In this document: piece after piece, positions 1-64,000 of the stretch
How positions within the stretch are numbered: position 1 is the stretch's first letter
Layout: every line of letters starts with the position of its first letter
DNA from: an uncultured Chloroflexia bacterium
Lineage (GTDB): Bacteria; Chloroflexota; Limnocylindria; Limnocylindrales; CSP1-4
Reading direction: 5' to 3'
Length of the DNA stretch: 64,000 nucleotides
NCBI GenBank assembly: GCA_963810065.1
Contig: CAWELX010000007.1
Location: forward strand, 1,170,154-1,234,153
Notes under the pieces: generated by a model
Told to the model about the DNA's origin: nothing
What the model saw: only the letters and a program-made list of their open reading frames with translations
Databases searched by the model: none
Made by a program: the position numbers and the translations under genes

Positions 1-349
1 CGACACCCAGCCCGTCGGGTGCCGTGATGGGCTCGAGGACCTCGAAGCGGTGTTGCTGGTCGTGGCCGCCCGGGCCCAGGCGGCGAGCGGGCTCCGCGGC
101 GCTCACACCCGTCAGGTGGCGATAGAACTCGGCCGTGAAGAAGCCGGCCCGTCTCATCTCGCCGTCGGAGACGATGTCGATGCCGGCCTCCTCCTGGTCG
201 CGGATCGCCGTGTTCACCGCGTCGTCCAGCGTCTCCCGGAGGTCGGCCGGCCCCAGCTCGCCACGGGCGTGGGCGGCCATCGCGGCGACCAGCCACGAGG
301 GGTGGGCGTGCGAGCCGACGACGCTCGTGAGGATGGCGGGGACGGTCAT
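1..349 (-). CDS. Cobalamin-independent methionine synthase (MetE C-terminal / UroD-MetE fold)-like protein, 5' part only; runs off the window edge so it is absent from the ORF track
   Basis: Minus-strand ATG at 349..347. My own translation gives MTVPAILTSVVGSHAHPSWLVAAMAAHARGELGPADLRETLDDAVNTAIRDQEEAGIDIVSDGEMRRAGFF..., with the VVGS..P..W / DLxxxxxxAVxxAIxxQExAGIDIVSDGE pattern typical of MetE C-domain / short archaeal-type methionine synthases. Same strand as the next gene. Confidence 0.5.
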   Translation of the reverse strand, partial: MTVPAILTSVVGSHAHPSWLVAAMAAHARGELGPADLRETLDDAVNTAIRDQEEAGIDIVSDGEMRRAGFFTAEFYRHLTGVSAAEPARRLGPGGHDQQHRFEVLEPITAPDGLGV

Positions 350-402
350 GGACGGTGCTCCGGGTTCCGGCGGGGACGGTGAGGGGCCATGATGCGCCCG
401 GC

Positions 403-1368
403 TCAGCCGGGCGTGGCGGCAAATGCGAACGCGCGGGCCGGGTTCGCCACGAAGAGGAGCGCCTGCTCCGGCGCCCCCAGGCCGCGGGCGGTCATCATCG
501 CTGCGAATTCGTCCAGGAGCCACGCCATGCCCGGGCTCCCGCCGTACGTCGCCCAGTACCCGCGGCGCGCCGCGTCCAGGCCCAGCACCACGCGGTCGCC
601 GAACCCATCCTCGAACGCCCACTCCAGCAGCGTCAGGGTCCCATTCGGCACGTCCGGCTTCCAGCGGAAGCCCTGGTCGTACTCGACCATCGCCCCCGTC
701 GCGAAGACCTCGCGCTGGTACCCGCGGTCGACCACCTTGTCGGTGTGCGAGAGGACGACGTTCTGCGGCGCCACGCCCCTGTCGACCAGGAACCGCGCCT
801 GGATGGCCCCCGCGGTGCCGCCCTCGCAATGCGTGAGGACCGGGACACCGGTCCGGACGTGCGCTTCCGCGGCAGCCGAGTAGACGCGCTCCTGGCGTGC
901 GGTGAGCCGGTCGGCGTCGCCGGCGATCTTGATGACACCCGCCCGGTGCGGCGTGCGCCGGACCACCGGGCCGGCATAGTCGTGCGCGTCGATGCCCTCG
1001 GCGACGTCGGCGACGAAAAGGCCGGCGATCTCCTCGACCGAGAGAATCGACCCCCAGTGGCGGTCGTGGTAGTAGCGCTCGTGGTGCAGCCCGGTCGGCG
1101 CCACGACGTGTACGCCGCTCTGCCGGCTGATCTCGGCCAGCTTCCCCGCGTTCCGGCCGCAGTCGGCCGGCATGGCGTCCACCACCGCGCGAAGCCCCAG
1201 CGCCTGCGCCGGCGCCAGCTCGGCCACGGCGTCCTCGACGGAGTCCAGGCGGAAGTCCGGGAAGAGCTGGACGGGCCGCCCGCCGTCGATGATGAGGTGC
1301 TCGTGGGCGTACGTGACGCCAAGGTCGCCCGGGTCGATGTCGCCCAAGACCGTGCGGACGAAGGGCAC
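403..1368 (-). CDS. Phosphotriesterase-family (PTE/Php, TIM-barrel amidohydrolase superfamily) metal-dependent hydrolase
   Basis: ORF 403..1425(-). The N-terminus (..GVTYAHEHLIIDG..) carries the PTE-family binuclear-metal His motif shortly after the start, and length and composition are protein-like over ~320 aa. The start was set at an internal GTG (VPFVRTVLGD...) and is uncertain. Confidence 0.7.
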   Translation of the reverse strand: MPFVRTVLGDIDPGDLGVTYAHEHLIIDGGRPVQLFPDFRLDSVEDAVAELAPAQALGLRAVVDAMPADCGRNAGKLAEISRQSGVHVVAPTGLHHERYYHDRHWGSILSVEEIAGLFVADVAEGIDAHDYAGPVVRRTPHRAGVIKIAGDADRLTARQERVYSAAAEAHVRTGVPVLTHCEGGTAGAIQARFLVDRGVAPQNVVLSHTDKVVDRGYQREVFATGAMVEYDQGFRWKPDVPNGTLTLLEWAFEDGFGDRVVLGLDAARRGYWATYGGSPGMAWLLDEFAAMMTARGLGAPEQALLFVANPARAFAFAATPG

Positions 1369-1482
1369 GCGGCAGCCTCCCGGGGACCGACGGGCGAGCG
1401 GGCGTGATCCACGCTGCGGGCCCATCGTTGCGAGTCTATCCGATATGGGTCCTATTGGTACGGACCTTTGACCCCGGCCGTA

Positions 1483-3675
1483 TCACGGCTCGCGGTCGTC
1501 GACGGTGCCAGTCAGCATGCGGTTGGTAACCCTGACCCCGACGACGAGCAGGGCCACGAAGAGGATCAGGAGGAGGATTGGCAAGGGCAGGAAGATCACG
1601 ATGTTCGTGCCGGAGAGCAGCGTGGCGGTGAAGATGATCCCCGTCGCGATGATCATGCCGGCGAGGATCATGCCCGCCGCCAGCATCTGGCCGATCCGGC
1701 TGACCTTGCCGATCTCGCGCGAGAGGTCGGCCGTGTTGACCTCGACGACGATCTTGCCCTTCTGGTACTGGTCAAGCCAGGACAGGGTCGCGGTCTGGAG
1801 GTCCGGCAGGCGCCGCCCCAGCTCCTTGCCGGTCTGGACCACCGTCTGGCGCAGCTGGGCGACCATCTTCTCCGCGGTCACCTCGCCGACCAGGAGCTCG
1901 CGGGCGTTCTTCAGCCCTTCGTCCAGGAGGCTGAACGAGGGGCTCAGGGTCCGGGTGATCTCCTCCACCTGGACCATGGCCTTCAGGGCCAGCGTGAAGT
2001 CCTGGTTGAGCTTGAGGCCATTGTCGTACAGCGTCCCCAGGATGCCGGAGATGGCAGCCCCGAAGTCGCCGCTGCCCCCGCCGCCGTACTTCAGGTACTG
2101 GTAGACGATCGCGTCGATCGCCGAGCGCACGCGGTCCGGGTTGACCGTCCCACGCTGCGTGCTCATGCGGGTCACGACGGCCGCGATCCCGGTCGCGTCC
2201 TTCTGGACCACCGACCACATCAGGTCAAGCAGGTCGAAGCGCTGGTCGCGGTTCAGCTGGCCGATGAGGCCGAGGTCCAGGAAGACGATCGTCCCGTCGC
2301 GCGTGTCGACGAGCACGTTCCCCGGGTGTGGGTCGGCGTGGAAGAAGCCGTCGACGAGGACCTGCTTGATGATCGCCCGCAGGAAGCTGCGCGCCACGAC
2401 GTCGCGGTCGACGCCGGCAGCCCCCATCGCCTCGACGTCGCTGATCTTGACGCCCCGGATGAACTCCATCGTGAGGACCCGCCGCGCGCTCCGAAGTCCA
2501 TCCACGTCGGGCACGCGGACCCCCTCGATCCCGGACATGTTCTCGGCGAGGCGACGCATGTGGTACGCCTCGTTGCGGTAGTCGAGCTCGATGAGGACGC
2601 CGGCGGCAAACTCCTCGAGGATGCCCCGCGCGTCCATCCGGCGGGCCAGCTCGAAGCGGTCCTCCATGACGCCCGCCAGGTCCTGCATGACGCCGAGGTC
2701 GGCGGCCACCATCGTCTGGACGTCGGGCCGCTGGATCTTCACCACGACCTCTCGGCCGTCGGGGAGCGTCGCGCGGTGGACCTGGGCCAGCGAGGCCGCG
2801 GCGAGCGCCTCCTCATCGAACGTGGCATAGAGCTCGGAGGCCGGCCTGTGCAGCTCCGACTCGATGATCGCGTGGGCGTTCGCGGCGGGGAACGGCGGGA
2901 CCGTGTTCTGGAGCTTGGCCAGCTCCTCCTGCCACGCCGGCGGGAGCGCCTCGGCGCGGCTGGAGACCATCTGGCCGATCTTCACGTACGTGGGGCCAAG
3001 CTGCTGGAGCATGACCCGCACCTTCGCCGGCGTGCTGAGAGCCGAGAGCTCCCGGTTCATGCCGCCGACGAGCTTCTGGAAGCGGTCACGGATGACGGCC
3101 ACCGGCGTGGACTCCAGGCCGATCTCGAAGCCGAAGGCGGCCACGGTGTTGTAGACCTGGATCAGGCGCAGGTTCTCGACGAGCTTGCTGCGGCGCGGCG
3201 TGGGCAGGCGATCGAGGAGCCGCCAGATGGCGCGCTGGCGGTCGCTCATGTCGAGCTGTGGCCGGTCGATGCCGACGACGATGTTGATGCCGCTGGCGAG
3301 CAGGGTGAACACGAGCGCGATCAGGGTGCCCCAGAGCCAGGTCGGCTGGGCGACCACGAACTCGCCCGGCGCCAGCCAGCTCGCGATGAACACCAGGAAG
3401 ACGTTCACGACGATCAGGATCAGGCCCATCGAACGCAGGAGGAGGCGGCCGGCCAGGACCAGGACGACGGGCCGGACGAACGCCCCCACGAGCGCGACGA
3501 AGAGGGCCATGAAGACGAGCGTGAGGACCGGATTGGACCCGAGCGCGAGGGCCGGCCCATTGAACGCAGCTCCGGTGAACGGGTCCGTGTAGTCGACCTT
3601 GATCAGGGAGAAGACGAAGAGGACGAGAAGGATCGTCAGCGTGTTGACGATGACCTGGGCGAAGAACCGTCGCAT
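1483..3675 (-). CDS. ABC1/UbiB-family atypical kinase with an extra N-terminal ~130-aa 4-TM domain and a C-terminal TM segment
   Basis: 730-aa ORF. The ABC1 signature QLGPTYVKIGQ, kinase-like HADPHPGN and D..LIGQL (DFG-like) motifs are present. The N-terminal ~130 aa are four hydrophobic helices (holin-IV/DUF360-like) before MSDRQRAIWRLLDRLP, which is where UbiB-like proteins usually begin. Confidence 0.8.
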   Translation of the reverse strand: MRRFFAQVIVNTLTILLVLFVFSLIKVDYTDPFTGAAFNGPALALGSNPVLTLVFMALFVALVGAFVRPVVLVLAGRLLLRSMGLILIVVNVFLVFIASWLAPGEFVVAQPTWLWGTLIALVFTLLASGINIVVGIDRPQLDMSDRQRAIWRLLDRLPTPRRSKLVENLRLIQVYNTVAAFGFEIGLESTPVAVIRDRFQKLVGGMNRELSALSTPAKVRVMLQQLGPTYVKIGQMVSSRAEALPPAWQEELAKLQNTVPPFPAANAHAIIESELHRPASELYATFDEEALAAASLAQVHRATLPDGREVVVKIQRPDVQTMVAADLGVMQDLAGVMEDRFELARRMDARGILEEFAAGVLIELDYRNEAYHMRRLAENMSGIEGVRVPDVDGLRSARRVLTMEFIRGVKISDVEAMGAAGVDRDVVARSFLRAIIKQVLVDGFFHADPHPGNVLVDTRDGTIVFLDLGLIGQLNRDQRFDLLDLMWSVVQKDATGIAAVVTRMSTQRGTVNPDRVRSAIDAIVYQYLKYGGGGSGDFGAAISGILGTLYDNGLKLNQDFTLALKAMVQVEEITRTLSPSFSLLDEGLKNARELLVGEVTAEKMVAQLRQTVVQTGKELGRRLPDLQTATLSWLDQYQKGKIVVEVNTADLSREIGKVSRIGQMLAAGMILAGMIIATGIIFTATLLSGTNIVIFLPLPILLLILFVALLVVGVRVTNRMLTGTVDDREP

Positions 3676-4328
3676 GGTCGAAGGCCTCCCGGCTCCTGGC
3701 GGCGCTCAGGCGCCGGGGGTGGTGTCGTCGGTGACGGGCGCATCGGCGGGCGGCGGTTCCGCGGTGGCCAGGTCCAGGGCGAGCTCGGGCCTGGCCGGTT
3801 GCGTCATCGGTTCGGCGGGAGCGACGGTGTCGGCCGGGGCGACCCTCGGCACGACAGCGGCGGCGACGGGCGCCACCACTCCGGCCGCCCCAGCCGCTTC
3901 GTCCGGCGGCGCTCCAGCCCCCGCGGCTCCGTCGTCGGGCAGCGCCGCGGCGATCTCGCCGATCCGCGAGCGCAGGTCGGCGGTCGCGGTCTCGAGCTCG
4001 CGGGCCGCCAGCCGGACGGCTCGGCCGACCTCCCGCAGGACGGGCTCCCACTCCGTGGCGGCCCGATCGACTTCCGGGCGCGCCTCGTCGCGGATGCGCT
4101 CGATCAGCGCGCGGCCCTCTGTCGAGGACGCGAACAGCGCACCGGCGGCACCGGCGGCGGCGCCCATCACGAACCCCACGATCTCGCGCACCGCGCTTCC
4201 TCCACGCTCGTCGGTCTCGACGGGCGCTCGGCGCGCCCGACGGCAAGGATCGCATCCACGCGGTCGTCGTGCACCGCCCGCGGCGGCGGCTGCCGCGGCC
4301 CGCGCAGGGGGTCGGCGGCCTGGCCGCG

Positions 4329-5680
4329 TCAGGCCGGCGCGGCGCCGCGGAGCGCGTCGATCTCGAGAATCGCCCCGGCCGCGCGGAGGCGATCGCGGAG
4401 CGCTGCCGGATCCAGGGCGCGGGGCTCGCGCCCTCGTTCGGCAGCCATCGCGGCGGCCGTGCCGGCGGCCTGGCCCATCGCCATGCACTGGGCCATGGAG
4501 CGGACCGAGGCGTGGGCGTCGTGCGTGGCCGAGAAGCAGCGGCCGGCGACCAGGAGGTTGACGGCATCGCGAACCAGCAGCGTCCGGTACGGGATGCCGA
4601 CCGCCTGGCCGTCGGGAAGGTAGTCCCAGCGCGGTGTCCGCACCCTCGTGATGGTCCTCGATCGGGGCGCCGCACAACCCGACCTGGTCGTCGAACTGGC
4701 GCGCGCCCAGGACGTCCTCCCGGGTGAGCCTGTAGTCCCCGTGGACGCGGCGGGTCTCGCGGACGCCGATCTGGCTGGACAACGTTGCGAGGGCCGCGCG
4801 CTCGTAGCCGGGCACGCGGTCCACGAGGAAGCGCACGTACTCCAGGGCCTGCCGACGCCCCTCCATCTCGCGGCGCGAGAGGAGCTCGGGATCCGTCGCG
4901 TTGACGACGCGTCCCTCGCGCGCCTCGAAGGAGGGAAGGCGGGTCATGACCGTCGCCGTCATCCCCTCCACCGGGGTCGCGTGGTCGGACCCCTCCAGGC
5001 GCGGGAGGTCGTAGGCGCCGGAAGCGGCGGCCTGCGCCATCAGCCCGTGGAGCTTGTCGTTCGAGACCTCCAGGCGCCGGTTCCGGTCGACGTTGACGAG
5101 CTTGAAGGTTGTCGTGAGCGTTTGCGCCGGGGCCAGCTCGCCGGCCTGCTCGTAGCCGAACCCGCCGAAGGCGCACAGATCGGCGTCGCCCGAGGCATCC
5201 ACGAACACCCGCCCGGCCACCAGCACGAGACCCGCCTTCGTGGCCACCACGACCTCGGTGACGCGCCCGTCGCAGACGACGACGTCCGCCAGGAAGGCGT
5301 GGAGCAGGACCCGCACCCCGGCGGCGACCACGAGCTCCTCCCAGGCGACCTTCAGGTGCTCCGGGTGATAGGTGATCCCGGTCCCGGCGCCGTACGTGTT
5401 GGGGCGCTCGACCACGCGGCCCCAGGCGGCGCAGGCTCGCGACCACGTCATCCGGGATGCCGCCGACGATCTTCCGCGGTGCGCTCCCCGGCGTAGAGAA
5501 CCCATAGAAGGTGTCCAGGACGGCGGTGCTCGTGCCGCCCAGGAAGCCGTTCTTCTCGATCAGCACGACCGACGCGCCCGTGCGGGCCGCGGCGATCGCG
5601 GCCGTCGAGCCGGCCGATCCCGAGCCCACGACCACGACATCGGCCGAGGCGGCGAGCGGGTAGGCGCGTGAGGCCTTCAT
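4329..5680 (-). pseudogene. FAD-dependent oxidoreductase (GIDA/FixC-like dinucleotide-binding fold) interrupted by two single-base frameshifts
   Basis: The N-terminus MKASRAYPLAASADVVVVGSGSAGSTAAIAAARTGASVVLIEKNGFLGGT (GxGxxG FAD fold) lies in the frame of ORF 3086..6160. After ..VASLRRLG the protein continues in the frame of ORF 3706..5505 (VVERPNTYGAGTGITYHPEHLK ... VFVDASGDADL ... CGAPIEDHHEGADT). It then continues in the frame of ORF 4329..4643 (RWDYLPDGQAVGIPYRTLLVRDAVNLLVAGRCFSATHDAHASVRSMAQCMAMGQAAG). The shifts are at ~5440 (GGGG run) and ~4640. The start ATG overlaps the SDR stop (ATGA at 5677-5680). Confidence 0.6.
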
Positions 5681-6486
5681 CACGATGGCGAGACCTGCGT
5701 CACGGACCACCCGCCGTCGACCAAGAGGAGCTGGCCGGTCACGTGGCGTGACTCCCCGGAGAGCAGGTAGACGGCGGCGGCCGCGACGTCCTCGGACGCC
5801 AGGAAGGCGCCGGCGAGCGGCTGCTTGCGCCGCGCGAAGGCGGCCGTGGCCGGATCCTCCGCGGCGCGCGCGGACATGGGCGTCGCGACCAGCGACGGTG
5901 CCACGACGTTCACGCGGATCCCGTGCGGCGCGTAGTACGCCGCCATGGTCGTGCCGAGGGCCGCGATCGCCCCCTTGGCCGCGGCATACGCGTGCGTGGC
6001 GAAGAGCTCCGGCACCGGGTGGGAAGCCAGGACGCTGCCCATCAGGAGCAGCGCTCCGCGGCTCCCGTCGGCGTCGGGCTCCTGGTCCAGCATCCGGCGC
6101 AGCACGGCCCGCGCTGCCAGCACCTGGGTGGTGAGGTTCAGGGCGAGGGTGCGGTCCCACGCGTCGCGGGTCAGCTCATGAACCGGTCCGTCGCCGAAGC
6201 GGCGGCCGGAGCCACCTGCGACCGCGAAGAGCCCATCGAGGCGCCCGAACCGGGCAGCCGCGGCCTTCACGGCCGCCTCCACCTGTGCTTCGTCGGTCAG
6301 CTCGGCCGGCAGGCAGGCGGCCTCGCCGCCAGATGCGGTGATGTCGTCCACCAGCGCAGCGCAGTGCTCGGCCGTTCGCGATGTCACGAAGACGCGCCCA
6401 CCCTCCGCGGCGAACCGGCGTGCCGCGGTCGCGGCCATCCCGGTCGAGCCCGTCACGAGGATGGTGCGGCCCGCCATGCGGTTCAT
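5680..6486 (-). CDS. Short-chain dehydrogenase/reductase (SDR) family oxidoreductase
   Basis: The real start is MNRMAGRTILVTGSTGMAATAARR (a TGxxxGxG Rossmann fold) at 6486..6484, and the protein reads YAAAKGA (catalytic YxxxK). The upstream 144 codons of the track ORF are a low-complexity artefact. The stop overlaps the downstream FAD-oxidoreductase start. Confidence 0.8.
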   Translation of the reverse strand: MNRMAGRTILVTGSTGMAATAARRFAAEGGRVFVTSRTAEHCAALVDDITASGGEAACLPAELTDEAQVEAAVKAAAARFGRLDGLFAVAGGSGRRFGDGPVHELTRDAWDRTLALNLTTQVLAARAVLRRMLDQEPDADGSRGALLLMGSVLASHPVPELFATHAYAAAKGAIAALGTTMAAYYAPHGIRVNVVAPSLVATPMSARAAEDPATAAFARRKQPLAGAFLASEDVAAAAVYLLSGESRHVTGQLLLVDGGWSVTQVSPS

Positions 6487-7376
6487 CGGACCCGCCGGGC
6501 AGGCCGGGCAGGCCGGGCGGGCTGGGCAGGCTGGGCCGCCTGGGCCGGTCGCGCCGTGCGGGTGGCTCCCGACCGAGCTGCACCGCGCCGCGGCGCCAGC
6601 GCCGGCGAAGGCGTCGCGAGCGCGACCTCGGCGATCATCCGCTCCTCGCCGGCCGGCGGCGGCTCGTTGATGCGACGCTCCAGCAGGAAGCGGGTCCGAT
6701 CGCCGCGGAGCAGCGCCTGGGTGTGCTCCACGGCCCGCCCCTGCGCATCGGTCGTGACGCGCCGGATCATCAGGGCCGGGGTGTTGCGCGGAACGCCGAG
6801 CTGCAGGGCCTCCTGCGGCGTGAGGATCACCGGTTCCAGGGTCTCCACGGCCGTGGCGACGCGGCAGCCGTAGTCCTCCAGCAGGACCTCGTACAGCGAG
6901 CGGACCGCCAGGTCGCACGTCTCGAGGCCCGGGAAGCGCGCAGCCGGCAGGTTCGACGACTCGAGGATCAGCGCCTCCGCCTCGACGGCGCGAATCCGCT
7001 CCAGGTGGACCACCGGGTCGCCGGGGAGGATCCCCAGCTCCGCGGCGCTGGCACGACCGGCATCGACCACCGCGGCCGCCACGACGCGCGTGGTCAGCTG
7101 CATGCCCCGCGCGCGGAGGGCCTCGCGGTAGCTGAAGAACCCGGCGAGATCGGCCTGGACCCGCGGACGGGCCACGAAGGTGCCGCGTCCCTGGTGCCGC
7201 GAGATCAGGCCGCGCTGCTCAAGCTCCGCGAGGGCCTGGCGCAGGGTCGCCCGGCTGACGTCGAGGTCGCGGCACAGCTCGCGCTCGGGAGGGAGCCGGT
7301 CGCCGGGCGCCCACTCGCCGGCGTGGATGCGGGCTTCGACCCGGCCCGCGGTCGTGGCGTGCAGCGGTTCGCGCAT
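6483..7376 (-). CDS. GntR-family (HutC/UTRA subfamily) transcriptional regulator with an unusual ~50-aa Pro/Ala/Gln/Arg-rich C-terminal tail
   Basis: 297-aa ORF. It has an N-terminal wHTH (LPPERELCRDLDVSRATLRQALAELEQRGLISRHQGRGTFV) and a UTRA-like effector domain. The tail ..PAQAAQPAQPARPARPARRVR is encoded by the caggccggg-type repeat at 6486-6560. Its stop overlaps the SDR start. Confidence 0.8.
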   Translation of the reverse strand: MREPLHATTAGRVEARIHAGEWAPGDRLPPERELCRDLDVSRATLRQALAELEQRGLISRHQGRGTFVARPRVQADLAGFFSYREALRARGMQLTTRVVAAAVVDAGRASAAELGILPGDPVVHLERIRAVEAEALILESSNLPAARFPGLETCDLAVRSLYEVLLEDYGCRVATAVETLEPVILTPQEALQLGVPRNTPALMIRRVTTDAQGRAVEHTQALLRGDRTRFLLERRINEPPPAGEERMIAEVALATPSPALAPRRGAARSGATRTARPAQAAQPAQPARPARPARRVR

Positions 7377-7614
7377 CGTCGGGTGGTCGCTCCCTGGGCG
7401 CCGCCGGTCGGCGCCGACCGGTCTCCACGCATCCTACCTCGAATGGTGTGAGTGGTACATACCATTTGGCAGGGCTCGGTGGCGCGCGACGCCGCTGCGG
7501 CCGTCGGTCGGCGAGCGTCGGCGCGCACCTGGGCGGCCGCCGGACGGTGGCCGGGTGCTTAGCCCCCGGCGGCGGTGGCCGGGTGCTCGGCCCCCGGCGG
7601 CGGCGGCCGGGTCC

Positions 7615-8362
7615 TCAGCCCCCGGCGGCGTCGGCCGGTGTGGGCGAGCGAAGCTCCAGCGGTCCAGGGCCGGTGGCCGGGGCGCGGCCCCGACGCTCGC
7701 GGCGGGCCATGACGGACTCGGCGATCCGGTAGACCGTGAGGAAGACGACGACGGTGGTCGCCGCGACGTACACCCACCAGGCCCACGGCGTGGAGGTGTC
7801 GGTGCCGCTCAGGATGCCGTGTGCCGTGGTGAAGGCAAAGGCCAGGAACGTGACGTAGTGGAGAAGGCGCCAGGAGCGCTGGCCGATGCGCCGGCGCAGG
7901 TGGAAGCTGGCGTACACGATCGCCACCAGGTAGATGGCCAGCTGGCCGAGGCCCACCCAGACCGGGCGGTAGGGCGACGCGAACGGGACGACCATCTCGG
8001 CGAAGCTGAAGGGCACCGTTGCATCGAGCCCCAGGAGCACCACGTGGACGCCGGCCAGGCCGAGACCGATCGCCGACAGGTCCTGGTGGAGGGCGAACGT
8101 CACGGGCCGGTGGGCGATCGGCGTCGAGGATCTTCGTGGACAGGAGGAGCCCGTAGATCACGGAGCCGGCGATGGCGAAGTAGGACAGGAACGCGGTGAT
8201 CCGGGTCGCCACCCACGGCAGCCGCTCGGGCGCGCTGCCGGCGAGCCGGACCAGGCCGTCCACGGCGAAGGGCAGCGTCGTCCCCAGCACGATCCCGACG
8301 GCGATGGCGAAGAGCCCCCACCGGACCAGGCTCGTGCGCGAGGAGAGTCCGCGGTACGTCAC
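7615..8362 (-). CDS. Ferric-reductase-like transmembrane (heme-binding) domain protein, apparently frameshifted
   Basis: The N-terminal part (frame of ORF 7559..8362) reads VTYRGL..LFAIAVGIVLGTTLPFAVDGL..ITAFLSYFAIAGSVIYGLLLSTKILDADRP. The continuation (frame of ORF 7615..8103) reads VTFALHQDLSAIGLGLAGVHVVLLGLDATVPFS..IYLVAIVYASFHLRRR..LLHYVTFLAFAFTTAHGIL, with the paired His of the FRD fold. The shift is at ~8080. The GTG start overlaps the apbE stop. Confidence 0.5.
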
Positions 8363-9367
8363 GCGAGGAACCTCGACGTGCGGGGCAGGGCGACGGTCCG
8401 GCCGTCGGCCAGGAGAGCGATCGCCCCCAGGGCAGGGCTCCGCTCGACGAGGTCAAGCCCGGTGGCCGCACCGAGGATCACGATCGCCTTGGCATATGCC
8501 TCGGCCTCGCGGGCCGACCCGGCGACCACCGTGGCCTGGACGACGTCGGATCGCGCCGGAGCGCCCGTCGCCGGGTCGATGAGGTGGTGGCGCCCCTCGT
8601 CCGCCCCGCCCCACCGATGGATGCTCGTGCCCGACGTGGCAACGCCGTAGGTCCGGCCGCCGAACGGTCCCCCGGGGAGCACCAGGACCGCCAGGAGGGA
8701 TGCGTCGTCACGGGGGTCGCCGACGCCGATCTCCCACGACTCGCCGGCGATGACGCGCACGGCGACGTCCCCGTCGGCGTCGACGAGGGCGCCGGCCCAG
8801 CGGAGGCCCGCGAGCGCCCGATCGGCCAGCCAGCCCTTGCCCACGCCGTCGAGATCGAGGCGAACGCCGGGCTCCCGGTCCACGACCCCGGAGCGGTGCC
8901 GGCCGCCGCCCCGGACGTCCCACGGTCGCGCGGCCGCATCGCCGACCCCGAGCGTCGAGGCGTGGGCGGTCGCTCCGGCAGATCCCGCGGGACCTTCCTC
9001 GGCGCGCAGGCGTGCGTCGAGGAGCGACACGTCGACCGCCCCGCCGGTGATCTCGCCCGCCTCGCAGCGCCCAGCGGAGCGCCGCGGCGAGCGTCGGGCC
9101 GACCGGTACCTCGGACCGCGGGTCGGCGTTGAGGAGCATGAGCCGGGACGCCGGGTCGTGCCGGGTGAGCATCGCGGCCCAGGCCCGGACGCGTGCCGCC
9201 ACGCGCCGCATCTCACGCTCGACGGCAGGTGCGTCCCCAGCAGGCGCGGTGACGTGGATCTCGAGGCGACCCCCCATGGCCTGCGCCCGGTGCACGAGAC
9301 GCGAGGCGGTGTCGATCGTGTCCACGTCGGCGGCAGGACCGGCCGGCAGGGCGACGGATCCGATCAC
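8359..9367 (-). CDS. apbE: FAD:protein FMN transferase (ApbE family), apparently frameshifted once
   Basis: N-term MIGSVALPAGPAADVDTIDTASRLVHRAQAMGGRLEIHV...RLMLLNADPRSEVPVGPTLAAALRWA (frame of ORF 8708..9367). It then continues as GEITGGAVDVSLLDAR...RLDLDGVGKGWLADRAL...GSAREAEAYAKAIVILG (frame of ORF 8359..9216). These are the ApbE hallmark motifs. The shift is at ~9065. Confidence 0.65.
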
Positions 9368-9654
9368 GGCTTGACGACAGTCCCGGACTGGGTGGTCGTG
9401 ACGACGACGGTCTGCGGCTTCGCGACGGGTGCCGGGAGCTGGGTCACCACCACGTTCGGCCCGGCGCTCTGCGGTGCCTTGACGCCCGGTGGGAGCTTCA
9501 CGACGCGGGTGACCTGCGTGACGATGGCGGCGTCCGCGGGTGTGTCCGCCTGGGCCATGACCAGCGGGGCGCCGGCCGGAAGGGCGGCGCTCGAGATCGT
9601 CGCCAGGAGCGCGGAGAGGGCGGCGACTCCGCCCGCGGCCAGGGCGAAGCGCAT
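9364..9654 (-). CDS. Small secreted Pro/Val/Thr-rich protein (signal peptide + ~65 aa)
   Basis: MRFALAAGGVAALSALLATISSAALPAGAPLVMAQADTPADAAIVTQVTRVVKLPPGVKAPQSAGPNVVVTQLPAPVAKPQTVVVTTTQSGTVVKP. The stop overlaps the apbE start (operon with the flavinylation genes). Confidence 0.4.
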   Translation of the reverse strand: MRFALAAGGVAALSALLATISSAALPAGAPLVMAQADTPADAAIVTQVTRVVKLPPGVKAPQSAGPNVVVTQLPAPVAKPQTVVVTTTQSGTVVKP

Positions 9655-9820
9655 CGGGCGCGGGTCAGGGCGCGACGCCGCCGCACGGCCGTGGGCGGCT
9701 GGACCCGCGGCGGCTCCTGTGGCAGCCGGGCGGCCGGAGGCGGGAGCACCCGAGCGAGTGGCCCGGGCTGGCGTGCCGGGCGCGGTCTCCCGCGGGGCCG
9801 GGTTCTCGCGGAGCGCCATC

Positions 9821-10126
9821 TCAGTCGTCTCCTTCGTTCTCGTTCTCGTTCTCGTTCTCGCCGCCGCCCGCGACGACCTTGTGGACGACGACGACCGGAG
9901 CCGGAGGCGCCGTCGGGGTCTCCTGGTAGACGGTGGTGACCTGCGTCCCGGCCGGCGGCGGGGGATCCGCCGGGAGCGCCATGACCGCGACGGTCTCGGG
10001 GGCGGCCGGCGTGGCCGGGCCCCCGAGACCGGCGGCGGCGCCCAGGGTGAGCGCCGCCGCCAGCCCCGCCACGACGATCGCGGAGCGCCGTGGTCCCGTG
10101 CGGCGAGAGGGGTTCGAAACCTGCAT
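9821..10126 (-). CDS. Small secreted Pro/Thr-rich protein with a C-terminal (EN)4 repeat
   Basis: 101-aa ORF. ..AIVVAGLAAALTLGAAAGLGGPATPAAPETVAVMALPADPPPPAGTQVTTVYQETPTAPPAPVVVVHKVVAGGGENENENENEGDD. Composition resembles the neighbouring small protein. It is the first gene after the promoter region shared divergently with the RR/HK pair. Confidence 0.35.
   Translation of the reverse strand: MQVSNPSRRTGPRRSAIVVAGLAAALTLGAAAGLGGPATPAAPETVAVMALPADPPPPAGTQVTTVYQETPTAPPAPVVVVHKVVAGGGENENENENEGDD
9836..9859. repeat. Hexanucleotide tandem repeat (gttctc)x4, encoding ENENENEN on the minus strand
   Basis: Direct reading of gttctcgttctcgttctcgttctc at 9836-9859. Confidence 0.8.
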
Positions 10127-10300
10127 TGGTGGCTCCAGTGGTGCTGCGGCAGGCCGTGGGCTCCGCCGCGTGAAGGTTCGGGTGACGATGGCCGCATGGT
10201 CGCCCCGGCCGATGAGGCCCGCGTGTGCCGTTCATGTGGGATCGCACAGGAAGGCCGCCCGGCCGTTGACGCGGGCCGGGCCGACCGGGAGGATGGGGGC

Positions 10301-10981
10301 ATGCGCATCCTGGTGGTCGAGGACGAGCCCAAGATGGGAGCGCTCGTCCAGCGTGTCCTGACCTCGGAGCGCCACGTCGTGGATCTCGCTCCCGATGCCG
10401 TGGCCGCCCTCGGCCTTGCCGCGCCGGGCGGCGAGCCGTACGACGTGCTGGTCCTCGATCGGATGCTTCCCGACCTGGATGGCCTCGAGCTGCTCCGCGT
10501 GCTCCGCAGCCGCGGCGTGACGACGCCCGCCCTGATGCTCACCGCCCTGGGCGCCGTGGAAGAGCGCGTCGCCGGACTCGACGCTGGCGCGGACGACTAC
10601 CTCGCCAAGCCGTTCTCCTTCGCCGAGCTCCTGGCCCGTGTCCGCGCCCTTGGGCGGAGGGCGGCCACGCCCACCGCCCGACACCTGGCCGTCGGGGACC
10701 TGGAGCTGGACGAGGAGCGCCACGTGGCACGCGTCGGGGACCGCATGGTGGACCTGTCGGCCCGCGAGTTCGCGCTCCTCGCCTACCTCATCCGGAACGA
10801 GGGCCGCGTGGTGAGCCGCCGCCAGATCCTCGACGCGGTCTGGGGCGCGGAGCCGGACGTCTACTCCAACGTGGTCGACCTGTACGTCTCGTACTGCCGG
10901 CGCAAGCTCGCAGAGCTGGGTCGGGCCGGGCTCCTGCACACCGTCCGGGGCGTCGGCTACACGCTCCGCGAGACCGCGTGA
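10301..10981 (+). CDS. OmpR/PhoB-family two-component response regulator
   Basis: ATG at 10301 with GGGAGG 9 nt upstream. MRILVVEDEPKMGALV...DVLVLDRMLPDLDG (receiver with the phospho-Asp context), then a winged-helix trans_reg_C (..RVVSRRQILDAVWG...VVDLYVSYCRRKL..VRGVGY). The stop overlaps the HK start (ATGA). Confidence 0.9.
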   Translation: MRILVVEDEPKMGALVQRVLTSERHVVDLAPDAVAALGLAAPGGEPYDVLVLDRMLPDLDGLELLRVLRSRGVTTPALMLTALGAVEERVAGLDAGADDYLAKPFSFAELLARVRALGRRAATPTARHLAVGDLELDEERHVARVGDRMVDLSAREFALLAYLIRNEGRVVSRRQILDAVWGAEPDVYSNVVDLYVSYCRRKLAELGRAGLLHTVRGVGYTLRETA

Positions 10982-12276
10982 GCAGCTCGCGGTCATCGTC
11001 CCCGGCGCCGGCCGACCCGCTGCTGACCGCGACGCGCCGGCGCCTCGCGATCACGACGATGGCGCTCATCGGGATGCTCGTCCTCGTTCTCGGGGTCGCG
11101 TCGGTGTTCTTCGGCCTGCGGGCGCTGGACAACGGCGTGGACCAGGCGCTCCACCAGGCGGTCACGGCGGAGGCCCAGCGCCTGGAGGGCGAGATGCCGG
11201 CACCCGGCGGGGACGAGGGCGACGAGCATGCGCCGCAGGGCTCCGACACGTTCTTCCTCGTCCTCGACTCCCAGGGCCAGCTGGTCTCGAACCCGTCCAA
11301 CGTCCCGCTCGGCGGCCTCCCCGAGGAGGCCGCGGTCGAAGGTGCCCGGACCTCCGGCAGCGACGTTCGCACGGTTGAGGCCCAGGTCGGCCCGGTCCGC
11401 CTGGAGACCGTGCCGATCGGCTCCGCCTCGGCGCCACAGGGCTGGGTCCAGGCCGGCTACGTCCTCACCGTGCACGAGACCCAGTCCCGCGAGCTGGTCG
11501 CGGCGATCGTCATCGTGGGCCTGCTGGGGCTCCTCGGCGCTGCCCTGGTCACGCTCTGGATCACCGGGCGCGCGCTCGTTCCCATCCGCCAGGCGTTCGC
11601 CACGGAGCGCCGCTTCGTGGCCGACGCGTCGCACGAGATCCGCACCCCGACGGCCATCATCCGGGCCTCGGCGGAGGTGCTCCAGCGCGAGGAGCTCGTG
11701 CGACCGGAAGGACGTGACCTGGCGGAGGACATCGTCTCGGAGGCCGACCGCCTTGGCCGCCTGGTGGAGGAGCTGCTCGCGCTCGCGGCGTCCGAGCGCG
11801 GAACGCTGGCCGTCGATCGCCGTCCCACGGACCTCGTGGAGGTTGCCGCGGCCACGGTTCGCCGCGCCGGTCCGCTGGCCGCCGAGCAGGACCTCGTCCT
11901 CGACGGGCCCGCTGGAACGGTCCCGCCGCTGCCGGTGCTGGCCGATCCCGACCGGCTGGTCCAGCTCCTGCTCGTCCTCCTCGACAATGCCTTCCGGGTC
12001 TCGCCCCCGGGCGGCCACGTGACGGTGTCGGTGGCGCAGGTGGGACGTCGCGCGCAGGTGGCGGTCAGCGACGATGGCCCTGGCGTTCCCGCGGACCAGC
12101 GCGAGCGGATCTTCGAGCCGTTCGCCCGTCTCGCGGATCGCCGGCGCGAGGGCCGTGGAAGTGGCCTCGGGCTGGCGATCGCGCGCCGCCTGGCCGTGCT
12201 CCACGGGGGCACGCTCAGCGTCGGCGATGCGCCCGGCGGCGGCGCGCGGTTCGTCCTGGAGATCCCGCTCCGCTGA
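10978..12276 (+). CDS. Sensor histidine kinase (2 TM, HAMP-less periplasmic sensor, HisKA + HATPase_c)
   Basis: 432 aa. The H-box is FVADASHEIRTPTAII, the N/G boxes are LDNAFRVSPPGG...SDDGPGVP...GRGSGLGLAIARRL, and there are two hydrophobic segments. Confidence 0.85.
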   Translation: MSSSRSSSPAPADPLLTATRRRLAITTMALIGMLVLVLGVASVFFGLRALDNGVDQALHQAVTAEAQRLEGEMPAPGGDEGDEHAPQGSDTFFLVLDSQGQLVSNPSNVPLGGLPEEAAVEGARTSGSDVRTVEAQVGPVRLETVPIGSASAPQGWVQAGYVLTVHETQSRELVAAIVIVGLLGLLGAALVTLWITGRALVPIRQAFATERRFVADASHEIRTPTAIIRASAEVLQREELVRPEGRDLAEDIVSEADRLGRLVEELLALAASERGTLAVDRRPTDLVEVAAATVRRAGPLAAEQDLVLDGPAGTVPPLPVLADPDRLVQLLLVLLDNAFRVSPPGGHVTVSVAQVGRRAQVAVSDDGPGVPADQRERIFEPFARLADRRREGRGSGLGLAIARRLAVLHGGTLSVGDAPGGGARFVLEIPLR

Positions 12277-12329
12277 GTGGGCGTGGCACATCCGCGGCGG
12301 GCGGGCACGCGAAACCCGGGGTAGCATGC

Positions 12330-12353
12330 AACCGACCGACCAGTCGGTCGGTT
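12330..12353. promoter_or_regulatory. Perfect 11-3-11 palindrome AACCGACCGAC-CAG-GTCGGTCGGTT, a candidate TetR operator, immediately downstream of a TAGCAT (-10-like, 12321-12326) element
   Basis: Direct reading. It sits 43 bp upstream of the TetR-domain gene start at 12396, the classic autoregulatory position for TetR-family repressors. Confidence 0.6.
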
Positions 12354-12395
12354 TTCGGGCGCGACGCCCGACACAGGAGCCAGGCCGGCCCAGAG

Positions 12396-14540
12396 ATGAC
12401 GACGGACAAGCAGACGCCGCCGGACAGGCGCACGACGGCCCAGGCCGAGAAGAGCCGCACGCGCCGCGAGCAGATCCTCGACGCCGCCTTCAACACGTTC
12501 GCCCGGCGCGGCTACCGCGACACGGCGGTCGACGACATCGCCGCCGCCGCCGACACGTCCAAGGGCGGGGTCTACTTCCACTTCGCCACCAAGGAGGCGA
12601 TCTTCCGGGAGCTCATGCGCTCCACGGCGGATCGCCTGGCGGCGAAGGTGGACCGCGCCGTGGCGGCCGAGACCGACCCGATCGCGAAGGCCGAGGCGGC
12701 GCTCCACGCCGTCCTGGCGACGTTCGCCGGGCACCGCACGATGGCGCGCCTGCTCTTCCTGGACGCGCTGGGCGCCGGCCGCGCGTTCAACGCCGAGACA
12801 AACGAGCTGCATGACCGCTTCGCGCGGCTCATCGCGGGCTACCTCGACGAGGCGGTGGCCGACGGCTCCATCCCGCCGATCGACACGGCGATCACCGGCG
12901 TCGCCTGGTTCGGCGCCCTGAACGAGGTCGTCGCGCGCTGGCTGCTGGCCGAAGACCCGGGGCTCCTGGAGGACGCCTACCCGACGCTCCGCGACCTGCT
13001 CCTCCGCAGCGTCGGGGTCCCCGAGGCGCGGATCGGCGCCGGCTTCGGACCGCGGCGGATCGGCGGGATCGGCGCGATGACGGTGATCGACCGGCCCGAC
13101 CTCGCCGCCGGCGAGGCGGACCTCGCCGCGGCGATCCGGGCGACGGGCGAGTCCCTCCCGGGGCGGCTGCGCGTGGCCACCCTCGCGGTCGCCGACCTGG
13201 ATCCGCTCGCCCTCTTCGCCGCGGCTCGCGAGGCCGACCTCGAGGCGGCGCTCTGGCTCCAGCCGGTCGAAGGGTTCGCGCTCGTGGCGATCGGTCGAGC
13301 GTGGGCCGTGGAGGCCGAGGGGCCCGACCGGTTCGCGACGGCCGCGCGCGCCTGGGCCGAGGTGCTGGAGGAGGCGACCCTGGGTGGCCTCGCCGGCGCC
13401 CCCGGCGGCCTCGCGGCCCTGCCCCGTGGCGCGGGGCCCGTGCTGCTCGGCGGGCTCGGCTTCGGCGGGGGCGTGCCCGCCGCCGGCGGACCGTGGGCGC
13501 CGTTCGGGGCGTCCTCGCTGGTGCTGCCTGCCCTGGCCTTCGCCCGCACCGGGTCCGGGACGTTCGTGACGGCCGCCCTGGCCGGCGACGAGCCAACCCA
13601 GCCGCGGGTCCTGGCCCGGCACTGGGACACGCTGGCGGCACGCGCCCTCGAGCTTGCCCCGGCCCCGGGTGCCCTGGTCGCCCGGCCGGCCGGCGCCCCC
13701 CTCGTGGTCACCGGCGAGCAGCCGGACCGCCTGCACTGGGACCGGCTTGTCGGCCTCTTCGCCGGGGCCGTCGGCCGGGGCCGGCTCGACAAGGTGGTGC
13801 TCGCCCGCCAGGTCGGCATCCGCTCGCCCCTGGAGCTGGACCCGCTCAACGCCCTGCGTCGACTGGCGGCCGCGGGTCCCGAGAGCACGACCTTCGCCTT
13901 CGTCCGGGGCGGCGTCACGTTCCTGGGGGCAACGCCCGAGCGTCTCGCACGGACCGAGGGAAGGGCCTTCCGCACCGTCGCAATCGCCGGCTCCGCGCCG
14001 CGGGGCGTCGACGCCGACGACGATGCCCGGCTGGCCGCAGGCCTCCTCGCCAGCGACAAGGATCGCGAGGAGCACGCCGTGGTCGTGGCCATGCTCCGCG
14101 ATTCGCTCGGTCCCATCGTGGAGCGGCTCGACGTGGCCCCGGAGCCCGGAATCCTGGCGCTGCGCCACGTCCAGCACCTCGTCACCCCCATGGAGGGGCT
14201 GCTCCGCGAGGAGACCGGGATCCTTGCCCTGGCCGAGCGACTCCATCCGACTCCGGCCGTCGGCGGCGAGCCCCGCGGAGCCGCGCTGGACCTCATCGCC
14301 GAGCACGAGGGCTTCGACCGGGGTTGGTATGCCGGCCCCGTCGGCTGGCTGGGGGCCGACGGTGACGGTGAGCTCATGGTCGCGCTGCGCTGCGGGCTGG
14401 TCGACGGGCAGCGGGCGACGCTCTTCGCCGGCTGCGGCATCGTGGCCGACTCCGATCCAGCCCGCGAGTGGGAGGAGTCCCGGATCAAGCTGCGTCCCGT
14501 CGCCTCGGCCCTGGGGCGCCTGGAGGACGGTGAGGCGTGA
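12396..14540 (+). CDS. menF: TetR-family DNA-binding domain (aa 1-~205) fused in-frame to isochorismate synthase MenF (aa ~228-714)
   Basis: Single 714-aa ORF. The N-terminus has a TetR HTH (RREQILDAAFNTFARRGYRDTAVDDIAAAADTSKGGVYFHFATKEAIF) plus the TetR C-domain. After the linker RIGAGFGPRRIGGIGA comes MTVIDRPDLAAGE... with chorismate-binding hallmarks (..TFAFVRGGVTFLGATPERL..., ..MVALRCGLVDGQRATLFAGCGIVADSDPAREWEE). There is no stop codon between the two modules in this sequence. Confidence 0.75.
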   Translation: MTTDKQTPPDRRTTAQAEKSRTRREQILDAAFNTFARRGYRDTAVDDIAAAADTSKGGVYFHFATKEAIFRELMRSTADRLAAKVDRAVAAETDPIAKAEAALHAVLATFAGHRTMARLLFLDALGAGRAFNAETNELHDRFARLIAGYLDEAVADGSIPPIDTAITGVAWFGALNEVVARWLLAEDPGLLEDAYPTLRDLLLRSVGVPEARIGAGFGPRRIGGIGAMTVIDRPDLAAGEADLAAAIRATGESLPGRLRVATLAVADLDPLALFAAAREADLEAALWLQPVEGFALVAIGRAWAVEAEGPDRFATAARAWAEVLEEATLGGLAGAPGGLAALPRGAGPVLLGGLGFGGGVPAAGGPWAPFGASSLVLPALAFARTGSGTFVTAALAGDEPTQPRVLARHWDTLAARALELAPAPGALVARPAGAPLVVTGEQPDRLHWDRLVGLFAGAVGRGRLDKVVLARQVGIRSPLELDPLNALRRLAAAGPESTTFAFVRGGVTFLGATPERLARTEGRAFRTVAIAGSAPRGVDADDDARLAAGLLASDKDREEHAVVVAMLRDSLGPIVERLDVAPEPGILALRHVQHLVTPMEGLLREETGILALAERLHPTPAVGGEPRGAALDLIAEHEGFDRGWYAGPVGWLGADGDGELMVALRCGLVDGQRATLFAGCGIVADSDPAREWEESRIKLRPVASALGRLEDGEA

Positions 14541-16465
14541 CCGACACGACGGCGCTGCGCGGCTTCGTGGACGAGCTGGTCCAGGCCGGGATCGCCGACG
14601 CGATCGTCTGCCCCGGCTCCCGGTCGACGCCGCTCGCGCTGGCCCTGCGCGCCCATCCCGGGGTCCGGGTGCGCGTCCTCCTCGATGAGCGGAGCGCCGG
14701 CTTCTTGGCGCTGGGGATGGCGAAGGCCGCCCGGCGGCCGGTGGCCGTCCTCACCACGTCGGGCACGGCGGCCGCCAACCTCCTGCCGTCCGTGGTCGAG
14801 GCGTCGCTGGGGCGGGTCCCGCTCGTGGTCCTGACCGCGGACCGGCCGGCGGAGCTGCGCGATCGCGGCGCCCCCCAGGCGATCGACCAGGTCCGCCTCT
14901 TCGGCGCCCACGCGAAGTGGTTCGCGGAGCTGCCGCTCCTCGACGGCGATGACGCCACGCGACGCCACGTTCGGAGCGTTGCGGCGCGCGCCGTGGCTAC
15001 CGCGACGGCAGGCCCGGCCGGCCCCGTCCATCTCAACCTGCCGTTCCGTGAGCCGCTCGTGCCGCGCGGGCCGCTGGGCCCGCTGCCCGGGGAGCCGGCG
15101 AGCGTGGTGCTCACCGGGAGGCGCACGCTCGGCGCCGAAGTGGTCACGGACCTGGCGCTTCGCCTCCGCGCCGTGGAGCGTGGCCTGATCGTGGCGGGTC
15201 CCCAGGACGATCCGGCGCTCCCCGCGGCGCTCGCTCATCTCGCCGCGGTCCTGGGCTGGCCGATCCTGGCGGATCCGCTCTCGCTGGCGCGCTGCGGACC
15301 GCACGACCGGTCCCGGGTGCTGGCACGCGGCGATCAGCTGCTCCGGCCTGGGCCATGGCGCGACGCGCACGTGCCCGCGCTGGTCGTGCGCTTCGGGGCG
15401 ATGCCGACCTCCAAGCCCGTGCTCGTCCTGCTCGAGGAGCACCGCCCGGACCTCGTCGTCGTCGACGGAGACGGGGGCTGGCGCGAGCCCGCGATCGTGC
15501 CGGCGATGATGGTCCACGCCGATGCCACGGCCACCGCCCTGGCGCTCGCCGACGCCGTCGCCGCCGACCAGCAATTCGAGGCAGGCACCGACGCTCGACG
15601 CGCAACTGCCGACGCTCGACGCCCGACTGGCACCGTCGAGAGCCGTTCGGGCGACAGCCCGCGACGAGCCCCGCCGGCTCGCACCAGCCGCTGGCTGGAG
15701 GGCTGGCTGGCTGCGGACCGCACCGCGGATCGGGCGCTCCGTGGGTGGCTCACCGGCGTGACGGAGGCCGGCGTCACGTTCGAGGGCGCGCCGTTCGCCC
15801 TCCTCGCCGACCTCCTCCCCGACGGTGCGATCCTGTGGGCCGGCAGCTCGATGCCGGTGCGTGACATGGACGGCTGGCTCCCCGGGGGTTCGCGGGCGAT
15901 CAGGCCTCTGGCCAACCGCGGCGCGAACGGGATCGACGGCGTGATCTCGTCAGCGCTCGGCGCCGCCGCCACCGGTGCACCGGTGGCGCTCGTGATCGGG
16001 GACGTGGCATTCCTTCACGACCTCGGCGGCCTCGTGGCGGCACGCCTGCACGGCCTGGCGGCGACGATCGTCGTCATCGCCAACGACGGCGGCGGGATCT
16101 TCTCCTTCCTGCCGCAGGCCGCGGCGGTCGCGCCGGAGGTGGGTCTTCCGGCCCACTACGAGGAGCTCTTCGGGACGCCCCACGGCATCGACCTCGGTCC
16201 CCTGGTCGTCGCGCTCGGGGCGGAGCATCGGATCGTGGGACCGGCCGAGCTGGGCTCCGCGCTGGAGGCGTCCCTCGGCGCCCCGGGTGTCCGCGTGCTG
16301 GAGCTCCGCAGCGACCGCGCCCGCAACCTCGAGCTCCACCGCGAGGCGGCGGGCGTTGTCCGGGCCGCCCTCGCCGAGCTGCCGGACGCCGAGCTGCGGG
16401 ATGGCGACCTGCCGGACGCCGGGCCACCGGACGCCGGCGGCGCCGGCGCGGAGCGGATCCCATGA
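14537..16465 (+). CDS. menD: 2-succinyl-5-enolpyruvyl-6-hydroxy-3-cyclohexene-1-carboxylate (SEPHCHC) synthase MenD, ThDP-dependent
   Basis: [37 protein letters not shown]... (ThDP pyrimidine-binding N-domain), ..[40 protein letters not shown] (ThDP-binding GDG...N motif). It holds an Arg-rich insert with a 21-bp direct repeat at ~15590-15640. The start overlaps the menF stop. Confidence 0.85.
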
Positions 16466-17361
16466 GCGAGCGCCTGCGCCTCCGGGTCGACGGCATGCCG
16501 TGGACGGTGCGGGTTGCGGGGCGGGGCCAGCCCGTCCTGTTCCTGCACGGCTTCTCGGGGAGCGGCCTCGCATGGGCGGGGATCGCGGGGCTCGGCAGCC
16601 GGTTCCGCGCGATCGTGCCGGACCTGCCCGGGCACGGCGGCACGGGCTGGCAGACGGAGGCGGTGCCGGCGGCCGCGGATGCGAAGGCGGCGTCGGACGA
16701 CGGGACTCCGTCCGGTGCGCCGGTGGCCGCCGACGATCGGCCCCGCGCGTCGGTGGAGCGCACCGCGGCGGACCTCGCCACGATCGTGCGGCGCCTCGGC
16801 GCCGAGCGCGTGGACGTCGTCGGCTACTCCCTGGGCGCCCGCATCGCGCTGCGCCTCGCCGTGGACCGTCCGGAGATCGTTCGACGACTGGTCCTGGAGG
16901 CGCCGTCCGCGGGGATCGCCGATCCGGCGGCCCGCGCCGAGCGGATGGCGGCCGACGCGGCCCGGGCGCGGGTTGTCGTGGCCGAGGGGATCGACGCGTT
17001 CGTCGCCCGCTGGGAGTCGGAGCCGGTCCTGGCAGGGGAGGCCGCGCTCGCCCCGGCCGTGCGCCGCCGCCAGACGGCGATTCGGCGCGCCAACGAGCCG
17101 CTGGGCCTCGCGGCGTCGCTCGTGTACGCCGGCCAGGGCGCCATGGAGCCGGTCCACCCGCGCCTCGCCGCGGTGTCGGCGCCGACGCTCGTCGTCATCG
17201 GCGACACCGATCCCGCCCGGGCGCGCGCCGAGGAGGTCGCCGCGGGCATCCCCGGGGCGCGCCTGGCCCTCGTCGCCGGCGCCGGCCACGCTCCGCACCT
17301 CGAACGTCCCGACCGCTTCCACTCCCTCGTCCTGGACTTCCTCACGGAGACCGCCGCATGA
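16462..17361 (+). CDS. menH: Alpha/beta-hydrolase, probable SHCHC synthase MenH
   Basis: [10 protein letters not shown] ... [11 protein letters not shown] (GxSxG nucleophile elbow) ... [11 protein letters not shown]. Its position between menD and menB fits menH. ATGA overlaps on both sides. Confidence 0.7.
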
Positions 17362-18206
17362 CCACGCCCGACCCCGCCCCGTCGCCCGTCGCCTGGACGC
17401 CCGTCCGCGAGTACCGCGACATCCGCTACGAGCACTCCGGCACCGGGATCGCAAAGGTGACGATCGACCGCCCGGAGGTCCGCAACGCGTTCCGGCCGGA
17501 GACCGTGAAGGAGCTGATCGACGCGTTCGCCCGGATCCGCGACGACGCCACGATCGGCTGCGTCCTGCTGACGGGCGCGGGCGACAAGGCCTTCTGCTCG
17601 GGCGGCGACCAGAACTACAAGAGCCACGCCGGCGGCTACGTCGGCGAGGACGGCGTCGCCCGCCTCAACGTCCTCGACCTGCAGCGCCAGATCCGCTCGC
17701 TGCCGGTCCCGGTCATCGCCCTGGTCAACGGCTACGCGATCGGCGGCGGCCACGTCCTCCACGTCGTCTGCGATCTCTCGATCGCCGGCGAGAACGCGAT
17801 CTTCGGGCAGGTCGGCCCGCGCGTGGGCTCCTTCGACGCGGGCTACGGGATCGGCCTCCTGGCGCGACTCGTCGGCGACAAGAAGGCCAAGGAGATCTGG
17901 TTCCTGTGCCGCCAGTACACGGCGGACGAGGCGGCCGCGATGGGCCTCGTCAACAAGGTCGTGCCGCCGGCGGAGCTCGAAGCCGAGGGTGTCGCCTGGG
18001 CCGAGGAGATCCTGTCGATGAGCCCGACCGCGATCCGCTTCCTGAAGTCGGCGTTCCTCGTGGCCACCGACGGCCTGGCCGGGCTCCAGGAGTTCGCCGG
18101 CAACACGACCGGCCTGTACTACACCACCGACGAGGCGCACGAGGGGTCGCGCGCCTTCCTCGACAAGCGCCAGCCGGACTTCACGAAGTTCCCCCGTCGG
18201 CCGTGA
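17358..18206 (+). CDS. menB: 1,4-dihydroxy-2-naphthoyl-CoA synthase MenB (crotonase fold)
   Basis: ..[92 protein letters not shown] is a near-canonical MenB sequence. Confidence 0.9.
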
Positions 18207-19174
18207 TCGAGCCCATCCCGCCGCAGGTCACCTCGCCGCCCCCGCCGTCACGCCTGCGGGTGTGGCTCCTGGCGATCCGGCCCGCGACGCTCCCGGCGGC
18301 CGCATCGGGGGTCGTGGTCGGGATCGGCGCGGCGCTGGCGATCGGGACCCAGCTCCGACTCGACACGGCGCTCGGGTGCCTTGCCGTCGCCCTCCTGCTG
18401 CAGGTGCTGGCGAACCTTGCGAACGACCTCTCGGATTTCAGGAAGGGGGCCGACACGCCCGACCGCGCCGGCCCGACGCGGGTCGCGGCCGCCGGGCTCG
18501 TCTCGGAGCGCCAGCTGGAGCTGGCGATCGGGGTCGTGATCGGCCTGGCGGGCCTCGTCGGGCTCTGGCTGGTCGCCGTCGGCGGGCCGGTCCTGCTGGC
18601 ACTCGGCGCCCTCGCGATCATCGCCGCCCTGGCCTACACCGGCGGCCCCTTCCCGTACGGCTACCGGGCCCTTGGCGACGTGTTCGTCTTCATCTTCTTC
18701 GGGCTGGTGGCCGTGGTGGGCACGGCCTACCTCCAGGCGCTGCGGCTCAACCCGCTCTTCTTCGTCGCGGCGATCCCGGTGGGCGCGCTGACGACCGCCA
18801 TCCTGGTCGTCAACAACCTGCGCGACATCCCGACCGACACGGCAACCGGCAAGCGAACCCTCGCCGTCGTGCTCGGTCGCCGGCGCACCGCGCTCGAGTA
18901 CGCGCTCCTGCTGGGAGTTGCGTTCGCGGTGCCGGCAAGCCTGGCCGCGTTCGGGCTCGCGGCGGGCGGCGGCTTCCCGGCCCTTGCCCAGGGGCTCCCG
19001 CTGCTCACCCTGCCGCTGGCAATCCCGCTGCTGCGGACGGTCCGCGACTTCGAGGCGCCCCGCGAGCTCAACGCCGCGCTCAAGGGGACCGCCCGCCTGG
19101 CGCTCTGGTTCGGGCTCCTGTTTGCGCTGGGGCTCGCCCTCGTCGGGCTCCGTCCGGGCGGGGGCCCGGCATGA
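18203..19174 (+). CDS. menA: 1,4-dihydroxy-2-naphthoate polyprenyltransferase MenA (UbiA superfamily)
   Basis: The GTG start overlaps the menB stop (GTGA). It is multi-TM, with the UbiA Asp-rich motif [11 protein letters not shown] and a second motif [19 protein letters not shown]. Confidence 0.85.
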
Positions 19175-20340
19175 GCGAGCCGTCGCGCCCCCTCCACCCG
19201 GGCGACGCCGCGGCGCTGCGGGCGATCCTGGAGGCGGTCCCGGTCGCCGGCCTCTCGGCGCTCCGCGTGCGTGTTCCCTTTCGACGCCCGTTCGCCACCG
19301 CGACCGGGATGTGGCTTCACCGTGAGGCGTGGATCGTGCTGCTCGAAGGCGCCGACGGGCGGGTCGGACTCGGCGAGGCGGTCCTCGAGCCCGACGCCAC
19401 GGAGGTCGAGGAGACGATCCTCGCCCGGGCCATCCGCGATGCGGCCGCTTCGGCGCGCGAGGGCGACCTCCCCGACGCCGAGGAGCTGGAGCTGCTGGGG
19501 GGTCCCGGACGGGCTCTCCGTGCCGCGATCGACGGCGCGCGCCTCGACCTGGCGCTCGAGCCGGACGGCGCCGCGGTGTCGGTGAACGGGACGATCGGGT
19601 TTGCCGCCCCACGTGAGGGCGCGGAGGCCGCCCTCCAGGCCATGCAGGCCGGCTTCACGACACTCAAGCTCAAGGCCGGCGCGGAGCGCGAGACCGAGGA
19701 CCTGGTGGCACGGGTGCGTGCCATCCGTCGGGCCGTGGGCCCGGAGATTCGGCTCCGTCTCGACGTCAACGCGGCGTGGGACCTGCCAACGGCGGAGGAT
19801 CGCCTGGAGGCGGTCGCGCGGTTCGACATCGAGTACGTGGAGCAGCCCCTGGCGGTGGACGACTCGGCCGGGGCTGCCGAGCTCCGGCGCCGCGTCGCCG
19901 TGCCGCTGGCGGCCGACGAGGCCGTCTACTCCGTCTCGGCTGCCAGGCGGCTGCTCGCGGAGGGCGCCGCCGACGTGCTCGTGGTGAAGCCGGCGCGAGT
20001 CGGTGGCCCGGTCGCAGTTGCCGAGATCGCCGCCGCCGCCGCGGCGGCAGGCGTTCCCGTGGTCCTGTCCACGCTCTTCGAGACGGGCATCGGTGTGGCG
20101 TCCGCGCGGGTCGCCGCCGCGGCGCTTCCGGCTGCGCCGTGGCGCGGAGGCACGACTCGCCTGCCCCACGGTCTGGCGACGGCGGGCCTCCTGGAGCACG
20201 ATCTCCTCCGGGCGCCCATGACCCTCGACGACGGCGAGCTCGCCGCGCCGGGCGGCGACGGCGCCGCCGGGCTGGGGATCACTCTCGACGATGGCGTCAT
20301 GCGGCGCTTCGCGGTCGAGGCCGTCGAGGGCGCCGGATGA
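19171..20340 (+). CDS. menC: o-succinylbenzoate synthase MenC (enolase superfamily)
   Basis: ..GFTTLKLKAGAE...RLDVNAAWD...IEYVEQPL..LAADEAVYS...VLVVKPARVGG matches the enolase-superfamily metal ligands and general-base positions in the menC slot of the operon. Confidence 0.8.
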   Translation: MSEPSRPLHPGDAAALRAILEAVPVAGLSALRVRVPFRRPFATATGMWLHREAWIVLLEGADGRVGLGEAVLEPDATEVEETILARAIRDAAASAREGDLPDAEELELLGGPGRALRAAIDGARLDLALEPDGAAVSVNGTIGFAAPREGAEAALQAMQAGFTTLKLKAGAERETEDLVARVRAIRRAVGPEIRLRLDVNAAWDLPTAEDRLEAVARFDIEYVEQPLAVDDSAGAAELRRRVAVPLAADEAVYSVSAARRLLAEGAADVLVVKPARVGGPVAVAEIAAAAAAAGVPVVLSTLFETGIGVASARVAAAALPAAPWRGGTTRLPHGLATAGLLEHDLLRAPMTLDDGELAAPGGDGAAGLGITLDDGVMRRFAVEAVEGAG

Positions 20341-22598
20341 GCCCGGCGCTGGTCCTCCCGCTCGCGCTCCGGCGCCACGCTGCCGCGCGCCCCACGGACC
20401 TCGCGATCCGCGATGCCGGGGGCGACACTTCGTACGCCGGCCTCGACCAGTCCCTGGATCGGGTGGCGTCCGCCCTGCAGGCCTCGGGTATCGCCCCCGG
20501 TGACCGGGTGGCCCTGCTCGCGCCGCCATCGGCCGGGTCGCTGGCGCTCCTGCTCGGCATCCTGCGGATGGGCGGCATCGCCGTCCCGCTCGGGATGCGC
20601 CTCACGCGCCGCGAGATCGGGGAGTCGCTGGCAGCAGCATCGCCGGCGCTGATCGTCCACGACGCGGCGTTCAACGGCATCGCCACCGGCCACGGCGTGC
20701 CGGGCGTCGCTCCGGCCGACCTCGTCGAACGCGGCCGCGGGGTGGTGCCGGGCGAAGCCGACATCGGCCCGGCCGCGCCCGCCGTGGCCGTGCTCACGTC
20801 CGGGACCACCGGGCGGCCGAAGGCGGCGCTCCTGTCGCACGTGGCCCTGGCCGCGAGCGCGGAGGCGTGGACGGCCGCGCTGCCGGCCGCGACGGGGTGG
20901 CTCCTGTGCCTCGCGATGTCGCACGTCGCCGGACTCGGGGTGGCATGGCGGGCGCTGGGCGCCGGCAGGCCGCTCCACGTCGCGACCGGCTTCGAGGCGG
21001 GCAGCGTGCTCGACGACCTGCGCGGCCCGGGGGCGCCGAGCCACCTCTCCCTCGTCCCGGTCCAGCTGGCGCGCCTGCTCGACGCCGCGGGCGGAGGGCC
21101 GCCGCCCCGGACGCTGCGCGCGGTGCTCCTGGGGGGTGCGCCGATCCCGCCGGCCCTCGTGCTCCGTGCCGCCGCGGCCGGATGGCCGGTCGTGCCGAGC
21201 TACGGGCTGACGGAGGCCGGCTCCGGGGTGACCGCGCTGCCAGCCGACGAAGCCGCGGCCACGCCCGACTCAGCCGGGCGGGCGCTCCGCGGCGTCGCGG
21301 TCCGGATCGCCGAGCCGGGTCCCGACGGGGTGGGGGAGATCCAGGTCCGCACCCCGGCCGCCTTCTCCGGGTACCTGGGGCGCCAGGATCTGTCCGCGGC
21401 GGCCTTCACGCCCGACGGCTGGCTGCGCACGGGCGACGCGGGCCGCCTCGACGTGGTCGGCCGGCTGTTCGTCGCCGACCGGCGCGCCGACCTCGTCGTC
21501 GCGGGCGGCGAGAACGTCCTGCCGGCCGAGGTGGAGGCTGTCCTGGAGAGCCATCCGGCCGTCGCGGAGGCCGGCGTGGCCGGCCGCCCGGACCCGACGT
21601 GGGGCGCCGTCCCGGTGGCCGGGCTCGTGCTGCGCCCGGGGGCCGTCGAGCCCTCCGATGACGAGCTCCGCGCCTGGTGCCGTGAGCGCCTGGCGTCGTA
21701 CAAGGTCCCGGCCGCGTTCCTGCGCCTCGACGAGCTCCCCCGCACCGCCTCCGGCAAGCTCCGCCGAGGCGAGCTTCGCGACCGCCTCACGCCGCTCGTG
21801 GTCGTGCTGCACGCCACCCTCTCGACGGGCCGCCAGCTGGCCCCGCTCGTGCGTGAGCTGGCGGCAGGCGGGGACCTACGCGTCGTGGCCCCGGACCGCC
21901 GGGGGAGCGGCGAGCATCGCCTGGAGCCGCCACGCGCCGTCTCGATGGACGAGCACGTGGTGGACCTGGAGGGGCTCCTCGACGCGGAGGGTGTCGGTCG
22001 CGCCGTCGTGCTCGGCCACAGCTTCGGGGGCGTCGTGGCCCTCGAGGCGGCGGCCAGGCTGCCGGAACGCATCGCGGGCGTGGTCGCCTACGAGCCGCCA
22101 TACGGGCCGCTCGCCGACGCCCGCACGCAGCGAGCCTTCGCGCTGGTCGCGCGGGCGACCGCTGATGCCGCGGCGCGCGCAGGGGCGCCCGCCGCGGCAC
22201 GCGCCTTCATGCGCGGCGTTGGGGGCCGGGGAGCGTGGGAGACCCTGCCGGAGCGCAGCCGGACGTTCCTCGAGGAGGAGGGTGGGGGAGCCGTCGCGGA
22301 CGCAGGCATGGCCGGCCTCGACCCGTCGGCGCTGGCCGGCATCGCCTGCCCGGTCACCATCCTCACGGGCAGTGCCTCGGATCCTTTCTATGCCCCGATC
22401 GCGGACGCCCTTGCCGCCCGGATCCCCGGCGCCCGCCGGGCCGTCCTGGCGGGGCTGCGCCACACCGCGCCGATCACCGAGCCGTCGCCCGTCGCGGTGG
22501 CCCTGCGCGAGGCGCTGGTGGCCGGACAGGCGCCCGGCCTGGGAACCCCGACCCCATCTCGACCGCCGGCCGCCGCCCCTCCAGGAGAGCCCGCATGA
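20337..22598 (+). CDS. menE: o-succinylbenzoate--CoA ligase MenE (aa 1-~485) fused to a C-terminal alpha/beta-hydrolase domain (aa ~490-753)
   Basis: The adenylation domain has AMP-binding motifs LTSGTTGRPKAALLSH, ..PSYGLTEAG.., ..RTGDAGRLD.., ..YKVPAAFLRLDELPRTASGKLRR. With no intervening stop it continues as LVVVLHATLSTGRQL...VVLGHSFGGVVALEAAARLPERIAGVVAYEPPYGP... (GHSFGG nucleophile elbow). Confidence 0.75.
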   Translation: MSPALVLPLALRRHAAARPTDLAIRDAGGDTSYAGLDQSLDRVASALQASGIAPGDRVALLAPPSAGSLALLLGILRMGGIAVPLGMRLTRREIGESLAAASPALIVHDAAFNGIATGHGVPGVAPADLVERGRGVVPGEADIGPAAPAVAVLTSGTTGRPKAALLSHVALAASAEAWTAALPAATGWLLCLAMSHVAGLGVAWRALGAGRPLHVATGFEAGSVLDDLRGPGAPSHLSLVPVQLARLLDAAGGGPPPRTLRAVLLGGAPIPPALVLRAAAAGWPVVPSYGLTEAGSGVTALPADEAAATPDSAGRALRGVAVRIAEPGPDGVGEIQVRTPAAFSGYLGRQDLSAAAFTPDGWLRTGDAGRLDVVGRLFVADRRADLVVAGGENVLPAEVEAVLESHPAVAEAGVAGRPDPTWGAVPVAGLVLRPGAVEPSDDELRAWCRERLASYKVPAAFLRLDELPRTASGKLRRGELRDRLTPLVVVLHATLSTGRQLAPLVRELAAGGDLRVVAPDRRGSGEHRLEPPRAVSMDEHVVDLEGLLDAEGVGRAVVLGHSFGGVVALEAAARLPERIAGVVAYEPPYGPLADARTQRAFALVARATADAAARAGAPAAARAFMRGVGGRGAWETLPERSRTFLEEEGGGAVADAGMAGLDPSALAGIACPVTILTGSASDPFYAPIADALAARIPGARRAVLAGLRHTAPITEPSPVAVALREALVAGQAPGLGTPTPSRPPAAAPPGEPA

Positions 22599-23440
22599 CG
22601 ACCCCGCGCGAGGCGCGCGACGCGCACGACCCGACCCCCTCCGGCCTCGCCACCGAGCGTGGCAACGCCGCGGCGCCGGCCGAGGTGGGCGCCATGTTCG
22701 ACCGGATCAGCGGTGTCTACGACCCGATGAACCTCGTCATCAGCGCGTTCCAGGAGCCGCGCTGGCGGAAGCGGGCGGTCGCCGTCGCGGCGCTGAAGCC
22801 CGGCGGCCGGGCGATCGACATCGCGAGCGGCACCGGCAAGGTCGCCGCCGACCTTCTGCGCTCGGCGCAGCCCCGCGGCGAGGTGCTTGGCGTCGACATC
22901 AGCCCGGGCATGATCGAGGTCGCCCGCAGGCGCCACGAAGGTCGGCCTGGGCTTACGTTCGTGGTGGGCGACGCGATGGCCCTGCCGGCCGAGGCTGACC
23001 GCTTCGACGCCGCCACGATCGCCTTCGGGATGCGCAACCTGCCCGACTACACGAAGGGGTTCGCCGAGATGGCCCGGGTCGTCCGTCCGGGCGGGAAGGT
23101 GGTCTGCCTGGAGATCGCCCGGCCGCGCAGCCGCGTGGCGCGCGTGATGCGCTGGTGGTTCGACCGCGTCGTGCCGGTCATCGGCAGGGTCGCCGGCCAG
23201 GGGGACGCCTACGCGTACCTCGTTCGCAGCGTCCAGAACTACCCGTCCCCGGAGCGCATCGCCGAGGTCATGCGCGGGGCCGGCCTGGTGGGCATCCGCT
23301 GGATCGGCATGTCGGGCGGCATCGTCACGATCCATGTTGGGACGGTGCCACCGAACGTCCCCGGAGGGCCCGGACCGGGTGCTACCCGGATCATCAGCGT
23401 CGCCGACGCCGTGCTCCAGGAGCGCCGCACCGGCCGATGA
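22596..23440 (+). CDS. ubiE: Demethylmenaquinone methyltransferase (UbiE/MenG, class I SAM MTase)
   Basis: FDRISGVYDPMNLVISAFQEPRWRK...AIDIASGTGKVA (SAM motif I) ...FDAATIAFGMRNLPDY...AYAYLVRSVQNYP is the canonical UbiE/MenG sequence. The start overlaps the menE stop. Confidence 0.85.
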
Positions 23441-23502
23441 TCGTCAGCGGCCGAGGCTGCTGATCAGAAGCGGCCCAGGCCGTTGATCCGCGGTTGCGTG
23501 GC

Positions 23503-24314
23503 CTACCCCTTGCGGCGGTAGCTCCAGATCGCGAGCGGGGCGAAGACCGCGACCAGGCCGACGATCCAGCCCGCAGCCAGCAGCACGTTCCCCGCTTCGG
23601 GGACGCCGATGATGAGGCCGCGGGCGGCGTTGACGACGACCGTGACCGGGTTCGCCTCGGCGATCGGCTGCAGCCACTCCGGCATGGTCGAGATTGGGAC
23701 GAACGCCGAGCTCACGAAGGTCAGCGGGAAGACGGGGATGAAGATGGCTCCCTGCGCAGCCTGGGCCGACTTGGCGCGGAGGCCGATGTTGGCGGCCAGC
23801 CAGCTGATGGCATAGCCGAACAGCGTCACGAGCACGAGCGCCAGGATGAACTCGGCGAAGCTCCCCGTGAAGCGGAAGCCGATCAGGAACCCGACCAGGG
23901 TCATGATCATGACGGTGTAGGCGTTCCGGAGCAGGTCGGCGAACGTCTTGCCGATCAGGACCGCGGACGGCGCCATCGGCAGGGAGCGGAAGCGGTCGAT
24001 GATCCCCTTCTGGAGGTCCTCGGCGAGGCCGACCGCCGTGCTGGTCCCGCCGAACACGACTGTCTGGACGAAGATCCCGGGCATGAGGAACGTGATGTAG
24101 GTGACGCCGGGAGTCTGGATCGCGCCGCCGAAGACGAAGGCGAAGAGCAGCACGAACATGATCGGCGTGATCGTGTCGATCACGAGGAGCTGCGGGTTGC
24201 GCACGACAGCCAGCATGTTGCGCCAGGCGATCGTGATCGAGTCACTGACGATCCACAGGGGAGAGCGGCGGATCCGCAGGGCAGGTCGCCCCGCGGCGGG
24301 GGCGGTCAGGGCGG

Positions 24315-24318
<4 letters not shown>
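23503..24318 (-). CDS. ABC-2 type transporter permease
   Basis: 271 aa with 6 predicted TM helices and an ABC-2 family layout. It ends in TAG, showing TAG is a genuine stop here. The start overlaps the ATPase stop. Confidence 0.85.
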
Positions 24319-25355
<1,037 letters not shown>

Positions 25356-25467
25356 GGGAGACCTCGTGTACCGGCAGGTCGGGTGCTGCCGGCACCCTCC
25401 AGTTCGGAGGTCGAGGCGTTACGGATGGGTCGGCCCCGGCCGGCCCCGACGCGCACGTAGCCCTGCC

Positions 25468-26298
25468 TCAGTACCAGGGCCAGGGCACGGCCGGCCAGTC
25501 CGGGTGCGGCTGCGGGAACCGGCCGCTCCGGAGCAGCTTCTCGATCCGCGTGTTCGTCGCCTCCAGCTCGTCGCCCGCGAGGTGGGGCTCCAGTTGCCCG
25601 CGGATGCCGGGCAGCGCAAGCCGCAGGCGCGCCAGGGCCTCCGCCTCGCGCGGTGCCAGCCGCGTGCCGCGCCAGCCCCACAGCACGGTTCGGAGCTTGG
25701 GTTCCACGCTGAACGTGACCCCGTGGTCGACGCCCTGGATGATCCCGTCCTCCCGGACCAGCAGGTGGCCGCCCTTCCGGTCGGCGTTGTTGACGACGGC
25801 GTCGAAGAGCGCGATCCGGCGCAGCCGCGGATCCGCGGCCCGGACCAGCTCGACGACGTCGCGGTCCTCGCGAATCTCGACCCACAGCTGGAGCATGCCC
25901 GGCCCCACCGGCGCGTCCGAGCGGAAGACCGTGGGGGGCACCACGTCCCAGCCGCTGGCCTGGGAGACGATGAAGGCCGCCACTTCGCGATGGGCCAGGG
26001 TGCCATCCTCGAAGTCCCACAGCGGCCGCTCGCCGCGAATCGGCTTGTAGACGGCGGCAGCCACGACGTCGCCGCGCCCCGGGACCGTGCCGTGGACCGC
26101 GACGAGGAGCGTCACGTTGGAGGCCTGGACCAGGCGCCCGACGATCTCGATCTCGCCGCGCTCGAGGAAGGGAAGCGCCGTGGCGGGCGGCAGGGCCACC
26201 GCCGGCGGGAGGGCCGGCCCGACCTCCTCGTCGGGCCCGGACGGCTCGGACGGCCAGGCCTCGCCGGCCTCGTCGGCGCGGCGCGTCTCGTCCGTCAC
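25468..26298 (-). CDS. SCO1664-family protein (PI3/4-kinase-like fold, Actinobacteria-restricted family)
   Basis: 276 aa. ..GSLQLWV...DAVVNNADRKGGHLLV..GVDHGVTF resembles the SCO1664/TIGR03843 family. Its position next to DUF3090 and the MSMEG_4193-type phosphomutase matches the known conserved triad. Confidence 0.6.
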   Translation of the reverse strand: MTDETRRADEAGEAWPSEPSGPDEEVGPALPPAVALPPATALPFLERGEIEIVGRLVQASNVTLLVAVHGTVPGRGDVVAAAVYKPIRGERPLWDFEDGTLAHREVAAFIVSQASGWDVVPPTVFRSDAPVGPGMLQLWVEIREDRDVVELVRAADPRLRRIALFDAVVNNADRKGGHLLVREDGIIQGVDHGVTFSVEPKLRTVLWGWRGTRLAPREAEALARLRLALPGIRGQLEPHLAGDELEATNTRIEKLLRSGRFPQPHPDWPAVPWPWY

Positions 26299-26365
26299 GG
26301 GCGGCGCCCTGCGCGGTGTGGGTCGCCGCGGCGGGGACCCGCGCGGCCGGGGCCTGCGCGGCGGG

Positions 26366-26945
26366 TCAGTGGACGTACCCGTTGCGACGCGGGCACAGGT
26401 GGCCGGTGGGGTCCAGGGGCTGACCGCACAGCGGGCACGGCAGCCGGCCCGCCGCGACCGTGCGCAGGGCCCGTTCGACGAACGCCCGGGCGCGTGCCGG
26501 CGTCAGGCGGATGCGGACGAGGTCCGGCCCGTCGGGATCGTCGTCCTCGAGCTCGAGATCCACGTCGGGCTCCTCGCCCTCCTCTTCGTCGTCCTCCACC
26601 TCGAGCTGCGCCCGGGCCTCGACGACGATCTCGTCGCTGTCGCCGTCCCAGGCCAGCGTCATCGTGCCGACGCGGAACGCCTCGACGAGCGGCTCGTCGA
26701 GGGACCCGGTGTCGTCGTCGCCCGGCAGCGAGGGCCTCCGGGACGTTGACGCCCCGTCGCGAGAGCTCGGCGAGGAGGAGCGCCATCCGTTCGGCCAGCA
26801 CCTGCACCTGGACCTTCTCCAGCACGACCGAGACGAGCGCGCTGCCGCGCCGTGCCTGGAGGAAGAAGGTCCGGTTGCCCGGCTGGCCGACGGTGCCGCT
26901 GACGAACCGGTCCGGGAGGCCGAAGTCGTAGATGCGTCGAGACAT
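26366..26945 (-). CDS. DUF3090 (SCO1663-like) protein, apparently frameshifted once
   Basis: N-term MSRRIYDFGLPDRFVSGTVGQPGNRTFFLQARRGSALVSVVLEKVQVQVLAERMALLLAELSRRGVNVPEALAAG (frame of ORF 26295..26945). The C-term is in the frame of ORF 26366..27250: ..DDDTGSLDEPLVEAFRVGTMTLAWDGDSDEIVVEA...RLPCPLCGQPLDPTGHLCPRRNGY (the DUF3090 Cys cluster). The shift is at ~26735 in a G/C run. Confidence 0.6.
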
Positions 26946-26954
26946 GCCGCGACT

Positions 26955-27626
26955 CTACCGCGCCCGGCGTCGGGTCGCCGGGTGCAGTGTTCCGCGCCGT
27001 CGGGCGGGCGCCAGCGAGACGACGCTGCCGCCCGTGTCGTTGACCCGCTCGACGTGCGTCCCTGCCGTCGCGTAACGCACCACCGATAGGGAGCAGGGGT
27101 CCACGCCGATTCGCTGGAAGCCGTCGAGATGGAGGCCCAGCGCGTCGGCGAGGACGGCCTTGATGACGTCACCGTGGCTGACCACGGCGTAGGTGGCGTC
27201 GGCACCGAGCGTCGCGTTCCAGCGCCGGACCGCCGCCACGGCGCGGGCACTCATGTCCGCGAGGCCTTCGCCGTCGGGAAAGACCGCGGCCGAGGGCCGG
27301 GCCTGGACCACCGCCCAAAGCGGCTCCCGGCGGAGCGCCTTGAGATCGCGGCCGGTCCACGTTCCGTACCCGACCTCGCCGAAGGCCTCGTCCACGTGGA
27401 GCGGCGGCGCCGGATCGCGACCCGCCAGGATCGCATCGGCCGTCTCCCGGCAGCGCTCAAGCGGCGAGCACACCACGGCCGCCAGCGGGACCGCGCGCAG
27501 CCGCTCGCCCATGGCCGTGGCCTGGGCACGTCCGCGCTCGTCGAGGTGCACGCCGGGCGTCCAGCCGGCCAGCACGGGTCCGGTGAGCGGGGTGAGGCCG
27601 TGGCGGACGAAGAGGACCGTGGTCAC
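26955..27626 (-). CDS. Histidine-phosphatase superfamily protein (MSMEG_4193-type putative phosphomutase)
   Basis: The GTG start VTTVLFVRHGLTPLTG carries the RHG catalytic motif of PGM/histidine phosphatases, and there is a second His in ..VVSHGDVIKAV. It is the third member of the actinobacterial triad. Confidence 0.7.
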   Translation of the reverse strand: MTTVLFVRHGLTPLTGPVLAGWTPGVHLDERGRAQATAMGERLRAVPLAAVVCSPLERCRETADAILAGRDPAPPLHVDEAFGEVGYGTWTGRDLKALRREPLWAVVQARPSAAVFPDGEGLADMSARAVAAVRRWNATLGADATYAVVSHGDVIKAVLADALGLHLDGFQRIGVDPCSLSVVRYATAGTHVERVNDTGGSVVSLAPARRRGTLHPATRRRAR

Positions 27627-27634
27627 CCGGTCGC

Positions 27635-28207
27635 TCAGGCGGGGGTGACGTCGGCGCCGACGTCGAGCGCCGGAGAAGGGTGCCCGTGCTCGCCGTCGTG
27701 CTCGGGTGCACGCTCGCCGGCCCACCCCGGGATCTCCTCGCCCCGCTCCGAGGCGATGACCTGCAGTCCTCCGAACAGCGTGAAGCCGGTGATCTCCAGC
27801 CCGGGCTCGTCGAGGGACGGCTCGGGTGCGTCGGTCGAGTTCATGGCGCCGCCGAAGATCGCCGGACCGCTGATGCGAACCGGCACCCCCGGGGCGACCA
27901 CGACCCGCGTGCCGGCGAAGACCGTGCGGACGTCGAGCTGCGCCCCGGCCGGGTCGATCGTCACCTCGCGAAGGTCGACGTCCACGCCCGCATACCAGCT
28001 GATGACACGGCCGCCGCGAAACGATGGCCCGCTGCCCTTGAACTCGACGCCGTCCATCACGGCCACGAGGTCGATGTCGTCCGACGCCGGGTCCGGGATC
28101 GACGGCGCCTTCTTCTTGAAGCTGAGAGCCGCGAGCGCGCTTGCGATGCCGGCGACGATCGAGACGCCGATGACGAGGCCGAGAAGCCGGGCGAGGAAGC
28201 GGAACAT
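27635..28207 (-). CDS. Membrane-anchored protein with a LiaF/DUF2154-like C-terminal domain (putative cell-envelope stress protein)
   Basis: The real start MFRFLARLLGLVIGVSIVAGIASALAAL (TM anchor) is at 28207. A beta-rich domain follows (..RVISWYAGVDVDLREVTIDP..LDVRTVFAGTRVVVAPGVPVRISGPAIFGG). Upstream codons of the track ORF are artefact. Confidence 0.45.
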   Translation of the reverse strand: MFRFLARLLGLVIGVSIVAGIASALAALSFKKKAPSIPDPASDDIDLVAVMDGVEFKGSGPSFRGGRVISWYAGVDVDLREVTIDPAGAQLDVRTVFAGTRVVVAPGVPVRISGPAIFGGAMNSTDAPEPSLDEPGLEITGFTLFGGLQVIASERGEEIPGWAGERAPEHDGEHGHPSPALDVGADVTPA

Positions 28208-28284
28208 GGGGGACCTCCAGGGGCTGCTGACGCCGGCGTCGATGCTACCTCCCGCGGACGATCGAGGCCCGCTACGCTGGCAGG

Positions 28285-29796
28285 ATGGACCGGCTGGAGC
28301 GGGAGGCGGAGCGCCTCGAGGGCGCCGTCTGGGGTCACCTCGTGGGGGACGCCCTCGGCGTGCCGTACGAGTTCCGGCCGCCCGGCGGGATCGGCGAGAT
28401 CCGTTTCGGCGCCTCCGGCACCCACGGCCAGCCGGCGGGCACGTGGAGCGACGACGGAGCGCTGATGCTGGCCCTGCTGGACTCGCTCGTGCGGGCCGAC
28501 GCCGACCCGGGGCGGGCCTCCATCCGCTTCGACCCGGAGGACCAGGGCCGCCGGATCCGGGCGTGGTACGAGCGCGGCGCCTACACGCCCGACGGCGACG
28601 GCGCGTTCGACATCGGCGGCGCCACCCTGGCCGCGGTGCGCGCGCTCCAGGAGGGCGTCCCGGCCGATCGATCGGGGAGCGTGAAACCGAACGCGCTGGG
28701 CAACGGCTCGCTGATGCGAATCCTCCCCGTCGCACTGGCCGGCCGTCGCAGGGACGACGCGACCCTCGTCGCCTGGGCAAGCGCGGCGTCGGCGGTGACC
28801 CACGGGGAGCCACTGCCTCGTGCGACCTGCGCGCTCTACGTCCTGCTCGCCTGTCGGCTTCTCGTGCACCCCGATGATCCCGGGGCGGCGATGGCGGACG
28901 CTCGCCGCGCGCTGGCCCGGCATGCGGCGGCGGCCGGCCTCGACGGCGCCCTGGGCGAGCTCCTGGCCTGGGAGCGACGGACCGGCGGCGGCCACGTCGC
29001 CGACGCGTTCTGGTCGGCATGGGACGTCGTCGTCGCAGCGACCTCCTACCAGGAAGCGGTCGAGGGCGCAGTCCGCCTCGGCAACGACACGGACACGACG
29101 GCCGCGATCGCCGGCGGGCTGGCGGGTATCCGCTGGGGCGTCGGGGGGATCCCGCAGCTGTGGCTGGCCCGGATGCGCGGCCGGGAGATCGCCGGCGAGC
29201 TCCTCGACCGGCTGCTCGCGGAGGCGGGATGGCGGACCTCCACGACAAGCCCGCTGCGGGTGGACTGGGTGCCGCTCCGCGACGCAGGCGACCTCGCGGG
29301 CGCCGGCGGCGCCCTGGGAATGACGCTCCTGCCGGGCAAGAAACGGCGCGGGTACGGTGGCCCCCAGTGGCGCGACGCCGCAGCCGATGCCCGCTGCCTG
29401 CGCGACGTCCATGGCTGCAGCACGCTCCTGCTGCTGGTTGAGGACATCGACCTCGACATCAGCCGTGCGTGGGGGACGATCCCGGCCCTGGAGGCGGCCG
29501 GGATTCGCGTGATCCGGCACCCGATCCGCGACATGGGCGTGCCCCGCGACGCGCCCGCCTTCGGGGCCATGCTCGACGCGATCCGCGGGCGTGTGCTGGG
29601 CGGCGAGCGGATCGTCGTGGCCTGCCGGGGCGGCCTGGGCCGAACCGGGACCGCGGTGGCCTGCCTGCTCGTCGACGCGGGCGTGCCCGCTTCCGAGGCG
29701 ATCCGCCGGGTCCGGGCGGCCCGGCCGGGCACGATCGAGCGGCACACGCAGGAGGAGTTCGTCCGGGGGTGGCAGCGCCGGGGGGCGGACGGATGA
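28285..29796 (+). CDS. Fusion protein: ADP-ribosylglycohydrolase (ARH/DraG fold, aa 1-~300) + CX5R protein-tyrosine/dual-specificity phosphatase domain (aa ~340-503)
   Basis: N-term: AVWGHLVGDALGVPYEF...GTWSDDGALMLALLDSL...GNGSLMRILPVAL...GNDTDTTAAIAGGLAGIRWG (ARH metal-binding Asp/Thr motifs). C-term: ..IRVIRHPIRDMGVP...RIVVACRGGLGRTGTAVACLLV carries the exact CX5R P-loop. The stop overlaps the ribokinase start (ATGA at 29793-29796). Confidence 0.75.
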   Translation: MDRLEREAERLEGAVWGHLVGDALGVPYEFRPPGGIGEIRFGASGTHGQPAGTWSDDGALMLALLDSLVRADADPGRASIRFDPEDQGRRIRAWYERGAYTPDGDGAFDIGGATLAAVRALQEGVPADRSGSVKPNALGNGSLMRILPVALAGRRRDDATLVAWASAASAVTHGEPLPRATCALYVLLACRLLVHPDDPGAAMADARRALARHAAAAGLDGALGELLAWERRTGGGHVADAFWSAWDVVVAATSYQEAVEGAVRLGNDTDTTAAIAGGLAGIRWGVGGIPQLWLARMRGREIAGELLDRLLAEAGWRTSTTSPLRVDWVPLRDAGDLAGAGGALGMTLLPGKKRRGYGGPQWRDAAADARCLRDVHGCSTLLLLVEDIDLDISRAWGTIPALEAAGIRVIRHPIRDMGVPRDAPAFGAMLDAIRGRVLGGERIVVACRGGLGRTGTAVACLLVDAGVPASEAIRRVRAARPGTIERHTQEEFVRGWQRRGADG

Positions 29797-30803
29797 GCGG
29801 GGGACGTGTCGTCGTCGTCGGGTCCGTGAACGTGGACCTGGTGGTCGTCACGCCGCGCCTGCCGGGACCCGGCGAGACCGTGACGGGCGGCGACGTCGAG
29901 CGGCATCACGGCGGCAAGGGCGGCAACCAGGCGGTCGCCGCCGCGCGCCTGGGCGCCCACGTCGTCTTCGTGGGTGCCGTCGGCAACGACGACTTCGGGG
30001 CCGCCGCGCGAGACGCGCTCGAAGGGGAGGGGATCGACGTCGCGCACCTCGCGACGGTGGGACGGCCGACCGGCGTCGCGCTGATCGTGGTCGACGAGCA
30101 CGCGGAGAACCTCATCGCCGTGGCGCCAGGCGCCAACGGAGCCCTGGACGAGGACGCCGTTGCCGCGACGCTTGCCGCGCTGGCCCTGGGGCCCGGCGAC
30201 GTGGTGCTGGCATGCCGCGAGATCCCGCCCGGGGCGGTGCGGGCCGCGCTCGCGGCCGCCCGGGGGGCCGGGGCGACCGGCATCCTGAACCCGGCGCCGG
30301 CCGACGGGTTCGACGGGGCGACGATCGCGCTCGCCGACGTCCTGACGCCGAACGAGGCCGAGCTCGCCATCATCGGCGGAGACGGGTCGCCGGAGGTGGC
30401 AGCCCGATCGCTGCTGGCCGGCGGGCGATCCGGGCGATCGATCGTCGTGACGCTTGGCGCGGCGGGCGCGCTGGTGGTACCGGCCGACGGGCCGGCGCTG
30501 GAGATTCCGGCGCGACCGGTCGTCCCGGTCGACACGACCGGCGCCGGCGACGCGTTCAACGGCGCGCTGGCCGCTGGGCTCGCCGAGGGTCGTGGCCTGG
30601 TCGGCGCCGCCACGCGGGCAGTCGCCGCGGCCGGGCTCTCGACGACGCGGATGGGGGCCCGGGGTGGCATGCCGACCTCCGCCGAGCTCGCAGCCGCCGA
30701 GCCCGCCTTCACCGAGCCGGCATTCACCGAGCCGAAGAGAGGCGCGGAGCCCGGGGTCGTCGAGCCGGCAGCCACCGTGCCGGAGGACGCGACCGGCTCG
30801 TAG
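29793..30803 (+). CDS. rbsK: Ribokinase (PfkB family)
   Basis: MSGGRVVVVGSVNVDLVVVTPRLPGPGETVTGG...GGKGGNQAVAAARLGA (ribokinase GG/anion-hole motifs) ...PVDTTGAGDAFNGALAAGL (DTxGAGD catalytic motif). It has a small AFTEPAFTEP tandem repeat at the C-terminus. Confidence 0.85.
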   Translation: MSGGRVVVVGSVNVDLVVVTPRLPGPGETVTGGDVERHHGGKGGNQAVAAARLGAHVVFVGAVGNDDFGAAARDALEGEGIDVAHLATVGRPTGVALIVVDEHAENLIAVAPGANGALDEDAVAATLAALALGPGDVVLACREIPPGAVRAALAAARGAGATGILNPAPADGFDGATIALADVLTPNEAELAIIGGDGSPEVAARSLLAGGRSGRSIVVTLGAAGALVVPADGPALEIPARPVVPVDTTGAGDAFNGALAAGLAEGRGLVGAATRAVAAAGLSTTRMGARGGMPTSAELAAAEPAFTEPAFTEPKRGAEPGVVEPAATVPEDATGS

Positions 30804-31061
30804 CGGGCCCTCGCCTCCACGGAGAGCGGTCACCGCCACGATCGTGGTGCCGCGAGACCACGCGACCCTGTTGCAGCGGCCGAACGGCCCTTGCACCCGA
30901 GCGGCGATCCGGCGAGACTTCCGGCGTCCGGCAATGCGGGCGAATAATCGCGCGTGAAGCGCGGTCGCCCAGAATGCCGGCGAGATCGGCCGCGACGAGC
31001 GATCGTCGGCCGGGCCCGCCCGGGACGACGGCGAATGGCGACCAGGGGGCGAAATCGGGTC

Positions 31062-32798
31062 ATGACCGCAGGCCGCGTGCGCACCATCGTCGGGCTGCTG
31101 CTCGTCGGGCTGCTGCTCGTCGGGCCGGCGCCCGCCGGCGCCAGCGCCGCGATGCCCGCTCCCCGCGTGGTGCTCGTCGTGGGGCCGGTGGGGGATCTCA
31201 CGGAGTCGTACCGCCGCTGGGCGCGCGAGGGCGCGGCCGAGGCCCGTCGCTGGACGAAGGACGTCGTCGAGATCTACTCCCCGGACGCGACGTGGCCGCG
31301 GGTGCGGGCCGCCCTGCAGGGCGCCTCGGTCGTCGTGTATCTCGGGCACGGCAACGGCTTCCCCAGCCCGTACGGGACCAGGCTTCGCCCGTCCGTCCAG
31401 AATGGTTTCGGTCTCAACCCGGTCGGCGGTCGCGGTGACGCGACGCACCAGTACTTCGGCGAGTCTCTCATCGCCAAGCAGGTGCGCCTGGCGCCGGGGG
31501 CAGTTGTCCTGCTCTTCCACCTGTGCTACGCATCGGGCCTCGCGGAGCCCGGCGTCCCCGAGGGTGCCGAGGCAGGGGCCCGCCAGCGCGTTGACAATTT
31601 CGCCGCCGGCTTCATGGCCGCCGGGGCGTCGGCCGTCGTGGCCGATGCGTACGCCTCTCCCGCGCCGTACCTTCGGACCCTCCTCGGGCAGAAGAAGTCC
31701 GCCCGGACGGCGTGGGAACACTCGGCGACCGCCAACGGCCACGTCCGCGCCTTCTCCAGCGAGCGGACGCCCGGCGCCATCGCGCTGATGGACCCGGAGC
31801 AGCAGTCCAGCGGCTTCGCGCGGTCGCTCGTCCTCGCCGCGGGCGCCGCCGCCGGCATCGTCCCGGCGGGACCCATGCCCGGAACGACGCCGCCGCCGGG
31901 TGGATGGGAGATCGTCGTGCCGCCGCAGCCGTCCATCGCGCCCGACGCGTTCGACCTGGGCGCCCAGCCCGGGACGCCGGCGCTTGCCGGGATGCCGCTG
32001 GCCGGGTCCACGGTCCGGCTGCGCCTTCCCGTCGAGGCACCCGCAGGGGTGGCTCTCGCGAGCGCGTACCGCCTGGGCACGCGCTGGATCCCGCTCGACG
32101 AAGCGAGTGCGTTGGCCGGACCGGCGGGCGGCGATCCCGCCGCCAGCCCGGATCCCGCGGCGGTCGCCGACCCGGCGCTCGTCGCGCGCGAGTCGGCCGC
32201 GACGCTCGTGGACGTCGTCCCCGCGTCGGTCGCCGGGGGTGAGGTCGCCGGGACCATCACCCTGCCCGACAGGGCCGGGCGCTATCGCCTGGAGGTCACG
32301 ATCCATGATCCCGAGGGGGTCGCCCTCCCGTACGCGGTGCAGGCCTCGATCCCGGGCGTCGTCGTCCACGTCGGCGGTCCCGGGGCGGCGTGGCTGGACG
32401 CGCCGCCGGCGGTGTCCGTGACCGCGGGGACGCTGGCCTCCATCCAGGTCGACGTCACGAACGGAGAGGCCGAAGCCTGGGGCAGCTGCGAGCCTCGGCA
32501 ACGAGGCTACGGCCCGGACGACACCGGCGACTGCCCGACGGTGCGCCTCGTCGGCCGCTGGGTCGCGGTCGACGGCGCCGGCACCGCCGCGCCGATGACA
32601 CGGGAGCTGTCGATTCCCGCTGCGACGGCGCAGGCCGCCTGGATGACCGGGCCCGTGCCCTTCGACCCTGGAACCTACCTGCTCGTGGCCAGCCTGGAGC
32701 GTTCGTCGGGCGGTGGTTCGCCGCACGTGCTGGGCCGCCCGACCACCGTCACGGTCCAGGTGCTCGCCAGCCCGCTGGTGCCCACGCCGGTCAACTGA
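31062..32798 (+). CDS. Secreted protein, paralog A: N-terminal caspase/gingipain-like (clan CD-like) putative cysteine-peptidase domain + C-terminal beta-rich (Ig/FN3-like) domains
   Basis: Signal peptide MTAGRVRTIVGLLLVGLLLVGPAPAGASAA. VVLVVGPVG...GASVVVYLGHGNG...(~50 aa)...AVVLLFHLCYASG gives a hydrophobic strand-His-Gly, then strand-Cys, spaced as in caspase-hemoglobinase-fold peptidases. A ~260-nt 5' leader precedes it. It is 45-50% identical in its N-domain to the gene at 39149-41335. Confidence 0.55.
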   Translation: MTAGRVRTIVGLLLVGLLLVGPAPAGASAAMPAPRVVLVVGPVGDLTESYRRWAREGAAEARRWTKDVVEIYSPDATWPRVRAALQGASVVVYLGHGNGFPSPYGTRLRPSVQNGFGLNPVGGRGDATHQYFGESLIAKQVRLAPGAVVLLFHLCYASGLAEPGVPEGAEAGARQRVDNFAAGFMAAGASAVVADAYASPAPYLRTLLGQKKSARTAWEHSATANGHVRAFSSERTPGAIALMDPEQQSSGFARSLVLAAGAAAGIVPAGPMPGTTPPPGGWEIVVPPQPSIAPDAFDLGAQPGTPALAGMPLAGSTVRLRLPVEAPAGVALASAYRLGTRWIPLDEASALAGPAGGDPAASPDPAAVADPALVARESAATLVDVVPASVAGGEVAGTITLPDRAGRYRLEVTIHDPEGVALPYAVQASIPGVVVHVGGPGAAWLDAPPAVSVTAGTLASIQVDVTNGEAEAWGSCEPRQRGYGPDDTGDCPTVRLVGRWVAVDGAGTAAPMTRELSIPAATAQAAWMTGPVPFDPGTYLLVASLERSSGGGSPHVLGRPTTVTVQVLASPLVPTPVN

Positions 32799-32819
32799 CG
32801 GACGCTCGCCCGCCTGCGG

Positions 32820-33173
32820 TCAACAGGTGACGTGGAGGATCGCCCGCACCTTCGAGCGCTTGCGCTGGCCGACCAGCCGGCATGCGTCGGCCGTTGGGAG
32901 CGCCACCACCTCGATCCCGCGGCGGCGCGCCTCGTCGATGACCTCCGGCATGATTGGCAGCTGTCCGTCGGCTCCGGTTCCGACGATGAGCTCGCCGCCG
33001 CCCCACGGGATGGCCTCCGCGAGGGACAACGGGGTGTGCCCGTAGGCCGCGCGCCATGGCTTCGACGCGGTCTTGTCCCGCCGTCGGACCTCGCCGCGGT
33101 CGATCACCACGTCGAAGGTGCAGCGCTGCCCGTCAACCTCGATCTCGCCGAATCCCAGGAGCCGCGCCTGCAT
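32820..33173 (-). CDS. Mth938-like domain protein (DUF498/DUF598)
   Basis: 117 aa. ..CTFDVVIDRGEVRRRDK...GTGADGQLPIMPEVIDEARRRGIEVVALPTADACRL resembles the Mth938 family. Confidence 0.7.
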   Translation of the reverse strand: MQARLLGFGEIEVDGQRCTFDVVIDRGEVRRRDKTASKPWRAAYGHTPLSLAEAIPWGGGELIVGTGADGQLPIMPEVIDEARRRGIEVVALPTADACRLVGQRKRSKVRAILHVTC

Positions 33174-33315
33174 CCCCGACCGCCTCGCGTCGCACCCGCA
33201 ACCGCGGGCCTTCCGACGTGGCTCACTCTACGCCCGCAGACGATTGCCACCCGCCAGGACGGCCTTCCCGCGCTCTGCCTTACGAACCGCTACCCTGATG
33301 TGACATTTGCCACAC

Positions 33316-33350
33316 GAACAAGGACCAAGGGATCCCTTGTGCCCTTGTTC
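33316..33350. promoter_or_regulatory. Near-perfect palindrome GAACAAGG-acc-AAGGGATCCCTT-gtgc-CCTTGTTC in an AT-richer divergent intergenic region (candidate operator or structured RNA element)
   Basis: Direct reading. The inner 12-bp perfect palindrome is centred on GGATCC, and the outer 8-bp arms are exact reverse complements. It lies between the divergent Mth938 (-) and small ORF / GT4 (+) genes. A TGTGACAttTGCCACA quasi-palindrome sits just upstream (33297-33312). Confidence 0.5.
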
Positions 33351-33421
33351 CGTTGGGCTCACGATCCACTGACGCGCGGGCCGCCGCCGCCCACGTGGTC
33401 CACGCCTGCATGGTGATTCAC

Positions 33422-33541
33422 ATGATCGAACTCATCGCACTCGTCGGGGTCCTCGGCGCCGCCCTGCTGGGCGTTCGCAAGGTGAACGACAGGCCGCTCG
33501 ACCGCGTCGACCGGCGCCTCTGGCCCTACCTCCACCACTGA
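33422..33541 (+). CDS. Possible 39-aa hydrophobic small protein
   Basis: MIELIALVGVLGAALLGVRKVNDRPLDRVDRRLWPYLHH: one TM helix, GGTGA 6 nt upstream of the ATG, inside the 500-bp divergent intergenic region. No homology argument is possible here. Confidence 0.2.
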   Translation: MIELIALVGVLGAALLGVRKVNDRPLDRVDRRLWPYLHH

Positions 33542-33673
33542 GACCGCGCTCTCGCGCCAGGCGAGTCGCCGCCTCCTGAGGTCGCCCGACGAGGGCGGCC
33601 TCTTCGTTTGCGGCGCGAGTGTCCCACCCGGCCAACCCGACGACGGACTCCCGAAGGGTGGCAGGATGGGGGC

Positions 33674-34918
33674 ATGCGGATCCTGCTCTGGCACGGCTAC
33701 CTGCTCGGCGGCACCGGCTCCAACGTCTACACGCGGCTGCTTGCGCGCGCCTGGATGCAGGCCGGCCACGACGTTACGGTGTTCTGCCAGGACCCGCGGC
33801 CCGACCTGTACGACCTGGGCGGGGCCCGCGTCGTGCGCCCCGACGTCGGTGGCCTGCTGCCGGTGTTCGTGCTGGATCGATACGAGGGGTATGAGGCCAG
33901 GCTGATCGGGGACTGCAGCCGCGAGGAGCTCGATCGCTGGGTGGAGGCGAATGCCCGCGCCATTGCCGAGCACCTCCCGGCCGACGTCGTGTTCTGCAAC
34001 CACGTCCTGCTCGGGGGGCCGGTCGGGGTGGCGGTCGGAGCGCGCTTCGCGGTGAAGGCCCACGGTTCAGAGCTCGAGTACGCGATGCGGGACAACCCGA
34101 TCCTCGCAGCGTGGGGGCAGGACTGCCTGCGCCAGGCCGCTGCCACCTTCGTCGGCTCGGCGCACGTTCGCCGGGTCCTGGAGGACGTGTGTGGCCACGT
34201 CGACCGCGTCCACGAGGTTCCGCCGGGGGTGGACATCGACGACTGGCAGCCGGAGGAGCGGGCGACCGCGCTCGCCGAACTCCTGGACGAGGCGCGCCGC
34301 GACCCACCGAACCCGGGGAACGCCCGGGAGCGGCTGCCCGACGAGGGCAACGCCGAGCGGCTCGCCCAGTTCCTCGCGGAGGACCGGCCGACGGTCGTGT
34401 ACTTCGGGAAGCTCATGCACAACAAGGGCGTGCACCTGCTCCTGGAGGCGCTCGACGACCTCGACGCGCGGGCCGTCATCGTGGGGTTCGGGGACGACCG
34501 ACCGGAGCTGGAGCGGCTGGCGGGCCACGGCGCCCTGTTCACCGGCCCGCTGGAGCACCGGCACCTGGTGCACCTGCTGGCCCTCGCGGACGCCTGCGTC
34601 GTCCCGTCGATCTTCCCGGAGGCCTTCGGGATGGTGGCCGCCGAGGCCGCCGCGACCGGGTGCCCGCCGCTCGTCGCGCGCCACTCCGGGCTCGCGGAGA
34701 TCGCCGCCGGGCTCGCCGAGGAGTACCCGCCGGCGCTGCGGCACCTGGCCGGCTTCACGTCGGGCGACGTGGGCGATCTCCGGGCCAGGCTCGCCGAGCT
34801 GCTGGCCCTCGGAACGGCCGAGCGGGAGGCCATTCGCGCATCCGCCCGGCGGGCGGCAGTCGAACGGTGGAGCTGGACGAGCGTGGCGCGCCGCCTGCTG
34901 GAGCCGCTCGCACGCTGA
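33674..34918 (+). CDS. GT4-family (GT-B fold) glycosyltransferase
   Basis: MRILLWHGYLLGGTGSNVYTRLLARAWMQAGHDVTVF (GT4 N-domain) ...VVYFGKLMHNKGVHLLLEAL...PSIFPEAFGMVAAEAAATGCPPLVARHSGLAEI (EX7E-type C-domain motif). GGATGGGGG RBS. Confidence 0.8.
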   Translation: MRILLWHGYLLGGTGSNVYTRLLARAWMQAGHDVTVFCQDPRPDLYDLGGARVVRPDVGGLLPVFVLDRYEGYEARLIGDCSREELDRWVEANARAIAEHLPADVVFCNHVLLGGPVGVAVGARFAVKAHGSELEYAMRDNPILAAWGQDCLRQAAATFVGSAHVRRVLEDVCGHVDRVHEVPPGVDIDDWQPEERATALAELLDEARRDPPNPGNARERLPDEGNAERLAQFLAEDRPTVVYFGKLMHNKGVHLLLEALDDLDARAVIVGFGDDRPELERLAGHGALFTGPLEHRHLVHLLALADACVVPSIFPEAFGMVAAEAAATGCPPLVARHSGLAEIAAGLAEEYPPALRHLAGFTSGDVGDLRARLAELLALGTAEREAIRASARRAAVERWSWTSVARRLLEPLAR

Positions 34919-35258
34919 CGGGCCGCCACCCCCGTACCGGCGACCGGTGCTCCGCGTCGGTCATCAGGCGGACGTGGGGCCCGGATGACCTGTCGCCACA
35001 AGGCTGGCGCGTCGGCCCGGAGTGCTGCGTCGGCCCCGGAGTGTTGCGTCGGCGGGTTCCATCGGGACGTCCCCAGGGCCTGCGGCCCTCGCTCGCCCGG
35101 TGCGCTTCCCACCCTCCGAGCGGAGCAGGGCGCCCGCCCGGATGCCCTGATCGACTTCGCAGAGGGCAGCCGGTTCGCGAACCCCTGGGCGGCCGTCCGG
35201 CCAGGCATCGCGCCCTACAGGAGGTCGTCCTCGCGAAGGCGGCTTGACAGCGGGTTAC

Positions 35259-35888
35259 TCAGGCGTCGTGGACGAGGCCATGCTCCACGGCGTACCGGGT
35301 CAGCGCCTTCGGGCCGCGCAGGCCCAGCTTGGCTGACAGGTTCGCGACGTGGCGGCGGACCGTGTGCGGGCTGATGCCGAGCGCTCGGCCCACGTCGGCA
35401 GCCGACTTGCCCGCCGCGATATGCGCGAGAACCTCGCGTTCGCGGACACTCAGGGGACTTCCCGCGTCCATCCACCGGAGGGAGTCGTCGATCACCGTCT
35501 CGGCGATGCTGCTGTGGAGGTAGCGCTCGCCGCGGGCGACGGCCCGGATGGCCTCGACGAGCTCACTCGTGCGCGCGCCCTTCACGACGTACCCGGCCGC
35601 CCCGGCGCGGAGGGCCTGCCGAATGGTCTCGGCATCTCGGTGCATCGTCAGCACCAGGACACGGAGACCGGGCCGACGGTTCGCAAGGTCGCGAAGCAGC
35701 GAAAGGCCGTCGTCGTTTGGGTAGGTGATGTCGACGAGCATCACGTCGGGGGAGCTGTTGGCGAGGAGATCGAACGCCCCTTCGCGGTCAGCAGCCTCAC
35801 CGACCACGACGATCCCAGGCTGGAGGGCGAGGACATGGCTGAGCGCCTCGCGCACGAGGTGATGGTCGTCCACGAGCGCGACGCGCAC
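35259..35888 (-). CDS. NarL/LuxR-family response regulator
   Basis: GTG start VRVALVDDHHLVREAL..., receiver domain (..DVMLVDITYPNDDG..), C-terminal LuxR HTH (LSVREREVLAHIAAGKSAADVGRALGISPHTVRRHVANLSAKLG). Confidence 0.85.
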   Translation of the reverse strand: MRVALVDDHHLVREALSHVLALQPGIVVVGEAADREGAFDLLANSSPDVMLVDITYPNDDGLSLLRDLANRRPGLRVLVLTMHRDAETIRQALRAGAAGYVVKGARTSELVEAIRAVARGERYLHSSIAETVIDDSLRWMDAGSPLSVREREVLAHIAAGKSAADVGRALGISPHTVRRHVANLSAKLGLRGPKALTRYAVEHGLVHDA

Positions 35889-35971
35889 GGGCAGAGGGGA
35901 CCTGGGGTCGGCCCCGGCCCTTCCCGCAGAAGCCGTGGGCGTCGAATTGCCCGAGCGTGTCCCGTCCGCCG

Positions 35972-37123
35972 TCACCGAACCAGCGCCCCGGACTCGACCG
36001 CACCTGTCGACGCGACATCGGCGGGTTCGGGCGCCAGGGCGGCCGCGCTCGCGCCCGTCAGGGGCACGTCCAGGCGCACGACCGTGCCGCTGCCCGGCGT
36101 CGAAATGACGTGGAGGGTTCCGCGGACCGCCGCGGCGCGGTCGCGCATGCTCGCCAGCCCGAGGCCTCGTGCGTCGATGCCGGCGGCGTCGAAGCCGATC
36201 CCGTCGTCGATCACCTCGATGCGGAGCTGTCGAGCGACGCGCTGGACCGAAATCCGGATCCGGCCCGGCTGGCCGTGCCGCATGGCATTGCCGAGTGCTT
36301 CCTGGACGATACGGTACGTGTCGACCTCCCTGGCGGGATCGAGGAGGTCCGGGCGGTAGAGGGAGGCGTCGGCCGAGAACTCCACCGGCATCCCGGCTGA
36401 GGCCGCCAGCTCCCGGAGGGCGGCCACCAGCCCGGTCTCCCGAAGGCGCGCCGGGCGCAGCCGGAACGCGACGCCGCGGACGTCCTCGAGCGCCCTGCCA
36501 GCCATCTCGCGGGCCCTGCGGACGGCATCCCGGCCGGCCTCGTCGGGTGCCCGTGGGTCCGCCAGCGCCGACTCCGCTGCGTCGAGGGTGAGCGCCAGGG
36601 CGGTCATCGTTTGTCCGACACCGTCGTGGAGGTCCGCCGCGAGGCGCCGTCGCTCGTCCTCCTGGGCCGTCAGGAGCCGGTCGCTCGCCGCGCGGTAGAG
36701 CGCTGCATACCGGTGCCCGGTCGTCGTCACGCGGTTGGCCATGACCGCCACGATGAAGGCGATGATGGCCATGAGCGGCCACTCTTCGAGATCCAGGTCG
36801 GCCATGGCAGCAGCCGTCGGCCCGGAATCGCCGTTGGCGATCGCGGCATAGACGAACACGAAGAGCGTCGCCAGCGCGATGCGCAGGATTGCCAGCCGCA
36901 GGCCGAAGGCGAAGGTGAAGACTTCGACCGCCAGGACGATCCAGAGCCCGTGAAGGAGGATGTCCGGGTCACCCAGCTGGGCGACGACGGCAGCCGCCAC
37001 CGCGACGCCCGTCGCGTCGAGCGCGATCAACAGCCAGGGCGGGCGCGCGACGAGCCAGCCGTCCCCGCGGCCAGGCTGCGCGACACCCCCACCACCTCGG
37101 TACACGCCGGCCCCCATCACCAA
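35972..37123 (-). CDS. Membrane sensor histidine kinase, NarX/DesK type (HisKA_3 + HATPase_c)
   Basis: 3-4 N-terminal TM helices. H-box RRLAADLHDGVGQTMTAL, then ..RIVQEALGNAMRHG...DDGIGFD.. It is the cognate kinase upstream of the LuxR RR. Confidence 0.8.
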   Translation of the reverse strand: MVMGAGVYRGGGGVAQPGRGDGWLVARPPWLLIALDATGVAVAAAVVAQLGDPDILLHGLWIVLAVEVFTFAFGLRLAILRIALATLFVFVYAAIANGDSGPTAAAMADLDLEEWPLMAIIAFIVAVMANRVTTTGHRYAALYRAASDRLLTAQEDERRRLAADLHDGVGQTMTALALTLDAAESALADPRAPDEAGRDAVRRAREMAGRALEDVRGVAFRLRPARLRETGLVAALRELAASAGMPVEFSADASLYRPDLLDPAREVDTYRIVQEALGNAMRHGQPGRIRISVQRVARQLRIEVIDDGIGFDAAGIDARGLGLASMRDRAAAVRGTLHVISTPGSGTVVRLDVPLTGASAAALAPEPADVASTGAVESGALVR

Positions 37124-37366
37124 CTGCCAGCCCGGCGCCAGCGCCGGCCATCATGTTCATCATGTCGTGACCGGTCTCGGACCATTGGAATGGTCGAAAA
37201 CGACTATAGCTGGATTGTCCAGCCCACCCTCATCCTCGTGGCTGCCCGTCGAAGAGGGCAATCGGAACAGGTAGGGCGGTCGACCGCAGACCCGTGGCTG
37301 TCGACACGCAGGGGAGGCCCGGGAGCCGAGGGGAGACTCCGGGCCGACACGGGGTGGGGGATTCAC

Positions 37367-38170
37367 ATGGGGGCGGAGATGCTGCAGCCGCGGCCGGCTG
37401 CGCTCCTTCCGGTGGGCCTCGATCCGGCGCCGGACGGCATACGCATCGTCGCGCTGTCGGGCAACGCGACGGGTGGCAGCGCACTGGATGAGGTCCACGC
37501 CAGCGACAGAGAGATCCATGCGCGCCTCTTGGCCGCCCAGGAGGCTGAACGGGCACGGATCGCTCGAGACCTCCATGACGTCGTCGGCCAGGCGCTGACG
37601 GCGGTCCGGCTCAATCTCCTGTGGCTGGATCGTGTGAACGCGCGGACCGGGGCGAGCGGGGCCGAGATCAGCGACAGCATCGCCGTCGTCGATGCGGCGC
37701 TCCACCAGGTTCGCACGGCGGCCTTCGACCTGCGGCCCGCGATACTCGACGACCTCGGGCTCGGCGCCGCGCTGCGAGCGCTCTGCCGCCAGGTCGCGCT
37801 CCGGTCCGACATGGACGTCTCCTGCCGCGTGGCCATCGGCAGGTCGCGCCTCCCGGCCGAGATCGAGACGACGTGCTTCCGGATCGCCCAGGAAGCGATC
37901 ACCAACGTCGTCCGACATGCCGGGGCACGCAGAGTGGAGGTCGACGTCCGTTGGCGACGGCGGTCGGGCGTGCTGATCCTCGACGTGTCCGACGACGGCG
38001 TTGGTTTCGACCCGACAGTCGTCACCTCGACGAGGTGCCTTGGGCTCGCCGGGATGGCCGAGCGCGCGTCGCTCGTGGGGGGCGATGTCGAGGTCCGCTC
38101 GGGGTCCGGCAACGGGACGAGGATGATCGCCCGCCTGCGGGTCCCAACGCGACGGGACGTCGTCCGATGA
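37367..38170 (+). CDS. Soluble (no TM) HisKA_3-type sensor histidine kinase
   Basis: ATG at 37367. H-box RARIARDLHDVVGQALTAV, ..RIAQEAITNVVRHAGA...DDGVGFD..GLAGMAERA. The stop overlaps the RR start (ATGA 38167-38170). Confidence 0.75.
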   Translation: MGAEMLQPRPAALLPVGLDPAPDGIRIVALSGNATGGSALDEVHASDREIHARLLAAQEAERARIARDLHDVVGQALTAVRLNLLWLDRVNARTGASGAEISDSIAVVDAALHQVRTAAFDLRPAILDDLGLGAALRALCRQVALRSDMDVSCRVAIGRSRLPAEIETTCFRIAQEAITNVVRHAGARRVEVDVRWRRRSGVLILDVSDDGVGFDPTVVTSTRCLGLAGMAERASLVGGDVEVRSGSGNGTRMIARLRVPTRRDVVR

Positions 38171-38832
38171 TGTTCCCGCCGCCGACGATCCGCGTCGTTC
38201 TCGGGGAGGACCACGCGCTCGTGCGGGCGGGGTTTCGGGCGCTCCTGGACGGGATCGCCGGCGTGGACGTCGTCGCCGAGGCCGCCGACGGCCGGGAGGC
38301 CCTGTCGGTCATCGCCTCTCACCTGCCCGACGTGGCCGTCCTCGACATCACGATGCCGGGCCTCAACGGGATCCAGGTGATCGCCCAGCTCCACCTGGAG
38401 CACCCGCAGGTTCGCGTCATCGTCCTGTCAATGCACGACAACGAGGAGTATGTGCGCCAGGCACTGCGAGCAGGGGCCGTGGGGTACCTGCTCAAGGATT
38501 CGCATCCGGCGGAACTCGAGCTCGCGGTCAGAGCGGTGATCCAGGGCGGCACCTACCTCAGCCCGACCGTCTCCCGCCACGTCGTCTCCGACTACGTGCG
38601 CCGGGCAGCGGACGACGGCGGGACGTCGGACGGCCTGACGCCGCGCCAGCGGGAGATCCTGCAGCTCATCGCCGAGAGCCAGACGAACCAGCAGATGGCG
38701 AGCAGCATGAACCTGAGTGTCAAGACCATCGAGACGCATCGCGCGCAGCTGATGGACCGGCTCGACATCCACGACGTCGCCGGCCTTGTTCGTTATGCGA
38801 TCCGTTCTGGCCTTGTCCCCGCCGACCGCTAG
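38167..38832 (+). CDS. NarL/LuxR-family response regulator
   Basis: IRVVLGEDHALVRAGF...DVAVLDITMPGLNG (receiver) ... LTPRQREILQLIAESQTNQQMASSMNLSVKTIETHRAQLMDRL (LuxR HTH). Confidence 0.85.
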   Translation: MMFPPPTIRVVLGEDHALVRAGFRALLDGIAGVDVVAEAADGREALSVIASHLPDVAVLDITMPGLNGIQVIAQLHLEHPQVRVIVLSMHDNEEYVRQALRAGAVGYLLKDSHPAELELAVRAVIQGGTYLSPTVSRHVVSDYVRRAADDGGTSDGLTPRQREILQLIAESQTNQQMASSMNLSVKTIETHRAQLMDRLDIHDVAGLVRYAIRSGLVPADR

Positions 38833-39148
38833 GTCCCTGCCGTCGCGCGCCCGGGCAGCTCAGGTCCTGACCCCGGCTTCGCCCGGGTGCGGATGGCGCA
38901 GGTTCCGGGTCCACCCTTAGGGGTGAATGCGCATCCGCCCCGATGGGCGGAACTCCGCAGTCCGCGCAGCATCCATCGACGAGTCGCTCCCCCGGGGGGG
39001 GTAGGCGCCTGGCGGCCAGGGTGGCAGGGGACCACCGGCTCGCCGGGCCGCGGCGACTCGCAAGGGGGGAAGATTGCGCCAGGGTGGGGGAAACCCGACG
39101 GGGCGGGGCGTTGACGATCGTGCACTCGGCGCCCCCGAGCGTGGATCC

Positions 39149-41335
39149 ATGGACGTTCGAGGCGACCGGGCCAGCGTGAGCCGTGCGGCCCGCCGCCTCG
39201 GCTTGCGGCTGGCGGTTGTCGCGGCCCTGGCTCTCGCCCTGCTCCTCGCCGCGTCCCCCCTCGCCGCCCCCGGCGTCCGCGCTGCCGCCCCGCGGGTGGC
39301 GATCATCGTCGGCCCGGTCGGGAGCCTGACCGCCTACTACCGCTCCGACGCCGAGAAGGCGGCCGCCGAGGCGCGCCGGTACACCGACGACGTCGTGACG
39401 GTCTACTCGCCCGACGCCACGTGGAGCGCGGCGCGGGCGGCGATGCAGGGCGCCTCGCTCGTCGTCTACCTGGGCCACGGCAACGGCTGGCCCAGCCGCT
39501 ACAGCAGCCGGCTCAACCCGCGGACCCAGGACGGCCTGGGGCTCAACCCGGTCGCCGGGCAGGGCAACCTCGCCCACCAGTACTTTGGCGAGGCGTACCT
39601 CACCGACCGGGTGACCCTCGCGCCCAACGCGGTGGTGGTCCTGAGCCACCTGTGCTACGCCTCGGGCAACTCCGAGCCCGGCCTCCCCGAGGGGACCCTC
39701 GCGGTGGCGAAGCAGCGCGTCGACAACTTCGCCGCGGGCTTCCTGGCGGCGGGCGCGTCCGCCGTGATCGCCGACGGCTATCTCGGCCCCGCCTACTACG
39801 TGCGCTCGATCCTCGCCGGGCGGGGCACCGTGGAGGGGATCTGGCGGGACGCGCCGAACTACCACGACCACGTCATCGCGTTCAAGAGCGTGCGGACCCC
39901 GGGCTTCACCGCGCTGCTGGACCCCATCAGGCGCGCGAGCGCGTTCTACCGCTCGCTCGTGACGCGCGCGGACCTGCGCTCCGGCGAGGTCGCCCGGGGG
40001 ACGGCCTCGGGTGCCGCTGCCTCGCGCGGTCCCGTGCCCGGGCCCGGGACGCCGCCGAGCGGATGGGAGGTCGTCCTCCCGCCGCAGCCTTCGGTCGCGC
40101 CCGACGCCTTCGACCTCGGGGCACAGCCCGGCACGCCGACGCTCACGGGGATGCCGCTGGCCGCCGCCACGATCCAGCTCCAGGTGCCCGTGGAGGTGCC
40201 CGCCGGGGTGACCCTTGGGACTGCCTACCGTCTGGGCACCCGCTGGATCCCGCTCGACGAGGCGGACGCGCCGGCCGATCCCGCGGCCAGCCCCGACCCC
40301 GCGGCCAGCCCCGATCCCGGCCCCAGTGCCGACCCGGCGGCCAGCCCCGACCCCGGTGCCAGCCCCGACCCCGCGGCCGGCCCCAGTGCCGACCCGGTGG
40401 CCAGCCCCGATCCCGGCCCCAGTGCCGACCCGGCGGCCAGCCCCGACCCCGCGGCCAGCCCCGACCCCGCGGCCGGCCCCAGCGCCACCGCCAGCCCGGG
40501 CACCGGGGCAGCCGACCCTCCGGATCTCGTCGCCCGCGAGTCGGCTGCGTCGCTCGTCGACGTCGTCCCCGCGACGGTCGCCTTCGGCGGGGTCACGGCG
40601 TCCGTCAACCTGCCGGCCACGAGTGGGCGCTACCGCCTGGAGGTCACCCTCCACGATGGCGACGGGGTCGTCCTCCCGTACGCGGTTCAGGCCGCGATCC
40701 CGGCCGTCGTCGTCCACGTCGGGGGCCCGGGCGCCGCCTGGCTCGACGCGCCGCCGTCCGTCTCGCTCAACGCCGGCACGCTCGCCTCCCTCCAGGTTGT
40801 AGCCACCAACGGCGAGGCGACGGCGTGGGGCGTCTGCACAGCCGGGCCGTCCCCCGCGGGCGCCGAGGCCGCCGCTTCCTGCCCCACCGTCCGCCTCGTC
40901 GGCCGCTGGGTCGCCCTCGCTGGAGGCGGCGGGACGGCGGCGCCGATGACCCGCGAACTCGCTGTCCCGGCCGCGACGGCGCAGACGACGTGGCTGTCCG
41001 GGCCGGTCCCCACCGAACCCGGCACTTACCTCCTCGTGGTCAGCCTCGAGCGCGCCACGGGTGATGGCCCGCCGCAGGTGCTGGGCCGACCCGTCACGGT
41101 CATGGTCCTGGTGGCCGCCGCTCCGCTGCTCCCGATCCCAGCTGACAGTCCCGCGCCGCTGCCAGCGACGCCGGGCGGCACCGACCCCGCGACCGTGCCG
41201 CTGTTGCCGACGGGTGGCGACGTCGATTCGACGCTCGTGCCGAGCGGCGGAAGCCTGCTTCCAACTCAGCCCGACTCAACCCCAGGACCAAGTGTCAGCA
41301 GCCCGCCCAGGGCCGAAGAGGGAGGTGGCCAATGA
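39149..41335 (+). CDS. Secreted protein, paralog B of 31062-32798 (caspase/gingipain-like His...Cys domain + PASPD-repeat linker + beta-rich C-domains + Pro/Thr-rich tail)
   Basis: Signal-like N-terminus (..LRLAVVAALALALLLAASPLAAPGVRA). RVAIIVGPVG...GASLVVYLGHGNG...AVVVLSHLCYASG has the same motif spacing as paralog A. A long 5' leader precedes it. The stop overlaps the next gene's start (ATGA 41332-41335). Confidence 0.55.
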   Translation: MDVRGDRASVSRAARRLGLRLAVVAALALALLLAASPLAAPGVRAAAPRVAIIVGPVGSLTAYYRSDAEKAAAEARRYTDDVVTVYSPDATWSAARAAMQGASLVVYLGHGNGWPSRYSSRLNPRTQDGLGLNPVAGQGNLAHQYFGEAYLTDRVTLAPNAVVVLSHLCYASGNSEPGLPEGTLAVAKQRVDNFAAGFLAAGASAVIADGYLGPAYYVRSILAGRGTVEGIWRDAPNYHDHVIAFKSVRTPGFTALLDPIRRASAFYRSLVTRADLRSGEVARGTASGAAASRGPVPGPGTPPSGWEVVLPPQPSVAPDAFDLGAQPGTPTLTGMPLAAATIQLQVPVEVPAGVTLGTAYRLGTRWIPLDEADAPADPAASPDPAASPDPGPSADPAASPDPGASPDPAAGPSADPVASPDPGPSADPAASPDPAASPDPAAGPSATASPGTGAADPPDLVARESAASLVDVVPATVAFGGVTASVNLPATSGRYRLEVTLHDGDGVVLPYAVQAAIPAVVVHVGGPGAAWLDAPPSVSLNAGTLASLQVVATNGEATAWGVCTAGPSPAGAEAAASCPTVRLVGRWVALAGGGGTAAPMTRELAVPAATAQTTWLSGPVPTEPGTYLLVVSLERATGDGPPQVLGRPVTVMVLVAAAPLLPIPADSPAPLPATPGGTDPATVPLLPTGGDVDSTLVPSGGSLLPTQPDSTPGPSVSSPPRAEEGGGQ
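40264..40500 (+). repeat. Coding tandem repeat (~18-24 nt units, gccagccccgaccccgcggcc-like) encoding (PAASPDP/GPSADPAASPDP)n inside paralog B
   Basis: Direct reading. The protein reads ADPAASPDPAASPDPGPSADPAASPDPGASPDPAAGPSADPVASPDPGPSADPAASPDPAASPDPAAGPS. The stretch is absent from paralog A, which has a single PAASPDPAA. Confidence 0.7.
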
Positions 41336-41979
41336 CCGCGACGACGATGGGCCAGTCTGACGCCCGCGCCAGCGCCCCCGAACCCCGCGCCGGTCGGGCC
41401 GACGCCGGGTTCCGCCTCCTGCCCGGCCGGGTGGTGGTCTACGCCTGGCTGCTGGCGGCGGTTCCGATCGCCCTCCTGCAGCTCGTGCACGCCGGCGTGC
41501 ACGAGCACCACGAGCTCCCGCCGGTGCTCCACTGGCTGCGCGACACGGCCCTTGCCGTGCCGCTCGCCGCTGTCGCGGTCGTCGTCGCCGCGCTCCTCGT
41601 CTCCAGGCTCCGACCGACGGAGCCGGGGGGGCGCGCGTCGTTGACGACCATGGCGCTCTGGGGGGCGCTCGCCGCCCTCCTGTTCGCCGCACTCAGCATC
41701 CCCGGAAACCAGATGCACGGCCTGCTGTTCGGCGCCGAGGAGGAAGAAGGCGTCAGCCTCCTCAACGACCTCGCGGCCGACGCCCTGTATGCGTTGGAGG
41801 CGGCGCTCCTCGTCATCGCCCCCATCGCGCTGCTCGCCGGGGTCCCCTGGCGGGGCGCGTGGCGGGCCACTCCATCCATGCAATCGGCCCAGGGTGCCGC
41901 GGCGATGGTCGCCGCGCCAGATGGGCCACTCGAGGCGCCCGCGAACGCGGGAGCGACCCACGACGGAGGCGATCGATGA
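41332..41979 (+). CDS. Hypothetical integral membrane protein (His-rich loop HAGVHEHHELPPVLHWL)
   Basis: 215 aa with 4-5 hydrophobic helices. It is translationally coupled to paralog B upstream (ATGA), and its stop overlaps the first mini-ORF ATG (ATGA at 41976-41979). Confidence 0.5.
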   Translation: MTATTMGQSDARASAPEPRAGRADAGFRLLPGRVVVYAWLLAAVPIALLQLVHAGVHEHHELPPVLHWLRDTALAVPLAAVAVVVAALLVSRLRPTEPGGRASLTTMALWGALAALLFAALSIPGNQMHGLLFGAEEEEGVSLLNDLAADALYALEAALLVIAPIALLAGVPWRGAWRATPSMQSAQGAAAMVAAPDGPLEAPANAGATHDGGDR

Positions 41980-42073
41980 ACGACACAGACCAGGTCGCCT
42001 CCGTCACCGCAGGAGGCGACAGATGAAGAACAGGCACCACGACGCCTCCATCACCGCGGGAGGCGATCGATGA
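41933..42073 (+). repeat. Three tandem 47-bp units, each ending GGAGGCGA(T/C)(C/A)GATGA (an SD-like GGAGG plus ATGA stop/start overlap). They create two 16-codon mini-ORFs (41976-42026 MNDTDQVASVTAGGDR; 42023-42073 MKNRHHDASITAGGDR) chained between the membrane-protein gene and the giant-protein ORF
   Basis: Direct reading: units at 41933-41979, 41980-42026 and 42027-42073 (period 47, ~75% identity, the last 20 nt nearly identical). Each unit's TGA overlaps the next ATG. The upstream membrane protein ends ..THDGGDR and both peptides end ..TAGGDR. Confidence 0.6.
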
Positions 42074-42141
42074 GCAGCAGCGACCACCGCGCCTCCGGGG
42101 CCGGCCTTCGACGGGCAACCAGGAACGAGGAGTACCAGGCA

Positions 42142-45100
42142 ATGGGTCATTCGCGAACAGGGCACCGGCCCAGGACGCTTCGGTTCCTGGGCATCTGGCT
42201 CGCCAGCGTGGCGATGATCGTGACGCAGCTGGCCGCGCCGGTGGCACAGGCCGCTCCGATCAACACCGCCGCCGCCACGCCCGCCGCGGCTCCGGCCGCC
42301 CCGACGAGCACGATCACGTTCGCGGTGAAGGCCGCGCGCACGGAGCTGAATGCCTTCGACGGGGCTCCGCGCACAGCGCTCCCCGCTGATCCGGCGGTCC
42401 CAACCGGGGTCAAGGAAGGCGACCCGGTCACCGCCTACAAGTGGATCGTCAACGAGGACAACACCGGCCAGAACACCACGCGCAACGCAGACCCCGGGTC
42501 GGCCTGCTCCGCATGGCTCGACGCCGCCCACACGGCTCCCAACCCGAACTACCCGGGTTCCTGCAAGTGGACTTCCATCGCCGGCCTCGCGAGCTCTGCC
42601 CCGGTCGCGGCCCAGGGCGACGAGACGACCGCCGACGGCACCTTCACGATCTCCAGCCTGGCCCCCGGCCGGTACCTCATCTCGGTGCTCGCCGACGGCT
42701 ACAAGCTCGACGGCGCCCCCTTCAGCGTCCCGATGGAGGCACCAGGCGTGGTCGACGTGCCACTGCAGCCGAGCCCCCTGCCGACCGCGACCATCAAGGC
42801 GCAGGTCTTTGACGACGTCACGTCGGCCAACGGCCAGTACGATCCCGGTGAGGACGGCCTGCCCGGGTTCGCCGGCTTCATCACTGACTACATCGGCCAG
42901 GTGACGACCGACGTCTTCGGCAACCCGCTGTGCACGAAGTACGAGGCCGGTGACGGGCCCAACGGGTACGCGTGGGTCGACGGCGCGCCCGTCGTCGCCG
43001 CCGACTCCCACGGTGGCAAGTGCCTGTCGGGCGACGCCAACATGGACGGCGTCGTGGACGCGGCCGACATCCCGCTGTACAGCGACCCGCAGCTTGGCCC
43101 GGGCGTGCTGACGATCCCGAACCTCGGCCCCAACCGTTACGCCCTGTCCGTCGTCCCGCCAACCGGCTCCAGCTGGGTCCAGACGACCACCCTCGAGGGC
43201 AACCACGACTGGGATTCCTGGGTGATGGAGGGCTCCACCGGCCTCGACACCGAGTTCGTCGTCGCCGGAGAGCCGTTCCCGGCCCAGATCTTCGGCTTCG
43301 TTCCCGGCCCGACGACCGGCGCCTGGACACATCCCGCAACCGGGACCTCGAAGCCGTATGGCGACAGCTTCGCCGCCGGCGGGACCGGCACCATCAAGGG
43401 CGTCGTGGACGCCATGAAGGTCTATGTGCCGACCAAGGGCGGCCAGTGCCTGCCGGGCACGATCTGGGGCGGCCTGTGCGGAGGGAAGGTCGACAAGCCG
43501 ATCGACAAGCCATGGATCGCGCTCAGCGATCTCAACAGCGGCGACACGGCCGTGTGGATGGGTCGCGGCAACGCCGACGGCACGTTCACGATCCCGCACG
43601 TCCCCGACGGCAGCTACACGATCACCTACTGGGACGAGCCCCAGAACTACATCCTCGATCTGCTCAACGTGACCGTGGCCAACGGCGAGACCGTCGACAT
43701 GGGGGTCCTTCCCCTGACGGGCTGGTTCACGAAGTTCGACGGCCATGTCTTCAACGACCTGAACCGCAACGGCAAGCAGGACGCCGGCGAGCCCGGCGTG
43801 CCCGACTTCACCCTGACCTTGCGCAAGCGCGAGAACTCGCTCATGGACCGCGGCGCGACCCTGGTCACGACCGACGCCAACGGCTACTACGTCATGGAGA
43901 ACGCCTACCCGCTCACGGAGTGGCTCGTCCTCGAGGCGTACAACGACCGCTACTACACGACCGGCGTCACCTATCAGGCCGACAACCAGCCCACGAAGAC
44001 CACGGTCCTGGGGGCCGGCGTCGACGTCAGCGTCCTGCCGATCATCGGCCTGTCCGGCCGGCTCGACTGGGGGGTCCACTTCTACGATCCGACCGGCGAC
44101 AACGGGATCGACCCGAAGAACGGCGGGATCGTCGGGTCCGTCAGCTACGACACCACCCGCAACGAGGTCAACCCGCAGTACGCCGTGGCAGAGGACTGGC
44201 AGCCCGGCGTCTCCGGCCTGACGGTCGACCTGTTCGCCCCGGTGCCCTGCCCGACGGACGGCAGCCAGCCCTGCGACGCCAACGGCGACTACGCCCTTGC
44301 GCCCGACGGGTCGTATGCCCGCGGCAAGCTCCTGAACACGTACGTCACCGAAACGTGGCAGAGGCCAACCGACTGCATCGCCCGCGGCGTGGATGGGACG
44401 CCTCTCGCCAACCCGGCCGACCAGCAGGTCCTGCCGGTCGGTCCGACCAAGGACTGCCTCGAAGGCCCCCTGATGGGGGTCCAGTTCGGGCCGTACCCGA
44501 CCGACCAGGGGACCGCCGACGCCAACTTCGGCGCCGCCGTCGACGGCAACTACGGCTTCGGCGACGGCTGCTTCAACGGCACGCTGGACGCCACTGACCC
44601 CGCCAACCCTGTCTGCGACGGCGGCACGTTCGAACCGCTGCCTGCCGACGACTACCTGGTCCACGTCAGCAACGTCAACGATCAGCAGGGCAACCCCGTC
44701 TACCACTTCACTCGTGAAGAGGACATCAACATCGCGACGGGCGACAGCTACGTCCCGCAGATCCCGCCGCCGGCCTGCGTCGGCGCGCTCCACACGGTGG
44801 ACGTGGCCGGCACGCCCGTCGACGCGAACAACAACCCCACCGACAACTACCCGGCGACGCAGATCCCCGACCCGTCCGGCCTCGGCTCCGCCACGATCTC
44901 GGTGCCGGCCTCGACGCCCACGGACAACCCTACCTTCGTCGGCATCGGCGGCTCACCCTACGAGGGCCTGGCCAAGCCGCTGTGCGACACGAAGCTCGTG
45001 TCGCTCCAGGACGGCAAGTCGATCGTTCCCGGGTTCAACGTCTTCACCGACGTGCCGCTCCCGAGCCGCTTCTTCGCCTACAACGTCGATGACCTCAACT

Positions 45101-48100
45101 TCTCGACCGACCCGAAGTCGCTGCTCTATGGAGAGAAGGCGGGCCTTCCGTTCACCCCCGTCGGCATCTATGACTTCGCCGACCGCCTGGTCACCACGTC
45201 CGAGACCGACTACAACGGCCTGTTCGACGTGCTCCTGCCGTCGACCGACCGGATCAGCTGCCCGACGCCATCGGGCGTCTGCGGCAACGTCTACCGCTTC
45301 GTCGGAAACGACCCGGGCATCCCCGGTCGCCTGAACACGAACTACAACCCGCAGTACCGGACGATCGCGGCCGACTTCGAGGCCTGGCCGGGCATCATCG
45401 TCCCGGCCGACACGGCGCCGACCCAGGTGGGCGTGACGATCCAGCTGCCTGGCACCACGACGTTCCAGGCGGTCTCGTGCCCGGTCAACGACCCGGCGGT
45501 CGCACCCACGACGCCCGAGCTCTACGCGATCGACCGGCCGTACGGCTACTCGGGCGATCGCTTCACGATCACGGGCCAAGGATTTGGGTCCACCCGCGGC
45601 ACGGTCAACTTCGACGGCGTGCCGCTGCCGAGCAACAACAACTGGGTCGTCTCCTGGACCCCCACCTCGATCACGATCGAGATGCAGAACTACGCCCAGG
45701 CGGCGGCCGGGCCGCATCAGCTCTCGGTCACGGCCAGCAATGGCAAGACCACGGTCAACGGGCTGACCTACCACTACCTGCGAAACGTCAACAACGCCGC
45801 CAACCGGTACCTGCCGCCGATCCTGGAGGTGGGTCCGAACGTCGCGCGAATCCGCGCTATCGGCCGGCCAACTCGCTCCCGGCTGCGGCCAACCACGCGA
45901 TCCAGAACGCGCTGGACGACGCTCCCGCGGGCGCGCTCGTCGTCGTCTATCCGAACACGCCGAGCGCCAATCCGCGGCTGAACCCGCGTGGCGCGTACTA
46001 CGAGAACCTCATCATCTCCAAGCGGGTGAAGCTGCAGGGCGTCGGCCCGGGCAGCCCCGACGGCAAGGTGCGCGGCACGATCATCGACGGCGGCGCGTTC
46101 GCCGGCGACAGCCCCGTGGCCGCGGACTGGTACACGACGATCGGCAACCTGGCGTGGGCCGGGAACCAGACCATCTACGACGGCGCGGACATCTCGATCT
46201 TCGTGCCGAGCAGCGGTAGCAGCGCCTTCCCGACGTCGTACGACGCCAAGACCGCACCGTCCGTCGACGGCTTCGACCTCCGCGGCGGCGACCAGCAGGG
46301 CTTCCCCGGCAACATCAACGTCATCGGCGGCGGGCCCACCGGTCTGCCCGGCGGCCTGGTGACCCAGGGCGGCGCCATCTTCGCCAACGCCTATGCCCGC
46401 AACCTGCAGATCACGAACAACGTGGTCCAGAACAACGGTGGAGCCTACGGCACGCTCCGCATCGGGACGCCGGACCTGCCGGCCCCCGACACGAACAATC
46501 ACAACGAGGGCGTCCGGATCGCCAACAACCGCATCATCGCCAACGCCGGCACCAACCTGGCCGGTGGCATCGGGATCTTCGCCGGCAGCGACGGCTACAC
46601 CGTCGCCGGCAACGACATCTGCGGCAACTTCTCTGCCGAGTACGGCGGCGGCCTGAGCGTCTACGGCCTCAGCCCGAACGGCTCCATCGACCACAACCGG
46701 ATCTACTACAACCAGTCCTACGACGAGGCGGGCGGGATCATGATCGCCGGCACGCTGCCGGTCGACCCGAACGCGAACTACGGGACGCCCAACGGCCCCA
46801 AGGGCTCGGGCTCCGTCGCCATCCATGACAACCTGATCCAGTCCAACCTCGCCAATGACGACGGCGGCGGGATCCGGTTCCTGATGGCCGGCGACTTCCC
46901 GATGAACGTCTACAACAACATGATCGTGAACAACGTGTCGACCCACGAGGGCGGCGGCATCGCCATCGACGACGCCCCCAACGTGCGGTTCGACAACAAC
47001 ACGGTCATGAAGAACGTCACGACCGCGACGGCCGTGACCAGCGACGGCCAGCCGGCCCCGGCCGGCCTGTCGACGGGCCAGAACAGCGCTCAGCTCCAGG
47101 CCACGTTGCCGGGCGGCTCGGAGCTCTTCAGCAACCCGCTCCTCTTCAACAACATCTTCTGGGACAACCGGGCCGGGTCGCGCACGACGGGAAGCGGCAC
47201 CGTGACCGGCATCGGGACGCTTGACGCCAACCACTGGGACATGGGCGTCCCGGGCACGTCGTTCGTGCTCTCGCCCACCAACTCGATCCTCCAGTCCGAG
47301 ACGACGAACCACAACGACGTGGTCGCGAGCCCGACCAACACGGTCGACCAGGATCCGCGGGTGGCTTCTTCGTACGACACGGCGCTGACGTTCAGCCCGT
47401 GGCGCACGAACCCGAACTTCGTCGGCGCGATCCTTGTTGCCGCCGACCTGCCGCCGAACCTGCTCGGCAACTACCACCTCGGCGGCACCGGCTCGCCGGC
47501 CTACAACCTCGGCGCGGCGTCCAAGGCCACCATTGCCGCGCCCGCGTTCGACATCGACGGCCAGGTGCGTCCTGCGCTCGGCGGCTTCGATGCCGGCGCC
47601 GACGAGTTCTCGGGCGCCCAGGCGGACCTCTCGATCACCAAGGACGATGGCGTTAGCACGGTCAATCCGGGTGGTGCCCTCAGCTACACGATCACCGTGA
47701 CCAACGCCGGCCCCAACGGCGTGGCGCTGGCGCCGGTGACCGACAACATCCCGACAACGCTCACCGGCGCGACCTGGACCTGCTCGGTTCCGGCGGCGGT
47801 GGGCTATGCCTGCGGCGCCGCCAGCGGCAGCGGCAGCATCAACACGACAGTCAGCCTGCCGTCCGGCGGCAGCGCGACCTTGACGCTGAACGGAACGGTC
47901 GCCCCGAGTGCGAGCCTCACGCTGGCCAACACGGCCTCCGTTGCACCCCCCGCCGGCACCACCGACCCGACGCCGCTGAACAACACTGCGACCGACACGG
48001 ACACCGTCGTGCTGGACGCCATCTTCGCGAACGGCTTCGAGACGGGCGCCCGCCCGTGGGGCTGGACGAGCGCAACGCCCGCCGGCACCGGCACCGCCGC

Positions 48101-48641
48101 CACGAATCGCCTGAACGTGACGGCGGGCGGGGCTCTCGTTGGCAACCTCGGCCTGCAGGCGCAGGGCAACAACACCAACTACGTCCAGTACAACTTCGGC
48201 ACCGGGGCCAACCCCGCCACGCCGACGTATGACGCGCGGTTCTACTTCCGGCCCAACGCCAACAGCTCGACCGGCAACGACATCTTCAGAGCGGCCGCGG
48301 GCACCAACAACGCGTCCTTCAACGGCCCGCTGTTCCGCGTGCGGTACCGCCTCAACGCCGGAACGCCGCAGGTCCAGATCCAGATCGGGACGGGGACCGC
48401 CAACGCGTCGTGGACGAACCTCCTCGGCGGCACGGCGAACAACGTCATCGAGGTGGTCTGGCAATCGGGGACCACGCTGCAGCTGTACGTCAACGGCGGC
48501 CTGGCGCAGACCCTGACCGCGGGCACCGGCTCGGTGATGGCAGTCCGCCTGGGCTCCGTGACGACCACCGGCAACGCCACCCTCATGTACTTCGACGCCT
48601 TCGCCTCCAAGCGCTCGGTGTCGCCCCTGGTCGGGCCGTAG
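42142..48641 (+). CDS. Giant secreted multi-domain surface protein (~2,100 aa if read through one apparent frameshift at ~45,850): Cna-B/SdrD-B/CarboxypepD_reg-like beta-sandwich repeats, IPT/TIG domain, right-handed parallel beta-helix repeats, DUF11 repeat, and a ~200-aa C-terminal domain
   Basis: ORF 42070..45981 (signal peptide MGHSRTGHRPRTLRFLGIWLASVAMIVTQLAAPVAQAAP; GTFTISSLAPGRYLISV / DGTFTIPHVPDGSYTITY / NGYYVMENAYP beta-sandwich motifs; IPT-like YAIDRPYGYSGDRFTITGQGFGSTRGTVNFDGVPL) ends in an Arg-rich out-of-frame-looking tail. ORF 45477..48641 in the +1 frame continues with beta-helix repeats (NNVVQNNGGAYGTLRIG.., IANNRIIANAGTNLAGGIGIF.., IHDNLIQSNLANDDGGGIRF.., NNMIVNNVSTHEGGGIAID), then DUF11 (ADLSITKDDG..YTITVTNAGPNG), then the C-terminal domain. 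The second ORF has no plausible start of its own. Confidence 0.6.
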
Positions 48642-48696
48642 TGCCATGCCTGACCACGACATCACCCGTCCAACCGTCGCCGAGGGAGACAACGTC

Positions 48697-50100
48697 ATGA
48701 GCGACCAGAGCAGGTTGCTGCTGAGCCGGCGCCAGGTGCTCAAGTACGGCGGGCTCACCGCCGCGGCCACGGCCGCGGCGGCCCTGGGCCCCGGCTGGTG
48801 GGGACCATCCTCCAGCCGGGCCGGGCCCTCGCCGTGGATCGTCCCCCGGACCTCAAGCTCGTCGGGACCGACGGCTGGATCTAGCTGCCAGGCCCCCAGA
48901 TCAACTCCAGCGCCTACGGCGTGGTCCACCCGGACAGCTATGCGCCCGCCGGGCGCACCGACTACATCTTCGGGTTCGCGAACGGGACGGGCGTCCCGGA
49001 CCGGGACCTGCACCTGCTCAAGAACAAGGCCCAGCACTCTGCCCCGATGTTCTGGGCCAAGGAGGGCGAGGAGTTCCGGGTCCAGCTGACGAACGTCGGC
49101 CTGGCCCAGCGCCCCGACCTGTTCGACGCCCACACCGTCCACTGGCACGGCTTCAAGAACGTCATCCCGTTCTTCGACGGCGAGCCGACCGGCTCGGTGT
49201 CGGTGCCGCAGGGCCAGACGTTCACCTACGTCTACAAGTCCCACGACCCGGGCACCTACATGTTCCACTGCCACGTCGAGGACGTGGAGCACGTGCACAT
49301 GGGGATGACCGGCCTGGTGTTCGTCCGGCCGGCCCAGGATCACGAAGGGAACACCGCCGGAGCGCCGTCTCCTGGTACGGAGCGAACCGCGCTTCCAGGA
49401 GCCATCGAGCCTCCGGGCATACCGCTCGGCTAGCCTACAACGACAGCGTCGGCCGATCATCCGGCGTCGACGGGCTTCGACCGCGAGTACGGGATGTTCC
49501 TCAGCGAGCTCTGGGCGGAGGCCCACTGGGCCGACGCCCACATCCAGCTTCCGGAGTGGAGCGACTACCACGCCGACTACGCGCTGCTCAACGGCCGGGT
49601 CTGTCCCGACACGCTCGCACCGAACGGGGGCTCGATCGACCCCTTCAACGTCGCTCGGAACGGCGACAAGACGCTGGTCGCGCCGGCCGGGCACCCGGAA
49701 CTCGGGAGCCAGCCGATCTCGTCGCTCGTGACCTGCAACGCGGCGAACGTGTCCTCCTGCGGTTCGCGAACCTCGGCTTCAAGGAGGCCGCGATGACTCT
49801 CACCGGCATCAAGCTGCGGGTCGTCGGGCGCGACGCCACGCTTCCTGCGCGGGCGCGATGCGGTGGACCTGACCTACTCTCGTCGAGACGAACACGCTGG
49901 CATTCGGCGCCGGCGAGAGCTTCGACGCGATCTTCACCGCGCCCGCCCACAGCGGCGCCGGCCCGGGCGGGTCCGACACGTACGTCCTCTACAACCGGAC
50001 GTACATCCGCGCCGACAACACGGGCGGCGGCGGCGGACAGCGCACCGAGGTGCGCGTCTACGCACCGGGCACCGTCCCGCCCAGGTACCCGAACGGCTGA
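48697..50100 (+). pseudogene. Multicopper oxidase (cupredoxin) gene 1, degraded: Tat-type signal, several frameshifts, one in-frame TAG
   Basis: MSDQSRLLLSRRQVLKYGGLTAAATAAAALG (twin-Arg signal), then the frame is lost. ..DLKLVGTDGWI-TAG-LPGPQINSSAYGVVHPDSYAPAGRTDYIFGF...HTVHWHGF...PGTYMFHCHVEDVEHVHMGMTGLVFVRP (Cu-site His motifs). Later real-looking segments (FDREYGMFLSELW..., ERVLLRFANLGFKEAAMTLTGIKLRVVGRDATLP, ..AFGAGESFDAIFTAPAHSGAGPGGSDTYVLYNRTYIRADN...) sit in three different frames. Confidence 0.5.
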
Positions 50101-50129
50101 GACGGCGGCTGAGGAACGGAGTGATCACG

Positions 50130-51492
50130 ATGCTGCGATTCACGCCACCGCGCACCCGCGCCTGGCTCTCCCTCGCCGGCCTCGTCCGCGCTCGTCTCCG
50201 GCGTCCTGTCGCCGCCGCCGCCCGGCCGACGTCGGCCGCGACGCAGGGGATCAACAGGGCCGGCATCGCCTGCACCACGAGCACCGGCACCAACCCGACG
50301 TTCACCCTCACGACCAGCGGGGCTACATCAACCTGCCGGACGGCACCACCGCCTACATGTGGGGGTTCTCGGAGGGCAGCGGGCCTTCCAGCACCCGGGC
50401 CCCGTCCTCTGCGTCAACGAGGGCGACACCGTCACGATCGTCCTGAAGAACGCCCTCACGAACGCGCCGAAGAGCGCGCCGGCCGTCTCCTGATCTTCCC
50501 CGGCCAGGTGGACGTCACTGCCGACGGCGCGCCGTCGCAGCCGGACTTCGACGGAGCCGGCGCGCACCTCGCTCGCCACGGCGGCGCAGCCGAGCGGCGG
50601 CACGGTGACGTACAGCTTCGTCGCCGCGCAGCCCGGGACCTTCCTCTACGAGAGCGGCGGCGGGGGCGAGCGGCGGACTCGACTCGAGCCCGCAGATCCA
50701 GGTCCGGATGGGCCTCTTCGGCGCCCTCATCGTGCGCCCGGCCTCGGCGCGAAGTTCGCCTACGACCGGGCCGACTCGCGGTTCAACCCGGACACCGAGT
50801 TCCTCGCCCTGCTGTCCGAGATCGACCCGTACCTCAACGCGGCGGTCCTCAAGGGCAAGACGTTCAACTTCAACACCTACCACCCGCGCTACTGGCTCAT
50901 CAACGGCCGCGGCTTCCCGGACAGCATCGCCGACAACTTCGCCGCCTGGCTGCCCAGCCAGCCGTACGGCTCCCTGGCGGCGATCCACCCGAACGACAAG
51001 TACCTCGCGGACGGGTCACCCGGACCCCAGCATCGACCCGCTGTCCTGTCCTGGGTGGGGACGGAGGACTACCCGTTCCATCCGCACGGCAACAACGGCA
51101 AGGTGATCGGGCGCGACGGAGCGGCCGCTCGCCGGGCCCGCCGGCCAGGACATGTCGTTCGACGAAGTTCGTCGTGAACATCGGACCGGGCCAGACCTGG
51201 GACGTCCTCTTCAGCTGGCGCGACGCCGAGGACTACTCGCCCGACGAACCCGGTCCCGGCGAGCGAGCCGAACCTGCAGGACCTCACGGTCGGGATGTTC
51301 TACGGCGGCAGCCCGTACCTGGGCGTCCAGGAGCCGATGCCGCCGGGGATCTCGACCCTCAACGAGTGCGGCGAGTTCTACATCATCGCCCACAACCACG
51401 CGCTGTACCAGATCACGTCCTGGGGCGTGAACATGACCGGGCCGATCACCTACACGCGGGTCGATCCGCCCCTGCCCAACAGCTGTCCGTGA
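50130..51492 (+). pseudogene. Multicopper oxidase gene 2, degraded by multiple frameshifts
   Basis: GAGGAACGGAG RBS + ATG at 50130 (MLRFTPPRTRAWLSLAGLVRA). Protein-like islands alternate between all three + frames: YINLPDGTTAYMWGFSEGSGPS; PVLCVNEGDTVTIVLKNALTN; VTYSFVAAQPGTFLYESGG; GLFGALIVRPA..KFAYDRADSRFNPDTEFLALLSEIDPYLNAAVLKGKTFNFNTYHPRYWLINGRGFPDSIADNF...YPFHPHGNNGKVIGRDG; KFVVNIGPGQTWDVLFSWRDAEDYSPDEPGPGE; MFYGGSPYLGVQEPMPPGISTLNECGEFYIIAHNHALYQITSWGVNMTGPITYTRVDPPLPNSCP. Confidence 0.5.
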
Positions 51493-51528
51493 TGAGAGGT
51501 AGGGGAACGACGATGATCCGGACGTACG

Positions 51529-54430
51529 ATGAAGCGAACCCTCCTCTCCTCCCTGGCCCTGGGTCGGCGCTGCTGCTCGGGGCGCTGCTGGTCCCCGGGA
51601 CCGCGTCGGCCGCCGGGCCGATCACCTGGACCGCCTGCACGGCGCCGACGGCGGGCGCATCGGCGCGGCTGTCACCTGCGACCTGTGCGCGACGACCGGC
51701 ACCGGCCCTGCCCGGCACCACGGTCGGGATCGGAGCGTGCCGACGTCGGACGCGACGGGGCACGCCCGGGTCGGCCACCGTGCCCGGACCCGTGCTGGTC
51801 GTGACCGCGGGCGACACCGTCACGGTCAAGCTGCCCAATCGACCTGGCCGCGACGTCGCTCCTGTTCGACGGCCAGCCGGGCATCCCGGAGATTACCGGC
51901 GTCACCGCCGGCAACAGCGTGACCTACACGTTCACGGCCGCGCTGCAGCCGGGCACGTACCTGTACGAGGCCGGGCTGACCCCGGGCGCCGAGTACCAGG
52001 TGGCGATGGGCATGTACGGCGTGCTCGTCGTCCGGCCGGCCGGAGCCCCCGGTCAGGCCTACGCAGACGCTCGACCGCCTTCAACGAGGAGGCCGTCGTC
52101 GTCCTCGGCGAGGTCGACCCGACCCTGAACAACAGCAGCACGCCGCGTCGTCAACCTCCGGTACTTCGCCCCGACGTACCAGCTCGTCAATGGGTCGGCG
52201 TACGCGATCACGGCCGCACGCCCCGGCGATCAACGTGACCTCCGGGAACACGCTCCTGCTGCGCTACGCCAACGCCGGCATCCAGCACCACTCGATCGGA
52301 GTGCTCGGCCTGCGCCAGTCCGTGCTCGCCGCGGACGGCAGCCCGATCGCCCACCCCCGGGGCATGGTCGCCGAGACGATCGCGCCGGGCCAGACGGCCG
52401 ACATTCTCGTGAGCCTCCCGGCGACCACCGCCGCCTCCACCAAGTACGCGCTCTACGACGCGAGCATGACGCTGAACAACAGCACCGGGTCCGCCATCGG
52501 CGGCATGCTCGCTTTCGTCGATGCCGCTCCGAGCGGCTCGTCCTCCGGTGACACCGTCGGACCGATCACGAGCGGCGTCGCGCTCGACACGACGACCGCC
52601 TTACCGCATCGGTCAGCGACATGTCCTCCGGCGGCTCGAGCGTAGCCGGCGCCGAGTACTTCGTCGACACCCCCGGGACAGCGGCCTCGGCACGCCGATG
52701 ACCGGCATGTTCCCGTCCGATCCGGCCGCCGTCTCGGCCACGCTCACCCTCCCGCTCCCGACGGGAAACCACACGATCTACGTCCACGGCCTCGACGGCG
52801 CCCTCCCGACCGCGAACTGGGGCAGCTTCAGCACCGTCACGTACACCCTCGACGCGGTCGGGCCGACGACGACGGTGCCGTGCCTGACACCGAGCCCGAA
52901 CGGTCGGTGATCGTCGACATCAGGCAACCGCGACGATTCCGCGGCGGCAATAGCATCGTCACGACGGCCGAGTACACCCTCGACGGCGGCAGCCATGCGT
53001 CCTTCCGAGCCCTTCACGTGCCCGATGACCCTCAACAAGACCGCACCGATCGTCAGCCTGACGGCGACGATCACCAGGCCAGCGTGCTCGGCGCGGGCCC
53101 CACCGTGGACGTCCGCAGCCGGACGCAGCGGGCAACTGGGGTACCGTCGCCTCGGCCACCCTCACGGTCGACGCGGTCGGACCTTCGGTCTCGGGGGTGA
53201 CCGCGAACCCGCCCGCCAACAACGGCAGCTACGGCCAGAGCAGCGGCAACCCGTCGGTCCGGGTCTCCGCGACCTTCGATGACACCGCGTCGGGCGGCAC
53301 CGTCGCCGCGGGCGAGGGCTTCATCGACGCCGTCGGCTCCCGGCACGGGCTTCCCGTTCGTCGCGACCGATGGGGTGTTCAACGCGACGAGCGAGACCGG
53401 CTACGCCGACATCCCGCTCACGACGATCAACCTCCTGTCCCTCGGCAACCACACGATCAGCGTGCGCGGCAAGAACGCGTTCGGCTGGGGGGCGCGAGCG
53501 TCCATCGACTACCTCATCGACCGGACCGCGCCGACGTTCACCGGCATCACCCTGACGCCGTCCACGGAGACTGCGGCCGCCAGCGTCACCCTGACGGTGG
53601 TCGGCTCGGCCGATCCGCTGGTCACAGGCCTCGCCAGCGGCGTCGCTGGCGGCGAGTACTGGATCGACACGGCCGCCCCGGCACGGGCGCCGGCAGGCCT
53701 TCACCGGCCTACGCCGAGCATCCCGGTGACCACCCTGACGACCGGCACCCACACGATCGGCGCGCGCATCCGCGACGCGGCCGGCAACTGGAGCACGATC
53801 ACCCAGACCGCGACGGTGACGGTCAGGTCGCGGACGGCATCTTCTCCAACGGCTTCGACACCGGTGGCGCGCCCTGGGGCTGGTCCAGCCGCTCGTCCAA
53901 CAGCGCCACGCGCCTGAACGCGACGCCGGTGCCGCCATCGTCGGCGCGCGCGGCCTTCAGGCGCAGGGCAACAACACGAACTACGTCCAGTACAACTTCG
54001 GCACCGCGGCCAACCCGGCATCGGCGACCTACGACGCGCGGTTCTACTTCAACCCGAACGGCAACGTCTCGACCGGCAAGGACATCCTGGCGCCGCGGGA
54101 CCAACACCGCGTTCGGCACCCCGCTGTTCCACGTCCGCTACCGAACGCCGGCACCACGCCGCAAGTCCAGATCCAGGTCGGGGCGACCGCCAACCCGTCG
54201 TGGGTGACATCCTCCGCGGGCTCGAACGTTATCGAGGTGGTTTGGAGCGTCGGCCGCGACCGGAGCCTCACGCTCTACGTCAACGGCGTGTCCTCTCAGA
54301 CGCTCGCCACGGCCACCGTCGGCTCCGTCGGATCGGTCCGCCTGGGCTCCGTGACCACCGGCGGGTCACACCCTCATGTACTTCGACTCCTTCACCTCCA
54401 AGCGAACGGTGTCGCCGCTCATCGGGCCGT
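51529..54430 (+). pseudogene. Multicopper oxidase gene 3 fused to Ig-like repeat modules and a C-terminal domain homologous to the C-terminus of the giant protein; heavily frameshifted
   Basis: MKRTLLSSLALG + (frameshift) SALLLGALLVPGTASAAGPITW (signal peptide). MCO islands: GPVLVVTAGDTVTVKLPN, VTYTFTAALQPGTYLYEAGLTPGAEYQVAMGMYGVLVVRPAGAPGQAYAD, ..NVTSGNTLLLRYANAGIQHHSIGVLGLRQSVLAADGSPIAHPRGMVAETIAPGQTADILVSLP... ~90-aa Ig-like modules from ~52,500 (..GNHTIYVHGLDGALPTANWGSFSTVTYTLDAVGPTTTV; ..GNHTISVRGKNAFGWGARASIDYLIDRTAPTFTGITLTPS; ..GTHTIGARIRDAAGNWSTITQTATVTV). At 53,830-54,430: DGIFSNGFDTGGAPWGWSS...QAQGNNTNYVQYNFGTAANPASATYDARFYF...TPQVQIQVGATANPSW...NVIEVVWSVGRDRSLTLYVNGVSSQTLATATVGSVGSVRLGSVTTGG..(shift)..TLMYFDSFTSKRTVSPLIGP, colinear with 48,000-48,641. 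Confidence 0.4.
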
Positions 54431-54504
54431 AGCGCCATGACGAGCATCGAACGGTCCGAGCGGGACCGCAGCCTCACGGCTGCGGTCCGGAAGCCGGGGA
54501 TCCC

Positions 54505-55000
54505 GTGCCGGCTCCTCGAGCCGGCCGGGGTCACCCCGAGCCGCCGGGTGCGGCCTCGCACCTGATCGCGGCGATCGTCGGCGTCCTCGTGCTGCCGATC
54601 GCCGTGGCGGCGACTGTCTGGACGCAGCCCGACGGCCGCAGCGAATGCCGCCGCCGCCCGCGTCGTGTCCGCGTCGGACCTCGAGGAGGAGTACGGCATC
54701 AAGGTCAACCTCGTGGCCGTGAGCGCCGGCGGCGGCATGATCGACGTGCGGTTCACGGTCATCGACAAGGACAAGGCGCTCCACCTCCTCCACGACGCGA
54801 CGAGCGATGCCGGCCCTGCTCGTCGAGCCGAGCGGCACCGTGATCCCGCGCCGACGGGGATGCGACACAAGGTCACGATCCTCGACGGGGGGACGTACTT
54901 CATCCTCTACGCGAACCCCGGCGGCGCGATCCAGGCCGGCACGCCCGTGTCGGTCGTGATCGACGACGTCCGGCTCCAGCCAATCGACGCGCAGAGCTGA
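54505..55000 (+). CDS. Small membrane-anchored protein (TM helix + ~110-aa beta-rich extracytoplasmic domain), at least one frameshift near the 5' end
   Basis: ..ASHLIAAIVGVLVLPIAVAATVWTQP (TM) in one frame, then AAAARVVSASDLEEEYGIKVNLVAVSAGGGMIDVRFTVIDKDKALHLLHDATSD...GMRHKVTILDGGTYFILYANPGGAIQAGTPVSVVIDDVRLQPIDAQS in the next. Function unknown; it lies between the MCO block and the subtilase. Confidence 0.3.
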
Positions 55001-55013
55001 CTGGAGACCCCCG

Positions 55014-57939
55014 ATGCGACGGACCATCACCCTGGCCCTCGTGGCCGTCCTCCTGGTCGCGGCCCTGCCCGCCGCGGCCGCCGGGGCGTCCTTGCCGGGC
55101 CAGGTCGGTTCGCGCATCACCACGTCCGCTGGCGCCGCGGCCGCTGCCCCGGCGCCAGCGGACATGACCACCGTCATCGTCACGATGCGCGACCGGGCCG
55201 ACCTTGGAGCCATCGGGGGCGGCACGCGAGCCGCCCGCCTCGCCGCCATCATCCGGGCACTTCGCGCCCGGGCGGGGCTGTCCCAGGCCCCGCTGCTGTC
55301 CTTCCTCCGCCGGCAGGCCGCGCTCGGCCGCGTTGCCCGCCAGGACTCGTTCTGGGTCTTCAACGGCCTCTCGGTCACGGCCACGCCGGCAGTGGTGGCC
55401 CTGATCGCCGCCCGGGCCGACGTCGCGAGCGTCACGCCGGACGAGATCCCGATCGTGCCGGTGGCGGCCGCAGTGCCACTCCGGCCGGCCGCTGCTCCTC
55501 CAACGTCCTTCGCCCCGGCGGAGACGAACGTCTCCCTCGTCAATGCCCCGGCCCTGTGGGCCCTCGGGTACACCGGGCAGGGCGTGGTCGTCGCCAACCT
55601 CGACTCCGGCGTTGACGCGAGTCATCCGGACCTGGCGGGTCGGTGGCGGGGCGGCACCAACTCCTGGTTCGATCCTTACGGTCAGCACCCGACGACGCCG
55701 ACGGACCTCAGCGGCCACGGCACGGCGACCATGGGCGATCATGGTCGGCGGAGACGCCGGGGGAACGTCGATCGGCGTGGCCCCTGGTGCGACATGGATC
55801 GCCGCCAAGATCTTCAACGACGCCGGCACGGCAACCGCCACCGCCATCCACGCAGCCTTCCAGTGGGTCCTCGACCCGGACGGCGACCCGGCAACCGCCG
55901 ACGCGCCACAGGTCGTGAACAACTCGTGGGCCTACGGGACGCCGGGTTGCGACCTGGCCTTCCAGCCGGACCTGCAGGCGCTGCGCGCGGCGGGAATCCT
56001 GCCGATCTTCGCGGCCGGCAACTACGGCCCGGGGACCGCGACGAGCGTCGAGCCCGGCGAACTACCCCGAGGCACTCGCCGTGGGCTCGATCAAGAACAC
56101 GAGCGTCCTCGACGGGACGTCGAGCCGCGGGCCGTCGGCCTGCGGCGAAGCGGCGACGGCCTATCCCGAAATCGTCGCCCCCGGAGTGAAGGTCCGGACG
56201 ACCGATCTGCACGGCTTCTACCAGGTGGCAACGGGGACCTCCCTCGCCGCGCCGAACGTTGCTGGTGCCCTGGCACTCCTGCTGAGCGCCCACCCGGGTC
56301 TCAGCCCGGACGCCCAGGCCGCTGCGCTCACCGGCTCGGCGGTCGATCTCGGCGTGGCCGGGCCCGACAACAGCTACGGGTACGGGCGCCTGGACGTCCT
56401 CGCCACGTATGACGCTCTGACGGCGGCGCGACGCCCACGCCGACGCCCACGCCGACGCCCACGCCGACGCCCACGCCCACGCCCACGCCGACGCCCACGC
56501 CCACGCCGACGCCCACGCCCACGCCGACGCCGACGCCGACGCCCACGCCCACGCCGACGCCCACGCCCACGCCCACGCCCACGCCGACGCCCACGCCCGA
56601 CGCCACCGGACCGGTGACCTCCGGCCTGGCGCTGGCGCCGGCTCAGACCAACGGGTCGGTCGACGCGGCCCTCAGCGCCACCGGTGACGACTCGGCCACC
56701 GGCCGCTCGAACATCGTGGCGGCCGAGTACACCATCGACGGCGCCCCGGCCGTCGCCATGTCGGTCGGTGCACCCGCCCCCGTCGCCGGTCTGCACGCGA
56801 CCATCCCGACGACAACCCTTGCCGAGGGCACTCACGTGGTCGCGGTGCGCAGTGAGGATGCGGCCCTCAACTGGGGGGCGACGAGCACCATCGTCCTCGT
56901 CGTGGACAAGACTGCGCCGGCCGTCAGCTCTATCTCCGCTGCGCCGAACCCGACCGTGGGGGCGGCGAGCGTCACCCTGCTGGCCTCGGCGACCGATGCC
57001 GGCAGCGGCGTCACGGCAGCCGAGTGGTTCACCGGCGCAGATCCGGGCGCAGGCAACGCCGCAGCGATGACCCCGACCGGCACTGGCCCGTGGACCCTTG
57101 GTGCCACGGTCACCGTCAGTACCTGGGCGAACGGCAGCTACACGCTCAGCGTGCGGGCGCGGGATGCTGCGGGCAACTGGAGTTCGCTCGGGAGCACCGT
57201 GCTCGTGGTTAGTGCATCATCGCCGCCGCCGGCGCTCCTGTACTTCTCGACGCTGGGCAACACGGCAGTCCCGGGCGTGGGAGGCACGGCTGACGATGCC
57301 GACATCTACGCCACGAACGGCACGACCTACACCCGGGAGATCGACGCGAGCGGCACAGGCAGCCTGGGGCTGCCCAGCGGCGCCAATGTCGACGGCTTCG
57401 TCCGAGTCGACGCCACCCACTTCTACGCGTCCTTCAGCGCCACGAACACCTCGGTGCCCGGCCTCGGCAATGTCCAGGACGAGGACGTCGTCTACTACAA
57501 CAACGGTGTCTGGTCGGTCTACTTCGACGGCACGGCCCACGGCCTGACCGCCAACAACCAGGAGATCGATGCGTTCAGCATCGTCGGGGGGACCCTGTAC
57601 TTCTCGACATTCGGGAACACCAATCCCCCGGGTGTCACCGGCACGGCTGACGACGCCGACATCTACAGCTGGAACGGATCGACCTACAGCCGGGTCTGGG
57701 ATGCGACCGCCAGCGGTCTCCCGGGTACAGCCAATGTCGACGGCCTCAAGCTCGTCGACGCCACCCACTTCTTCCTTTCGTTCAGCTCCACGACCACGAC
57801 GGTGCCGGGCCTGGGTGCGGTTCCAGACGTGAACGTCGTCTATGACAGCGCCGGAACCTGGTCGACCTACTTCGCCGGCGCCGCACACGGGCTGGTCGCC
57901 GGGACCGGCCAGGACGTGGACGCCATCGACATCCCGTAG
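55014..57939 (+). pseudogene. Secreted subtilisin-like serine protease (S8) with TP-repeat linker and C-terminal Ig-like + duplicated beta-rich domains; three apparent frameshifts
   Basis: Signal peptide MRRTITLALVAVLLVAALPAAAAGAS. Pro-domain/catalytic: VVVANLDSGVDASHPDL (Asp), DLSGHGTATMG (His), shift ~55,745, ..GVAPGATWIAAKIF...VVNNSWAY (Asn), shift ~56,060, ..VATGTSLAAPNVAGALALLLSAHPG (Ser), shift ~56,429. Then (TP)n in frame 1, and TPDATGPVTSGLALAP... Ig-like modules (..TIVLVVDKTAPAVSSISAAPNP.., ..TLSVRARDAAGNWSSLGSTVLVV), then two ~110-aa internal repeats (LYFSTxGNTxxPGVxGTADDADIYxxNGxTYxR...ANVDGxxxVDATHFxxSFSxTxTxVPGLGxVxDxxVVY). Confidence 0.6.
56431..56598 (+). repeat. Hexanucleotide coding microsatellite (ACGCCC/ACGCCG)n encoding a (Thr-Pro)n linker of ~28 dipeptides
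   Basis: Direct reading. Frame 1 gives TPTPTP..., continuous with the downstream domain ORF 56614..57939. The upstream catalytic domain is in frame 2 and would read RPRRRP. Confidence 0.8.
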
Positions 57940-58520
57940 CGACCCGCCCAAACCGCGGCGCCAGGAGTTCGCGCCCCGGGGGCCGCTCGGTCGCACTCGG
58001 AGACGGCAGGGGACCCGAGCCGCTCGATGGCTCATCTGGCGCAGGAGCGGGAGGTCCGTGCGAGCCGCTTCTGGGCGGCCGCGAGGCGACCCGTGAGCTG
58101 CCTGGCCGTCACACCGCGGTGCGACGCCTGGCCGGGCATGCAGCCGATCGCCTCGTAGAGCTGGCGGGTCACGGACGAGAGGTCATCCAGCTGAGTCTGG
58201 CGCGCCGACGACCGGGCCCGATCGGCGGCCGGCTGGGCCCGGAGCATGGAGGCCCGGCGGCGTGGGCCGGATCGAGGTCGACCAGGACGAAGCGCCGCGC
58301 GCAGGCGGGGCGACTCGCATGAGGGTCGGGCACTTGCGCCGCGCGCTCTCGCGGCCTGCGACCTGGCGCCAGATGGACGTTCTCGCCGCCATCGCGGTCC
58401 CTGCCCCGGCCGGCGAGCTGCCCCATCCCGGGACGCTGACGTGCCGGTCAAGAACGACCCGCTGGCGGAGCACCGCCCTCGCTCCACGACCGCCAGCCTC
58501 GGTCTCCGCGGCGCGCGATC

Positions 58521-60461
58521 TCAGGTATCGATTCCTGCGAACAGGAGCGCGAGCGCGAGAACCCCCGCCGCCGATCCGCCCGCGAGGAGAGCCACGCGCG
58601 AGGCTGCCTGCTCGGTCCGCGGCAGCCGCCCGCCACCGACCGCGAACGACACAGCGAGGACGGCAAGCACCAGGAGCACGAACCCGAGAACGGACGCCGG
58701 ATCGAGCGATCCGTCGACGCGGCCGCTGGTGATCCCCTGTGGGCCCATCGTGAAGGTGAAGCGTTGCCGCGTCACCTCGGTGCCGTCCGCCTCGAGGACG
58801 ACCGCGCTCGCTTCCCACTGGCTGCCGGCCGGCAGGAGGCCGCCGTCGGCGACGAACAGCGCGCCCGGCGCCACGGCCGTCGCCGCCGCGCCGTACGCCC
58901 GATGCAGCTCGATCCTCGACGCACCGACGTTCTCGTCGAGGCGCTGGAGGAGCAGGACGACGGTCCGCCCTTCGTCGACGCCGCCCGGCAGGACCACCCC
59001 GAAGCGGTTCAAGCCCGGCCGGCCCGGCAGCAGGTCGAGCCCGATCTCGAGCGTCGACGGGGCGGTGCTCGGGGCCCGGGCGATCTGGACGGCCTGCTCC
59101 TGGGTGGGAGGCGATCCGCTGGCGAGGTTGCCGGCGGCGAGCAGGACCGTCGCCGCGATGGCCGCCTCGGCGAGCAGCCGACGGCGCAGGTGGTCGGGCG
59201 TCGGCCGGCCCCTGCCGCCGTCGACGAAGTTCGCCGCGCCCAGCCCGAGGGCGGCTGCGAAGATGGCGACCTTGGCCGCCAACGCCACGCCATACGGCGT
59301 CCCGAACGGCAGCAGCTCCCTCGTCTCGGCCCAGGCGGCCGCCGCTCCGGTGAGGCCGATCAGGGCGACGGAGACCAGCGCCAGGGCCGAGAAGCGCGGC
59401 ACGGCCGCTCGCAGCAGCTCGCGTCGATCGTCGGCCAGGGCCAGCCATGCAAGGGCGACGACCCCGGCCAGCCACACCGAGACCGCGCCCAGGTGCACGA
59501 GCATCACGGCGAGCGGGGCCGGCGACGCGAAGGCCGCCGCGTGGCCGCTCAGCGCCAGCACCCCGAGGCCGGCCAGCCCGGCGACGCCGCCGACCACCAC
59601 CGCGGCGGTGGGCCGGCCGAGGCCAAGAAGGGTGAAGGCCGTCGCGGCGCCGACCAGGGCCACGCCGAGCCGCACCAGGATGAGCAGCCCCGGTCGCGTG
59701 CCCGCCAGGTAGCCGGCAACGTCGGCGGGCCCGCCCGCCGCGACGACGGCCAGAACCAGGCCACCCACGCCCCCCGCGACGAGCGCAACGACCTGGGCTG
59801 CCGCAAGGGTGCTCCAGGCGTCGCCGCCGCGCCATCGACGCCGCCAGCTGGACGGCGCGTTCCCGGGGCGCCGTCTGGCCGCGGACCGTCGCCGCCCGGC
59901 GGTCGCAGCCAACGCCGGGCGAAGCACGATGAACGCGAAGACGAAGAGGCCGAATGCGAGCATGGACCCGAGGTACCCCGCCGCTCGCCCGTCGACCTCG
60001 ACGACCGCAGCGCCGGCGTCGTGACCCGCGTGGAGGTTGCCGGGACTCGTGCCGCTCGCCGATCCCGGCGATCCGGTCGAGATGCCCACACCGAACGTGA
60101 AGAAGCCGGTCGTGCTGTGGCCATCCGCCGCCGACATGGCCCGCCACTCGACGGTGTAGACACCATCCGGGAGCGGCGTGGGCAGTTGCACGACCCAGGT
60201 GTGCGCGTCGGCCGGGTCGGTCGTCCCGGCCGGGACCGGGATGTCGCGACCGTCGCCATCGGACAGGGTCAGCCCCGTGAAGCGCGCCTCGACGGGCTCG
60301 CTGAACACGAGGCGGATCTCCGCGGGGCCGACGTCGAGAACGTCAGCCGCACCCGGTGCGCTGCTCACCAGCTGCGAGTGCGCGTCAGCAGGCGTGGCGG
60401 CCAGGCAGAGGAGGAGGACCCACGCGGCCGCGAGCGCGGCCGCGTGGGTTCGCGTGAGCAT
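58521..60461 (-). CDS. CopC-CopD fusion copper transport/resistance protein (YcnJ-like) with an additional C-terminal extracytoplasmic domain
   Basis: Start MLTRTHAAALAAAWVLLLCLAATPADA|HSQLVSSAPGAADVLDVGPAEIRLVFSEPVE... has a signal peptide cleaved to an N-terminal His, as in CopC Cu(II) sites. The ..VYTVEWRAMSAADGHSTTGFFTFGV CopC fold is followed by an 8-TM CopD-like domain and a C-terminal beta domain. Upstream track codons are artefact. Confidence 0.75.
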   Translation of the reverse strand: MLTRTHAAALAAAWVLLLCLAATPADAHSQLVSSAPGAADVLDVGPAEIRLVFSEPVEARFTGLTLSDGDGRDIPVPAGTTDPADAHTWVVQLPTPLPDGVYTVEWRAMSAADGHSTTGFFTFGVGISTGSPGSASGTSPGNLHAGHDAGAAVVEVDGRAAGYLGSMLAFGLFVFAFIVLRPALAATAGRRRSAARRRPGNAPSSWRRRWRGGDAWSTLAAAQVVALVAGGVGGLVLAVVAAGGPADVAGYLAGTRPGLLILVRLGVALVGAATAFTLLGLGRPTAAVVVGGVAGLAGLGVLALSGHAAAFASPAPLAVMLVHLGAVSVWLAGVVALAWLALADDRRELLRAAVPRFSALALVSVALIGLTGAAAAWAETRELLPFGTPYGVALAAKVAIFAAALGLGAANFVDGGRGRPTPDHLRRRLLAEAAIAATVLLAAGNLASGSPPTQEQAVQIARAPSTAPSTLEIGLDLLPGRPGLNRFGVVLPGGVDEGRTVVLLLQRLDENVGASRIELHRAYGAAATAVAPGALFVADGGLLPAGSQWEASAVVLEADGTEVTRQRFTFTMGPQGITSGRVDGSLDPASVLGFVLLVLAVLAVSFAVGGGRLPRTEQAASRVALLAGGSAAGVLALALLFAGIDT

Positions 60462-60492
60462 GGCGGTGCGAAACCTGGGCCGGTTACGCCGG

Positions 60493-61095
60493 TCAGGCCG
60501 GCTTCCGCCGGTTCGCCAGCGCCAGGCCGATGGCGACGATGCCGACGACGAGGCCGGCTCCGCCGAGCACGAGGGCCGGCACCACGAGAGCAGCCGCGTC
60601 CTCGCCCTTCTGCGCCGAGGCTTCCAGCTCGGCCGCGGTCGGGAGCTGGACCGGGAACTGGAGGGCGGTCGCCTCCTGGACCTCGTTGAAGCCCTCCGGG
60701 CTCGAGGTGAACGACTCGTCGATGGCGGCGCCCTCGATCGCACCGGTCAGGTGGAACGTGTAGGGGCCGGCCACCGTCGGGATGAAGACCGACTCGTAGG
60801 CGCCCGGCTCGCCTTCGCGGGTCGAGAGCGGCAGGTCGCGCTTCTGGTCGCCGACGATCACCTCGGCCTTGACGGTCGTTTCGAGACCCTCGACGGGCTG
60901 TCCGTCCTTGTTCACGAAGAACTCCAGGCCGCTCCTCCCGCCGACGTACACCGGCTCGTCGATGAAGCCGACCTCGACCTCGTAGCCGGCGACCTCGCGG
61001 CCTTCGTGGGCCAGGACGGGAGCGGCGGTGAGCAGGAGCAAGAGCAGCGGGATGGCAGCCGCCATCCCGCGACGAATGGCATGCGCGGACAACAT
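60493..61095 (-). CDS. YcnI-like (DUF1775) secreted copper-binding protein with a C-terminal membrane anchor
   Basis: MLSAHAIRRGMAAAIPLLLLLLTAAPVLA|HEGREVAGYEVEVGF... After signal-peptide cleavage the N-terminus is His (the YcnI Cu site), beta-rich. The C-terminus AALVVPALVLGGAGLVVGIVAIGLALANRRKPA is a TM anchor. It lies immediately upstream of CopCD, like ycnI-ycnJ. Confidence 0.6.
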   Translation of the reverse strand: MLSAHAIRRGMAAAIPLLLLLLTAAPVLAHEGREVAGYEVEVGFIDEPVYVGGRSGLEFFVNKDGQPVEGLETTVKAEVIVGDQKRDLPLSTREGEPGAYESVFIPTVAGPYTFHLTGAIEGAAIDESFTSSPEGFNEVQEATALQFPVQLPTAAELEASAQKGEDAAALVVPALVLGGAGLVVGIVAIGLALANRRKPA

Positions 61096-61187
61096 CGGAA
61101 TCCCCCTTCGCGTGCGCGACAACGGCGTGGGCCACGGCCCACGCGGCGACCGAACGCCACGTCGCCAGCGTCCCGGCGAGGGGACGG

Positions 61188-61904
61188 TCAGGCGGCGCGG
61201 GGCACCGCTGGCGGGGCGCGGCCCGGGTCCTGCCGGGCGATGGTCCAGTGGTGGGCGGAGACGGCCGCGGCAATCCAGGAGCCGGCGGCGGGACGCGTTG
61301 CCCGCAGGCCGCTGCGATGGGCACCGGCAGCGACGGCTCGCGCGAGCCGTTCACCGAGGATGGCGATCCGCCACCTGACGAGGGCGCCGACGGCCGCGAG
61401 GATGAACGTGATGGCCGCCAGGGCCGGAAGAGCCAGCGGATTATCCGGCCCGAAGAGCACTCCGAGGCCGGGCACGTGGTGGTGAGCGATGTGCTCCAAG
61501 TTCTCCTGGATGACATAGCCGACGACGACCGCGGCGAAGAGCCGGATCCACAGGACCAGGAGCTCGCCCCGGTACGAGCGCACGGCGGGAGCCCGATCCT
61601 GCAGCCCCAGGGCGAACGCCCCCCGGTGCGGTGTTCCCAGGGCCGCCAGGCGAAGTCGGAGTCGTGCAACGCGCAGCGCTGTGCTCGCGACGAGCGTGGC
61701 TCCCGCGACGCCGACGAGGAGCATGTAGACGGGCCAGTAGCCGTCGTGGCCGCTCTGCCGCATGGCGGCGGCGAACGTGTCGCCGATCCCGTACTCCGCC
61801 AGGAAGATGGCGTCGTGCGCGACGAAGAGCGCGACGATCGTGAGCAGGACAAAACGGCCGCTTCCTGCGGCCCGAGCGGTCGACCGGGAAGCCCGCCAAG
61901 TCAT
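61188..61904 (-). CDS. Hypothetical integral membrane protein (6 TM, HHH motif)
   Basis: MTWRASRSTARAAGSGRFVLLTIVALFVAHDAIFLAEYG... with hydrophobic helices throughout and ..NLEHIAHHHVPG. The start overlaps the AbiEi-like stop (ATGA 61901-61904). Confidence 0.45.
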   Translation of the reverse strand: MTWRASRSTARAAGSGRFVLLTIVALFVAHDAIFLAEYGIGDTFAAAMRQSGHDGYWPVYMLLVGVAGATLVASTALRVARLRLRLAALGTPHRGAFALGLQDRAPAVRSYRGELLVLWIRLFAAVVVGYVIQENLEHIAHHHVPGLGVLFGPDNPLALPALAAITFILAAVGALVRWRIAILGERLARAVAAGAHRSGLRATRPAAGSWIAAAVSAHHWTIARQDPGRAPPAVPRAA

Positions 61905-62603
61905 GGTCGCGCCATCATAGGGCCCCGTCGCGCGGTTGCACTCCCCCAACCTTGGGGTACGGCCCATCGCCCGGTGCCATGGAGCAGGTGGCCCGGCTCG
62001 GCGAGGGCGAGCTCGACCAGCTGTTCGACCCGGCGACCTCGACCGCGCCCTGCCTCCCGGAGGCGACTCGGCGTGGTCAGGCCACGGTTGACGGCCTCCC
62101 GGATAGCGCGTGCGACCTGCTTGGGCGCCACCCCGGCCGCGGCGACATCGGCGATCGTCCGGCCGGGCGCGGTCAGGCGCATCCCGTTCCGGACGACCAC
62201 GCTGGACCCGTCAAGCGGCCGCGTCGTCGTGTGCAGCGCGACCCCGGGTCGCCGCGAGAGCTTCCGTCGGCTCCGCGGGACGGACAGGTGGATCTGCTCG
62301 GGGATGACGTCCGAGAGCCCGAAGACCTCAAGCGCGGATTCGTGCGGACACGACGGGAGCGAGACTGAGCCAGGCCGCGAGGAGTTCCTCACGGGGTGAC
62401 GACGGGTAGTCTCGGAGCCGGTACACGCCTCGAGCGACACGGACGAAGCGGCCGCTCCTTGCATGATGGTTGAGCAGCGGAGAGCTGAAGCCGAGTTCAC
62501 GGGCCTGGGCCGTGGTGAAGTAGCCTGCCTGTCCGGTTGCGATCGCGAAGAGGCGTGCGTGATCAGGGCACGAGGCACGTGTCGTGTCGTCCATCTCGTG
62601 CAT
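61901..62603 (-). CDS. AbiEi-family (type IV TA antitoxin-like) transcriptional regulator domain protein, one apparent frameshift; no AbiEii partner present
   Basis: N-term (frame of ORF 62328..62603) MHEMDDTTRASCPDHARLFAIATGQAGYFTTAQARELGFSSPLLNHHARSGRFVRVARGVYRL (AbiEi_4 wHTH). The C-term (frame of 61901..62851) reads HESALEVFGLSDVIPEQIHLSVPRSRRK..PGVALHTTTRPL...GMRLTAPGRTIADVAAAG...EAVNRGLTT. A single extra base at ~62,335 separates them. Confidence 0.55.
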
Positions 62604-63026
62604 AGTACGTAGGTTTGGAACGACATCGCGCGCGGCGTGGGCATCATCGGGTCACCCGCCGCGGCTCCGCGACCCGCGACATGGCTCCGCCTTCGGCTGG
62701 TGATCCGGCCCCGAACGCTACCAGGGGGGACCCGTTCCCCGCCCCAACCCAACCCCGGGCGCCGCCTGACCAGCTCCTCAGCTCCCCGTCTGATCAGGTC
62801 TTTGAACGAGGTTCGCTCCCACCAGGCGATCGCCTTGAGCCGATCCGCCACCCGCCACGGGAGCAGGAGTGCTCGCGGTCGGGGGCGGGAGGAGCTGGCT
62901 GGCGCTCCGCGAGGTAGTGCGCCAGGGTGGACCGCAGCTCGTCGAACGCGGCGAGCAACCGCGCCTCGGGGGTCACGGCTTCGGCTCGGCTGACGATCCG
63001 GTCCCTGTGCGGTCGCGTTCGGCGGG

Positions 63027-63503
63027 CTAGCCCATGAGCGTGTATGTGACGGTGAGCGTCCCTGCGGGCTTCACGATGAGCATGTAGGCGAGGATGAGCA
63101 GCCCTAGGCCCACCAAGAGAACGCAGATCAGCGCGACGAGCCAAGCACCGCACCCCCACTGGCCCTGTGCCCAGGACTGGCTCGACACGCTGTAGCCGAG
63201 CGCTGCGAACTGCTGGGCCTCCTCGGAGAACCGGGAGTTGGCGTCCTTCTGCTGCTTCCCCTTGTATTCGCGCACGACGGTCAGCGATAGCGGGTCCTTG
63301 AGTCCGAGTCGCCTCAAAGCCGCCCCTCGCGCCGCAGCGCGCGCCGCCTCGGCATCTCCCGCATTGGCAAGTGAGCCAGGAGCCGAGGCAGCCGACACTG
63401 GAGCAACGGACTCGGAGACCGGAGGCGCGGGCGCAGGGTTGGGGGTAGCGGGCTCTGGCTCGGGTGCACCCGGCTCGGGGCTCGTCGGCTCCATGAGCTG
63501 CAT
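63027..63503 (-). CDS. Hypothetical protein: Pro-rich N-terminus, central soluble segment, C-terminal TM helix
   Basis: MQLMEPTSPEPGAPEPEPATPNPAPAPP...LGLKDPLSLTVVREYKGKQQKDANSRFSEEAQQFAALGYSVSSQSWAQGQWGCGAWLVALICVLLVGLGLLILAYMLIVKPAG. Lys-containing and non-Arg-biased, unlike the artefact ORFs. Confidence 0.4.
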   Translation of the reverse strand: MQLMEPTSPEPGAPEPEPATPNPAPAPPVSESVAPVSAASAPGSLANAGDAEAARAAARGAALRRLGLKDPLSLTVVREYKGKQQKDANSRFSEEAQQFAALGYSVSSQSWAQGQWGCGAWLVALICVLLVGLGLLILAYMLIVKPAGTLTVTYTLMG

Positions 63504-63858
63504 CCTCCGTACTCGTGGTCCAGGGGGCCTAGGCCTCAACCTACAAGGCGCGGGTCGAGCGCAGCAGTGCCAACCCGCCCCATCGCTCGGCACGGCCCCC
63601 GGAGGCTCGGCGCGCGTCCCGTCCCGCGAGCGGAGTGGAACGCCCGGTGCGGAGCCGGATTCAGCCGGGCGCAGCGGGGTCGCCTCGGGCCGTCGCCGGG
63701 AGTCTTCCTCGCGATCCTCGAGGAACGCCTGACGGAGACGCTGGTTCAGGCGGGCCCGGCGGTCGCAACGGGGTCCCTATCGATCATCGGGTTCGTGGCG
63801 GCCATGCCCCCGGCACGAACCCATTGCCGATCTCTATCGAGCTCGTCTTCTGGTTAGG

Positions 63859-64000
63859 TCAGAGGTTGAAGCGGGCGACGAGCGGGCAGTGGTCGGAGAG
63901 ATCCCACACCTCGGGGTGCAACTCTCCCCAGGCGGGCGATGCCTAACGCACGACGAGGACGAACGTTCCCTTCCCGACCGTGAAGCTGTAGTGATTGGGG
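63859..64000 (-). CDS. 3' end of an endonuclease/exonuclease/phosphatase (EEP)-family gene, with an in-frame TAG
   Basis: Minus-strand translation (my own) ..HYSFTVGKGTFVLVVR-TAG-ASPAWGELHPEVWDLSDHCPLVARFNL-TGA. The SDHxPLxxxF C-terminal motif is typical of EEP nucleases/phosphatases. Confidence 0.35.

Follow-up and report, generated by a model that had tools for sequence, protein, structure and literature searches.

The window analyzed here, a stretch of 64,000 nt, raises the question of whether genes that look thoroughly broken are being lost or are intact genes badly read. At ~48.7 to 56.4 kb it carries three genes for cupredoxin/multicopper oxidase (MCO)-like proteins, one for a small membrane protein, and one for an S8 protease, with apparent frameshifts every 100 to 300 bp. 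A preliminary description took these genes for a decaying island of secreted copper oxidases in the process of being lost or, alternatively, for a badly assembled, repeat-rich region. Here, we compared the region with related loci, including the conspecific locus L003 and L018 (ENA ERZ25039527 contig_128938), an independent contig that is syntenic with the window from the regulator to CopC-CopD. The ~50 frameshifts are very probably a consensus artifact over an intact, conserved cluster at a strain-variable locus and do not reflect gene loss. The features considered are as follows.

38167..38832, + strand: GerE/LuxR-type response regulator, 221 aa, intact (exact protein present in the protein collection searched)
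41332..41979, + strand: small membrane protein, 215 aa, intact, conserved 5' of the giant gene (tblastn; exact protein in the collection)
41965..42097, + strand: three tandem 39-nt hairpin units (repeat family D8, RNA fold)
42070..48641, + strand: gene for a giant secreted protein, ~2,190 aa, with one frameshift, a CG insertion (L003 open reading frame, DNA alignment, Pfam)
48697..50100, + strand: MCO1, two cupredoxin domains, TAT-type signal; 8 frameshifts and a TAG at 48882
50130..51495, + strand: MCO2, two cupredoxin domains; 11 frameshifts
51529..54432, + strand: MCO3-Ig-LamG; 22 frameshifts and one stop at 52908
54437..55000, + strand: small single-pass membrane protein, ~190 aa, conserved 3' of MCO3; 6 frameshifts
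55014..57939, + strand: secreted S8 subtilase, 974 aa (Pfam Peptidase_S8); 3 single-base indels
48785..56420, no strand: frame-broken, low-quality stretch, ~7.6 kb (comparison with L018, frameshift-aware alignment, three-way profile)
58521..60461, - strand: CopC-CopD fusion, 646 aa, intact (Pfam; 100% DNA identity to L018)
60493..61095, - strand: secreted, C-terminally anchored protein, 200 aa, intact, weakly YtkA-like

The frame hopping first described, with every gene disrupted, was borne out. In a GC3 frame plot and a codon-usage Viterbi tracker, the + strand from 48.65 to 56.6 kb falls into ~45 short segments in changing frames, and + strand genes elsewhere in the window form single-frame blocks. 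With intact orthologous proteins as the reference, frameshift-aware alignment counted 50 frame-shifting indels and two in-frame stops over ~3,000 codons. The S8 gene runs to 57939. The damage is not limited to the span first given to the region, 48646 to 57939: the giant gene carries an additional CG at 45843-45844, a 2-nt frameshift that is a dinucleotide-repeat expansion and is absent from L003 and L018. Elsewhere in the window, sporadic lesions number ~4 per 55 kb; in the DUF3090 gene (~26729) and the FAD oxidoreductase gene (~5422), single Pfam domains span the frameshift junctions. Lesions are ~75-fold concentrated in one 7.6-kb stretch, which coincides with a divergent haplotype. Frameshift sites showed no enrichment at homopolymers; thus, the classic signature of homopolymer error is missing, and that of natural slippage is equally missing.

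Nor did the locus prove to be an island. Its base composition is unremarkable, and its genes belong to a widely conserved cluster with the order regulator, 2,200-aa giant protein, MCO1, MCO2, MCO3-Ig-LamG, small protein, and S8. Synteny of this cluster extends over at least 20 loci of Chloroflexota and one Myxococcota metagenome-assembled genome (MAG), and in many of them the cluster is intact; it is conserved in soil Chloroflexota and intact far beyond the lineage of the window. In Caldilineaceae, a response regulator also stands at the upstream edge of the locus, and L020 has a Response_reg+GerE gene there. Dense frame hopping affects differing substretches of the cluster in six loci from MFD MAGs (L007, L010, L012, L015, L016, and L017). 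Of the four non-MFD loci, three are among those that the tracker found clean (L001, L003 to L006, L009, L011, and L014); in the fourth, L008, which lies outside the tracker set, MCO2 and the S8 catalytic region are each covered by one long HSP. The MFD-LR catalogue, the source of related loci, consists of Nanopore-only MAGs assembled with Flye --meta and one Medaka round; its authors screened Nanopore-associated errors via coding density, and homopolymers are the error source that they discuss (PMC12313526). Near-identity to L003 and L018, together with the contig naming, makes it likely that the window is part of a Nanopore-only MAG as well.

In L018, the open reading frames of all five disrupted genes were called intact (MCO1, 471 aa; MCO2, 455 aa; MCO3, 978 aa; small protein, 192 aa; S8, 974 aa). 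Identity to the window is 99.8 to 100% at 55.0 to 60.05 kb: positions 55,000 to 56,300 differ by one substitution and three single-base indels, which are the S8 frameshifts (55736 +C, 56050 +G, and 56420 -A), and positions 56,450 to 60,050 show zero differences. Neither L003 nor L018, both 98 to 100% identical to the window in this part, has the first lesions of MCO1, at 48785 (G4 to G3) and 48882 (TAC to TAG). L018 thus lacks every one of these five lesions (three in S8, two in MCO1), in near-identical surroundings. That the frame breaks are gone in L018 wherever the sequence is otherwise identical argues for consensus error and not for decay. Where the two contigs are comparable, this evidence from the same allele does not support a gene set being lost.

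A three-way profile of the window, L003, and L018 shows mosaic relationships. From 50.0 to 53.6 kb, L003 and L018 are 96.5 to 99% identical (0 gap columns), and it is the window that stands apart (72 to 92%, many gaps), with a divergent allele in which substitutions favor third codon positions. From 42.0 to 44.8 kb, it is L018 that stands apart and is frame broken; there, the window and L003 are 95 to 97% identical, and their alignment has one in-frame 3-nt gap. The broken part of L018 takes in the giant gene and one noncluster gene; in its stretches of near-identity to the window, the differences are mostly 1- to 2-nt indels. In both contigs, then, divergent stretches are the frame-broken stretches, at different places. 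The low-quality stretch of the window comprises a divergent core (~49.4 to 55.0 kb) with sharp boundaries, one of them at ~55.0 kb in the intergenic region between the small gene and S8, and at most 1.4 kb of flank near-identical to L018.

Third-position divergence from the conspecific L003 is 0.13 to 0.27 in the core versus 0.06 in the giant gene; the time since the split is too short for distances of this size, so that the core must be a different allele and not a product of decay. The allele bears signatures of purifying selection. Mismatches between the window and L003 run at 0.24 at third positions versus 0.06 to 0.08 at the others in S8 and at 0.17 versus 0.05 to 0.07 in MCO2, a third-position bias of 2- to 4-fold; across MCO1, MCO2, and MCO3, the window keeps 20/20 of the invariant His/Cys columns, and the five start and five stop codons from MCO1 to S8 are all in place. 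For the divergent core, in which roughly 40 of the lesions lie, no closer intact allele was found in the databases, where the best match to MCO3 is 66 to 67%.

We therefore regard 48.8 to 56.4 kb as a probable poor consensus laid over an intact copy of the conserved cluster, whose giant protein is adhesin-like. Along the core, the contig would follow a divergent but functional allele of a second, probably rarer, lineage, and the consensus of the core and about 1 kb of flanks would never have been properly corrected, leaving ~0.6% single-base indels; the mechanism may have been shallow read coverage, or polishing of mixed haplotypes, on an assembly-graph branch. The cause is likely strain/haplotype divergence together with long-read consensus error. 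Of the badly assembled, repeat-rich region once envisaged, the bad assembly is supported and the repeat richness is not: frameshift sites are not enriched at homopolymers, and the PT linker of S8 is the sole tandem repeat. Besides the missing homopolymer signature, two observations sit less easily with an artifact: the change from TAC to TAG at 48882 is a substitution, less typical of long-read error, and the noise extends 0.6 to 1.4 kb into flanks where good coverage is expected. With Nanopore-only metagenome consensus error, the locus shares 1- to 2-nt indels and apparent frameshifts, sporadic in conserved genes; it differs from the errors of the MFD-LR catalogue in that they are ~75-fold concentrated in 7.6 kb and are not tied to homopolymers (PMC12313526).

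Genuine pseudogenization, in which the MCO/S8 operon of this strain would have lost function and be gathering frameshifts and stops, is improbable. Consistent with it, all genes from MCO1 to S8 are disrupted, two in-frame stops are present, the lesions, except for one in the giant gene next door, all fall in secreted genes with linked functions, and the frameshifts do not sit at homopolymers; adjacent genes with many frameshifts are also found in bacterial pseudogene clusters of the Mycobacterium leprae type. In natural decay, however, substitutions, including nonsense changes, are well in excess of indels. Here, merely two stops stand beside 50 indels (stops are expected from a computed 2.1% of random substitutions), and relative to L018, the 1.3-kb S8 stretch has three indels to one substitution, followed by no difference over 3.6 kb. 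The core is too divergent from L003 for decay since the split, and codon-position bias, copper ligands, catalytic motifs, and start and stop codons were all kept. Furthermore, like damage occurs elsewhere in several related long-read MAGs and in the giant gene and a noncluster gene of L018, and the unrelated conserved DUF3090 and FAD oxidoreductase genes of the window are frameshifted too. Unlike decay of the M. leprae type, the lesions here vanish in an independent identical contig, their spectrum is indel dominated, constraint signatures and functional residues persist, and neighboring genes are intact.

Less probable still is a mixture: a true recombinant carrying the divergent allele, with a few real, recent lesions (e.g., the TAG at 48882 and the +CG at 45843) and with consensus errors as the bulk of the indels. 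Sharp core boundaries, one of them intergenic, are what homologous recombination at a variable locus is expected to leave, the mosaicism of the window, L003, and L018 shows frequent recombination here, and a substitution and a dinucleotide-repeat expansion would suit real lesions; yet a real recombinant and an assembly-graph haplotype switch look alike in the present data, and at the background rate of sporadic lesions in the window, a few odd ones are expected from error alone. Hardly any weight falls on a segmental duplication followed by complementary decay, in which the window and L018 would be paralogues within a single genome, with the giant gene preserved in one copy and the MCO/S8 genes in the other. 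The intact and broken parts of the two contigs are indeed complementary, with 100% identity over 5 kb, but such identity beside 20 to 25% divergence is not the product of duplication and then decay. Moreover, the broken part of L018 includes a noncluster gene, its near-identical parts differ mostly by 1- to 2-nt indels, and a single genome scan gave one MCO2-query match in each related complete-looking contig of 1.5 to 2.8 Mb.

Pfam searches of corrected translations recovered the MCO, Ig, and S8 proteins named originally (Cu-oxidase_3/_2, TAT_signal, Big_13, and Peptidase_S8). MCO1 matched Cu-oxidase_3 (43 to 45 bits) and Cu-oxidase_2 (38 bits), both above gathering, and Cu-oxidase_3 was matched by MCO3 at 47 bits and by MCO2 at 24 bits; no NCBIfam equivalog threshold was approached by the MCO genes. 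MCO1 has an SRRQVLK motif, scoring 20 bits for Pfam TAT_signal (cutoff, 22.7) and 16.9 for TIGR01409 (cutoff, 16.7). In MCO3, two ligandless cupredoxin domains are followed by Ig-like repeats (Big_13/Y_Y_Y) and, at the C terminus, by a LamG-like domain; the Ig-like modules and the LamG-like domain, initially described as coming after the MCO genes, are the C-terminal part of a single 970- to 980-aa open reading frame in relatives. The LamG-like domain (~200 aa) is, as proposed, a second copy of the C terminus of the giant protein, to which it is paralogous (48004-48648 versus 53832-54439, ~75% identical in DNA; ~60% in protein).

The tandem MCO triplet, at first considered unusual, is widespread and conserved as a module, and its homologues number in the thousands; its distribution of copper ligands is nevertheless of interest and worth keeping as a side observation. 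Domain 1 of MCO1 has a complete T1 site (His, Cys, His, and Met in a single chain) and four trinuclear-cluster histidines (HTVHWHG, HCH..H..M), and the motifs HTVHWHG and HCHVEDVEHVHMGM show no variation across 11 sequences or in Caldilineaceae. The T1 Cys is absent from the aligned MCO2 and MCO3 sequences. The C-terminal domain of MCO2 retains invariant FHPHG and (A/S)HNH. MCO1 thus has only the two domain 1 HxH pairs, MCO2 only the two pairs of its C-terminal domain, and MCO3 none, and none of the three polypeptides has the full set of eight trinuclear-cluster histidines (four HxH pairs). This division of ligands over MCO1 and MCO2 suggests, at the level of sequence, that the two may form a heteromeric oxidase. 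By sequence, MCO1 is nearest to type-C two-domain MCOs (PDB 3g5w from Nitrosomonas europaea, 3gdc, and 2zwn mgLAC; E = 1e-13 to 2e-09), with which it shares the T1 site and HxH/HCH motifs in domain 1; the two HxH pairs of the MCO2 C-terminal domain occur as in domain 2 of these enzymes. A single-chain AlphaFold2 model of MCO2 (pLDDT 70, low confidence around the HNH motif) matches two-domain MCO/NirK folds and superposes on 2zwn (TM 0.68 on target). Known type-C MCOs are homotrimers that bind copper at subunit interfaces and have all ligands in one chain, whereas here the ligands are split over two adjacent genes and a third, ligandless paralogue is fused to Ig/LamG modules.

The S8 protein has a signal peptide and a propeptide ahead of its catalytic domain, and behind it a PT linker (56431-56604), Ig modules, and, at the C terminus, two repeats of ~115 aa. 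It covers PF00082 in full (profile positions 1-288/288; E = 5e-36 in the window and 3e-45 in L018), its corrected translation has the catalytic D, H, and S motifs DSGVD, HGTA, and GTSLAAP, and it is 99% identical to the intact 974-aa protein of L018. The full-length match, catalytic motifs, signal peptide, and propeptide region are shared with those subtilases (Peptidase_S8, MEROPS family S8) that have Ig-like extensions at the C terminus. Relatives differ in the C-terminal part (PT linker, Ig modules, and paired repeats), which L003 is without at the equivalent position.

Beyond the S8 gene, a CopC-CopD protein does follow on the - strand, with both domains in one polypeptide (PF04234 CopC, 73 bits, E = 4e-20; PF05425 CopD, 47 bits, E = 4e-12; both above cutoffs). 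The 200-aa protein beside it, earlier called YcnI-like, had no Pfam or NCBIfam match at E ≤ 0.001, YcnI/DUF1775 included; its match to PF13115 YtkA (E = 0.0013) is below the cutoff. No family match was found in Pfam or NCBIfam searches for the ~190-aa small protein, nor in a Pfam search for the 215-aa membrane protein, whose tblastn matches (45 to 93% identity) occupy the equivalent place in most related loci. The giant gene is one open reading frame in L003 (96 to 98% DNA identity, all gaps in frame except the +CG) and encodes CarboxypepD_reg, SdrD_B, TIG, beta-helix, DUF11, and LamG-like C-terminal domains (Pfam). At its start lies the tandem hairpin array, with a spacing of 47 nt and a predicted RNA fold of -62 kcal/mol (z = -3.3). 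In each unit, a GGAGG Shine-Dalgarno sequence and an ATG are paired with a CGCCTCC farther downstream; the start codon of the giant gene (42070) lies in the third unit, and one to three copies are found at the giant gene start in nine related loci.

Because the window is ~72% G+C, raw ORF lists are uninformative. Frames were called with a GC3 frame plot and with a Viterbi tracker whose codon-usage model came from the window's clean ORFs. The two methods agree: 48.65 to 56.6 kb consists of ~45 short segments with the frame changing between them, and plus-strand genes elsewhere form single-frame blocks (10.2 to 23.4, 28.2 to 32.8, and 39.2 to 41.2 kb). Gene models, generated by frameshift-aware dynamic programming of intact orthologous proteins against the window DNA, place three successive multicopper-oxidase-like genes (MCO1 to MCO3), a small membrane protein, and a protease in this region.

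48697-50100, plus strand: MCO1, 8 frameshifts and a TAG at 48882
50130-51495, plus strand: MCO2, 11 frameshifts
51529-54432, plus strand: MCO3-Ig-LamG, 22 frameshifts and a stop at 52908
54437-55000, plus strand: small membrane protein, 6 frameshifts
55014-57939, plus strand: S8 subtilase, 3 frameshifts

The ATG start and the stop of each of these five genes are at the expected position, and the corrected translations match the Pfam models Cu-oxidase_3/_2, TAT_signal, Big_13, and Peptidase_S8. Given that both frame methods and these matches show them, the frame-hopping and gene content reported in the preliminary description are real. Also present are the Ig-like repeats and the C-terminal domain of ~200 aa that it listed after the oxidases, but as part of the third MCO-like gene rather than separately; as it stated, that domain is a paralogue of the C-terminus of the giant protein. 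Of the intact copper-handling module placed downstream, the CopC-CopD fusion stands, intact and on the minus strand, but the adjacent 200-aa minus-strand protein matches no YcnI model and is weakly YtkA-like. The 2,190-aa giant gene is cut into two ORFs by a CG insertion at 45843-45844 (plus strand; GTCGCGCGAATCC versus GTCGCGAATCC) that occurs neither in the conspecific locus L003 nor in an independent contig, L018 (ENA ERZ25039527 contig_128938).

Scanning species-representative genomes with the corrected MCO2 yielded 17 loci, mostly in Chloroflexota metagenome-assembled genomes (MAGs), many from the "MFD" series. By tblastn, related loci share the order small membrane protein, giant gene, MCO1, MCO2, MCO3-Ig, small protein, and S8 subtilase, and this conservation contradicts the reading of the region as an island. 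Matches are single full-length HSPs in most related loci, and all five genes are called intact in L018; orthologous MCO genes exist intact in relatives. The module also occurs in Caldilineaceae, where the locus has a response regulator on its upstream edge, and a Myxococcota contig from one MAG carries the giant gene, then MCO1, and then ends. Relatives of each MCO paralogue number in the thousands. The cluster is widespread and unstudied in soil Chloroflexota, with its genes intact in relatives. We also considered a mobile island and rejected it, as the flanks hold neither inverted nor direct repeats and base composition does not shift.

Comparison with L003 and L018 locates the damage. Across the giant gene, the window and L003 share 96 to 98% DNA identity, and all gaps are in-frame except one of 2 nt; from ~49.4 kb, identity drops to 72 to 92%, with ~90 indel events. 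L018 is syntenic with the window from the regulator to CopCD and is 99.8 to 100% identical to it over 55.0 to 60.05 kb. One substitution and 3 single-base indels separate the two over 55,000 to 56,300, versus none in the following 3.6 kb, and the indels relative to L018 at 55736 (+C), 56050 (+G), and 56420 (-A) are exactly the S8 "frameshifts." Similarly, a G4-to-G3 loss at 48785 and the TAC-to-TAG change at 48882 are found in the window only, amid near-identical sequence. In a three-way profile, L003 and L018 are 96.5 to 99% identical over 50.0 to 53.6 kb without a single gap column, and it is the window that stands apart, with gaps; over 42.0 to 44.8 kb, the window and L003 are 95 to 97% identical, and L018 is the outlier. 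The first 8.5 kb of L018, one non-cluster gene included, are frame-hopping and the contig is clean beyond; over 45 to 47.3 kb it is 94 to 98% identical to the window with 23 indels of 1 to 4 nt, none of which is a multiple of three. In two contigs, the divergent stretch is the noisy stretch. An all-against-all comparison of the related loci, which are species representatives no more than ~91% identical, gave no further near-identical pair of intact and broken copies.

The divergent core retains the marks of selection on protein sequence. Mismatch rates against L003 are 0.24 at third codon positions versus 0.06 to 0.08 at the others for S8 and 0.17 versus 0.05 to 0.07 for MCO2; in the giant gene, used as a control, they are 0.062 versus 0.012 to 0.015. 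The window keeps every invariant His/Cys column of the three MCO paralogues, tile-by-tile nearest-neighbour analysis places the core about equally far from all relatives, and when an intact counterpart of the divergent allele was sought, the best MCO3 relative was only 66 to 67% identical. From the third-position bias, the kept columns, the equidistance, and the lack of a known closer allele, we infer that the core is a real allele from another lineage, held under constraint, rather than noise or the product of long neutral decay. At third positions it has diverged by 0.13 to 0.27 (versus 0.06 for the L003 split), too much to postdate that split. The tiles do not alternate with an L003-like allele, and a simple 50:50 blend of the consensus with the common allele is unlikely.

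Overlying this core are 50 frame-breaking indels versus two stops. With 2.1% stops expected from random substitutions, the frame-breaking process was indel-dominated, which natural mutation is not. Homopolymer error is not supported as the source, as 12% of frameshift sites lie in runs of ≥4 nt versus 13% of random positions, and natural slippage is equally unsupported by this comparison.

Sparser damage is found elsewhere in the window. Domains span the junctions of two minus-strand frameshifts, one at ~26729 (DUF3090, profile positions 1 to 170 of 170, E = 8e-60) and one at ~5422 in an FAD oxidoreductase gene (FAD_oxidored, E = 6e-76); for a minus-strand candidate at ~8119, in a membrane protein, no Pfam domain crosses the junction. 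Lesion density is ~4 per 55 kb in the background versus 50 per 9.3 kb in the cluster, and these sporadic frameshifts in unrelated conserved genes indicate indel errors across the assembly. Among the related loci, the tracker detects dense frame-hopping, in differing sub-stretches of the cluster, in L007, L010, L012, L015, L016, and L017, all of them MFD MAGs. L001, L003 to L006, L009, L011, and L014 are clean, and three of the four non-MFD loci are among them (the fourth, L008, lay outside the tracker run). MFD-LR MAGs derive from Nanopore reads only; assembly was by Flye --meta and polishing by a single Medaka round (PMC12313526). Four related species (L001, L002, L003, and L007) come from one sample, MFD05942, so co-occurring relatives with common conserved flanks are real.

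The most economical account of the frame-broken cluster, and one we consider probable, is a consensus artefact. At a locus that varies between strains, the contig would follow a divergent haplotype branch with poor support, which polishing would have failed to repair; the noisy stretch (48785-56420, ~7.6 kb) is of read-like length. The preliminary description had offered a badly assembled repeat-rich region as its fallback, of which the bad assembly is supported, although we ascribe it to a strain-variable haplotype branch. Its main proposal, a gene set in the process of being lost, would have exemplified a whole extracellular oxidative gene set mid-loss, and broken frames in all five genes are what such pseudogenisation would leave. 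We nevertheless judge genuine pseudogenisation improbable: the S8 indels, the loss at 48785, and the TAG at 48882 are all confined to the window and absent from L018, the spectrum is unlike that of natural mutation, and the core remains constrained, so that the apparent decay is most likely one of sequence quality. What probability remains is shared between a real recombinant with a few real lesions and a duplicated locus with complementary decay. If the consensus-artefact account is right, loci that vary between strains can mimic pseudogene clusters in metagenomes assembled from long reads only, inflating pseudogene counts, breaking gene calls, and causing annotation to miss conserved operons.

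In the intact orthologues, the copper ligands are split between paralogues. The closest solved relatives of MCO1 are the type-C two-domain MCOs 3g5w, 3gdc, and 2zwn. Its domain 1 carries invariant HTVHWHG and HCH..H..M motifs, which account for the T1 site plus half (four) of the histidines of the trinuclear cluster, and its domain 2 is without the two HxH pairs. MCO2 has no T1 cysteine and carries only the complementary half: its C-terminal domain has invariant FHPHG and (A/S)HNH motifs, two HxH pairs arranged as in domain 2 of 3g5w. Its AlphaFold2 model (pLDDT 70) matches two-domain MCO/NirK folds. The cupredoxin domains of MCO3 have no ligand set, and Ig/LamG modules are added. This split is invariant in 10 intact orthologues and in Caldilineaceae (window 48697-54432; L018 10001-15782; Caldilineaceae locus L020 7001-12697). 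Two-domain MCOs that form homotrimers hold the trinuclear cluster where domain 1 of a subunit meets domain 2 of its neighbour, which makes a heteromeric enzyme of the form MCO1-MCO2(-MCO3), sharing one composite site, a reasonable hypothesis from the motifs. The module is uncharacterised and is conserved in two or more classes of Chloroflexota, and one Myxococcota MAG has its first two genes. More tentatively, if the ligands of one MCO active site are split between MCO1 and MCO2, the trio might assemble as a heterotrimer, a ring of six cupredoxin domains like that of ceruloplasmin, with only one composite active site and with MCO3 bearing the Ig/LamG targeting modules, co-secreted with a giant adhesin-like protein that shares the C-terminal domain of MCO3. 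Literature searches on heteromeric two-domain MCOs and Limnocylindria MCOs returned nothing relevant and no such enzyme. CopCD beside the cluster in the window strain fits a need for copper supply; in L003, CopCD is not adjacent. The split ligands are a testable lead to a new heteromeric type of multicopper oxidase.

Over 42.0 to 56.6 kb, blocks of 96 to 100% identity among the window, L003, and L018 alternate with blocks of 72 to 92%, the partners differing by block, and the locus reads as a mosaic produced by recombination between conspecific strains. Where the S8 catalytic domain ends, just before the PT linker, 15 mismatches and one indel separate the window from L018 (56323-56436) within otherwise 100% identical sequence, reflecting either micro-recombination or local consensus trouble beside an (ACGCCC)n repeat. 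The C-terminal modules of MCO3 and S8 are exchanged between relatives, as a LamG-like domain or paired repeats.

Repeated hairpins mark the start of the giant gene.

41965-42097, plus strand: three tandem 39-nt hairpin units, spacing 47 nt

Each has GGAGG, an ATG 7 nt on, and CGCCTCC as its 3' arm, whose pairing would make the Shine-Dalgarno sequence inaccessible. The third unit contains the giant gene's own start codon, so the Shine-Dalgarno sequence and start codon of that gene are paired with sequence further downstream. The region folds at -62 kcal/mol (z = -3.3), and one to three copies occur at this position in nine related loci, including L001, L002, L003, L007, L009, L015, L017, and L018. 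These units may be a translational control element. L002 has a further copy at ~20051, which lies ~18.6 kb downstream from its first and is a hint of another giant-gene-like cluster close by in the L002 genome.
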